Shown: piece by piece, positions 1-64,000 of the stretch
Numbering within the stretch: position 1 is the first letter of the stretch
Layout: every line of letters begins with the position of its first letter
DNA from: Lingula anatina
Lineage: Eukaryota; Animalia; Brachiopoda
Assembly: GCA_051362555.1 (NCBI GenBank)
Contig: CM120648.1
Coordinates: 8,986,587-9,050,586 of the forward strand
Length of the DNA stretch: 64,000 nucleotides
Direction of reading: 5' to 3'
Notes under the pieces: generated by a model
Databases searched by the model: none
The model's input: the letters and a program-made list of their open reading frames with translations, nothing else
What the model was told of the DNA's origin: nothing
Made by a program: the position numbers and the translations under genes

Positions 1-1250
1 TACTGCTATCATGAATGCGTCTTTTTATTCCTCGTGCTTCGTGCGTAAGCTGATTCATTATGTGCGGGCCGCAAGCGAGACAATATTCACGGCTTATTTT
101 TAAATACAGCTTGATGACGAGTGCTGTATCTACCTTTATTCGTTTGTACACTTTTTAAGTCTGATTAGCAATGAAAATCCCAGCCCACACATGCCTGCGA
201 AGTATTACTAAATAGCCATTTGTAAGTGGCACACCTAGTGTAATTTCAGAGAGATGTTTCAGTAAAAGACAGTGACCAAAAAATACCCCCCCCCCCCCAT
301 ACACACACACACACACACACCCTATCACGTTTTGCAAAAAGTGATATCTTGACACTCCATGTGCTAATCAAAAAAGTTAATGGTTATAATTTCAGGCCTA
401 CCCAACTACCAGACTCGGCACATAAGGATCCTGAATTAACTGGTATTTCGGATCACACTACCCGTTTTCAAGGTGTGTGTCAGATCGCATGTCATTGCTT
501 CATATCGTACCATTCATCTAAATTTCAAAAGATTATTTCAGATGTAAAACGTAAAAAAAACTATTTATGGATCTGTCTCAGCCATTCCAAAAGACTCATA
601 CTCCTCTTTCATAAATATTTGTTGACTTACATGGCTGTTGTTGTTAGAGTCTTTTGGATAAATACGGCGTGGCACAGAAGATTAAAAAGCAACCTGCCAA
701 TCAACGGAAAAGATCAACGGAAAAGATCATTCTGCCTCGTTTAACATAGATCACTCAATGATTCTAATTCTAAACAAAGAAGGCTCGAGTGTCCAATAGT
801 TCTTTCATGGAGGTTGAAGGTTCTTAGACCACGGTGGAAGTGAAGAACAAAAGACTCAGACGTGGTGTAACTCGCATAACCGCACGTCTCGCATGAATGC
901 GTTATAACCCGCTAAAACACACATATACTACTCATCGAAGCACAGAACCGTAAACACACCTGAAAGCAAGTTAATTAGGGACTGAGCGTTTATCACCACA
1001 TATGAAAAAAGAAAGAACAAAAAACAAGCTGTATTATATTTCAAAAGTGATCTTTTTGCCGTTTTTTTATTATTACAGCTTTCTCAATAACAGAAGGTAT
1101 TTCAATTGTTAAAATTTTGTCGTCCTTTTCCGTATTTTGCTTCATTGGAGGTGCCGATAAAGAGCTTGCAGGCTGGGTTGAAGATGACGTTACTGAAGCG
1201 CACGATGCTTTTGAAATTCAAAATATAGTTGTTTCACGAATATTGCATAT

Positions 1251-1692
1251 TTATTTGAAATGTCTTAACAATATTGAAGCAGGGTGCTGCTGCGACTTAA
1301 AAGATAATAACGAATGATAAGAAAAATTAAACACACCTGGCGGATAGGAACTGCCATCTTGGCGCTTAATTTCCGTTATGAATTTAGCCAACCAATAGTC
1401 CAAAATCTCTAGATTTCCCTCCTCAAGGGTTGGAATAGGCCAGTGAGGGTCGGCCATAGTGACAGTTCTAAAATTACGCCACGTGAGCCAGTCCTTAAAG
1501 ATATTACATGCCCAGGTCGTATTTTTCTGTGTGTTTGCTGGAATTCTGTCTGCAACCATTTTTTCAAATTCAGCGGAATGTACTGGCTCTTCGAACCGCT
1601 TTGATTCTGCATCGACATCCACCTTATATAACGATTGGGTTGGTAATAAATCTAGCTGAGACGAGGGTGACGTCCTCCTCCGCTCCAAACAT
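1251..1692 (-). pseudogene. Degenerate CryptonA/DUF3504-family (KCTD1/ZMYM/QRICH1-like) tyrosine-recombinase N-terminal fragment
   Basis: IPANTQKNTTWACNIFKDWL...LDYWLAKFITEIKRQDGSSYPP matches the NT..W..F..W / L..F..E.R..DG..Y.P pattern of Crypton-derived proteins. No catalytic C-terminal part is recognisable. A probable ATG at 1692-1690 is one base out of frame. Confidence 0.7.
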
Positions 1693-1701
1693 GATGAATA
1701 G

Positions 1702-2021
1702 TGTTAAGGTTTTGGCCCGTCTTAGCTGTTATGCACATCGGTGGAGATAGCGTTTTACTTTTTTGACTAGAGCACGCGCTTATAGTTAGTTATGTTCTGA
1801 TCATTAAAAGTCACTAATTCCCGCAATGAGGTAAGACTTTATGAATCATTTAGTAATTTAAACAGTTAATAAGAACTTTATAAGTTGTAATTGTAACATA
1901 ATTTAAGGATAATTTCTTAATTTGATGTATTTTGTTCATTTCAGTTTCTACGTGACAATTTCAATGACAAGCAAATAAAATAGATGTGAAAAAGACTAAA
2001 GAAGTTTGCTTATTCGTAACA
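1702..2021 (+). repeat. 5' LTR of BEL/Pao element
   Basis: TGTTAAGG...CGTAACA; direct repeat of 7533-7852; AATAAA near its 3' end. Confidence 0.96.
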
Positions 2022-2274
2022 GTAGAAACTCAGCGACGATTTAGTGAAAGATAATAGAAACTGAGCGACGATTTAGTGAAAGACGATCAGCATAGTATTT
2101 AGAAAAGATGGCAACACAAGCGGAAATGTTACTGCTGCAAGCAGAACTGAAAAGGGTAGAGTCGGATATAGACCAAACCATGTGTGAGTTGGAAAAGCAT
2201 TTTAATTTCACAAAGTCAAATATAAAAAGACATCTACGCCCAAAAATGCACTAACATCTTGTGCCCCACTCACT

Positions 2275-5200
2275 TTGTGTGAGCAAACTACGATAGCAAA
2301 GGAACTCAGTAAACCAAGAATTCAGATTCAAGTATTTGAAGGTGACCCGATCAAATATGTGCTGTTTAAGAGACAGTTCAAAAGTAGAATCATAGAAACA
2401 TGCGACTCTGACGATGAAAAACTGAACTATCTACTGCAATACACCAGAGGTGAGCCTCATGAAATTACGCTAGGATTCGCTCACTTAGATGCATCCATTG
2501 GTTTCAAGGCCACATGGAAGGAATTTGAGAGAAGGTATGGGGACCAAGAACAGATTGCGACATCGTATATAAACCGTGCCTTACAGTGGCCAGTGATAAA
2601 GCATGATGATTATGTCGCATTAGACAAATACGGCATATTTTTAAGGGAATGTGAATATGCAGTAAAAGAAATAGATGCCATTCCAGTCCTCGAGTATCCC
2701 GATAACCTTAAGAGGCTAATGACGAAGCTGCCGCTCAAATTGCATGATAAATGGAGAAGCATAGTATATGAAAGGAAGGAAAGGGGACAGAAGATAACCT
2801 TTCAGGTTTTCGTCGATTTTGTGCAGAAAGAAGCACGAAAATTGGCTGACCCCATTTTTGGAAAGGTTCCACCGCCACCAGAGAGACCTATACCAGCACC
2901 AAGGAGAAGAGTTCCAGCACAAACAGTACTGTCTAGTGCCTCTGCATCCAGCAACGAAAGACACGTTCACAAGTGTATATTATGCAAGGAACAACATAAA
3001 CTTCACCAATGCCCAGAAATGCAAGAAAAGACAATGGATGAAAGAATCGGCATTATAAAGAATAATGGGTTATGTTTTGGGTGCCTTGCATATGGTCACA
3101 GAAAACATGAATGCAGAAGTAAAATGAAATGCCAAAAATGTAACTCTTATCATCCAACAATTCTACATGATGACAATTACACTAGTAAAGTAGTGGGAGC
3201 AGCTGTATGCCATACCACCCACAGTTCTGAGAATGTGCATTCCATGATAGTGCCAGTTGTAGTGCACCACGAGGATAATCCAGACGTTTATTCAGTGGTA
3301 TATGCAGTACTAGACGAGCAGTCAGATGCCTGCTTTGTAAAGTCCTCGACCCTCAGTGAACTCGAATGTAAAGGGAAGCATGTAGACATCAGACTTTCAA
3401 CCATACTTGGAGAAAAAACCGTCCCGAGCAGGAAAGTTGGAGGACTTGTTGTGAGAGGTCTGAACCAAGAGACATTGATTGAGCTCCCAGATACATACTC
3501 CAGAGACTCCATTCCAGTTAAGCGATCACAGATACCCAGACCAGAAACTGCTAAGAAATGGCCACACTTGCACTCAATTGCTGATAAGATTACTCCTTAT
3601 CGCCCAGACATAGAGGTAGGACTGCTGTTGGGAGTAAACTGTATGAAAGCCATTAGAGGTCTGGAATACGTACATGGTAGAGGAGAGGATCCATATGCAT
3701 ACAGATGTAACCTAGGTTGGGGTATAGTAGGGCCAGTGGACAAATCAAGACCCATAGATGAGAACAAGAGCTTTGCAACACGCGCCTTTGCCTTTAGAAC
3801 ACAAGTGACAGAGATCAGCCCCGCTGAGGTTTGCAGTCTCTTTGACCAAGGTTTCGACCAACAGAAAGATGAGAAGTTAAGCCTTCAAGACCAGAAGTTC
3901 ATGAAGATTATGGAGGAGGGCATACATTTCAACGAGGGTTTTTACGAGATGCCACTACCATTTAAAGACGGACATCCAGCATTGCCAAACAATAAACCAG
4001 CAGCTGAGATCAGACTAGAGCAGCTAAAGAAAAGGCTAATCCACAACCCGAAGTATTATGAGCACTATAACAGTTTTATGCAGGACCTCATAGATAAATG
4101 CTATGCAGAAGAAACACCTCATGAAGATGGAGGTTGGTACTTACCACATCATGGTGTATATCACCCCAAGAAACGTGAGAAATTACGAGTGGTGTTTGAT
4201 GCCAGTGCAAAACATGAAAATGTTGCGCTAAACGACTGCCTGTTGAAAGGACCTGATCAGAATAACTCGCTCATAGGTGTTTTATTGAGGTTTAGAGAGC
4301 AGCCAGTAGCAATCATGGGTGACATGGAGAACATGTTTCACAGGTTTAAAGTGAAAGAAGAGGATAGAAAGTTTTTACAGTTCCTATGGTGGAAAGACGG
4401 TGACCTCAGTAGTAATCCCATCACATACAGAATGACGTCTCATATATTTGGAGCGATAAGTTCACCAGCATGCGCATTGTATGGACTGAGGAAACTAGCA
4501 GAGGACTACCAAGATGAGTATTCACCAGACGTCATTGCCTTTCTTAAGAATGACTTTTATGTAGACGATGGACTCAAGAGCATCGAGTCAAGTGAAGAAG
4601 CTATACGTCTTGTTAGAGAAACAAGAGAGCTGCTGAACAAAGGTAACCTAAGACTTCACAAGCTAGTATCAAACAACCGTGAAGTGATGAATACAATCCA
4701 AATGTCAGAGAGAGCCAAAGAAATGAGAAACATTGACCTTAACAGAGACACATTGCCAATATGCCCAGCTTTAGGGGTACAGTGGTGTGTAGAAGCGGAC
4801 AGTTTTCAATTTAAGGTCCAGATCAATGATAAGCCATTAACAAGAAGGGGAATTCTCTCCACTGTAAGTTCCATATTTGACCCTTTAGGCCTTGTCTCAC
4901 CATTCATCCTTGCCGGTAAGAAAATTCTCCAAGAGCTATGCAGAGACGGTGCAGAGTGGGATGATCAAGTGCCAGAGAGTATTAGATGCAGATGGGAAAG
5001 ATGGCGCTCAGATTTGCTGAACTTAACCAAGTTGAATATACCACGGTGCTATAAGCCAAATGATTTTGGTGAAGTGACTACTGCAGAACTTCATCACTTC
5101 TCAGATGCCAGTGTAGAAGGCCTAGGTCAGTGCAGTTACTTGAGACTTAAAAGCAACACAGGAAGAATAGCAACCACATTAGTTATGGGCAAGTCCAAGG

Positions 5201-7254
5201 TAGCTCCCTCTAAACCAGTGACAGTCCCACGCCTAGAGTTGTCAGCAGCAGTGATGTCTATAAAGGTGGGGACCTTTCTTGCCAAGGAGTTAGAGTATGA
5301 GGACATCACCCATGTGTATTGGACTGACAGCAAAGTTGTTCTAGGGTATGTCAATAATGATGCTAAGAGATTTCATGTCTTTGTAGCAAATAGAATACAA
5401 CAAATTAGAGAAGTCAGTCAGCCATCCCAATGGAGGCATGTTAAGTCCAGTGACAACCCAGCTGATATAGCCTCCAGGGGAACAGGTGTGACAGAGCTAT
5501 TACAGAATGAACAGTGGTGGAATGGGCCAGACTTCCTACTCATTGATGAACCACTATCTACCACTGATACCCAATTCAGTCTAGCACCAGATGACCCAGA
5601 AGTACGCAAATCTGAAGTCAATGTATTTGCTACTAAAGTAGAAACCAACCAAGATCACTTGTCTGATGTATTGAAAAGGTTTTCTTCCTGGAACAGAGCA
5701 ACACGAGTTGTTACGTGGTGTTTACGATTCATACAGAAGCTGAAACAAGCTAAGAACAGGAAATCTACACAGCAGAACACAGTTGAGACCAGCAATGAAC
5801 CGTTGAATGTTCAAGAAATACAAGTGGCAGAAAAGATCATTCTCAAGTCAACACAGACTGCTACATTTGAGAAGGAAATTGAAATACTGAAAGCAATTAA
5901 CAGAGAAGATAACAGTGAACACACAGAGAGAAAACAGGCAAGATATCGCAACAAACAAATCAAGAAAACCAGTTCACTATACCGCCTAGACCCATTTTTA
6001 TGTGAAGATGGACTACTCAGAGTAGGTGGTCGTATAAAGAGGGCAAATCTACCCAGAGAGCTAACACACCCAGTGATTCTGCCTAAGCATCATCACGTTA
6101 CAAATCTCATAATCGACCACTATCATACCCGATGCGGACATTCAGGAAGTGGCATTACTCTTAATGAAGTCCGAGCTAGTGGTTATTGGATAATTTCTGG
6201 CCGTGCCAAGATTGGATCATATATATGGAAATGTGTGACCTGTCGTAAGCTTCGAGCAAACCCACAGAGTCAGAAAATGTCAGATCTTCCAGCTGACAGA
6301 CTGGAACCAGCACCTCCATTCACCTACAGTGCAGTAGATTTCTTTGGACCATTCTATGTGAAGGAGGGAAGAAAGCAGATTAAGAGATACGGTGCAATGT
6401 TTACATGTTTAGCATCACGTGCTATTCATATAGAAGTTGCATATTCACTCAGCACAGATTCTTTCATTAACTGCTACAGACGCTTTGTATGCAGGCGTGG
6501 ACCAGTACGTCTACTCAGAGCAGACCGTGGAACCAATTTCATTGGAGTTAAGGGAGAACAAGAAACTGCCTTTATGGATATGGATCAGAACAAGATCAGG
6601 AGAGAACTTCTGAAAGACCATTGTGACTGGATTCAGTTTGAAATGAATGTTCCTCATGCTTCACATATGGGAGGCGTGTGGGAAAGGATGATCAGATCAG
6701 CCAGAAATGCTTTATCAGGACTTCTCACAGCTCACAGTGACCGTTTAGATGATGATTCCTTGTCCACATTGTTAACTGAGGCAGAAGCCATAGTTAACAG
6801 TAGACCTTTGACTTACATTGATACACAGTCACCAGATTCTCCAATGCCTTTGTCTCCAAATCAGCTCCTGACCCTGAAAACTAAGGTCGTGATGCCACCA
6901 ACTGGGAATTTCATAAGGAAAGACACATACCTTCATCGAAGATGGCGACATGTTCAATATCTAGCCAATGAATTTTGGAACAGGTGGAGAAAGGAATTTC
7001 TTCCTACATTACAAGAGAGAAAAAAGTGGATCAAACAACATAGAGATGTACAAGTTGGAGATATTGTTCTCATGATAGATGACAGTGCACCAAGAAATCA
7101 GTGGCCACTTGGTCGCATAGTAGAAACCTTTCAAAGTGCAGATGGATATGTGCGTAAGGTCAAGTTGAAAGTTAGGGACTCTACATATGAGAGACCAGTG
7201 CACAAGTTAATTCTTTTATTGACCGGAGAAGACCCCGTCGAGGAGCCAAAATAA
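2275..7254 (+). CDS. BEL/Pao Gag-Pol polyprotein (Gag Zn knuckles, aspartic protease, RT, RNase H, integrase); 5' start uncertain
   Basis: 1659-aa ORF. Three BEL-type knuckles (CILCKEQHKLHQC, CFGCLAYGHRKHEC, CQKCNSYHPTILH). Protease LDEQSD. RT FYVDD. RNase H HHFSDAS/PRLEL/YWTDS/NPAD. Integrase HTRCGH..CVTC, VDFFGP, DRGTNF, GVWE. Domain order PR-RT-RH-IN. The frame is open from 2206 but has no nearby ATG. Confidence 0.95.
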   Translation: MCEQTTIAKELSKPRIQIQVFEGDPIKYVLFKRQFKSRIIETCDSDDEKLNYLLQYTRGEPHEITLGFAHLDASIGFKATWKEFERRYGDQEQIATSYINRALQWPVIKHDDYVALDKYGIFLRECEYAVKEIDAIPVLEYPDNLKRLMTKLPLKLHDKWRSIVYERKERGQKITFQVFVDFVQKEARKLADPIFGKVPPPPERPIPAPRRRVPAQTVLSSASASSNERHVHKCILCKEQHKLHQCPEMQEKTMDERIGIIKNNGLCFGCLAYGHRKHECRSKMKCQKCNSYHPTILHDDNYTSKVVGAAVCHTTHSSENVHSMIVPVVVHHEDNPDVYSVVYAVLDEQSDACFVKSSTLSELECKGKHVDIRLSTILGEKTVPSRKVGGLVVRGLNQETLIELPDTYSRDSIPVKRSQIPRPETAKKWPHLHSIADKITPYRPDIEVGLLLGVNCMKAIRGLEYVHGRGEDPYAYRCNLGWGIVGPVDKSRPIDENKSFATRAFAFRTQVTEISPAEVCSLFDQGFDQQKDEKLSLQDQKFMKIMEEGIHFNEGFYEMPLPFKDGHPALPNNKPAAEIRLEQLKKRLIHNPKYYEHYNSFMQDLIDKCYAEETPHEDGGWYLPHHGVYHPKKREKLRVVFDASAKHENVALNDCLLKGPDQNNSLIGVLLRFREQPVAIMGDMENMFHRFKVKEEDRKFLQFLWWKDGDLSSNPITYRMTSHIFGAISSPACALYGLRKLAEDYQDEYSPDVIAFLKNDFYVDDGLKSIESSEEAIRLVRETRELLNKGNLRLHKLVSNNREVMNTIQMSERAKEMRNIDLNRDTLPICPALGVQWCVEADSFQFKVQINDKPLTRRGILSTVSSIFDPLGLVSPFILAGKKILQELCRDGAEWDDQVPESIRCRWERWRSDLLNLTKLNIPRCYKPNDFGEVTTAELHHFSDASVEGLGQCSYLRLKSNTGRIATTLVMGKSKVAPSKPVTVPRLELSAAVMSIKVGTFLAKELEYEDITHVYWTDSKVVLGYVNNDAKRFHVFVANRIQQIREVSQPSQWRHVKSSDNPADIASRGTGVTELLQNEQWWNGPDFLLIDEPLSTTDTQFSLAPDDPEVRKSEVNVFATKVETNQDHLSDVLKRFSSWNRATRVVTWCLRFIQKLKQAKNRKSTQQNTVETSNEPLNVQEIQVAEKIILKSTQTATFEKEIEILKAINREDNSEHTERKQARYRNKQIKKTSSLYRLDPFLCEDGLLRVGGRIKRANLPRELTHPVILPKHHHVTNLIIDHYHTRCGHSGSGITLNEVRASGYWIISGRAKIGSYIWKCVTCRKLRANPQSQKMSDLPADRLEPAPPFTYSAVDFFGPFYVKEGRKQIKRYGAMFTCLASRAIHIEVAYSLSTDSFINCYRRFVCRRGPVRLLRADRGTNFIGVKGEQETAFMDMDQNKIRRELLKDHCDWIQFEMNVPHASHMGGVWERMIRSARNALSGLLTAHSDRLDDDSLSTLLTEAEAIVNSRPLTYIDTQSPDSPMPLSPNQLLTLKTKVVMPPTGNFIRKDTYLHRRWRHVQYLANEFWNRWRKEFLPTLQERKKWIKQHRDVQVGDIVLMIDDSAPRNQWPLGRIVETFQSADGYVRKVKLKVRDSTYERPVHKLILLLTGEDPVEEPK

Positions 7255-7532
7255 CTGTTAACTGTGACAATGTCAGTTTGTTATGATTCTATGCTACAGT
7301 TTGTGTAGATTTAATGAACACTTTTGTTTTCTAAAGACAGTTACATGTTGAGCTATTTGTGTTTATGGGATTGCAAAGTATTTTATGTTTTAATAACAGT
7401 AAGTTTTGATGTTCCTTAAAGGTGTTTAAGGTACGGTAATTCTTAATAATTTCCGAGCAAATATTTTTTATACGTAATGATAAGGTAAACAGTGTATATT
7501 GTGTAAATTGCTTTCACAATTTAGGGGAGCCA

Positions 7533-7852
7533 TGTTAAGGTTTTGGCCCGTCTTAGCTGTTATGCACATCGGTGGAGATAGCGTTTTACTTTTTTGACTA
7601 GAGCACGCGCTTATAGTTAGTTATGTTCTGATCATTAAAAGTCACTAATTCCCGCAATGAGGTAAGACTTTATGAATCATTTAGTAATTTAAACAGTTAA
7701 TAAGAACTTTATAAGTTGTAATTGTAACATAATTTAAGGATAATTTCTTAATTTGATGTATTTTGTTCATTTCAGTTTCTACGTGACAATTTCAATGACA
7801 AGCAAATAAAATAGATGTGAAAAAGACTAAAGAAGTTTGCTTATTCGTAACA
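7533..7852 (+). repeat. 3' LTR of BEL/Pao element
   Basis: Direct repeat of 1702-2021, preceded by the PPT and followed by the AATAG TSD. Confidence 0.96.
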
Positions 7853-8139
7853 AATAGTGTGGTAATGAAGATAGCAGGGTAGTTGCGTGAGTGTGATGTC
7901 GTGAACTGTTGTTGAAGTTAATGGACCGTGGTCTAAGTAAGATAGACCCCTCGTCAGCGAGGGTTATGTGGTATACACGAGTGCGTAGCACGAGTGGATG
8001 TCACATAACCCTCGCTGACGAGGGGTCTATCTTACTTAGACCACGAGTGCGTAGCACGAGTGGATGTCACATAACCCTCGCTGACGAGGGGTCTATCTAT
8101 TACATAATCAATCGTTAAAAGAGACAAATTTTCGCAGAG

Positions 8140-8264
8140 GGAGTTACCTGTCATTACCTGTCTTAGTGAGTGCGGCGGTGCGTAATTAACAAGTTTTATT
8201 GTTTACGAGCTCTATAGCGTATCATCTGGTCAACTACCAGGCATTTTAATTGCTTCAGCAAAAA
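8140..8264 (+). other. Probable non-coding 5' exon of gene A (paralogous to ~35135-35244)
   Basis: Conserved block CCTGTyATTACCTG..AACTAC..CAGCA followed by a GTAAGT donor at 8265 and at 35245. Matching TTTCCAG acceptors precede both signal-peptide exons. Confidence 0.5.
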
Positions 8265-9510
8265 GTAAGTTTGTCAACTGATGATGTGATCTAAACCACT
8301 CGAGGCGACTGTAGTTTCGTGGCATCTATTGTCACCGAAGTGAGTAAAGCTCCCTTCAATTGGGCGGCGTCCTCCCGTTTGAGAGCGAAAAAAAAAAAAA
8401 AAAAAAAAAATTACGCGCCGACAACTAGCCGATCATTGATCATTCATTCTGCAACCAAAGCGATGCTTGTGCCTATACTATTTACGACCACAGCGATGCC
8501 AGTTTCATAGGCGCAAAAAGACCGCAGAAAGGACGCCGTTCAGGTAAAAGGGATTTAACTTAAGGAAGTCATGGAAGAGCGTCACAGACAAAGCAAGATA
8601 AATCTTGGGGTCTTGGTTTTTATATCCTGTCGATATAAAAAAATTACATGTAGATGTACGTCAAAGTAAACTTGAAAAAGCTGACCTAGAACTAGGATCC
8701 AAAAAAAAACTTTATTTTGGATCCTAGCCTAGAAGTCGGTCTCCATCCGCCCCTGAATTGTAGTATTACCAAATGCGCGAAGTTTCTGTTCGATGTCTTT
8801 GAAAATTTCCGGTGTGTCACTGTTAGGTCCATTAATAGTCACAAGGTTAAAGCGCGTTTCTTGCACAGTAATATGTCTAGGATGACAAAATTTCCATCGG
8901 GGTCTAATAACTTATTGTGTATTCTGTAATTAGAGGAATTTCGGAGAAATATCACTACTACTGGGTACCTTGCTTTGTCAAGAGAATGAGCTCCACCCTA
9001 TTCATTTTTCCACGTAGCCAGCCTCTTTTTTTTTTTTTTTTTTTTTTTTTGCAGTTTGTATAACTATCTGTTAGCAGGGCTACATTAGTTTTTTTTTCTC
9101 TTCTTTCAAAAAATCTCTCCTTTTAACTCGCTCTGAACTCAACCACCTAAAGTTCACACATCCTATTTTAATACTCGCCATGATCACTAAATAGCAATAG
9201 GTAATAGATATTATACTGATCATAACACCACCAACTACTGTCTTTTGTATTTGAATCCAATAAGCTCTAGTACTAGTACATTCATGCACTCAAACACATA
9301 TACAACAACACTACACACAACAACATAAGGGTTACCGGGGTCACGTGAAGAAACCGTCGTCGTGAATAAACCGAATTTCCAGCCCACCTTCCACCTCAGG
9401 GAGACTCTTTTAATGAGAAGCAATTGGATACACATTATGGAATTTTCAGTGTGATTTTGAATTTCAACTTAGCCGTTTCCTTTTCCAGATACAAGGACAA
9501 TTGAGAAAGC

Positions 9511-12500
9511 ATGCTTGAGAGTTGGAATTTCTTCTGTCTTTTGGCTGTTATGCTAATACCTGCACCAAAACTGTGCCTGGGGACGTCTGCCATTCCCTCC
9601 GATGATTTGATTCAAGTTAATAATCAATATTACAATCAGGATGTGAAATGTGTGAATATTAAATGTGCACCTGGTACGTCATATTTTTTCTAATTTATTT
9701 TGTTTTATTGCATTTAATGTTCATTTTATCCAAAGTTGAAGAACACTATTTTTGGTGCTGATGCCATGATGACTTAAAAAGGAAATTCATGTTATTTATG
9801 ATTCTTAAACTTACATAAAGCATACTTCAATATATTGTCTTTAAACTTACAGGATTGATCAATTTACTTAATTTGCTAAAATACAAGTTCCAAAGTTAGT
9901 TGGACTGGATATTTTTGGCAAAAGGTTTGCTTTATTTCCTGTTTTATGCATATTTTAAAAGTTAAATGGTAAATATTTCCCAAAATGAAAGAATCATGGG
10001 AAAAGTAACTCTATATGCTGACAAAAAGTCATATTTAGAGATTTTGGATATGACTTTAGATTTGACATTTGACCTTTATTTCAAATTCAAATGGGCCAAA
10101 ATTTAGTAAAAATATAAATTCTTATGGAAAAATATTTATTTGCGCTGAATTGTTTTGACAGTCTGGAGAGAAGTTACACTTGGTGCCATCTTTCATTATC
10201 TTGAGCTGGGGTCAATTGGTGCATTTTCATGAGAGAAGTAGTCATAAGATGCTAAAACTGAAAACTCTTGTCATTCTGGAACAGTAAAAATTTGATCCCT
10301 CTTGTTTGTTGTACTTTGTAGAGCTTTTTATGTGCAACACTGCAAGTGGTTTCATTTTTTGTTGTTGTTTATGTTTTTGTTAGTTTGTTTTCCATCTGGT
10401 TTAGGAGTTGCATTATTTCAAAAAGTAATGCTCATTGATGTTTTTTTTTGATGTTTTTTTTATGTCTGAAGTGAACATTTGGACCAGTGAACCTTCAGAC
10501 TATTGCTACGGCCCTGATATTTCAATTGCTTTTCCACATTTTGCAAATCAACTAACCCACATTTGTCTAGATGCAGCTAAAATGGATCCATCTATTGCTA
10601 TGATATAATTTTATTGGGCTTAATCTCTTAAAAATTAGGTATTGATTTTAGTGTTAAGCATCATCAAAATTGACAAAATAACCTATTTTTGCATCATTAT
10701 TTACTTTTATGTCTGTATGTATATATATATATATATATTACATCTTTGCTGCTTGTATTCTTTAATTTAATTATTGCTATAATTATTATTTTGTTTTAAA
10801 TATAAATTTGTTTTTCTAGGTTATCAAGCAGAACCATGTGACCCAAGGAACAAATCTTCCGCCTTTTGTAAAGAGTGTCCGGATGAGAGTTTTCAGCAAT
10901 TTGAAAATGATTTGACGGTCCGCTGCTCTGATAAGTAAGTATATGCATATAGATGGGAATGCTCTCTTATCTCTTATTGTGCAATCATTTCAAAACTGAC
11001 AACTTCTGTTGAAACATTGGTCAACTTTATGATAAGCATATCTTTTGACTTGGCAAGCTTTCAAACATGCACTTTTTAAATGTACAGACACAGATGTAGA
11101 TGCACATAGCCATTTGTGTCTGTCCTCGACATCATCAATATTGCCATGCACTTTCACTGTAATACAAATAAAATGAAAACCATTTTACGTTCTATCTTTA
11201 AACTTTTGATAAAATGCAAGTCAAGTTGGCGGATCAGTCTGGGCTCCTTTCCTCAACTTAACATGGCAATTTGTTACTACGCCATAACTCAAAACTGTCC
11301 CAGTTTTCAATTTTCGACTGAGCGCTAATATTGATATCACTTTTACATTTGAGGCTGTTACATTCGACAAGTAAATTCTGTCACAATTGCCTTAATTTGC
11401 ACATGCATAATTGGCATTTTATAATGTCTGTCATGTACGTAATCAAATATGGCAGCAAGTTCTGGTTGCTAGTCAGAATAGCATATAACAAAGCATGAAA
11501 GCTTATAAAAGATTGAGTCAACCTCTAATGGGGAAAACCTACAGTAAATTTAAAAGTGAAGAATGCTATGTATATAGAATATTATTTCATTAACCCCCCC
11601 AAAAAAAAATATGATGAACATTTTATAAAGTCATGATTTCTCATTATTTATTAAAAAAATCAAAGTTCAACATTTTGTGCATTATTTGATATTTCTGATG
11701 AATAAAAATCTGTGTAGTGTATTGATAAAAATCATGTTTTAAAGTTTCATTTTCTGCACAAAATGAAAAAGCAAAAACAAAGCATTCGGTCACACCATGA
11801 CCTTCCTCTACTCTCTACCAGGGCGAGTGATAGATTTTTTACAGATATTCACAGATATGTCTCTAGCTAGATAGATGTTCATTTAAGCTCAACTCTGAGT
11901 TGAGTTTAAAATGAACATCTATCTAGCTAGAGAAATATCTGTGAATATCTGTAAAATATCTATCACTCGCCCTGGTAGAGGGTAACCTTCCTCAGAGTCT
12001 GTTATAAGACTGAACACTACTAACCAATGTATCAATCCTTATAAAATAACATATGCTTTTCACTTATTGAATTGTTTTTGACATTTTATTGATGTTAACT
12101 CTTCAAATACACTGTAAAAGTATTTGTAATTGTGATACTCTTGTTAATTAAAACAATCTCTTGGTTATTTATGAAATTACATTTTGTAACTGTGTTATGA
12201 CATCTTTACTTTATGCAGCACTTGAACTTTAGTAGCGTGACAGGCTGTAGTTGTACTTCTGAACACGCAAATATTGCATGGTGTTTGCTAAAGTTTTGAG
12301 TTAACAGTTAAAGGGATAATAACTCTTCGTATGAAATCTGTATTTCACCATAAAAACATTGTGAATGACTCATAAAAATATAACATATTCTGTTTTCCCA
12401 CAAAAACGGCTGTTATAGCTATTATTCTGATATCTGAGCTTGTCTTTAGACCACGTGACCTCCATTGATAGCTATACTCTGATAAAATCTCTTAAGAGAT

Positions 12501-13608
12501 TTTAACAAAAAACCAAACTTTTTAGAAAAAAACCAGGGACTAACTTTGAATGTAAAAATGGATTCATTAACCATTGGTAAGTATGGGAAAATTGTTGTTT
12601 ACTCCAGGAAAATTATTTTTTTGGCCGAAACGAAGAGTTATTATCACTTTAAGTGCTATCAGCATCACAAATAACGATCCATCATTATGTTTGTGTGTGG
12701 TCGCAATTTGCAATGTTTTTTTGCACCATTATACAAAAGGAATAAAAAAGGTTTTAATTTTTGTCTTCAAAATTGCAGAACTGATTAATATTCATTAAAG
12801 CAAGGCCAATTTTGAAAATCAGCCTGATCGGACCACATTTTTCCAAATGTAATGCTCTTTTTATGTTCAGATACTGTAAGTGTCTGGATATAGTCTAGCT
12901 GATTGGTTCGTCTGTCAGTGTTGTTGCTGTCCCCATCGCTTCGCCTTCACTGTCACTGTCCCATAATTGCCAAACAATGGCTTTTTTTTTGTTTGTTAAA
13001 GAGGCAGGTTGCTTTCAAAAGTTGGCACAATCGGTTTACATTTAAAGTTATTGAAATTGATGTTAAGTGTAATGTAACATTGTTCAAAAATTGATAGAAA
13101 ATGTTTTGTGTGAGTTGCCACTGCAATACTCTAAAATGAAAATTGTATTATTTATTATTTTGTAACTGACAAGAATGGTTCACATACTGGTGCAGCTTAA
13201 ATTGGCAAACCAGCTTTTTTTTTTTTTTTTTTTTCTTGTTGTCTGTGCATTTGACAGCTTTGCTGTCTTGCTGTATGCAAACATAAGCTCCAGGTTGATA
13301 TTTACAATTATGATTCCATGTTTATTATAGTTTAAAGCCACATTTTTAGTAGTGGGTCATGACACTGAATATTATATTAAATAATATATATTATAACATT
13401 AAATATTATATTTTGATGTAATAATTATGTTCATCATTTTGAAGGCAGAAGTGTAGAGACCAGCCAGAGTCTGCGCGCCGTTGCACGGTGTATAAAAGCT
13501 ATGGTTCCACTACAGAGGACGCCAAGTGTGGATGTCTGGACGGCTGTGAATGGCGGAAAAATCTAAACGCTTGTATACCACTTTCTGGGCATACTGCAGA
13601 TGACAAAG
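9511..13608 (+). CDS. Gene A 5' module: signal peptide + TNFR-type cysteine-rich domains (3 exons), paralogous to gene B exons 1-3
   Basis: MLESWNFFCLLAVML...KCVNIKCAPG / YQAEPCDPRNKSSAFCKECPDESFQ..RCSDK / QKCRDQPESARRC..GSTTEDAKCGCLDGC. Same exon phases as gene B and an identical 115-nt exon 2 length. Confidence 0.85.
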
Positions 13609-14192
13609 GTTTGTGTTGTCCCTTGATCTCCTCTCTCTCTCTCTTTCTTGTTTTACCTTAACTTTTCTAAGATCAATACAATTACATCATGTGGATGCAT
13701 GCATATAGTGTGAATATTGTTATTCAGTTTTTATGAGGAAAGGAATGGAGGGGGATATATTTTTATGGGCTCAGCTTTTTTCACTGACTTTAAATGTATA
13801 TACATAATAATATTTATTTATTTGCTATAATCACCACCCAAGTGTTGAAGTTTTACAATGTATCATGTATAAAATCATAAGGTATTTAAAGGTAACTAAA
13901 AATTATAAGGTTAAAGACCAAAGCTAAAAACAAGACTTATAAGTGTGGGGCAGTATTTTACATAAAAAACTGTGCATTATAAAGGATGATTTAAGATGCT
14001 CTGTTTTCACTCTTGGTATTAAAAATTTGTTGCTGACCCTGAGATTTCTTGGATTCTTTTCTTAAAGCAGATGGTGTATTAACTTATTAAAATTCTTGAT
14101 TTTTGTAAAATAGTTCTTAAAAAAAAACATCACTTCTCTCCCTTAGAGAGGTAAGATTACTAGCCTGTAGGGCATCCTTGTAAGTTTAAAAT

Positions 14193-14258
<66 letters not shown>

Positions 14259-17200
14259 AAGCCATACCGTTCATATCAACATATAATCCAAAAAATCCGG
14301 AAGTACACAATGTCATAACTGGAAACTTACCTTTGGTAAAACAAGATGACAAAATGAATGAGATACTAACCGAAATGCAGATTATAAAGAGTAAGAGACA
14401 AAGTCCATCACTAAAGCAAATTTTAACAAAAGCAAAATTTGAAAACAATTCCAGGACAAATGTGGAAACCTCAACAATACAAGTACAGAAATGTGAGGTA
14501 CCCAGGTGTGGCACCTGTCCACTAATTAAAGAGGGGAGCCATATAACATTTAAAAATGGACTCACATTTAGAATTAAACACCCATTCACCTGCACTAGCT
14601 CAAATTTGATTTATGCATTAACTTGCAGTGGATGCGGTGAGAACTATATAGGACAAACTGGAGACACTCTCTGACATAGAATGACCGTTCACAGACAACA
14701 AATAAGACAACCTAAATATCAGTGCACGTCTGTGAGTGGGCACATTAGGGATTGCTCTATGAACAAAAACAAGGACTTTACGGTATTCCCATTTTATAAA
14801 TTCACTAGGGAAACAACCCAAACAGAAAGGAAAATGAAAGAAAATCTATTCATTAATAAGTATAAACCTACATTGAATAGATAAAAGCATTGGTAAAAGT
14901 AACAATTAAACACCCATTGTTAAAGACGTCACATTTTAGCCTTTATGACATCACCTAGTAACATATATATATATATGTAACATCTTAAGGACACTTATAA
15001 GGACACATTCCCCTACATGTTTAACGATTATGACGAGTTTTTTTTTGGTGATGATAAGTTCAGCTACCATGAAATTCCACTTAATTAGGTATGGGCATAT
15101 CAGATAACATACTTGCAAATATTCCACATGGCAAGATTTACAGACTCTGAGAAATTTTTCCCATGACACTCTTTGTCCCGCTGACAGCATATCTCTCAAA
15201 ACAAATTGACTGCAAACTGAACCTTTAAGTAGCATAACATTTTTTCATATCATATGTACCTATTATTTATACAAGTATTTTCTCCCCAAAACACTGCAAG
15301 AAAAAAATGTTATCTCACTACATTGTTGGAAAATCTGCTTTTTTCTCTTAGCCAACATCTTCACTCCTGTTCACCTCCAGCTAAATTTTGATATTTATTT
15401 TCTTCGTTTTACTTTAAGATTAAAATTCTGTATTTTCAGATAAACTTATTTAAAAACACTTCCTTCATTTTTTAAGGTTCAATGAGGTCTTTGTCCCCTT
15501 TATGTAGCGATCCATGTTAGAACTCATCGTTATCATTGCAATAATCATAATTATCATTTCAGCTTATCCCATGGCCAACAAAGACCCAGTTCTAATGTGC
15601 AATACTGCACCAGAACCTTCTTCAGGAGCACCTTTTGTCTTCTTAAAGGGAGAAAAGATGACTTTGAACTGTGATTGTTCTGAAAAGTAAGTGCATATAA
15701 CTTTAAATTGAATTGCCACTCAAAATCTTGCTTTCCGAGTTACATATATTAAGCAATGAATATGGATTTGTTTATTGTGGAAAAATACCTCAACTTGCCT
15801 CGAGACAATTTAATTTGCCAGTTGCAATCAAAATATTATGAACACCACTGTAGTGGTTCGTCAAAACCTAATGTGCACATTACCAAAGTACTTAGACCCC
15901 ATTCCCAGAGAATAGATCGATCCAACTGCCTGGGGGTTCACGCTAAAAAGCTGTCAGCCAAGCCGGCATGAAAGTTAATTACCCCCTCACAGCTTGTAGT
16001 AGGCGGGACAGACATTTAAGCTGGATTATCTGACAGTAATTTAATGAGATTCCCCACAGGGATAGAACGATCTAAAATATATGGGAATGTGCCCTTATAT
16101 TCCATATTTTATGTAAATAAAGATTAGGGAATACCTTTTGCGTTCCGCATCATGGGCCTTATTTTTCGAGCGTGATTCTGCATGAAACATGATTCAGGAA
16201 TTCTTGGGATTGGTGATTGACCTGTTTGTTTCCACAAGATCCATGGATGAGGTTTTAAAGCCAAAACTATGCTTGTGTGTTCAACCTGTCAACTATATTC
16301 TAGCAAACACAGCTAATGGTTTTATAGAAAATGTTTTGCTTTGTTCCTAAATACTTAAAAATATATAAAAAGACATGTTTGTCAGACAGTCCACCCTTGT
16401 CATGTCCGACATAGATATCTTTTGAAGACATATGACGTAATGTGTTGTAGGGCAAATAGCTCTTAAGTACTGGTAATGTGGCGGCCTCTTTACATAGCGC
16501 CGAAGTAAAGAATTCAATTAACTATGCAATTAAAAGTAATTAGAGTTGATGTACATTGCACAATAGTGCAGTTTTCAATTCAATAATTAATTAGTATGTA
16601 AGCGATGAGAACTGAGACCTTAGGGACAAGAGAGAGAGGAGACAGGAGAAGGAAAGGAGACTGGGAGCGACAGAGTACTGAGACATAGATTAGAGCTAGG
16701 AGTTGGAGACTTCACGTAGAATATGTACAGTAGCTACCGCGCGTCAACTAATAAATTGTTTAACTGGTCATTATGTGGACTTGGGTTTTCTTTGCTTGAC
16801 CTTACGTAAATCTGACACGAACCGTGGGTTGCGTTATCCACTAAGTTAGACCAAAACGTATTGTCCTATTTCGAGCACACCCTTGAATTAAGCATATAAA
16901 ATTATATAAGTTTAGGACATGTATTCATTCCATATGTATGAAAAGGTTCATTACACCCTGTCCAAATCTTTACCTATTCGGACTGAACTTTCGCCTATCC
17001 CAGACTGTCAGACATGCACTAATATGGAGTCCACAGTCATAACTGTGCTTCCAGTTCATTTTGTGTCAAAGCAGACACAATTATACTAGATTGATCCAAC
17101 TTGAACTGTGCAGGAGATTCTCCCTATAGCTAAGTGATCACTGTAATCAGTTTAAATGTCTGACAGACCTAGAGTTGTACGAGACAGGGTAATTTAGCTG

Positions 17201-18288
17201 AGTGCACATGAAAGTTAATGGGGTCATGTCGATACTACCTCACACCGTTACTCCCCCGCACCGATCGATATATTCCCTTGCACCATTACTCCCTCGTACC
17301 GATAATCCCCCTTAGTAATTTTTTGTATTATGCGCATCAATACCGATATTGCACACCGATAGATCCCCGCACTGGTACATCCCGGCACCGATACTCCCCC
17401 TCAGTATGTCTGTAATTGTGGGGGAGTATCCGTGTGGGGTAGTATTGGTGCGGGGATGTACCGGTGTGGGGGAGTATCAGTGCAGGGGATGTATAGGTAT
17501 ATATGTAACCAATTCAAGTTAATCACCCCTAGCTACTCAAGGAGGTGTGTCACACAAATTAACTGATTACACTAAATACGATTTACGGAGAATCCCAGGC
17601 AGTGCTGGAGTGTTCCAGCTTGTACAAAATGTTTGAATCTCACATGGTCTAAAAGTTTTGACAACCCCAATCATTGATATTGCATTCTTAAACCAGGACC
17701 AGTTGGCCAAAAAGTTTTTTGCACCTGAGGTGGTTAAAGGGATAATAACTCTAAGTATGAGATTTATATTTCACAATGAACATTAACATTGTTTTACCAC
17801 AAAAACGACAGTTATAGCTATTATTCTGATATCGGAGCTGGTCTTCAGACCACGTGACCTCCATTGACGACTATATACTCTGTTATAATCTCTTAAGAGA
17901 TTTTAACAAAAAAAAAACAAACTTTTTAGAAAAAAAAAAAAAAACAGGGACTAACTTTGAATGTAAATTTAAAATGGATTCATTAACCATTGGTAAGTAT
18001 GGGTAATTGTTGTTTACTCCAGGAAAATTCATTTTTTGGCCAAAATGAAGAGTTATTATCCCTTAAATTCAAATGTCTATTTATTTTCAGACCTGACCCC
18101 ACCATTGGCTGGTACAAATTGGCCGCCAATGGCACAGAAACGAACCCAGATGGCATTGCAGACAAGATCCCAAGCCTGTTCATTCCAAATGTGACCTTTG
18201 ATCATGAAGGGACCTATCGCTGCACTTTGTCCAATGGTTCTCGGAGCGAAGAAATTCAAGTTGTTGTGGAAGGTGAGCCAGTTTAATT

Positions 18289-18367
<79 letters not shown>

Positions 18368-20287
18368 TAGCATTGCCAAACAGTATCACTGACTTATTGA
18401 TTTCATCTTGTCTTGCTTAGGTGCCCCCGACTGGACAAAACCTGGGAGACCTAAGGACACCAATGTTACACTTACAGCTGGTGATGATTTTACCTTTGAA
18501 TGTGATGCTGAGGGAATTCCAACTCCTGACAAACCCAAGTTTTATTCCAATGGTCTGGAACTGGGTAAGCTAGGCTTCTGAACACTTTTCATATCATAGC
18601 AAACATTTCTGGGGTTTTGCAGCAGGGAGATATTAAAAAATATGAGCACTGCATATCCTAATTGGGCACTTTTCATTATATAGTCCCCGACAGAATGTGC
18701 ACAAATTATTTTTTTTTTACTTAACGACTGTCTTCGTGGGTACAAAGAAAACAACTTTCAGTTTAGAATTACTAGATATAAATATGTAGTCAACATCCTT
18801 TACATCATTTTAATATAACTACCATACACACCCAAACCCCATTATTACTTAATGTGGCAACCACTCTTTCACTGTTCCCCCTACCCCAATATTGCAACTA
18901 TATAGTCATAAATGAATGACGACATTATATGTCAACACAAAGTTATGCTATCCAAAGACATTATTCAATAGTTTGTGGTAACTGACCAACCAGAGGCCTA
19001 CAGTGCTACAAGAGTCAATCATATACAGTAATATAATAAAAGAGTACTCTCTACCAGGGAGACAGACTGATTTTTCACAGATATTAACAGATGTGTCTCT
19101 AGATAAATAAACAGTCATTTGGCTCTGTGACTTTTCCCATTTTTCCCTATATAATCTGCCACCTTGGTAGAGGGTAATAAAAGAGAGTGTCATTGTTACA
19201 ATAAAAAGAATGTTTTTTTTTTTTACATGTTAGGGTTTAGAAGCTCTATTTGGCTTTGAAATTCAATAAATTTGTGTTAAATTTTAACCACCACCAGAAG
19301 CTAAATTAAAACTGAAAGAGTGCAATGCTCCTTCACAATAGATAGAAGCAATAGAATCATAGCCAAGTTAACTTAATGTTGGTTAAAACAAAATATTAAA
19401 TATTAACCTAAATATAAACCTAAGAGGTGCGACATCATCAAAGAACTTTGATAACATGACTTGATGTCAATCCCCACTGACACAAACATGTTTGGTCTTT
19501 TGGGAATAGTTTACATTTTTATCATCAATACTGTATACCAATACAATACTCTCTACCAGGGCAACAGTTTGATTTTCGAAAGATATTCACAGATATGTCT
19601 ATAGATAAAAAGGCGATCATTTTGGTCTGTTGATCTAGAGACATATATCTGTGGAATATCAATCTGTCGCCCTGGTAGAGGGTACCAATACAAGATACAT
19701 GTGTTATCATTTCACCATAACCCAGTGTATAAGGGACTGTTCACATGCAAAATCTATTTTCTAAAAATCTATTTTCTATTCGCGGTATCTTGTGATCACG
19801 GTCTGTGCCCTGAATAACCTGCGGCGTAATTACTGGCAGCGCGAGCCAGTTACTTCCAAAGCTGTAATTAATTCTCGGCAGCGCTCGGAGTGATCACAAG
19901 ATACCGCGAATAGAAAATAGATTTTTAGAAAATAGATTTTTCATGTGAACGGAGTCTAAGTCTATTTTTCATGTGATAGATCTCAGTGAGCCCAGGATTG
20001 TGTATGATGAGCAGGAGCCGACCAAGTTTACCCTGAAGAACGTCAGCAAAGATGATATACAGGCATTTCAGTGTAACGTCAGCAACAAACATGGCTACCT
20101 CTTGGCCAACATTAACCTGAATGTTTTACGTGAGTTGAAATGCCCTCCTTTCCTACTCAAGTTTCATCTTATCTTGTTAAACTGCCCTCTATAGTACAAA
20201 AGACGGAATCAAGATTAGTAATCTTGGTGATCCTGTACACAGCTTTATTGTTAATCATGCTGCATGAATATGAACACATGCATGTTC

Positions 20288-20327
<40 letters not shown>

Positions 20328-23300
20328 TACAATCACTGTTATTCTGTTTTCTTGATCACAAGATTCAGATATAGAGTATCACATTCATTTTGATATTTGT
20401 TGTAAGTAGCTAAATTACTAGTTACTTTTGGTGTCCTGTTATCTTTCCATTTGTTTTATGGTATTATTTATTTTACTAATTATTCATTTGATTGTGTATT
20501 TCTTTCTTTCTTTTTTAATTTCTTTTTTCTTTCTTTATTTATTGTATTATCAGGAAGGACTCAGTTGCTTGTAGATCCTGAACAAAAAATTGTCTTTGAA
20601 GATGACAATAAGCCAACTAGTGTTAGGTTTAATTGCTCTGCCAGGGGAGACCCAAGCACCCCACTGAACTTCTCCTGGTTGTACTGGTACAGGTAAGCAG
20701 CAAATCAGGGCCCCGTATCTCGAAAGCATCGCGTATTGCGAATTGCTATATCAAATAGAATCTACAATGCATTATAAATATGGGACGAGTATGGGCGAGT
20801 TATGGAATCGAGACGCTTGCGCACATGCGCAACATAGCGAACCTTTCAAGATACGGAGCCCAGAACATCGTGGTTCTATAGGAGCCCGCTCTTGAAATTT
20901 TGATTTGCGTCATTTGTGTGGTGAATGGTTTTTATGTACAGACACAGATGTGTCTGTACATATTGCCATCACCTGCGTCTGTCGTCGATGCCGGTGCCGA
21001 TGCCGATGCCGTCGCCGTGCACTTTCCTTGTAAACACGATAAGTGGAGGACAGTTTTACTTTTTGGCTTTATATTTACAGAGCTGATGAATATTTATAAA
21101 ATGCAGGTCAAGTTCGAAAATCAGCATGATCGGGCCATTATTGTAGAAGTTATGCTGTTTTTTCACTTTTCAGCACATATGCAACCCTGTAAACACATTT
21201 TAAGAAAAACCGTTAGGCCTGTTGTCATGAGACTCACAGGAGTAATCAATCTTACTAAAATGCAGGTCAAGTTTGAAAATAGGCATGATCGGGCCACTAT
21301 TTTAGTAGCTATGCTGTTTTTTCATTTTTCAGCATATATGCAACACTGTAAACACAATATAAGAAAAACAGATCGGCCAATTCTCATTAAACTTACAGGA
21401 AAGGTCAATCTTACTAAAACGCAGGTTGAGTTCGAAAATCAGCATAATCAGGGCATTATTTCAGAAGTTATGCTGTTTTTTCACATTTCCTCAGATTCAA
21501 CTCTTAGGCATGTAAACAGTCTCATTATTGAACTAATAAGATACGTAAAAGTGTTTGTTTGACATTTCCTGCATCTTTACAACATTGTTAGTTGATTGTG
21601 TAAAAAAGATGGTAAACTTGTTATTGTATATTGTGTAATAAAGTGTCAAAAATGGAAATAAACTCATATCATTGCAGTTTGTCAGATTCAATCATTCACA
21701 ATGTTCAGAATCTCAGAATGGAGGAAATTGGACATTTGACACTATTCTATTGATATTATTCCCATCTCAGCAATTTTTTTAGTTGATCATATAAAAATTG
21801 CAGTAAACTGTTTATTTTGTTTTATGTTAAAAAAAGTGTTAAAAATGGAAATAAACCCATGTCAGAACAGTGCTGTCTTGTTTCACATTTCCTCAGATTC
21901 AATTCTTAGGCATGTAAACAGTCTCATTATTTAACTAATAAGACATGTAAAAGTGTTTGGTTGACATTTCCTGCATCTTTACAACAGTATTAGTTGATTA
22001 TGTAAAAATGATGGTAAACTTGTTATCGTGTATTGTGTAATAAAGTTTCAAAAATGGAAATAAACTCATATCATTGCAGTTTGTCAGATTCAATCATTCA
22101 CTATGTTCAGAATCTCAGAATGGAGGAAATTGGACATTTAACACTGTTGCATTGATATTTTTCCCATCTCATCAATTTTCTTAGTTGGGCGTATAAAAAT
22201 GGCAGTAACCTGTTAATTTTGTTTTATGTTAAAAAAAATTGTTAAAAATGGAAAAAAAAAACATTTCAGAATAGTGCTGTCTTGTTTACCTTTTGGCATT
22301 TTCAAGTTGTGACTTTGAAGTTCCATGGGCCTGAAGACCTTTGCTAGTCACATTTTCTGAATATCCATGATACTAATATTTTATTATTAAAAATTGATGG
22401 TCATTATGCTGTTAAACATTATGTAATATTGCATCAAAATTTGAAAAAAAACTATTTTGGGCACTGCTCCCATGACCATTTAAGAAAAACCATGTCACTT
22501 ACTGTTCTCAAACTTTCAGGAAAGAAACATGGGACTAAAATACAGCTTCAGTAGGCAATGCAGAATGTTTGGTAATTCTTACTGCCAGTTAAACAGTTTT
22601 TTTTTTAATTTATTTTTTCACATATTGGCATTTTCAAGGTGTGATTTTGAAGTTCCACGGGCTTGAAGACCCATGCTAGTCACATTTTCTAAAAATCCAT
22701 GATACATATATTTTATTATTAAAAATTGACGGTCATTATGCTGTTAACCATTATGTAATATTGCATCAGAATAGAAGAAAACACAATTTTGGGTGCTGCT
22801 GCCATGATGACCATTATGGGAAAACCATGTTACTTATGACTTTCAAAAAAGAAATACAGGACTAAAATGCAGCCTGAGTTGGAAAAGCAGTCTAATTGGC
22901 TTCTTTTTCTGGAAGTTATACATTTTCAAAGTGTGAACTTGAACTCCCATGGGCCTGAAGCCTTATGCTTGTTACACATTTTACTTACATTGGTATTACC
23001 TGTTGAGCATAATTAAAATTTGATGTTGAATTTGCAGTTTAACATAATGTACTTTTGCATCGGAATTGACAGTAGCCTATTTTGTGCATAGTAATTTCCT
23101 GCTATTTGTCTGTACATTTGACAGCTTTGCTGCCTTGTTTAAAGCTGTAGGTCTGGGATGGCATATGCCTGTAATTGAATAAATTAAACTATAGGAAGCT
23201 ACTAATTAATTACTGAATTACAATATAGCACTTTTTTTAGGATTTTAAACATGTGCCTCTATATATCAACTTACATGTATTTTCCTTTTAATTTTGAGAT

Positions 23301-26300
23301 GGCCCATGCCTGTATAATTAAACAAACAATAACTCATCTTCCATCATATGACATCCAAAAGTACATGTGTGAGTCTCTATCAGCAGGTGGCCTATGTATT
23401 TCAAAATCCTGAAGTGAGACATATATTTAACTAGAAAAGCACTCCAAGAGTGCAGACCTCCTCCAAGGTAGTGGTTTTTTATTATTGTTGATTATTGATT
23501 GATTATTGATCCGGATCACCACCAAAAACTAATCATCTCTTCCTTCGCCCACTTCTGACAGTTCCTGAAAATTTCATCAAAATCGGTCCATGCATAACTT
23601 TTTGAGTTATGTTGATGACAGACAGACAAACAAACAAACAAACAGGGGTGAAAACATAAGGGGAGGTAATTAGTGGTCTAGTGCGTCGATGTTTAGTTCA
23701 GTTCTGTGACATATGTAAATAAGTTACTGTACACTTAATAATACTAATGCCATATCGATGTTACATATGTGAGTACCGGTATATGTAAATCACGAACTGT
23801 ATGCTAAATGTTACTTACGCTTCTTCTAGCCCCCCAGGCACTGAGAAATGGATGCCTCTCTCCTCAGAGGGCCCGTACACCTTCATCAAGGACAATGAGC
23901 ATGCGGTGGACTTGAACATAAGTCTGGAGAAGGGGCGAGTCCATGACCAGTACAAATGTGTGGTGGATAACGGATATGTGCCAGTGGAGGTGTTGGCCTC
24001 CTTGAGACAAAGGGACACAGGTAAGAAGACAGGAGATTTGATTTGAATTTCTTTTTGATTTTTAATGTTCAACATTGTCAGTATTTTTATAGTTGCATGT
24101 ACTAGTATAGCAAATTTAAATTGAATATCCATTTAAGAAATCAACTGAATTTTATACCAAAAAAATTGCATATTTTACAGACAACTATTCACTTAAATAT
24201 TTTGATGATATTATTGTGTTTTTAATGAGATTTTTTATTTACTTAGTCAGTTAGATTTACTATGACCTTGAATTTGACCTTTGACCTACTTTTCACCATA
24301 ATCTGAACTTTGCAGAGATTTGCACATAGTTACTGTTGAGCATGGATGGCCGGGAGGTCTTATATTGGCAATGTTGCTGTGACCTTGAATTTGGTCTCTG
24401 ACTTACTTTTTGCCTTGAACTTAACATTGCAAAATGTCCAACCCTTATTTCTCCAAAACTGGCAGAGATGCACCCATAGTTGCTGCTGAACCTCAATAGC
24501 AAGTCATATATATATATATATATGATGTGACCTTGAATTTGAACTTGATTTACTTTTTCCCCACCATTAAGAAAAAAATTCTACAAAAAATTGTTTGTGG
24601 CTATCTTTAAAAAATACAGACATAAGCTTTAGGATTATGATGGATCAAGGAGCAAAAACGCATGTCACCCAGAATCTGCAGACATATTTGGGGAGAACAC
24701 ATTTTTTATGTATCTGATAAAATGCCATGAATATTTGGATGCACTTGCACATAGTTGTTATGAATTTTACTATTAGTTCAGTTCATAACCAAGGTTTGTT
24801 CTTTACTTTTAGGAACTAAAAAAACAGATGCTTCAGAGAAAGGAGGTCTCTCACCTGGTGCTATTATTGTCATAGTGATTGCCAGCATGACAGTTGTGTT
24901 CCTGATTTTTCTAGACATTCTTTGCTGCTTCAAATACAATCGTGGTGTGCTCATGTGCTTGTGCACTCACCTGCGTGGCAAGGAAATGCCCTGCGGTCCA
25001 GCTAACTGTAAAATAGCAGATGTGGAGAATGGAACTGGGTAGGTGATCCATATTGATATGCTCGTGCTTTCATCTTCTGATCCACTTCTCCACCTTCACC
25101 TCTGATCTTTCTTCCAGCCTCTTCTTGAATTGTAAGCACTATAGTCTCTCTGATAGTAGCTTTCTGTAAGGACTACAACATGCTCCCAAAGGACTCTCTG
25201 GATCAAAGAAAAATATCTTATCCATGTGGCTTTGTGACAAAGATGCCAAATAATGTTTCAGTTACCTTTGTTGAGCTGAGCTGAATTTCTTATAAGAAGT
25301 GGATTTGGGGTATGGCGCTGCTCCTGACTTAGGATTGGCTATTTTTTTGCACTGATGAGCATTTTTTTTTCATTAAATCTAAAAAATCATTTGTTTGGTG
25401 GTGGTAGAGGTTAACAAATGTTAACAAATGTTAATTCTGTTTGTAGATTGCCAGTAGTATCATCTTGTTTGAATTGTTACAGTAAGTTCGCTGTTCTTTC
25501 ATGTGTTGTCTTAGCATGTGCCCAGTCAAGCTGTGGATTAACAATTAACTGCTTTGGTTGAGAAATCTCCACTTGCTTGTCCTAACACAATAGTCAACCC
25601 AAAAAAATGTAACCAGCTATTGCAACTACTACAACAGACACCCAGAAATATACCGAGTTGTCACAATTTCCACAATGGATTACTAAAATGTGTCTATCTG
25701 TCACATTGTACCAACTTATGCCCAGATAAGACCAGTTGAAGTTCTTAAGAAGAAAGGGTGACAAATTAATCATGGCATTTGCTATATATATATAATTGTG
25801 ATATTTGTTTTGAGTTTGCAACCAGTATTTTATGAATTTATTTGAAAAGATTTTTTATCCAAACAGGGATAAAAAGGCTTATTCCCAAAAGTTAAAATCA
25901 AGCTGCCAAACAGAAAACTGTCTGAAATTGATGTCTTTCTATTCAAACTTCTTTAAACTGGCTCTGTCATCATAAGTGTAGTGTCAGTAAAATCGTCTTT
26001 GTTCATGTACACTCCCAAATAAATGAGTTATTCCTGACATTGTGTTGCTTTATTTGTTATCGCAGAGAATGTTAGCAAGCATTGCCTGAGGATGATAAGA
26101 TTCGGCCAATAGATGGAGCTATACTGAGGCAGCAAAGGAGTAAAATGCCCAGCATGAAAGTGTATTTGTTATATGTGATGTGTCCAGTGTCATTATCCTG
26201 TTATTTTTGCAAGCCTGTTTCAGCTAGCCTGTGCCCAGACCTTTAAACCTGTAGCTACAGTCAAAAAGGCCACCAAGGTCTGAGAATCTACAGGCATTAA

Positions 26301-27734
26301 AATAAGTCCGAACATTGGCTGCTAACAGAACAAAGCTGAAATGTGAAAAAAAAATGTTGGAAAACTGTCATAGCTCTTTATATGTTATGAAGTCTTCTTA
26401 GGGCCTAGCTAAACCTGTTGTTTAGTTCATCTAAATAAGCCAGAATTGCCATTGTGTTACATAAACTGTTAAACAAATGGCTTATTTTTCAAACCAACAA
26501 GTTATTTCATAGACAACTACAAATTTATTTGTGAGAAATTGGAAATATGGTGGCTTAAAGTTAAGACCAAACTTTAGTCCCAAATTCCATATTAACCGAA
26601 CCCCCTGCTCAATGACCTTGCCATTGTGGTGATTGGCATACTGTCCCAGGGATGACTCTAAACATTTTCCCATTGTCTGCTGGGATCAATAGCAAGGTAC
26701 AAATTAAAGTTAGGCTATTACAGCTTTGATGTAGTATACCTCAAAGGGCGGAGTTTTCATCAGCCTTGTTATGAAAAATGCATGTTTATTATTTTCATTA
26801 TTGTTGTTGTTGTGACTATTATTATGATTATTATTAAAATTTAAAAAAAAAACATCTAAATGTATTTTTTTATCTTCTTTTCAACTGGTTTGGTAAAATT
26901 AACTCCTTATGTTTTTATTTATTTTTCACTCACTTCAAAGGTGTTTTTAAAGCCAGTTAGTTGGGTACTTTTGAAATTAATATTTAGACGATGAATGCAT
27001 CCTCAATCATGTATGTTAATTCAAATAAGAGATGGGGGTAATTCAACCAGGAACATTTGGTTCTTTACTGTTCTCGCCACAAACATTTCAATAATGAGTT
27101 GACTGACAATTGCATGCTTAATATGTTACTAGTACTGGTTTTTATTGTCTTGCAGTGACGAGAAACAAAACCTTAAAGGTGACACAGAAACAGCTGATTG
27201 TGAAGATAAGAAGGTAATTACTTTTAATCCTTAAATTTTTATATTATTTTATTTGCATTTGTCAGCAGTAGAATACACTGAGACTAGAGAAAGAAAGTCA
27301 GAAGAAGATATATCATGCAAATCATAAAATGTTCATTGGTGTTCTCGAGATGTTTTTAAATTTCAGTTTTATGTAAATTTGCTCAAATTTGAAAAAAAAA
27401 GTTTTTTAAATTCTTTACTCAAGATGCATGTCCTGAGCATTTGGTAAACCTTTTTTTGCACTGTATTTTTAAATGGAGAACATTTTTGATAAATTCTTTA
27501 TATTTACTGTGTCAGTGGAGTTCTTTTTCAAAATGCCTGTCAAAATGAAAAGAAATTACTTATTTTTATGCTACTTCTGCTCATATGGTTGCATTGCTTT
27601 TGGAAATCCATATTTGTCGACATGTCATTGGACTGTGTTTGTTACACTTTTATTGGACTTTTATCATTTGTTTTTTTATATAGCCTGATGCAGGTCCAGA
27701 GGAGATAGAACTTGAGGAGAAGACCCCCCAATAA
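9511..27734 (+). CDS. Gene A: putative chimeric type-I membrane protein, SP - TNFR cysteine-rich domains - 3x Ig (L1/neuroglian-like) - NCAM-like TM/cytoplasmic tail (568 aa model)
   Basis: GT-AG exons 9511-9673, 10820-10934, 13445-13608, 15563-15686, 18091-18272, 18421-18564, 19980-20129, 20554-20692, 23830-24020, 24813-25038, 27156-27213, 27684-27734. All phases are compatible: 1707 nt, no internal stop. The exon 3-4 join is inferred. Confidence 0.65.
11809..11984. mobile_element. Fold-back MITE (TA-flanked, CTCTACCAGGG termini); related copies 19045-19176, 19547-19684, degenerate ~49259-49384
   Basis: Near-perfect hairpin TACTCTCTACCAGGGCGA...TCGCCCTGGTAGAGGGTA, repeated in the window. 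Confidence 0.8.
12308..12652. mobile_element. TTAA-flanked non-autonomous DNA transposon (Kolobok-like termini AGGGATAATAACTC)
   Basis: TIR TTAAAGGGATAATAACTC / GAGTTATTATCmCTTTAA. Copies at 17734-18066 and 31048-31639. Confidence 0.75.
14255..14884 (+). mobile_element. 5'-truncated Penelope-like retroelement fragment (GIY-YIG endonuclease), with in-frame stop
   Basis: IPFISTYNP...CEVPRCGTC...FTCTSSNLIYALTCSGCGENYIGQTG..L*HRMTVH..E..FINKYKPTLN. TGA at 14672-14674. Flanked by (TA)n tracts. Confidence 0.88.
15563..27734 (+). CDS. Gene A 3' module: Ig-superfamily cell-adhesion-like protein (3 Ig domains, TM, short acidic tail)
   Basis: Ig motifs LNCDCSEKPDPTIGWYK..DHEGTYRC; FECDAEGIPTP..QCNVSNKHGYLLANINLNVL (L1/NrCAM Ig4-like); FNCSARGDPSTPLNFSW..YKCVVDNG. 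TM GLSPGAIIVIVIASMTVVFLIFLDILCCFKYNRGVLMCLC (NCAM-like). Confidence 0.88.
15892..16097. mobile_element. ~210-230 bp MITE family (TTA/TAA-flanked, PIF/Harbinger-like); copies ~31121-31338, 33831-34051, 41551-41781, 50269-50500
   Basis: Shared core GGGGGTTCACGCTAAA..GTAGGCGGG..GAGACTCCCC and imperfect TIRs CCCATTCCCA..GATCGATC. Confidence 0.8.
17734..18066. mobile_element. Second copy of TTAA-flanked non-autonomous element
   Basis: Same TIRs and internal sequence as 12308-12652. Ends ~25 nt before the exon 5 acceptor of gene A. Confidence 0.75.
19730..19959. mobile_element. TAA-flanked MITE with long TIRs; related copy ~28134-28402
   Basis: GTTCACATG-AAAATCTATTTTCTAAAAATC... / ...GATTTTTAGAAAATAGATTTTTCATGTGAAC inverted arms. 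Confidence 0.75.
20928..23143 (+). repeat. Helentron/HINE-like non-autonomous repeat with internal ~160-170 bp and ~400 bp tandem subunits; shorter relatives ~11075 and ~12857-13272
   Basis: T-run + TGTACAGACA..TGTCTGTACA 5' palindrome; 3' TGTCTGTACA + ACAGCTTTGCTG hairpin + T; repeated AAAATGCAGGTCAAGTTCGAAAAT units. Confidence 0.55.
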
Positions 27735-30700
27735 AAATCATGCAGAGGAGAACAATGAAGAAAGAGAAAGAGAAGAAAGGAAAATGCATTACCATCCTTC
27801 CAGATACTATGAAAAGAAAGAAATAAAGATGAAATATAAGAAATTAAAAAATGAATTAATGGCTGGATCAATTAATGGAAGAATTCTATTTTAACAGAGT
27901 AAAATCAGTAGATTTTGAATCTAGGGCAGCCATCTAAAACTTGAAATGCTTTATTATGCTTACCCAGAAAGTACTTTTTTTTTATTAGGAAACAATGACA
28001 GATAAGTCAATTTGTCTTTGAAAGTTTGTTACAATCTCAAATATTTGGCAACATTCCCATTTAAGATGAAATTATATTAACACTACAGTATTATGTTATA
28101 ATAGGGTACCTTTATATAGATTTGGATGGTGCTTAAGGCACCGTTCACATGAAACATCCGAATTCTAAAAATCCATTAGTGGTATTAATGGTACCCTGAA
28201 TACCCCGCGGTGCAATTAACAAACAGAGCGAGTGAGTTGTTTCCAAAGCTGTACTTAATTCTCAGCTGTGCTTGGAGGAGATTCTGACGCCTGCTAGTTA
28301 ATTGCACTGTGGGGTATTCAGGGCACAGACCGTGATCACTTGATACTGCCAATAGATTTTTGGATTTTTAGAATTTGGATTTTTCATGTGAACCGTGCCT
28401 AAAAGGTTGTTCTTGTCAGCTTCCCCCTCCCACTGTACATCACACGCTTAATGATTTTGAAATATTTATTCACCATTTTGCATTTAGCCAAGCAAACGAA
28501 GATTTAAAAAACAGGCTGAACAGTAAATTGGCATTTTTAGACATTACAGTCAAAATATGAGTAATTTTATTCATATATTTATATTGTAGGTTAATCAGTT
28601 TACTTTTTGAAATATATTTCTCATTGGGTATTTGAGAACATTAGCATATAATTCTATGAATATTGGTATCAGTGCTTCAGTTTAATCAGGAAACTTAATC
28701 ATTCCATGACATTTTGTTTAGAATTTTTAACATCTTCCATGTGATTCCAAATTGCAAGGTGATTGAGGATTGATGCTTTTAATCTCATTATCTAGTCGGT
28801 ATATAGAAAGGAAGGAAAAGTTACAGATAAGTCCTGATGATGTCAAAATTTACCATCACATCTATGGTGCATTTTTTTTTTCAATGTATTTGGTGAACAG
28901 TCATTATCAGACAGCGTTGCCTGTATCAAGAAACAACGAAACTGCTGCCTCAGTTCCAAAATCAAGGTTTCTTTATTCAATTTTAATCACATTTTTTAAC
29001 AATTTGCCAGTCAAAATAACATTTTTATCATGTGTAACTTTTTTTTTACTTTACACAGTGAGGTGCATAATGACTATATATGTAAACTGAACATAGTTTA
29101 AAAACCTTCAGAAGTCTGATTAATTTATTTCATTTTGTTGCGTTGGACAATTTATTATTTTATTTATAATTTTATTTTATGGTTTGTAGTGAATAATAGT
29201 TCAAGTATTCAGTTACTATGGATACAGAAAAACATTATAGTTTAAGTATCTGATGTCCTAAAGTCACCACTATCTAGTATTCTTAGAGTGGTTTTGTAAC
29301 TTAAACAAGTCTGACAACAGAGACCCTTCCTAGGAACAATTAACACGTACAGTATGTGGAATATATCTCAGCATACCCAGAAATAGTTGCTTTTCTGTTT
29401 GAGAGTTGTTCTATATGATTCTCTTCATGATAGTATAATGTTCATTCAAAAACAACCCTTGAAACTACGTATTTCAATATATTTGTTGGATTCCAGGACA
29501 ATCCCCCACCCCCCGAACATTTCCCCCCAAGGAATATATTTATATACAAATATGAAGTAAAGTTTTAAGGACAAAACATTTCATCCTTTTTCTTTCAAAA
29601 TATTTTTAATGTGATAATGCAACACCATCATTTAACGGACTATCTTATAACAAATTCCTTTTATTTATTAAATATCCAGAATCAAAGTAAAACCACCTAT
29701 CTTCCAGGTTAAGGTGGGGTAAAGAGATGAACGGGTACACAACATTTTATGAATATTTTTATTGAAGTGGGTAGTGGACAAGCAATTAAAAGTGACAGAT
29801 AATCAACGAGATACCAAGATAAGTGGGAAAATAAGTTTACCAAACCTCTACCTAGAGATGCACCTTGATTCAAAGCAGGCAACTTGATCAATTAAAAGTA
29901 ACAGTTAATTCATCAAAGGGTTACCTAGATCAGTTTGAACATTTGTTTACCCCACCTTTAACTGGAGCTATACTTTGATTAGATTTTTGCTAAATTTTCT
30001 GTACTCAGATCTATTTCAAAAACTTTCTGTGTTTGTACTCCATGAAAAGCATTTGTTAAATGAAATTAATATTCTGTCTTCGAGTTGCATCATCACACTA
30101 AGAAACCACAGTATTGAAGACTACAGTATTTTAAAAAGTGTTATAAGTATTTTAAAAACTTTGATACATGATGTATCATTAACTTTATCAGTGCATGGAA
30201 GCCTTTGTCTCATAAAATCCACACTTGGGAAACCAAGATGTATACTAGTAAGTAGCTTTAGATTATATTTCACATCTAGCAGTTCAAAATTGTTAAAATG
30301 TCCTTTGTTTCAAGCTCATAATCTGTTAGTTATCAAGCACTAACATGGGAGTTACCCAGGGTGCTTACCATGAAGGGGTGGACTGATGTCTGAAGTTACC
30401 AGTCAGTTTATAATTAAGTTAAATGATTGACAAGTTTAGCATAAATATCTGTGAACTTATATCTAGAGGAGGATAAACAGGAGATTGAGATAGGGGGAGA
30501 GACTGAGGAGAGATCAGTTTGACGTTGAGAAGTTACATTTCTTGTAAAATGTTGGGAAATATATTCTGTTGAAGTTGCAACATGAAGTTGTTTTATTCTT
30601 TTCTGTGTGCATATATAAGACATAGAACCTGGGAATCTCTGTAGCAGTATTTCAGATTGCATCATCATCAAGGATATGAGCCCATTGTGCCCAACCCCTG

Positions 30701-31047
30701 GGGTTTTATTATCAAAGGTATATGTCATGTAATGTGGGGGACGGGCGGTCATTAAAAGGGTCCCCCACAAGTGGCAAGCTTGCCAGGACATGTCTGGAAC
30801 AGTGCAAAATTAAGCTATGAATCAAATTTAGAAACGGCCTTTTTAATAATTCATGCAAAAATTTATGTGATCATGGACACTAACGTCATTCAAGTTTAGA
30901 GAAAGTTGTATTTTTGCTAAAGTCATTCAAGAACAGTACATTTCTAACTAGCTGAAAAGATTATCCCTTTAAAAGAAGTCATGGGTGGGCTTAAAAGCAA
31001 TTATTGCTTCAATAACCAGAGAATTATATCCGATATAATTCCCTGCT

Positions 31048-31639
31048 TTAAAGGGATAATAACTCTTTGTATTTGTATGAGATCTATATTTCACAATAAA
31101 AACATTGTGAATAACTCAAACACCCCATTTTCAGATCGATCTATCCCTGTGGGGAGTCTCACTAGATTACTGTCAGCTTGGCCAGCTTAAGCGTCTGTCC
31201 CGCCTACTAAAAGCCGTAAAGGGGTAATTTACTATGGTGCCCGCTCGGCTGACTGCAATTTAGCGTGAACCCCCAGGGAGTTAGGTCGATCTAAATTTTA
31301 ATCCCTGGATCGATCTAAATCTCTGGAAATATACCCATAGAAATACATTCTGTTTTACCACAAAAACAGCAGTTAAAGCTATTATTCTGATATCTGAGCT
31401 TGTCTTCAGACCACGTGACCTCCATTGATGGCTATACTCTGTTAAAATCTCTTAAGAGATTTTAACAAAAAAACAAACTTTTTAGAAAAAAAACAGGGAC
31501 TAATTTTAAATGTAAAAATGGATTCATTAACCATTGGTAAGTATGGGAAAATTCTTGTTTACTCCAGGAAAATTCTTTTTTTTTTTTTTTTTTGGGGGGG
31601 GGGGGGGGGGGGCGAAACAAAGAGTTATTATCCCTTTAA
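31048..31639. mobile_element. Third copy of TTAA-flanked element with a nested GATCGATC-type MITE (~31121-31338)
   Basis: The element sequence is interrupted after ...GAATAACTC and resumes after the MITE. Confidence 0.75.
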
Positions 31640-32527
31640 CAAATATCACTACCTGGCAAGGAAAACAAGTCAAACAAGACTATTTCTCATCAATTCTATA
31701 TAGCACAGTATTTCTTAGGATCAGTGAGACCCTTATCACAAGGGATACTAGGGTGATAAGAAACGAAGGCAAGAATATAATTTCTCCTTTGCGACAGTGA
31801 TTGCACGTGTAATTTCAACTCCACAAGTCGTCCCTGATACTATACATGTACATGCGCACGCTTAATGACGACTGACTAGTAACTGTGGGATATTTAGGAA
31901 ATTTAGAAAGTGTTCTTTACCCTGAAATAACTAAAATTACGTCAAACAAGAGACAAATTATAAGCAAGTAACCTTTTTGGGGCACGACTTAAATATTCTA
32001 GTTGCCTGAACCTTGGACATAATGACGTCATTATGTCCAAGCCTGAACAGATCCTCCCCCCCCCCCCCCCTCCCCTACTATCTGTCATTGGTAATTTCAT
32101 TTCATTGGTAATTATCTTAGCTTGAGCAATTAGGCAAGAAGGCACGTCTACTACATATGGGATGTCATGAGCCTGTAATTCCAGAATAAACAACCAGGCA
32201 GAAAACACTATATATGGATCAAGCGTAACTGTTACATGACTATTTAAACTCTTTAGCCTCAGCGGGTACCTGCTCTCTGACATGACCCACTGAGGACAGA
32301 GGTATTTTGGATACTATTGCACATGCGCGCCAATGATAAAGAATAGACTATTTATCGGCACGCCCTACATTGTTAGACGGTGAGGTAATTGATAACCACC
32401 GCGAGACCGAGCTGCGAGATGTCAGTTAATGTGAGTTTTTACTATTAAAATTAATGTATTAGCTGCAGTTTTTAACAAATATCACAACACACTGTTATAT
32501 TAAAAACATAATGTGAGATTCCTCCGC

Positions 32528-32755
32528 AGAAGGTTGTAGAAGGTTCTTGAAAGTTCGAGAAGCCTCGATTTGAGTAGGGGAATCCCCCCCAAAGTTTAGA
32601 AAACTTTACCGCGGCACAGGAGTAACTTGGCTCATTCTTACGCAATAATATAAAATATCAACAGTATATTTTACGAGCACCAGACAATTTAAAACGTACA
32701 GAGACAAACGATTGGCGAACACTGTGAGAAATACAAAGAACAGTCTGATTCGCAG
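32528..32755 (+). promoter_or_regulatory. Candidate promoter / first non-coding exon of gene B: heat-shock element, NF-kB site, TATA box, splice donor
   Basis: aGAAg gTTCt tGAAa gTTCg aGAAg (32538-32562), GGGGAATCCCC (32577-32587), TATAAAA (32649-32655), CAG|GTGAGT donor at 32756. Confidence 0.55.
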
Positions 32756-35700
32756 GTGAGTGGCACAACAGTCAACAGGTGGGTGTTTTTAAAACTTTTT
32801 TCTTCATGTCTTACTGCGTAGTTTAAGTATGACTAATTACACATGTACTTAACTTCAGGTTAATATTGTATTCAGCTTCGTAAAGAGAATACTTCATGGA
32901 ACATGAGAAACTCTGAATCTTTGTTTTCATAAAAATCAAGCCTTGAAGCCGTAGATTTAGTGTTAAGATTGAATAAATGAGACGAGGAGATTGGGGCAGT
33001 TTGGCCCATTGATCGAGACACTTATAGACTTGCAGATCGAATCAACTAGTTTAGAACAAGTTTAAAAGATTTGCTTCATGCCGTCAGAATGGCCTGAACG
33101 GAACATATTCTTCAGAAAACATGTCCAACTAACGATATCTTTATTCAAATACACAAATTAAAAGCTCATTTTGTAAATTTTTGGCTTTAGAAAACGTCCT
33201 ATTTGCCCGGCCTGGGAGTTAATGAGTCACATGGTCACGTGGTCCGATGACGACAATCGTGCCACCGGAGAACAGAGCGTGCTAAGCTGTCAAACTGAGC
33301 TGCATTGTCTACCTGTAAGATGACTTCTCTGGCTTCTGATAAAAGTTTATACTCATTCAAATCTCTTACCCGAGGGGTCTAAATCCTCGTAGGGCTGTGT
33401 AAAATCATTTCCCGTCTAGTCAATTCTTTAACAAGCATTTAATTATGGTTATCCCAAGTTGTATAAAACACTGCATTTGAATGAGTTAAGGGTACTGTTG
33501 ATTACTGCATATGAGGTCCATGTTATTTGTGAAATTCAATAAATTTTATTAAACCGCTGACACTCCGTCTTGCATACTTTTATTAAACTGAGGTAAACAA
33601 TGCCCGTTACCTTTACAAGTCCTATCTTAATCATCCATCTAACTGGAACTTCCTTTACCTCTTAATTAGACGGTTAAATGACATTCAATTTGTCTTGCTT
33701 GTATGGAACACACTCTAAGCTTTACTCCAGTTATCTCAGGTAAAAATCTATCTGTGCGTTAGTTTCAAAGAGCAGCTCCCGTAGACCTGGGGGTACTAGA
33801 TAAAATCTGAACACCAGGTTTATCGAGGAGTTACACCCCATTTCCATAGATTAGATCGATCTACTTTAGATCGACCTAACTCCCTGGGGGTTCACGCTAA
33901 ATAGCTGTCAGCCGGGCAGACACGAAAGTTAATTACCTCCTTACAGCTTGTAGTAGGCGGGACGGACATTTAAGTCGGATTATCTGAAAGTAATCTAGTG
34001 AGACTCCCCGCGGGGATAGATCGATCTAAAACCTATGGGAATAGAGCCTTAGAGAAAGAAAGGAAGAATTTTTCCTGCACAGCTTCATAGGAATTTTAAC
34101 ACGGACTTGATCCAGCTTAGACCTCCAAACTAACAGGGTGACATGGGCAATTTTCACAAACAAATCATAAAACTATATTTCAGTTAGCCGCCTTTAAAAT
34201 AAATATACCGTTCTGGGTAAATTAGAATATTTATTAAATCACGAGAATATTTTTGACTTCAATGATGATTTTATTATAAATGGGAATTAAGCTACTATAT
34301 GAGGTACATTTGCTGTGATTACGCTATCCTTCATGTTTTGCGTAAGTCTACATTTTGCTGTACGTGCTTGTAATTTTTTAAAATCCGTGCGTACAATTTT
34401 TGCAGGTCTGGTTACGCCCCTGTTATGAGATGAGAGTCTTAATTTTGCAATTAGTTCCTTAGCTTATTTAAATAGAATTGCAGTGTAAAATTTCAACAAG
34501 ATGTTGGCGAAATAGCCCTTTACTCTTTGTAGATATTTCCCCCGTCAAAGTTTGTCTAAAATTATCTTTCAATCTTTACTCTTTCAAAGATGGTATAAAG
34601 TTATCTGACATATTTTCGTGTTAACTTAATAAGCCAAGTGTCCCCAGTTCATTCCATACTCAATTTTACCCAAGCAAATTTTTTTCTTGGGTAGACCTTT
34701 ATAGCACGGTGTTATAAGCTTACAAATTTGCAAAAAGTTTTGCGTACAGACGCAGAATTTGCGTTTCAAGTTATAAAATGATCAATCTTTTAAATTATTT
34801 AATATTTCAGATGAAATAATCTTCAGAAACAAATCCTCAAGGCATAAACGAATTAGGATTACGAACCATTTTATTACAGCCGTTCCCATTTTTTATGTAA
34901 TATAACGTTCTTTTTCCTGTTTTTCCTCAACACGTTTTCTTCCACGGAAGTATAGCCTGGGCATACGCATGCTTCAAGATACCCTGAGAGCAATTTCTTT
35001 TATTAATGTTCGCGACCGTGTTTGAACTTAATTGTTTAAATATTGATATTTAACGTCATTTACAAATACCAATAAAATAACCATATGAAATAAATAAGAT
35101 ATATTGAAAAATATGAAAGCCCACCAAGACGAGTTTCATACCTGTTATTACCTGGGTTGGGAAGTGCAGCGGTGCATATTTAACAGGTTTGTTGTAAACG
35201 AGCTTTTGGTCAACTACAATGCATTTAAAATGCATCAGCAATCAGTAAGTTTGCCAACTGATGACAGTTAATCTGAAAGACTACCAGCTCTTGATATGAT
35301 CTAAACCACCTGAGGTGACCATGATGCACTTTTTTTTTTTTGAAAGCGTTGTAGCCATTTTTTTATGCTAGAATAGAACGTGAAAATTTTCAAAAGTAAT
35401 CAGAAATGTTATTTTTAGAACAATTTTTTTTAGTTAAGACTGTTTATGTGATTTCAACATGTCAGATAGACCAATTCAATTGAAAAAAATGTCAGTAGCA
35501 GGCCTGTAACCAAAATTTTCAAAGAGGGTTTCCTTTTTTTGAATAAGTCGATCTACATAATACTATTAAGGTTGTTTGAAACTTTGATGATTCAGCTAGA
35601 AGAGGCCATTTCCTGGTCAAAAGAGTGTCTTTCAGAACCGTCCCACCCCCTTGAACCCCCCTCCCACCCCCACCCCATGTCCGCAGGCCTAGCTAGTTAC

Positions 35701-36611
35701 ATAAATGCCTTAATTATGTTGGTCATGAATACAATCAACTGACTTTTTATGTAGAAAGATCTTCTATTTTACCCTTTTTAACAAGTAGTCCATTAACTGT
35801 AGCAGTGATAAACTGAGTAGGGTCCATAGTCCCCCTTTTATCCTGCTTATGATATCAGAGCGTGCATTGTGGAATTATCTTGGGGATTTTTTTTATCACC
35901 TGCTTACTAAATGTATAGAACAAAAAAGGGATGGGCAAAGTCACTTTAAATACACATTTAAAACAAGATGATGCATTATATTTTTCTTTTGATATCATGA
36001 TTCTGTTGTTTTCTTTACTTTTCTTCTGCTGTAATATGGAATGATAGCATTGCTAGTTTTTTCATTTGTTCATGCAATTTTTTATTCTTGAAAGCATTGA
36101 ATGTTGTTGGATTTTTTATGACAGATACATGTACATTTGCCTTGGTTTTGTGTTTTCTTCTCTTCTTTTATCAATTAAATTTTTATTTCACTCATGAGGT
36201 CATCGGCAAAAACATATAATGGACCTGTTCCATGATCATGTCACTAAAGCTATTTTGTTTTAGCTGATTATTAACTTGACAAGTGAATTTAAGTTCCAAA
36301 CACGTAGGATTTGGAATTTACAGTTTTAGATAAAGCACTTCTTGTTGAACTTGTTTTGGTGACAACCAACTAAGTGATATGCCATGGTGCTTTATTAATC
36401 AGTGATATGTTACTATTATGTATTGCAAGTTCATCATGAACTTTGGTCAACAAGTTTTGGAAAGCTAGTATGTTGAAATATAACTGTGACCTTGACATTG
36501 TACTGATATTAACAGGAATGATTCAGCAATTTTTCAAATAAATATGTTAAGGTTGCTAACTAAACATGAAAAATTTGCCATTTTTTTCACAAGATTCCTT
36601 CATTCATTCAG

Positions 36612-36671
<60 letters not shown>

Positions 36672-36913
36672 TCAGATGTTTTTTTAATGGGGGGGGGGGG
36701 GGGGGGGGGGGAGCTCCAGAAGGCTGATAATACAGTTCAGGCCATTGTGATTGGATAGGATGATAATTGTTATGTGGTATTCTCCCCACCCTCCCCCCTC
36801 CCATTAAAATCAGACTTCTTATAGGCACAGATTTGTTAGTGACTTTTATGTATGATTTTGTATCTTGGCCATTTTCTTTTCCAGAAACAAGGATAATTAT
36901 AGAAGGCAAAATA

Positions 36914-38188
36914 ATGTCAATGAGGTTGATGATCCTTCTTCTGGCTGTAATGGCTACACCAGAACTGGTCCTGGAGGCGTCTGCTGTTCCTGTCCCCGAG
37001 TTCGTTTGGGTTGAAAATCCAGATTACAACCAAAAAGTGTATTGCAGGAATATAATTTGTTACCCTGGTAAGTCATCATGTTTTTTTTTAAATTTATTTA
37101 CTCATAATGTTTTACTGTATTTTATTTTTATTTCTTTCAATGATTTATATCGATTTATTTAAGAACTTGGATGTAGTGTTTGGTCATTATACTGTGCTCG
37201 CTTAAAAATATTTCAGAGAAGTCGAGTAAATGCGATACCTTTTGCTTCAAACTCTATGATTACACTTGTTGGTATTATACAGCCCAAATTTGAAAATAAG
37301 CATGATCCTTGTATTCTTCATAGTATTTTAAATATAATAATAATAATAATAGTTATGATTATAATAATAATAATAATAATAGTTATTATTACTTAATTTG
37401 AATTTGTGTTTTTAGGACAGGAAGCAGTACCATGTAAGCCATGGGACAAATACTCATCCACTTGTAGAGACTGTAAGAATGGGACTTACCAGACATCAAC
37501 AAATGATTTGCTGAACAATTGCTCACCAAAGTAGGTTGATGTAAAGAACAGTAAAAACTTGAAAATTTCGTCACTTAAAAATTAATTAATATCTTGAAAT
37601 GCTTGACCATACTAGGTGACAAAAATGTCAGATTTATCAAGAGGTCCATTTTCAAGTTTGACAAAATTTCAGAAGTGAAAAATTTTATGACAGCAGAGAA
37701 TCGTCTTCTAGCAAAATTTTCAAGACAGACTAAATTTGCAAGTTTATACCATATGCAGGGATGGGAAAGCTCTGTCATCTCTCTTTCCCTGCTAGCATTT
37801 TGATATGAAAGGAATGTGTCACTTGATAAACTGATGACAATTTGGTGATCAGAATTACATAGACTGACTGATATGCATGAGTAATGTTTTGGCATACTTA
37901 AAAAAGAAAAGTTTATTTTTTAAACATTTTTTTAACATTTATAGTTTGATGTAATAATTGTATTCATTGTCTTGTAGGAGGATCTGCAGTGACCAGCCGG
38001 AGTCTGCGTACCACTGCACAGAGTATGAATCCTGGGGTTCCACTACAGAGGACGCCACGTGTCGATGTCTGGAAGGCTGCTATGAGGACAATAATGCCCG
38101 TGCTTGTCTACGAGCACCTGATGTCCCCACCACCAAGAAAGTGTGCCCCCTGGGGAGAATTGCAGATGGGAAAGGTATGTTTCCCTTC

Positions 38189-38245
<57 letters not shown>

Positions 38246-39885
38246 GTTTTACCTAAACTTTTAAAGGTCAGTGCATTATTATCTAATATAGAATTACTTT
38301 AATACAGATTACTGAATAAATAAGACGGGAAGCCATGATGAAGGGTCTGAAACAACGCGCCAGGCACTACTTTATTGTTCATATTCATGCGCATAACAAT
38401 GTGCGGCTTGACATATAGTACACAAATACATATAGCATAGTACATACAGTAGAGTAAACAGTTCTACTTAACTACATACTGTTACAATTACAGCATGCAT
38501 GTAGTGTAAATAATAGTTTCTTCACATTATTCAGATTTTATTGGGTAAGGGGGGTATCTTTAAGGGTTCATCTTTAATTGAATTTGATATTTTCTATTGT
38601 AAAACCTAAACTTTCTTATATACAAAATGCCTGAGCAGTACATGAACATTGGCATGAGAATTTTAATGACAATTTCCCTCCACAAGGTGACTGCTCAGAT
38701 TGTCAAGACGGCTGGTTTTCCAAGACAGGCCTCTCTGATGTCCCTTGTCAAGAGCACACCAAGTAAGTTTTGTCAGTCGATATGTAGTGGTTCCTTTGTG
38801 CTGCTTCAAAATTTGATGAAAGAATTACATGATTCAATTGCATTCCATTCCTAGTATTCACCCGGTATTACTTTGTTTGCATGCTTTGATATTTCATTTG
38901 GTTCAAAATTGGAAATATTTTGGTCAAGTGAGCTTGTATAAAACTGGTAGTATATGCACAGGATCTTAAAATTGACAACATTCAGTGTCACTGATGATTT
39001 TTTTAATGCCATTGAAAGTCTTATATATACCTATTAGAAATCCATCTTGAAATTCTGTTAATTCTATGTAACTGTTTTAACATTTCAGCTGTACGTCTTT
39101 GGGAAAATGTGTAATCCAGAGAGGCAACAGTACTGCAGATAATGAGTGTTCTGTCAAAACAGTATCTGGTAGGTCAATTAAGGCACTGGTGGAGGCTCTA
39201 CTCTGCTGGGTTGTGCATAAATGTTTGGTCACAGTTTCAGTAACTAGAAACAACGATTACATTTATTTTGTTAAGCATTTCTACTTTATTTGTTAATACT
39301 GTACAGTTGTTTAGCTTTATATGTTTTTTGTGAATGTGTGAATTAAAACTTTTTTTAAGTAATTTGTTTTAATATTTATCTGTAAAATTTTGATGATTTT
39401 GACATGGAAAAGTTTTTTATTTGTTTTGTTCTGTTTTACTTTGTTAGCATATACTGTAGATTTTTTCATGGTAAGATAATTCTTGTAAAATTGTTATTTC
39501 TACCATTTTTACTACTATAACACTCTGTTTTATTTTAGATCCCTCAAGCTGTGGACAGACCCCTGATGAGATCCCTGCTATACCAATTGCTAAGGATGAT
39601 GGGATATCAGTAGGAGGATGGGTCGGCATTGCCATTGCCATTGCAGTATTTACCTTTGCTGTACTTGGTGTTTGCTACTGTATGCACAAGTTTGAAAAGG
39701 GTTGCTTCAAACACTCTCCTCCAAGTTGCCTCACTTCTGAAGACATTGGCTCAAGGGAGGACTTTGTAGATGGAGACTATGCTTTTCAGAATGAAGGTAT
39801 GTGTTAAAGCTGTCAGAATGTTTTAGTTCTGCACGGCATGGGGGGGGGGGTGATGTTCACTTGCACTAACATGAGCCTTCTGTAC

Positions 39886-39926
<41 letters not shown>

Positions 39927-40403
39927 AGGCCCGTAGCCAGCAATTTCAAAGGGGGGGGTTCTTTTTCTAAAAAAGTGAACCTTTTACCATATAATCCCAA
40001 TGTACACTGTACCTAGGTCAAATTTTATCCAGAGTGGACCTTTTTCCACCAAAAAGGGGGGTTTGAACCCCCCGAACCCCCCCTGGCTACGGGCCTGGAA
40101 AGAGAGAGAGAGAGGCCTCTGTTGGGGCTGGCTGTTGGTTGAACTTGTATCTAGGACACACCTGACAGGAGTCATAAAATTTATAAGCACCTGGTAGGAA
40201 TTGATAGGCAACTGAAGTCGCCTATTATTAAAATTTTTTTTTTCATGAAATAAGAAAACTTTTTATTTCATGGTGTGCTGACACTTTGATTTTTGAATGT
40301 TGCTTTTTTCTTATCAAAGAAGTTTTCAATGCAACGTGAACAATTAATGTGCCATTATAGTATTAACAAAAATATGCTGGTTCAAATTATAATAATAATA
40401 ATA

Positions 40404-40436
<33 letters not shown>

Positions 40437-42195
40437 GTTTCATTTTTGGTATCTTCAGTTATTTCTGATCACCCGTACTTGCAGAGGCTGATGGTATAAT
40501 ACATGTGTTTTTGAAAATATAGATACTTGTATGCACAAAGTTGAAATGGACAGACAAGATACCCATTGCATGCATTTGTAATCCTAATGATCTCACTGTC
40601 ATTTATTTTTTAGTGCTTAGAGAGGTTTTCGAACTCCTAGAAAAAGAGATACCAGAGTGCTGGGAGGAACTTATAGGACATCTTTGGCCAAATGATAAAG
40701 TGGAAACCATTCGTGCTTCAGTTTTTAATGACATGGGAGGTGAGTAATTTATAATAAATTGATAATAATAATAATTTATAGAGCACTGAAATGTTTTTAT
40801 AATAAAAAAGGCTCTCTGGCTACTAAATATGACTCCACACTTGCCATCCTTGCCTCCTACTGATATCCCATCATCCTTAGCAATTGGTATAGCAGGGATC
40901 TCATCAGGGGTCTGTCCACAGCTTGAGGGATCCTTGCAACTGTGGAGCCGTGATTTAATCTGATCAGTGCACCTGTGGAGACCATCAGCGGACTAGTTGG
41001 CTCTTCTTTCATGTAGAGTCTGCCATATTTGATCTGTGGATCAGTAGATCCTTGGATCTTTTGTTCTTTAAGGGATTAAGGTGTCTTTACTGTGCCAGGT
41101 TCGTGTATTGAAGTTGACATGGGTGTATGGGGGTAGGATAGGATGTTGTGATGTAATGAATTACGGTCTGATTTTTTGTCATACGAACAAACCCATTTTG
41201 TGGTAACTTAGATTTTTTTCTTTTATTTTTTCATAATTTAGAGAAATCAAGCACTCTGAGGCAGAAAATGAACTGTGTGCTACACTTGTGGAAGCAACGG
41301 AATGCCGAGCAGGCCACTGTGAAAGTTTTAGAGAAGGCGGTGAAGAAAATTAGCAGCAACAAAGTCAAGGCAGTGGTTGAGAGGATTCATGATGTTGTTA
41401 AAAGTTTGTATATTATATTTCTTTATTATTTTTCAAAATGAAATGAATTATTGCTTCTACCCAAAAGGTTCTATTTTTGGTTGGTTTGTCTGTTAGCTAG
41501 CAACATTATGCAAAGAGTTATGAATGGGTTTTTGATGTAATTTTCAAAATAACACCCCATTTCCATAGATTTTTAGATCACTCTATCCCTGTGGGGAGTC
41601 TCACTAGATTACTGTCAGCTTGGCTGGCTTAAGCATCTGTCCGGCCAACTAAAAGCTGTAAGGGGGTAATTAACTATGGTGCTCGCTCGTCTGACTGCAA
41701 TTTAGCATGAACCCCCAGGGAGTTAGGTTGATCTAAATTTTAATCCCTGGATCGATCTAAATCTCTGGAAATACACCCTAAGTCAGAAATTGGCTATCAG
41801 GAGAATCAGTTGTAGATTTTAGTAATTAACCAATTACTCATCTTTTCAATGGGCAAAAATGATCACACTTTAAGGTGCACGATTTTATAATCACAAAAAT
41901 CATATTTCTGTATGTGATTTGTGGTGCTTTTACTGCATAGAATAGAACTACAGAGTACCCTGCTTTTTAATTTTGTTGCTAACACTAAATAGGGATATTC
42001 TAATTTCAGAAAATTATGACCTAAAAAAACAAGGTATCATTAAAAGAAAATGCAAAAAGCTCACAATTTTCCCCCATATGAAAAAAGATGTTTTTCGGAA
42101 GCAATTTATGAATTCATATTCATTTATTTGTAGAGGTCAGGAGTTTAAGAGATGGGGACCAACCAGAGAGCTCCTCTGTTGAGATCCAGCTGTGA
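36914..42195 (+). CDS. Gene B: TNF receptor superfamily member with death domain (409 aa model)
   Basis: Exons 36914-37067, 37416-37530, 37978-38174, 38687-38762, 39089-39168, 39539-39796, 40614-40739, 41242-41403, 42134-42195; 1230 nt, all in phase. Signal peptide; CRDs including CQEHTNCTSLGK..RGNSTADNEC; TM GWVGIAIAIAVFTFAVLGVCYC; death-domain-like VFELLEKEIPECWEELIGHL..LHLWKQRNAEQATVKVLEKAVKKI. Confidence 0.88.
39926..40097. mobile_element. MITE with CAGGCCCGTAGCCAG TIRs inserted in a (GA)n tract
   Basis: 15-bp perfect TIR; GAAAG on both sides. Confidence 0.75.
40853..40932 (-). repeat. 80-nt perfect inverted duplicate of 39538-39617 (5' end of gene B TM exon) in intron 7
   Basis: Base-by-base reverse-complement match, CCTCCTACTGATATCCC...GCTTGAGGGATC. 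Confidence 0.95.
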
Positions 42196-44010
42196 CCAAG
42201 GTGAAGGTCATGGACTTGACAATTTAGACAATGACAGAAGCCAGGATGAGAGGGACCCAGGACCAGAAGTAATTGTAGATGTCGCTGAAGTTCACTATAG
42301 CAACAGACCTTCAAGTCAGTGCGAAGGATGTTTAGGTTTGGAACATCTCCAGCGATCAAGTTCAGAACACAGCATGAACAGATTTGCCTCACAACCATAT
42401 CTATCACCCCTCCGCCACTCTGTCTCTGAGCCCAACAACGAACAGGAAATGAAACTTTGCGAAATGAGGGCGACTCAGCTCAAACATCTGGCATTGATCT
42501 CTCTTTCAAATCCTTAAATGTTAGTTCTACAGATGTGGCAATGGTACAGGATTAGTAGCCAGTCGTGATAGTCTAGGTTCACTAAGTGTAGATTCTTAAA
42601 ATTTTGTATTCTGTATTATGTCAAAAGGGGGTAGCCTTGAAAGGTCAAGCAAAGAAGTCACAACAGGAAATTTTTTTAATATCCCCTCCCCCCCCCCCCA
42701 AAAAAAGAAGACATTAAAAAGATTTTTAAAGATTTAAAAGAGATTAAGAAAAATAAAAAGATTTTTTAAAGATTAAAAAAAAAAGATTTAAAAATATTAT
42801 AAAGGTATGAAAGATAAAAACTAATATTAATTATTTCTTAACCAAAATATGATATCTTGTAGAGTGATAGTCTGATGTTTTTAAGGTATTTTAATGCTGG
42901 AGATGAAGAGGACCTGAGAGTGTACATAATATAATTAAGAATTATTTGTATGATTAACCTAAATGCACAGTTACTTAGAGTATATACCCAAAGGGGCCAT
43001 TCAGGATAGATGATCCGAGTACTAACTGTACTTGGATTATCTATTCTGAATGGCCCCAAAATGCTCATAGGTGTAAGTACTACCAATGTTTAGACATATG
43101 CATAGACAGTTATTTTTTATCATCGAAAAGTTCATTTTTGTTATTCATTGTTATTGATGCAAACTTAAGATGCACTTGGAAATATGCAGCAAATAATTCT
43201 TGCAACTTTTTGCAAACTTCCTGAGATGTTTGCCTCAAACTGTATAGCAAATTTATTTATTAGAAGCAGTGATTAGATACATAATGGTTTGCTAAAGCAG
43301 TTCTATTTAATAAGCCTGAGATAGAGTATGTAATAACTTGGATATTTTCCCTTATGTCATTTTTGTCACAGAAAGTGCTTGTATTAATGGGCATTGTTTT
43401 TTGGGAAACTTCTGTGTGTTAAAAGAATTAAGAGTGTCTTAGGGAAGTGAAGAATGGTGTTTGATATTAATTTTTTTTTAGACAAACAATGAGCGCATTC
43501 AGGACAGATGATCCTCAGACCAATTGATCCACGGACTAAACATGGCCAATCCCACTTAGAAGCAAGCCAACTAATCCCCTAATGGTCTCCCTGCCTCCAC
43601 TTCTGCCATTAAAGAGCTTAATTTTTGGCTACGCTATTAAATTGCTAGGCCCCTGCACGGACAGTGTATTTGGAGGTGGGGAGACCAGTCAGCCTTGTTT
43701 TTAAGTGGGTCAGCCATTTTTGATCCGTGGATCTGTTAGTCCGCGGATTAACTTGTTCTGAATGTACTCAGTGACAAGGCGAAAAAAAAAAATTATGAGA
43801 CAGAAATTGAGTAGAATACAGAAAAGCTGATATTACACAAGATTGTTGGAAACAAGAGAAAGCTTGTAACTATCCATGGAGACTGATAGTGTCATTGGAA
43901 ATGAGCCAGTGGTTGATTTTTTTGTGTCCAAGTTAGAAGCATGTATAAACAGACAATTTCGCACATCAAACACGGTGGTATTCTTGCCAAATGCTGGTCT
44001 GTGTTATTGA

Positions 44011-44376
44011 CATACAGACCTTTCCAGATGTCACATCACAATCATGGAATCGGTGACATCACATATGACGTGAATGCAGGGAGCTCTTTAGCTGAGCTTA
44101 CCATTTAAGGTTGTTTGCAATGGGAATGAGGAAGGATTTCCAAAACCTGGTGGGTTTTCAAGGTCAAAATTGTGGGTACAAGGTTTGTTATGAGATTGAG
44201 AGCTAGTAAGAAAGTTGGAGGTTTTACCCTTTGAAAACCCACCAGGCTTTCAAGCCCCTTCCTCACTCCAACTGCAAAGCAGTTTAAATGGCAACCTCAG
44301 CCTAAAAGCTCTCTGCATTCCCGGTCACATGTAATGAGACCCCATGATTGTTCTATCATATCCGGAAAGGTCTATA
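44011..44376. mobile_element. Imperfect fold-back MITE-like element
   Basis: AGACCTTTCC..ACAATCATGG / CCATGATTGT..GGAAAGGTCT ends with nested internal inverted segments. Confidence 0.6.
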
Positions 44377-45970
44377 AAATGAGCTTTGCTGGTGAACCGA
44401 AACCGAATGCCTGCTCAAAGCTGGCAAATGATTTCACCAAAAGAAGTTCATTCTGTTTGCAATGACAGAGCAGCATTTGGAGAAGAATGACTTGTAATTT
44501 TTTTTTACTTCCCTAAGACACATTATACTATATAAAACTTTCTTTTAGGCTCAAATGAATAAAACAAGGTTTAAAACTCAGTTTTACATATCTGAGCCTA
44601 AACTCTACTTGTATATTTGTACATATGGTAATTTTGCTGTGGTTTAAGTAAAAGTGTTTATTGAAAGAAAATAAAACAGTTGCCTGATGAACGTCACAGT
44701 GGAAGGTCGTGGAAATTAAGTTATAATGAAAACAATGCCGTCTAATAATTGAATGTGAATTTTTCTGATGTATAACAGCATGTCTTGTTGTGTGTAAGAT
44801 GTGGATGATCCTGTATAGTAATAAAGTTTTCTTTAGATGTGCAGCAGCAGTTCTTTTGTTGTAATTAATATAATTTTTCTTTCTTCGCCTGACTGGGTTG
44901 CCGTACACCACAAGTAACAAATGCTTTTATGTCTCCTTGATCTAAGCCGACTCGAATAATATGACATACTGGTACCTATTAAGAGAATAGATCAAACTCA
45001 AGCATGATGTACGAAGTTTAGTCGATAACGTCGTATTTATTATATTATAATGAAGCTGATTAGTGATAAACATTGAATAGTGTTGATAAATGATATTAAC
45101 GTAATATGTACGCCTGGAATATCTACCTAAAATGTAATTTCCAAACAAATAGTGCACACATTTCAATTTTTTGGGCTGCACTCCCTATAAAATTATATAC
45201 AATAACCCCTTGGGCTATGAATTTTTCACGCGTCTCGGAAATGTCACAAAGAAAAATTACATAGATCTACGTAAGGGTCAATTATGTGAAAAATAAATTT
45301 TCATGCAACAGATAAATTCTGGAAAAGGGTAAGGGGTTCCAGTTATGATGAGTACACTGTAGTGTGGATATGATGACTATTAAGTCACTGACCATATACC
45401 TTGAGAGTTCCCGCCCCGCGAGTATTCGATCTCCACCAGAGGCCAGTTGACATAAATTCTAAAACACCGTGCAAAAATTCACCAAGTAGAGAAATGTGCT
45501 AGTGCACATAAGTAGTTAGAGAAATTTCCGTGAAAGTTTGCGACCAGTGAAATAAATTTTTGTGATCTTCTTAGAGGATTCCCCTGCCTCCCTCCCCTTC
45601 CCCCACGAGAGACTACAGTTACCGGGATACGTATGCATCAAACACGGACTGAATGTGTATGTATTGTCACTTGTCATTTTCATCTGGGACTTAAAACTCA
45701 TTAATTTCTTGCCCTTTGCTCTTGAATGAAACATCCTTGACATCTCTTTAACAGGAGGTCCAATACCAGCGCATGTACAGTACGTGCAACTCACTGAAGG
45801 CCTTTTACATTTTATTGTAACATCACTTTACACTCTGAAATTACATGTTATTTGTAAACAGCTTTGAGCCGTTTGTGTAGCGTACATTATTATCATTATT
45901 TTAGATTTAAATTGTCAGTTCAGCCTATTTCATTCATTTTATGTCTCCCTTAAAGCCTTTATTAATTAAT

Positions 45971-46009
<39 letters not shown>

Positions 46010-46404
46010 TTATCTGATAACCATTATAAAGCACCTGTTTACTTATCTATGAGACATAAACGTAACCAGTTGAAGAGTGACAGAGGAATTAATTAGGTTG
46101 TTATCAAATTTTCTAGTTAATTCCTCTGCCACTCTTCAAATGATTTTATCCAAAATACTGATAATGGAGGACGTCGCTGGCTGGCCATATCACCATTGAC
46201 CTTCATCAATTTATTAATTTGGTACCTTTTGAAGTGAGCAATCCTCGATATCACAACCTTTTAACTTCATATACAGTATATGGTTTAACCCCGTTCTACT
46301 GAGCATAACTGTGAAGTGCGAATTCAGTTTATATACAGGCTTCTGTATTGGTGATCTGTATTGTAGTTATCACTAAGGTTGGGAAGGATACACGTAAAGT
46401 TATA

Positions 46405-46468
46405 ATGAATCGGTGGAAATTACTGCGATTCTGTTTCTTACTACTCTTCGTCATCCCAACTGAAAGCA
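46405..46468 (+). CDS. Gene C exon 1: signal peptide
   Basis: MNRWKLLRFCFLLLFVIPTES followed by a phase-1 GTAAGT donor, compatible with the VWA exon. Confidence 0.7.
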
Positions 46469-47166
46469 GTAAGTAATAGTGCTCTGTGCGTTAAAGGCAT
46501 TCCTGACGAGAGTTGTCGCGTCATGTTTTGGTATTTAAATGAGCATGTAAGTTTTTTTCTCTTATACAAATTTGAAGCATGCCCGTAAAATATTTCCAGT
46601 GTAAGGCACCTTGCAGATGTTTTTTTTTTTTTTTTTTTTTTTTCGTATCGAAACGCTGGCAGTATAATTTCATGCTATTTGATATCCCTGGCTTTTGTTT
46701 CAAAGTTTACATGATCCGAATAAATATTTTTTTCAGAAATTATTATCATCATCATAATCTTGTTCTTATTTATTGGCTTACACGCTCAATATTATTATCG
46801 TGTGTTGTTGTTGCTTTATAAATACAAAGCGAGCATAGTCTCTAGTCTCTACGTTGGTGTACAACTTACAGACGGTGCGTCTATAAAGATACATGAACCA
46901 CTGTCGTAGGCTACATAGGCGGTCCAAGAATCCCATTTTTCAAAAACATGATGGGTGGATTAAAAGATTGTATCCCGACCAACGTACAAGTATGACTCGC
47001 TGAAGTGCGTCTAAAGGTCATATTTGATATGTTATAGCAGATTATTTTTCGATGGGATTGTGGGAAGGAAAGAAACGGAGGGGGGGGGGGGGGGGCAACA
47101 TAGGACCTCTTCTATCTTCATACCTAATATTCGCCAATGTATAGAATACAATTTCTCTTTCTTTAG

Positions 47167-47580
47167 GTTTCGGTCCGAAGGCTGATATTGCCTTTATTGT
47201 CGACGCCTCTGGTAGCGTGGGGGCTGACAACTGGAAAAAACAACTGAGCTTCGTCAAAAACATTGTTCAACGTTTCGACATTGGTCCAAACGCCACTCAT
47301 TTTGGAGCGTTATCATTTTCCACGGGTTACAGATATGGATTTCATCTGCAAGAACACGAAGATAAACCTTCAGTCTTAGCAGCCATCGATAAAATGAACT
47401 ATCAAGGAGGCTCTACCGCAACCCACAGGGCACTCCATATATTAAGGATGGGGATGTTCAACCCAAGAAACCGAAGAGGACCACGTGCTGGAGTACCGCG
47501 TGTAGGGATTCTCATTACAGACGGACTGCCGGACGACATAGCAGCCACAATACAAGAAGCAGCATTTGTCAAACGATCAG
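47167..47580 (+). CDS. Gene C exon 2: von Willebrand factor A domain (N-terminal part; matrilin/collagen VI-like)
   Basis: ADIAFIVDASGSVG (MIDAS DxSxS), GGSTAT, VGILITDG. TTTAG acceptor and GTAGG donor, phase 1-1. Confidence 0.92.
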
Positions 47581-48160
47581 GTAGGACTGACAAATGTACA
47601 TTTTCTTTTTAACCCATAAGCCGAGATAGCCTCATAACGAGGCAGTCAGACCTGTGCAACGTCACAGGAGAAGGGAAAAGTGCGAGAGTTCTCGTGAGGT
47701 GGGGTTTACTTTTAACGATAAGGGTGGGAGTCTGTGCGCCGGGTATGTTGTTCTGTGTGACGTCAAAGGAGACTAGGAAAGCACTAAAACCGGCGTAACG
47801 CATCAGTGTGTTCGGAACCAATTTTAGACAGCTCGCACCGGAGAGCTTTGATCCTTGTTATAGCTGTTCAAAATTTGTAATTTACAGTCAGGAGTGAATT
47901 TAGCCAATCCCCATATCCCCTGCTGCAGTGAGTGGAAATTTCAGAAACTTCTGAGAATTAACAACTTAGAACACAAACTATCGTGCCTATATCTTTCGAT
48001 ATTTCGTCATGCAACTACACGCTAATTCAAAACCACGAAACTGAGACCACAAATTGTGCCTAAAATAAGAATCTTCCCTCTTCCCTTTAATTGCAACTTT
48101 CTTTATGTAAGCACAAAATCTGCCATGCCTTGGTGCATAGAAGTAGAAAAAGTATGCTTA

Positions 48161-48192
<32 letters not shown>

Positions 48193-50966
48193 AAGAATAG
48201 AATATTGCTTATGAAAATTATTTTTATTCCCTCACGAGTACTTACAACAAACAATAAGTTAACTAAGGACTTTGGTACATTTTCAAACTCGCAATAGTAT
48301 ACCTGTAACATATTTTAGGCCTACGATTACACGATATTGTCAAAGCTTTAACGCTATAGGCTTTTGTCAAACGCATACACATATAACACTCGAAACTAAT
48401 ACGTTTTTAGTCATTTTCAGTGAAAGATAATTCTAAACTGCGGTGAGTTATATGAAATCTGTTGACTTGTGTATAAAACGGTGCTACTAGTGCACTGAGG
48501 ATTATACTTAACTTTATGAAAAAATGATAACAAAATGCCATTTTGACCAATATTAATAAGAAATTAAACATAATTAGCAAATTAATTTACGGTATTTGGA
48601 ATAAAGAAACTCCACAGTGAAAGTTGGTCTTGCTATTTAGACGAAAAATTAAGCCGTTTTTATTTCATTCAGAGTGATTTTACGGTAGTCCACTAAAATA
48701 AAATGAGAGTTGGATTTCCCAGTTACCGTTTCTTTCTTTTTATACAACAGATACCAAACATAATTTTTCTGGTATACCTAACGTTGGTCAAACAGACTCA
48801 GTTTTATTCTAAATGAAATGTTTATATTAACTGTCGGTCTAAAATGCTTCTGCAAAACAATCCCCAATACCGTTCCACTAGAAGACTTTCATCTCTGACC
48901 GAAGGAGGTAATTTTCCGTTTCTCTCGGGAAAATTTCACCGTATCTAACCACAGCATATTGTGCAGACTTAGTCAGTGACCTTCTGTGGTATTTGGTTTT
49001 TATAGTCACATCCTCAACACGCGATTGAAAGCTGCAATTATATTTCACAGAAACCTCTTACCGGTCAAAAAGAGCTTTGAACATGCGATATCTTCTCTAA
49101 TGTGACCTGATCATACTATCGGTTCCATTATATGATCACGATCTACATATACTGATTATTTAATTATACTGTTTACAAAACACGTAATGGAAGTTCTGTT
49201 GTCATTCTGGGACATAATCCAGTGTCTAACGTCCAAGAGTGACAAAATGTCCTAAAATTACCCTCTACCAGTTGATTTTTTCACTTAATATACACAGACA
49301 ACATCTCTGGTTAAATATGTAAAACTTTCTTACTGCGGAAAATGTAAAAATGTGCCGATAATATCTGCTGCCCTTGTAGAGGTATACTAACATAAGTGCT
49401 GGACGAAAGCTCTTATAGATTTAGATGGCTTACGAGTCATGGGAAAAGAGTGAAAAGTTTAAAATAGTTAAATGGCGTAATTTTCCCACACAGTATGGAT
49501 TTCAACACATTTACAGCAATGAATACACCATGTAACGCTGCAGGAGAAATGCATGCGTAGATGGGTTCCATGGGTTGGGGGGGGGGGGGGAGGCAGTGAT
49601 CAGAATTCACCGAAACTGAAATCAGCCAATCACAAATTACAGTACGTAGGACTGTTCATATCTAATTGATGATGTGAGTCAGCCGCATTTAAAATCACCG
49701 AGTTCAATGTTTCCCTTCACGGAGAACGAGGAATAAAAAACCGCATGCACGAGTAAAACGACTTTGCGGTTATTCACGGATCACGCTAAATAATATAAAC
49801 GTTTCACGCATCGCGGAAAAAAAAATGGGTTTCACGAATAACAAATTAAAATAACCATTGGGACCCTCATACAAGTGATAATGTGATCTTAATTAATGGA
49901 GAGAAATTAACGATTACACATTAAGCTGTCCCAAGGATTAATTTCCTTTGCATTTTCTGTTTTTTTATTATTATTCATTTACTCGTACATTGGTCATTTA
50001 AAGACATAGATTCACTTAAGTCCAAAAATGTTTATAGCCCATTGATAAAAGAATTAAATCGATAAACCAAGGAATTGTAGAAACTTCTTGGGTAAACTAT
50101 TCGAAACCAAAATAATCACTATATTGGATCAAAAAGACACGTTTTATAAGTATTATACCTAGTAGTTATAATTTAATGGCATGTTAAAACAAATAGATGA
50201 CACTTCTTCATATATTTCATTATTTCTATGAGTCTCATTGAAGTGAAACTTCTGACCTAGGTTGAGCACTAAGGGTGCATTCCCAGAGATATAGATCGAT
50301 CCAGAGATTAAGATTTAGATCGACCTAACTCCCTGGGGGTTCACGCTAAATTGCAGTCGGTCGAGCGCGCACCATAGTTAATTACCCCCTTACAGCTTTT
50401 AGTAGGCGGGGCAGACGCTTAAGCCGGCTAAGCTGACGGTAATCTAGTGAGACTCCCCACAGGGAAAGATCGATTTAAAATCTATGGGAATGAGGTCTAA
50501 ATAGACTAAAAGCGCATTCAGAACAGTGACCCTACAGATCTACAGATCAAATATGGCGACCCACTAAAAAGCGATGTCGCTTTATTCAGGATTAGACACT
50601 GAATAGATTTTTTGTGGGATTAAGCAACAAGCATCGAGTGGGTTGGTCATATTTGATCCGCAGTTCTCTTAGTCCGCTGTTCTGAATGGGGCCTAAAATA
50701 AGACATTTGCCGACTAAATATGGTTGACTCCACTTAAGAAGCGATGCCACTATTTCCCTGAAGGCCTCCACACGCGCCTCCACACGTGCAGGGGGTCTAG
50801 CAATTAAACCTCGTGGCCGAGATTTAATCTGTTAAATGGCGCATGTGGAAGCGGGAAGACCATCAGGAAATTAGGGACATCGCTTTTAAATTGGGTCGGC
50901 CATATTTTGTCTGCTGATCATATGTTCTGAATGCGTTCTTTGAGGCGTGTTGGCTAAGATCTGGAC

Positions 50967-53269
50967 CTAAGCTCGTGTGCTGGTTGTGCTAGGAAAAAAT
51001 AACATCTTGAACTGTGACCTAAATTCCGAACCACTGATCAGAAACACCAGTAAGTTGAACACATGATACAGCAACTCGGAAAGTCTGCCAATATAAAAGG
51101 TGTAGGCGACAAACCAAGGCAAATCTTCAGTAGATTTATATGCCATTATGACCATGCTAATAACAGATGTCGTGCACATGAATAGAAAACAAACAGACGA
51201 AGCCAAAAGAGAAACAGTGCTAATTATTTCTTTCGTCTTTTTTTCGTCACCTCTTCCAGACGTGAGTCCTTTTCGAGCTTTTCTTTGAACCCAGATAAAG
51301 TGTATTATCTTTATGTTCATCCCGGTAATGGTGAGTAACATCATGGCTCTTCCGGAGATACGAATTGCTGTTACAATGCCTAGGCGACTTTGCCACTGAT
51401 GGTAGTTCTGAACAGATATCGCACAGGGAGCATCGGTGTACATCAAGCTTGCAAACGCCACGGTCCCGGATGCTAATGCTGTGGTAAAGACAATCTGTGA
51501 AAATAAAAAAAGGTGCCAGTTTTCCGATAACGGTTTATAATCTAAGAGAAGTGACGCTTTGTGTCAAATAAGAGTATGGTTTCTTATTTAGGTTAGATGG
51601 CTTAAGTGTATGTAATTGGCGGGTCGTAGGAGGCAGTTTGGGCCACGCGCAACCAGCTTTGGAGATACCACCTTTCCACCCCCATCCCCCATATAATTAA
51701 ATAGAAAAACGGTATAACATAACATGCAAAACGAGGCAAAATCCAGCAATGTTCAACGAATGGGTCCTATGTAATACGGTCCTATTTCATATTTCAAACT
51801 CAATGCCTCAATGAGCAAAATCCTGAATCCATTTATAAATGATTCAAATAATCTAACGACTGTATCTTTCATTTCTTTAAGTCTAAAATACTTACCGTTT
51901 TGAAGAGCATTTTTCTGGAACATATGAAACTGGTTTTGAACGGCCAACAGACGAAAAGAAACCGATCGAGTGTTATGACGAAGATGAGAACTGCAGACCA
52001 GTCGGAGGTAAAGATAATGGCAAAGGCTGAAATGTCACAAATACCTAAGGTACTTGAATCCCAGCTGGCATTTTCCGACTTGGTCAATATCGCCAGTACG
52101 CACTCACTCACTGCACTTAGGCAGTGCGCTATGCCGAGGGTGCAGGACAAAAATGACTTGGTTTCTGATCTTCCTTTGAGTCGCCTTTCGCCGCTTACGA
52201 TGACAAAGATGAGGATGATGTTGCTCAAAAGGGACAACGGAGAGAGCGCAAAAACAGTATATATGTAAGCATTTAACGCCGTGATAATTTTATCCACGTT
52301 ATGAAGCGAATTCTCGGAAAACCATATGAAACAGTCTAAAGGATCGCTTTTCACAACCATACGCGGATTTCTCTCTTCCACATCCATCGGGCATACGCGC
52401 TTTGCTATTTCCCACGTTTTATTTAAAACTTCAACCGGAAGTGCTTTGGGTCGAAAAGGGCAGACGTGATCTGAACCTTGCCGAACGCAAAGATACAACT
52501 TATTTCTGGTTTCTTCACTTCCTTGTGTATTACCGGCCAGGCACTCTTCTTCTTCCACCCCGTATAGCACCCTGGGCGTGAAAAGCTCCTCCGACAGCTC
52601 AACGATCCCGCAATACTCAGAATATGTACCGTTAGAAAACCAAGAGTCAGTCTTTCGAAAACTGTCTGTTAGTCCACTCGAAGCCTTTGGTGAGCAATAG
52701 AAATATCTGTCTTCGAAAGCAGTTTTTAAAACTGAGGTATCATGATCTAAATTCACATGACGATTTCGAGGTGACGCTTCGATGCATACATACGTGCTAG
52801 CTGTAGAGTTTTTACCTCGTGTAAGGTTACGGTGGCCACTTGAAATGTTTTTCTCTTCATTGTCGGCTTCGAAGACGATTTGAGATATGCGGTTAAGGCC
52901 ATCTTTTATCAGCTCGTCGACTGTTTTCCTGAAGTCAACAAAAGTGCTTCGTTTTGCGCTATCTTTCAGCTGAGTGCAATTGTCCCCTTCAACTCCTGTT
53001 AATATAATAGGCCCACGTCTCGTGCCCAAAATAGTGGTGTAATTAAAGAAACAAGTTGAATCCATCGTTTTCAGGACTTCCTTTGCCTCGACTTGCAGCC
53101 CGAATGTTGCTGTCATCTGGTCGAATAATTGCCTCGTAAGGTTAATGTGACACTCAGAGAGAACTTGAATCTTACCTACTCTTCGCGAAACAGGATTTTC
53201 AGCAAACAAGTTTCTTAACTGAAACAATGTGAGCTGCATAATACAAATAGGAATAATGTAGAACACCAT
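50967..53269 (-). CDS. Class A (rhodopsin-like) GPCR copy 1 with long Cys-rich N-terminus (633 aa model), nested antisense in gene C intron
   Basis: Exons 53269-51896 and 51494-50967, phase-0 GT-AG intron. Seven hydrophobic segments; SNIIL (TM1), C..TLDRFLFVCWPF (TM3), NLLVF + FR (TM7/helix 8). Confidence 0.88.
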
Positions 53270-55663
53270 GATTTTGACTTGGAAATAAACGCAGAATTTC
53301 CTATGAATTGTTGAAGAGTAAGACAAAGTGTGCTTTATTTATATTAGGCATTAATAATAGCTTTAAAAACATTTTCATTGGCAGATGCCATTAGCCTATC
53401 AGCAGTTCTTAAATAGCAGTGTAGGTTGTTTAATATCAATTTAATATGTTAATATGTTGAACGACTGATGGGTTGCTCCTGTCTTTTTCATGTTTACCTG
53501 CTAGTTAACATTTCTATAAAAACACGTTGTAAGTAACGTGTTTCGTTGAAGCTTTTGGGAGTATACAGGAGAAAGTAAACAGCAGAAGTATACGGCTGTA
53601 AAAATACAATTTTTAATTTGCTATTATTTTATGAAAATACGTGCCTTTTAGGTGAGCAGGGGAATTAATAATTTTAACATCTCCACTTGTTTAAATTATC
53701 ATGCGTTATTTTATCACTAATTCTCAGTATATACATGAAATCCATCAAAAGCGAACAGAAAACTGAAAAATTAACTTAAAGATAGCGTCGTGATGTCTAC
53801 TTTTTCTAAATATCCGATAACAGGGAGTGATAAATCTAGGATTTTTTATATATCATTTTACAGTTTATAATTTTATTAATGGCTAAAATATTGCAAACAC
53901 AATAAGAAACTAAAAATAATGACATGCGCCAAAAGACGTAGAGAAGTTTTGTCAATTTTTAAAAACTCGGCAAGATCGCTTTAGTAGACGCAAGCTGAGA
54001 CATTTTCTAAGACGTGTATCAAACTCGCTTCCCGAGGAGTTGCAGATTTTCTATTTTAGTAAAAATAGATTAAATTTATTGTTTTGAGATGGTGCTGCTA
54101 GCGACAGTAACAAAGGTTTAAAATTTGGACTGTTTATGTTGTTTGTGTGAGAACAGATACTGAACCAATACTTTAATACTTTGGGGAAGATAAATGACTG
54201 TAGAATGATATGCTCCTGGTATCATTTTATTAACAACAAATTTCACAAAAAGGCCAACAATGCAATTCCATGGTACAGCGGTTTTATACTCATTAGTCAC
54301 ATTATAGGCCCAAGTAGACCGGACATTATAACTTTGATTACTCTGATTCAGGGGGTGACACTTCTATTGTCCATTGTGCGTAGTTTCATGTCAGTTAAGT
54401 TCCACTTGGACAAACAATTCTTACGCTGGCTTACTTTTAATTTTTTTAAATGTTAAATGAACCTTTATATTGAATGAGTATATACTCTTAATGTAATACA
54501 TAAAACTTACAAAAAAAGATCGAGTGGAGTACTTTTTGGGCAGAGCATTTGGGTCGAAGGTTCGATCTCTGGATCTGATCAAATCTGTAAAATCAGTGGT
54601 ATTCAATGTGTCTTAGCTATATCTAAGCAATCAACATACAGGGGTTATGCAACAAATGCTCGTGAGTTAATGAATATGACACTCGTGAAGTATTTTTTGT
54701 CACCAGTGTTTATAACATTTTGAAAATTTTTGAAAAAGTTAAAAAAAAAACATTTTTGAATTATATGTCATCAAGGAAGTCAAACGGCTTACAAAACAAT
54801 TCATTTCAAAACACTGCATACTTGTCCATGGTTAACTCTACAATGAGCAACAGACCTTTGTATTGGAGAAACGGATTTTCCTAGAAATGTATCTTATTCT
54901 CAATCACAGAAACCACCATCCAAAACTGAAGAACAAGGTACACTGTACCATATTTTAATATGTTAGCTTATTCTTAGTTCTCAGTTTCTTTTTTATTCTA
55001 TCTCTCTCTCTCATTAGTGATTCAAATTATGAATCTGACGACGGAACTTGCAGACAGTACTTTTTTTTCACGTAAAAATTTATTTTATGATACTCTTAAA
55101 TTCTTTTCGAAAATTTTTAAATTGTTAATATCACCAAAAATTTGACCGATGGCATATATAGCTGCACTGCATATCTGCTTAGAAAAAAAGAGAAAAAACT
55201 GTATAACTTATGGAAAATTGTTCGATCAAGCAGATTTTCGAACTCGACTTGTATTACATGATTATATATCAGCTCTGTAGGTTTTAAGACAATGGATCAA
55301 ACGGTATTTCACTTATCTTGTTTTCACTGAAAGTGTGCGTGATACGACACCGCCCACTTTTATTAATTGGCCTGTTTTGTATCGTACTGTGAAAACGCAG
55401 TTATTTTAATATCAAATATGGCTTATTTCCCGTCACATCAATGATGCAACAGTTTCCAGCTTCCTTTGAGCGTGACTCGGCGGTTTTGGGTAGGGTGTGC
55501 CTTTGTGATTAAGGGAACGTTTATAGGAAAATTAATTTTTGCTGTATAAAGGTGAAACGCTAGGTTGACTACTGTGTTCCCGTCACACCAATGATGCAAC
55601 AGTTTCCAGCTAACATCTGTCGACTATATATATAGCAGACCCAACTTAAAAAGCGATGCCGCT

Positions 55664-55811
55664 AATAAAGGGTACCGGAGGAGACTGATTGTGCCCGGAA
55701 GTCACGTGGAGTACATACCACAAAACACCCAAAATTACTTAGATACATCACATGACATCACACTTCCGGCACAATTTTAACTAATTCTCGTCTCCTCCGG
55801 TACCCTTTATT
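55664..55811. mobile_element. Small MITE with 22-bp perfect TIR at the junction of the GPCR duplication units
   Basis: AATAAAGGGTACCGGAGGAGAC / GTCTCCTCCGGTACCCTTTATT. Confidence 0.7.
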
Positions 55812-56019
55812 CTCTGACGGTCTCCACACGTGCAATCGCTGCAGGGGCTAACAATTAAACCTCGGAGCCGAGATTTAATCCGTTTAATGGCGCGTATGGA
55901 GGCGGGGAGGCCAGCACGGAAATAGCGGCACCGCTTTTTTAAGTGGGGGAGGCCATATTTAGTCCGCTGATCATCTGTTCTGAATGCATTCTTTGAGGTG
56001 TGCTGGCTAAGATCTGGAC

Positions 56020-58442
56020 CTAAGCTCGTGTGCTGGTTGTGCTAGGAAAAAATAACATCTTGAACTGTGACCTAAATTCCGAACCACTGATCAGAAACAC
56101 CAGTAAGTTGAACACGTGGTACAACGACTCGGAGATTCTACCAATATAAAAGATGTAGGCGACAAACCAAAGATATTCTTCTGTAAATATATATGCCGTT
56201 AGAACCATGCTAATAACCGATGTCGTGCACATGAATAGAAAACAAGTAGACGAAGCCAACAGAGAAACAGTGCTAATTATTTCTTTCGTTTTTTTCTCGA
56301 CCCTTTGTCCAGATGTGAGTCCTTTTCGAGCTTTTCTTTGAGCCCAGATAAAGTGTATTATCTTGATGTTCATCCCAGTAATGGTGAGTAACATCATGGC
56401 TCTTCCAGTGATCCGTATCGCTGTAACAATCCCTAAACGCCTTTGCCATTCCTGGTATTTCTGAACAGATACCTCACAAGGGGCGTCGGTGTAGATTAAG
56501 CTTGCAAAAGCGACGGCTCCAGATGCTGTTGCTGCGGCAAAGACCATCTGCCAAAATAAAAATAGGTGCCAGTTTCAGATACTCGTTTTTAATATTAAAT
56601 AGGTAACGCTTTGTATCAAAATAACATTATTGTAGCCTATAGACGCTATAGGTGGCAAAAATATATTTTTCGCTCAAAAATCCAAAAATGGCGGTCATTG
56701 AATAGGTTGGGCAACTTTAATGACAAAAGCGCTTTCGGAAAAAATAATAAAAATGATGATAAGGAGCTCGCCTTCCCCACATCGAGCGAGGTGGCAAAGG
56801 TTATCATATTAGCTTTTCGCCTTTTACTCTCTAATGAAAATTATGATAAAACTGATGACCCCTTAATGATGTTTTTTTTTCTTGGATTAAAGTCACGTGA
56901 CCAGTAGCAACCATAAGAGTGACGAATATTGAGAATGGATGGTGTTTTCATTGATTTAAAAGGATATATGCACTAGAGGTTTAAACATTATCGTTTAAAG
57001 AAAAACAACGAGATTAAAAAATTCCAAAAAAATCTAACAACTGTGCCTTTCATTTCTGTAAGTCTATAACACTTACCGATCTAAAGAGTATTTTTCTGGA
57101 GCACATAAAACTGGTTTTTAACGGCAAACAGACGAAAAGAAACCTGTCGAGTGTTATGACGAAGATGAGAACTGCAGACCAGTCGGGCAACTTTAATGTT
57201 TGCAAAGGCTGAAATGTTACAAACAACACTTGATTCCCAGTTAACTGTTATGTTGGTCTCTATCGCCAGTACGCACTCACTCACTGCACTTAGGCAGTGC
57301 GCTATACCAAGGGTACAAGACAAGAATGACTTGGTTTCTGATCTTCCTTTGAGTCTTCTTTCGCCTCTTACAACAACAACAATGAGGATGATGTTGCTCA
57401 AAAGGGACACTGGGCAGAGGACATAAACAGTATATATGTAAACATTTGACGCCGTGATAACTTTATCCACGTTCAAAAACAAACCTTTGGTAAACCATAT
57501 GAAGCAGTCTAAAGGATCGCTTTTTACAACCATGCGCGGTTTCATCTTTTCCACATCCATTGGACATACGCGCTTTGCTATTTCCCACGTGTTATTTAAA
57601 ACTTCTACCGGAAGTGCATGGGGTCGGAAAGGGCAGATGTGATCTGAACCTTGCTGAACGCAGAGATACAACTTACTGCTGGTTTCTTCATCTCCTTGTG
57701 TAATACCAGCCAGGCACTCTTCTTCGCTCATCCCGTATAGCAACCTGGGCGTGAAAAGCTCTTCTGACAGCTCGACGATTCCGCAATACTCAGAATATGT
57801 ACCGTTAGAGAACCAAGAGTCAGTCTTGCGAAAACTGTCTGTCAGTCCACCCAAAACCCTTGGTGAGCAATAGAAATATCTGTTTTCAAAGGCACTTTTT
57901 AAAACTGAGGTATCATGATCTAAATTTACATGAAGATTTCGAGGTGACGCTTCGATGCACACATACTTGCTAGCTGTAGAGTTTTTACCTCGTGTAAGGT
58001 TACGGTGGCCACTTGAAATGTATTTCTGCTCATTATCGGTTTCGAAGACGATTTGAGACATGCGCTTAAGGCCATCTAGTATCAGCCCGTCGACTGTTTT
58101 CTTGAAGTCAACAAAAGTGCTTCTTTTTGCGCTGTCTTTCAGCTGAGTGCAATTGTCCCCTTCAACTCCTGTTAATATAATAGCTTCACGCCTCGTGCCC
58201 AACGTACTAATGTTATGAAAGGGACAAGATGAATCCATAATTTTCAGGACTTCCCTTGTCTCGGCTGGCAGTCCGAATGTTGCGGTCATTTGGTCGAATA
58301 ATTGCCTCGTTAGGTTAATGTGACACTCAGAGAGCACTTGAATCTTACCTACTCTTCGCGAAACAGGATTTTCAGCAAACAAGTTTCTTAACTGAAACAA
58401 TGTGAGCTGCATAATACAAATAGGAATAATGTAGAACACCAT
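56020..58442 (-). pseudogene. Class A GPCR copy 2, tandem paralogue with +1 frameshift in TM3 (pseudogene or assembly error)
   Basis: Exons 58442-57077 (1366 nt = 3n+1) and 56547-56020. Removing one G from GGG at 57185-57187 restores FANIKVADWSAVLIFVITLDRF. Confidence 0.82.
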
Positions 58443-60649
58443 GATTTTGACTTGGAAATAAACGAAGAATTTCCTATGAATTGTTGAAGAGTAAGACAAA
58501 GTTTGCTTTATTTATATTGGGCATGAATAATTGCTTTAAAGACATTTTCATTGGCAGATGCCGTAAGCCTATCACCAGTTCTTAAAGAGCAGTTAACGTT
58601 ATTCAATATCACATGTTGAACGATTGAATGGTTGCTCCTGTCTTTTTCATGTCATGCGAGTTAAAGTTGCTAGAAAACCGCGTTGGAAGTATTGAAGATT
58701 TTTGAAGTATTGAAGATTTTTGAAGTATACAGGAGAAAGTAAACAGCTGAAGTCTACGGCTGTAAAAATACCATTTTTCAATTCGCTAATTTTCATTAAA
58801 ATACGTTCCTTTTAGGTAAGTAGGAAAACAAGAATATTTTTAAACATACCTATTTGTTTACATGATCATGCATTACTTTATCATTCATTCTCACTACATG
58901 TAGGTCCACTTAAAGCAAACAGAAAATCGATAAATGAATTTAAAGATAAAGGCGTGCTTTCTACCTTTTCTAAATCTCCGATGACATAAAGTGATAAATC
59001 TAGGATTGTTTTTATAAATCATTAAAAATGTTATAAAATTCACGCCTTGCTATAATGGGGACGAAGCAACGAAGGTTTAACTTATTTTGGTGACAAAAGT
59101 TTTAAAAACAACTCTTTTGGATAACATTCGGACGTTATTAATACTAACAAAAATTAGACTGCGCTAGAAGGGGATTAGGATGCACTTTTATTTTACCGAC
59201 ACGTTTGTCCTCCACCTCAAATATGTTTTTTCACAATGCCTGTTTCGTATAAAACATTTGACTGGGTCTTATCACCATATTCTCTGGCTAGTAATGGATA
59301 AAACTAAATTGAAGATTTTATCAATGGCTAAAATATTACAAAAAACATCAAGCAACTAAAAATAAGGACATGCGCCAAAAGACGTAGATAAGTTTTTTTT
59401 TAATTATTGAAAAACCAGGCGAGTACGCCATACTAATCTAATATAGATGTACTTCTCAGAATTGATCATTACTGATTGAAATTATGAATCTGAAGATGGA
59501 ACTTGCAGACAGTATGTCTTTTTATTTTTGCACGTAAAAAATTATTTTATGATACTTATATTACCCAAAAATTTGGCAAATGGCATATAAAGCTGCACTG
59601 CATATATGCTTAGAAAAAAAAGAGAAAAAAAAGCATAACTTTGTCCGATCAAGCAGATTTTCGAACGCTGTATAACATGAATATTTGTCAGTTCTGCAGG
59701 TTTTAAGACAACGGCAATCTGCTAAGAACTGTAAAGTTCTCCTGTATTAATTGCGTGATACGACACAGCCCACTTTTGTTAATTGACCTGTTTTGTATCG
59801 TACTGTGAAAACACGGTTATTTTAGTATCAAATATTGCTTATTTCACGTCACACCAATCATGCAACAGTTTCCAGCTTCCTTTGAGCGTGACTCGGTGGT
59901 TTTGGGTAGGGTGTGCCTTTCTGATTAAGGAAACGTTTATAGGAAAATTAGTTTTTGCTATATAAAAGTAAAACGCTAGGTTGTACCATTTAGTCATCTG
60001 ATTACCTGCTTTGTGAATCATCTTAAAATGATATCATTTTCGTGTTGAAGTGTGATTTTGAAACATTTCAAAACTTTTACACATTGGCGAAAGAAATATT
60101 TCATAAAAATTCCACGAGCTGGCAACACATACAGGCATACTGCTTTACACTATAAATATTGAGTGGTTACATATAGCTGAGTACAATTTATATATTATTT
60201 TGGCCACATTTGCCAGGAGATGAAATACAATGACTCAATGTTGTTTACAACAAACAGCACTCTTTCATTCGATCTAGCCCAGGGGCGGATCCAGGATTAT
60301 TTGAAGGGGGAATCCAGTGTTTTTTAAGAATGGCAGGCCTCGGATGCGAAGCCGACCCTTGCCCTCTTGATGTGGGGTTCAGTGTTTTGGAGGGCAAACG
60401 TCGCCATTTGGTGCAGTATAGAACTATGATTCAGCTCTTCAAAATTCTAATCTAGAGGGGAATGTTGCAGTGTTTCTTTCCAGAATCCGAAGGGGGGGGG
60501 GGGGTGTGGTCAGGACCCTCCTGACAATTTCCCTAACTTCGCCGCTGTGGCCTGTCTGTTTTACGCATGACAATTACAGCATATGCATGGGAAGAAAAAT
60601 GGAAAAACGAATCTCAAAAAGTTGTGTATCTCACAGTTCTTGCAGGGCA

Positions 60650-61340
60650 GCGGACTAACAGATCCACGGATCAAATATGGCAGACCCACTAGAATGCTTG
60701 TTGCGTATTCCCCGCTGGAAGTCTATTCAGCGTCTTTTCGGGAATTTAGCGACAACTACTTGATCCGCGGATCTGTTAGTCCGCTGTTCTGAATTCGCTC
60801 TAAGGTAAACGAGTTTCTGTACACGGTAAACATAAACTCATAATATCCCATCATTATTTCCACGGAAGCTGCATGCATAATGGGTAATATTCAAGATCTC
60901 TCCGGGTATCACTTTAAGGTATAGGCCCCATTCAGAAAATGTGACTCACTAACTAGTCCGAGGGTCAAATATGGCCGACCCACTTGAATATTTCCCCACG
61001 GGTTGTTTATTCAGTGTCTATTAGCGGATTACAGGGCAAGCTTTATAGTGGATCGACATATTTGACCCTCGGACTAGGAATAGTTAGTCCCCTATTCTGA
61101 ATGGAGCCTTACATGAGTGGCCTAACCCCGGTCGCATTCACAACAGATGATCAATGGATCTACTCCATACTCGCCTTACCTAGAGGTGCCTAGCAATTAA
61201 ACCTCGAAGCCGAAATTTAATCCGTGTGGATGCGAGGAAACCATTACAGGATTAGGCGGTCTTGCTTTCATTTAGGGCCCGCCATATTTGATCCGCGGAC
61301 TAGTAGATCAGAGGATCATCTGTTGTGAATGCGACCTTAA
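60650..61340. repeat. Cluster of three palindromic MITEs of the ATTCAGAA/GATCAAATATGG family; relatives ~40935-41060, 43490-43770, 50510-50940, 55840-55990
   Basis: Inverted termini such as GGTCGCATTCACAACAGATGATC / GATCATCTGTTGTGAATGCGACC and a shared GCCATATTTGATC core. Confidence 0.65.
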
Positions 61341-61611
61341 TATTCTCAGACTGACTGCCCTGACAGCATGCATCTGATCGATGCATGAAATATCAGATGA
61401 CAGTATACCCTGGGGGGAATGAATGTTATAACATTATATGTTTTACTCATTTGAAATACCACATTTATCAAAAGCAAATCCCTTCAACGTTTTTTTTTTC
61501 TCTTTTCTTTTTTATTTACGCAAATATTCGAAAACATGCTTTATTTCACTGATGGCCAACACACGATTGGGTGTAATGGAAGTTAAATGTTTCCATCTTC
61601 TATCTGTTCAG

Positions 61612-61767
61612 GCATAACATTGTTCGCGGTAGGTATAGGTGACCAGGTGAATGAGACCCTCCTGTCCACTCTGGCGTCCATTCCGTCGGACAGACACCTC
61701 TTGACCGCGGCGGACTTTGACGGCTTGTTCCACTTGGCTGACTCTCTCGCAAATCGCATCAACGCAG
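61612..61767 (+). CDS. Gene C exon 3: VWA domain C-terminal part
   Basis: GITLFAVGIGDQVNETLLSTLASIPSDRHLLTAADFDGL completes the VWA fold. Phase 1-1, in frame with exon 2 across intron 47581-61611. Confidence 0.88.
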
Positions 61768-61900
61768 GTATGATATGCTACCATAGAATTTTCCACTAGA
61801 TGTTGACAGATACCTTTCCGCTGGATAATTCTGTACAAATTTTCTTAACTTCCAAGCGTGAAATGTTCACAAAAAAAAATAAGCTAGGGATGTGATAAGC

Positions 61901-63558
61901 AGGCCTACCCAACTACCAGACTCGGCACCGAATGATCCTGGGCTCGGAATCTCGAAAGGTTCGCTATGTTGCGCACACGCTCTAGCATGGCTAGCGTGCG
62001 CTATCCCGTATCTCGAAAGAATCGCTATTTTGAGCGCCTGCGCTAGCATGGCTAGCGTGCGCTATCCCGTATCTCGAAAGCTTCGCAAATCCCGGCCGTG
62101 CGCTAATGTCCAAATCGCCATTAGTTTCGAGGCTATTATTTGCGGCGATACAAACTAGTCGCAAAGGCCTCTGCGAATGCAAAATTCGTCATTTTGATGT
62201 GTCTTATATGTAATTAAACATGGTGGCAAGTTTGGGTTGCTAGTCATAATAGCATATAATAAAACATATAACAAAAACATGGAAGCTTTTAATTGATTGA
62301 ATCACTGGTACCTCTGATAGAAAAACTTGCGGTAAATATTCAAGTGAAGAATGCCAAAGTCATGTTTTATTATGCAGAAAATTTCAAAATTAAACATTTC
62401 ATACATCATTTTATATTTTCTGGTGCATTTCATTCATCTGTGTAGTCTATTGATAATAATAATAAATTTAAAAGTGTCATTTTCCACACAAAATGAAAAA
62501 GCAGAAACAAAGCATTCGGTCGCACCGTCACCTTCCTCAATGTCTATTATTGTGAGACTGAACACTACTCACCAGTGTGTCAGTAATTGTGTCAGTCCAA
62601 GCTTCGCTTATTGAATTGTTTTTTGACATTTTATTGGTGTCAAATACTTTAAATATCAGTATTTGTTATTATGATATTCCTATAAATTAAAACAACCTCT
62701 TGATTTGCGTCATGGTGAAAAAAATTGCATTTTGTGTAATTGTGTTATGACGTCTTCACTTTATGCGGCAATCGAATTTTAGTAGAGTTTGGGGTTATAA
62801 TTGCGTTGCGTCTGCTAAGGCTTCGAGATAGCAGGTGGGTGCAATCGTACTAGCAAATAGCGCACGCTAGCTATGCTATAGCGCGTGCGCAACATAGCGA
62901 ACCTTTCGAGATTCCGAGCCCTGATCATCGGTAGATCAGACCACACTACCCGTTTTCAAGGTGTGAGTCAGTACGCATTATACAGTATCATACCCTGAAC
63001 AAATTTTGAGTGGTGATGCAATGCTTTTACAACCCCGCTGAGAATCGTCACTATCACATCGCGTACTAGGCAAGAGCGGTGTCGCGTCTGATACTGTGAA
63101 ATGCGTACTGATACAGAGCTTGAAAACGGGTAGTGTGGTCCGATTTACCGGTGAATTCAGGATCATTCGGTGCCGAGTCTGGTAGTTGGGTAGGCCTGTA
63201 GTAAGGCATGCAGCCAGCTTTTTCAAAAGTTTCGTTTTCGGAAAAAAGGGGATCCCTGTACCCAATTTGACCCAATTTGGGAAATGGCATAGAAACTAGA
63301 ACAAAAGTTGATCCAGAACGTTGTCGATGTTTAAGAAGTTGAATGAAGTGTCGATTATACACAGGCCTACCCAACTACCAGATGTGATAGTGACGATTCT
63401 CAGCGGGGTTGAAAAGCATTGCATCACCACTCAAAATTTGTTCGGGGTATGATACTGTGAAATGCGCACTGACTCACACCTTGAAAACGGGTAGTGTGGT
63501 CCGATCTACCGGTAAATTTGGGATCATTCGGTGCCGAGTCTGGTAGGTGGGTAGGCCT
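61901..63558. repeat. Cluster of AGGCCTACCCAACTACCAGACTCGGCAC repeat copies in both orientations (also at 394-~490)
   Basis: Copies at 61901-61940 + 62924-~63060 (split by the transposon), ~63090-63197 (minus) and ~63362-63558. Confidence 0.7.
61941..62920. mobile_element. ~980-bp non-autonomous DNA transposon with long TIRs and CTG TSD (Harbinger-like); short relative ~20709-20860, internal-part relative ~11400-12300
   Basis: GGCTCGGAATCTCGAAAGGTTCGCTATGTTGCGCAC / GTGCGCAACATAGCGAACCTTTCGAGATTCCGAGCC; CTG at 61938-61940 and 62921-62923. Confidence 0.85.
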
Positions 63559-63806
63559 GACACAACAGAGCTGAATTTTTCAAAGATGGACTGTCCACTT
63601 GCCCATGCCTTTTCCGAACCTGCTTCGGAAGTTTTCGTTTTGCCTCGATAAACCATTCATCCCATCTGCATGCATATTTCTTTACTTATCGTTTACACGT
63701 TTTCTAACACAAAAAGGTCATTTTTATCAACTTTTTGTTTCGACTTGTTTTATTCACAATGCATTCACAAGGCAATTTGAGTCACGCCCCACGTATCTCT
63801 TTCCAG

Positions 63807-64000
63807 ATTTTTCTGGTCATTGCCCGGCATCCTGGATAGAAATACGAGGGCGTTGTCTGCTACCCTCTGAGAACGAAGTCAGTTACGAAAAGGCACGAAC
63901 CGAGTGCGCGTCACGCCATGAGCGGGGATCTTTAGCTACAGCAAGCAACAAAATACTTTATAAGGACTTGACGAAGCGACTTGTCTATCCGCTTACAGGA
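63807..64000 (+). CDS. Gene C exon 4 (partial): C-type lectin-like domain N-terminus
   Basis: After a CTCTTTCCAG acceptor, phase 1: DFSGHCPASWIEIRGRCLLPSENEVSYEKARTECASRHERGSLAT (CP..W....RC / A...C......LA pattern). Open to the end of the window. Confidence 0.75.

What the first reader, a model, noticed from the sequence alone, without database searches (positions are those of the whole stretch)
9511..27734. Candidate new receptor architecture: TNFR ectodomain grafted onto an Ig-CAM stalk with NCAM-type membrane anchor
Seen: three exons paralogous to exons 1-3 of the adjacent death receptor (gene B) are followed by nine Ig/TM/tail exons, and all 11 junctions are GT-AG and phase-compatible (1707 nt, no stop). 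No CRD-completing, TNFR-TM or death-domain exons are recognisable downstream of exon 3. Known: TNFRSF ectodomains normally lead straight to a TM and a TRAF-binding or death-domain tail; I know of no described TNFR-CRD + 3xIg + NCAM-tail protein. Inference: exon shuffling at a phase-1 intron produced a death-domain-less, possibly decoy or adhesion-coupled TNF-ligand receptor beside its parent gene, forming a paired-receptor system.
Basis: partly seen in the sequence, partly recalled or inferred. Interest (0 to 1): 0.88.

Follow-up and report, generated by a model that had tools for sequence, protein, structure and literature searches.

The report
TNF-receptor head on adhesion-molecule body
A brachiopod gene joins a copy of the front of the neighbouring death receptor to the stalk and membrane anchor of a cell-adhesion-type protein, the joint is seen in RNA reads, and the product would likely catch TNF-type signals without triggering cell death.

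Summary
In detail: 12 exons, 11 of 11 GT-AG introns, 1707 nt, 568 aa. The decisive joint 13608->15563 is in 31 stranded RNA reads in 1 of 4 runs. A second Lingula anatina haplotype in public databases carries the same fusion, labelled 'LRIG1'. Exons 1-3 are a partial duplicate of the adjacent death receptor: homology runs from a likely 5' non-coding exon to about 60-90 nt into intron 3; 12 of 12 cysteines are kept. They fold like RANK/OPG/DcR3 CRD1-CRD2 plus half of CRD3. The stalk is L1/neurofascin-type, not NCAM-type; only the membrane anchor resembles NCAM1. No death domain or TRAF motif. CRD plus Ig is not unprecedented: five coral proteins and one zebrafish protein have it. The three-part form was found only in Lingula. 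Unexplained: the two haplotypes differ at 55 of 430 residues in exons 3-10, at 0 of 128 in the other exons. Ligand binding and decoy function are untested. New variant of a known kind.

The parts
8145..8284 (+). Likely promoter / 5' non-coding exon copied from gene B (74% identical to 35139-35264; GTAAGT donor-like motif in both)
   Evidence: not covered by the read lay
9511..9673 (+). Coding exon 1: signal peptide and first part of CRD1
10820..10934 (+). Exon 2: end of CRD1, first half of CRD2
13445..13608 (+). Exon 3: rest of CRD2, first module of CRD3; 33 nt shorter than gene B exon 3; most variable exon between haplotypes (16 of 55 aa)
13609..15562 (+). Phase-1 fusion intron; first ~60-90 nt homologous to gene B intron 3, then homology ends
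15563..18272 (+). Exons 4-5 (15563-15686, 18091-18272): Ig domain 1, closest to L1-family Ig3 (marginal)
18421..20129 (+). Exons 6-7 (18421-18564, 19980-20129): Ig domain 2, L1-family Ig4
20554..24020 (+). Exons 8-9 (20554-20692, 23830-24020): Ig domain 3, divergent; first half aligns to neurofascin/contactin-2 Ig6
   Evidence: not assigned
24813..25038 (+). Exon 10: NCAM1-like transmembrane helix with Asp-Ile-x-Cys border and Cys-rich juxtamembrane stretch
27156..27734 (+). Exons 11-12 (27156-27213, 27684-27734): short acidic tail, stop
36914..42195 (+). Gene B, the likely parent: 9 coding exons, 409 aa, four OPG/DcR3-like CRDs, TM, death domain (LOC106178262)

Best explanation
This is one gene, spliced across its fusion joint in RNA reads, that likely arose when the front half of the neighbouring death receptor was duplicated into an adhesion-molecule gene, and its protein would likely act as a membrane-anchored decoy for a TNF-family ligand. 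Shown: the exon chain, the spliced joint, the homology of exons 1-3 and their flanks to gene B, the TNFR-type fold of the head, the L1-type Ig stalk, and the lack of a death domain. Inferred: the duplicated piece brought promoter, signal peptide, CRD1, CRD2 and the first module of CRD3 (the parts that contact ligand in RANK, OPG, DcR3 and DR5; own knowledge) and replaced the N-terminus of an IgCAM gene at a phase-1 intron. The head, lifted on three Ig domains, would bind ligand or pair with gene B through CRD1. The 75-residue tail cannot recruit FADD/TRADD by a death domain, so the net effect would be to dampen or redirect death-receptor signalling in the cells that express it. The NCAM-like Cys-rich anchor would be palmitoylated and steer it to membrane domains. 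That the gene is real: about 0.93. That it works as a decoy or dampener: about 0.45.
For: RNA joint 13608->15563 in 31 reads, about equal to exon-4 depth (12.4 over a 287-nt bin is about 29x over 124 nt), so nearly all exon-4 molecules come through exon 3. Same fusion in a second haplotype on the same 1,121,267-bp scaffold as gene B. A-B homology stops inside intron 3. 12 of 12 Cys kept versus 58 of 131 other residues, Fisher p=1.1e-4. The other haplotype lost two Cys together (C106Y, C127W), as if one disulfide. Gene B matches OPG (E=4.5e-9) and DcR3 over four CRDs. A profile of the shared head hits RANK CRD1-3 (E=0.011). The head model (pLDDT 74.7) returns TNFRSF ectodomains in all 39 rows shown by Foldseek and in the top 12 rows of VIA-align. 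No death-domain exon and no TRAF-type motif in the tail.
Against: No ligand was identified or tested. Pfam TNFR_c6 does not hit; only RANK_CRD_2 at E=0.067. Fold scores are modest (TM about 0.33, rmsd about 11; best VIA Z 5.2). CRD3 is cut after its first module and CRD4 is gone. A and B heads are only 49% identical with dN/dS 1.12 (0.73-1.78), so they may no longer share a ligand. Expression was seen in 1 of 4 runs; co-expression with gene B was not tested. A decoy needs no three-Ig stalk or NCAM-like anchor.
Confidence: 0.45

Rival explanations
1. A polymorphic cell-contact or recognition receptor: the CRD head is a fast-evolving binding tip on an adhesion-molecule body, reading a membrane-bound ligand (self/non-self or microbial) and signalling through the NCAM-like tail, independent of gene B.
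For: Haplotypes differ at 55 of 430 residues in exons 3-10 against 5 of 409 in gene B (p=7e-12) and 0 of 128 in A's other exons (p=3e-7); exon 3 (CRD2/3) is the peak, 16 of 55, and also holds 4 of gene B's 5 differences. Both versions keep an open frame. dN/dS near 1 with invariant Cys implies fast change at other sites. Stalk and anchor come from adhesion-molecule families.
Against: Only two versions were compared, one at protein level only, so dN/dS between them could not be computed. They may be tandem copies, a gene-conversion product or an assembly mosaic, not alleles. L1 adhesion depends on the Ig1-4 horseshoe (own knowledge), and Ig1-2 are absent.
Confidence: 0.3
2. A transcribed but functionless or drifting chimera: the duplication captured a promoter, the frame happened to fit (phase 1 to phase 1), and the gene evolves without constraint.
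For: dN/dS versus gene B 1.12; CRD3 truncated; Cys loss in one haplotype; no relative with this architecture outside Lingula among 6 hits; no reads at the joints in 3 of 4 runs.
Against: dS of 0.41 from gene B shows the copy is not recent, yet 1707 nt stay open with all splice sites, in two versions that differ by about 13% of residues over eight exons; all 12 head Cys and all Ig Cys pairs are kept in the window version; about 29x depth in X1.
Confidence: 0.17
3. Not one gene: read-through between a TNFR fragment and a separate Ig gene with its own start, or an assembly artefact.
For: The fusion joint has more reads (31) than the two upstream joints (12, 11), and RefSeq also lists a 481-aa form that starts in intron 2, so a second start upstream of exon 3 is possible. 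Joints 4-11 were not tested with reads here.
Against: Any such start still includes TNFR-derived exon 3. Most of intron 3 has almost no coverage in X1 (0-1.4x in the bins 13792-15513) and no joint into exon 4 from elsewhere is listed (35 weaker joints not shown). No convincing signal-peptide exon in intron 3: 3 candidates, best hydropathy 2.1 against 3.2 for exon 1. Two differing haplotypes share the arrangement.
Confidence: 0.05

Closest known systems
TNFRSF decoy receptors (OPG/TNFRSF11B, DcR3/TNFRSF6B; DcR1 and DcR2 from own knowledge)
   Same: CRD head of the OPG/DcR3/RANK type; no working death domain; sits beside a paralogous death receptor, as DcR1/DcR2 do beside DR4/DR5 (recalled).
   Different: Only about 2.5 CRDs; three Ig domains between head and membrane; NCAM-like anchor; ligand binding unknown.
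TNFRSF+Ig proteins listed in Quistad & Traylor-Knowles 2016, Table S1 (PMC4979521)
   Same: Five Acropora digitifera proteins have an N-terminal TNFRSF domain and a later Ig domain, with no death-domain row.
   Different: One Ig hit each, 180-520 residues behind the CRDs; the zebrafish protein has Ig before CRD. None appeared among the hits for this head, so these are likely independent origins. No L1- or NCAM-type assignment is given there.
L1-family CAMs (neurofascin, L1.1, contactin-2)
   Same: Ig1-Ig2 align to neurofascin Ig3-Ig4; Ig2 scores 39.6 bits on an L1 Ig4 profile, next best 27.9.
   Different: No Ig1-2, no FN3 repeats, no FIGEY tail (no such Pfam hit); different TM; 23-33% identity only.
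NCAM1 transmembrane/juxtamembrane segment
   Same: 14 of 32 (window) and 15 of 32 (P0002) residues identical to human NCAM1 with one gap, counted by eye from the row in PMC12219630 supplementary data 13, including the Asp-Ile-x-Cys border.
   Different: No 5-Ig + 2-FN3 ectodomain; no database hit to any NCAM was obtained for this exon.
Lingula anatina XP_013410057.1 ('LRIG1') and UPI00078A0453
   Same: The same gene in another haplotype or copy, with the same fusion.
   Different: Named for Ig similarity only; no LRR is present and the TNFR head is not annotated.

Membership tests
TNF receptor superfamily | Extracellular TNFR-type cysteine-rich domains | tested here: met
   12 of 12 Cys shared with gene B, which matches OPG/DcR3; RANK profile hit E=0.011; TNFRSF folds on top. 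Pfam TNFR_c6 itself does not hit.
TNF receptor superfamily | Type I topology: signal peptide and one TM helix | tested here: met
   Hydropathy of exon 1 and of residues 472-492 of P0002; simple hydropathy scan only.
TNF receptor superfamily | No non-CRD domains in the ectodomain (criterion in bioRxiv 10.1101/2021.12.26.474206) | tested here: not met
   Three Ig_3 stretches; criterion read.
TNF receptor superfamily | Binds a TNF-family ligand | not testable with these tools
   No Lingula TNF ligand sequence was in hand; no complex was predicted.
Death receptors / TRAF-binding TNFRs | Cytoplasmic death domain or TRAF-binding motif | tested here: not met
   No Death hit for P0001/P0002; no gene-B death-domain exon copy and no match to recalled TRAF motif patterns in the 75-aa tail.
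TNF decoy receptors | Competes for the ligand of a signalling receptor and blocks its output | not testable with these tools
   Needs binding and cell assays.
L1-family CAMs | L1-type Ig domains | tested here: met
   Ig4 clear; Ig3 marginal (23.7 vs 21.7 bits); third Ig unassigned by fish L1.1 profiles, Ig6-like in pairwise alignments.
L1-family CAMs | Six Ig + FN3 repeats + FIGEY/ankyrin-binding tail | tested here: not met
   Three Ig, no fn3 or Bravo_FIGEY hit.
NCAM/Fasciclin II family | NCAM-type TM and Cys-rich juxtamembrane segment | tested here: inconclusive
   14-15 of 32 identities by eye; in the stored part of that table only human and mouse NCAM1 had a segment starting with such a motif, a lax and incomplete check; no scored alignment.
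NCAM/Fasciclin II family | Five Ig + two FN3 ectodomain | tested here: not met
LRIG (RefSeq label) | Leucine-rich repeats before three Ig domains | tested here: not met
   No LRR family hit in P0001 or P0002.

The most novel reading that the evidence does not exclude
A three-parent receptor (RANK/OPG-type CRD head, L1-type Ig stalk, NCAM-type anchor) that turns TNF-ligand recognition into a cell-contact signal and is kept in deeply divergent alleles by balancing selection: a brachiopod self/non-self or immune-recognition locus built from a death receptor.
Probability: 0.2. Interest if true: 0.8.

Novelty: new variant of a known kind. Interest (0 to 1): 0.57.

Why it matters
It is a clear case of exon shuffling with the parent gene next door, the breakpoint intron still recognisable and the joint confirmed in RNA. 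It bears on a question posed in PMC4979521 (passage seen): what invertebrate TNFRs without death domains do. Gene A and gene B give a matched pair for testing this. It also shows that such hybrids hide in databases, because Pfam misses the head and the record is named LRIG1. The ten-fold excess of differences between haplotypes, peaking in the likely ligand-contact exon, could mark a recognition locus.

Tried and rejected
No whole genome is held, so copy number, the Ig donor gene and TNF ligands could not be searched. No RNA holder was listed by index; all 9 runs came by species label, and 4 of the 9 were laid. Single-exon Pfam scans gave no TNFR hit for A or B exons 1-3. Word-based search with window exon 3 found nothing. 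Search with the Ig+TM part among 990-2825 aa proteins gave 13 hits (11 fish L1.1-type, 1 sea cucumber, 1 coral), none above 33% identity: no close donor (weak evidence). Single-sequence fold of P0002 was unusable (pLDDT 38.9). Exon 10 had 0 PDB hits. Atlas hits for the head region were all under 0.9, leads only; for the C-terminal part they were generic Ig-TM proteins. The Ig6 identity of the third Ig was not confirmed by profiles. Of 6 hits for the head, 2 (P0017, P0019) are bacterial/archaeal repeat proteins and were dropped as chance. A possible extra exon at 26066 has no donor site and is absent from P0002. Ten paper searches listed no title or abstract start describing this protein; most listed papers were not read. 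The 2014 PNAS coral TNFR paper is not held, and a 2018 survey of Lingula immune genes (recalled, not seen) may mention it. Earlier findings: none. No complex prediction was run, for lack of a ligand.
Full report
Gene model. From the window sequence I built a 12-exon model between 9511 and 27734. It gives 1707 nt, 568 residues and one terminal stop; 11 of 11 introns are GT-AG; the exon 3/exon 4 joint is phase 1. The protein has a hydrophobic N-terminus, a Cys-rich head (exons 1-3), three Ig domains each split over two exons (exons 4-9; three Ig_3 stretches in the database version), one TM helix (exon 10) and a tail of about 75 residues. Gene B (36914-42195) has 9 coding exons and 409 residues, with a weak Pfam Death hit (E=6e-4 for its exon 8).

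The fusion is transcribed. Nine RNA runs were offered by species label; I laid four on window 9200-17800. Run X1 (about 6% read) has stranded GT..AG joints 9673->10820 (12 reads), 10934->13445 (11) and 13608->15563 (31 reads, 22 start places, up to 70 letters on the short side; printed as 13606/15561, cut +2). Exon-4 depth works out at about 29x, so nearly all exon-4 molecules come through exon 3. Bins within intron 3 from 13792 to 15513 have 0-1.4x in X1. Runs X4, X7 and X9 have 0 reads at these joints and 0 depth in the exon-4 bin; they also have 0-0.6x in the exon-1 bin, where the two known versions are identical in protein, so this looks like restricted expression and not only a missed allele.

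Organism and second haplotype. Exon 10 finds one protein, XP_013410057.1 of Lingula anatina, named 'LRIG1'. Its cluster holds a 565-aa member, P0002, that aligns to all 12 exons and has the same fusion. The 481-aa form begins with nine residues encoded at 11797 in intron 2, which ties the record to this locus. Gene B is LOC106178262 on a scaffold of the same length, 1,121,267 bp, and differs from the window's gene B at 5 of 409 residues. The arrangement is therefore present in two differing haplotypes or copies.

Origin. DNA homology between A and B covers 8145-8284 (74%, a likely non-coding first exon with a donor-like motif), exons 1-3 with their acceptor flanks, and the first 60-90 nt of intron 3, then stops. 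No copy of B exons 4-9 lies outside B. This is the pattern expected of a partial tandem duplication that broke in a phase-1 intron (inference). A and B heads share 70 of 143 residues, 12 of 12 Cys against 58 of 131 others (p=1.1e-4), with dS 0.41, dN 0.46 and ratio 1.12, bootstrap range 0.73-1.78: the disulfide frame is held, the rest is not.

The head is TNFR-type. Gene B aligns to OPG (E=4.5e-9) and DcR3 over four CRDs; by that alignment A keeps CRD1, CRD2 and the first module of CRD3, and a 33-nt deletion shortens exon 3. A profile of the shared head alone hits RANK at E=0.011. Its model (6 rows, pLDDT 74.7) returns TNFRSF ectodomains in all 39 Foldseek rows shown, with low TM-scores near 0.33, and in the top 12 VIA-align rows, best Z 5.2, rmsd 4.0, 59 aligned. 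Pfam TNFR_c6 does not hit, which likely explains the database name.

The body has two sources. The Ig stalk's best solved-structure match is neurofascin (E=3e-20), then contactin-2; Ig1-Ig2 align to neurofascin Ig3-Ig4 and the first half of the third Ig to Ig6. Profiles built from 10 of the fish L1.1 hits give Ig2 = L1 Ig4 (39.6 bits, next 27.9), Ig1 = Ig3 only marginally (23.7 vs 21.7) and no assignment for the third. The TM is unlike L1's and resembles human NCAM1: 14 of 32 identities by eye (15 in P0002) using the row in supplementary data 13 of PMC12219630 (supplement rows seen). No donor gene was found. Whether the L1-stalk/NCAM-anchor gene existed before the TNFR head arrived is not known.

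Unexplained divergence. Window versus P0002: 0 of 128 differences in exons 1, 2, 11 and 12; 55 of 430 plus small indels in exons 3-10; 16 of 55 in exon 3, including loss of two Cys together. Gene B has 4 of its 5 differences in exon 3. At the 16 sites, 6 window residues and 4 database residues match gene B and 6 match neither, so both versions changed. Old alleles under balancing selection, tandem copies, gene conversion or an assembly mosaic all remain possible.

Comparison with what is known. Table S1 of PMC4979521 (passages and supplement rows seen) lists five Acropora proteins with an N-terminal TNFRSF domain and a later Ig domain, one zebrafish Ig-Ig-TNFRSF protein, and large sponge, ctenophore and choanoflagellate proteins with an Ig hit. 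An Atlas cluster of 85 members carries TNFR_c6 (100%), C1-set (98%) and Ig_3 (93%), mostly chordate where known (score 0.79, a lead only). PMC11788884 (passages) reports TNFR_c6 shuffled onto PRY/SPRY in cyclostomes. So CRD shuffling and CRD+Ig are known themes. A full HMMER scan with the head found 6 proteins: 4 from Lingula, of which only this gene has Ig domains, and 2 chance hits; that scan is insensitive to distant CRDs. bioRxiv 10.1101/2021.12.26.474206 and PMC11463336 (passages) treat Lingula TNFR or apoptosis genes; the passages seen do not mention this protein, and the preprint's supplements are closed. PMC8195603 and PMC2114844 (passages) added nothing.

Verdict. The structure and its expression at the fusion joint are established. 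It works like a death-domain-less TNF receptor on an adhesion-molecule scaffold but is not a regular member of TNFRSF, L1, NCAM or LRIG. Decoy action (0.45) is the most likely mechanism; a polymorphic contact or recognition receptor (0.3) is the more interesting rival; a drifting chimera (0.17) is not excluded. New variant of a known kind, interest 0.57.

Noticed in passing
window 1702-7852: Pao/BEL LTR retrotransposon: a 1682-codon open frame (Peptidase_A17, DUF1759, DUF5641, integrase zinc finger) between LTRs identical over 320 nt, so a very recent insertion, about 300 nt upstream of gene A's likely promoter.
   Followed up: partly
window 14256-14890: Inside the fusion intron, a broken reading frame that resembles the GIY-YIG endonuclease end of a Penelope-like element (recalled resemblance; Pfam gave no hit). 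It may be related to the rearrangement or be a later insertion.
   Followed up: partly
window 40717-41007 (- strand): Inverted partial copy of gene B's TM exon (exon 6) inside gene B's intron 7; arms 39538-39628 / 40842-40932 are 95% complementary.
   Followed up: no
window 37978-38174: 4 of gene B's 5 differences from the database haplotype fall in exon 3 (p=0.003), the same exon that varies most in gene A.
   Followed up: partly
window 11797-11984: The start of the 481-aa RefSeq form is read from intron 2, at the edge of a 76-nt inverted repeat; likely a modelling artefact or a minor start.
   Followed up: no
window 47145-47609: Exon with a VWA domain (E=1e-29), with a candidate signal-peptide exon near 46406-46469; a separate gene downstream of gene B.
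   Followed up: no
window 50970-58511 (- strand): Two tandem, about 86-90% alike copies of a gene with a long N-terminal region and a rhodopsin-type GPCR part (7tm_1 hit for 51872-53338, none for the second copy).
   Followed up: no
P0018, P0020/P0021: Two further Lingula TNFR-like paralogs (LOC106159281 with a death domain; LOC106178293) share the head's Cys pattern.
   Followed up: partly
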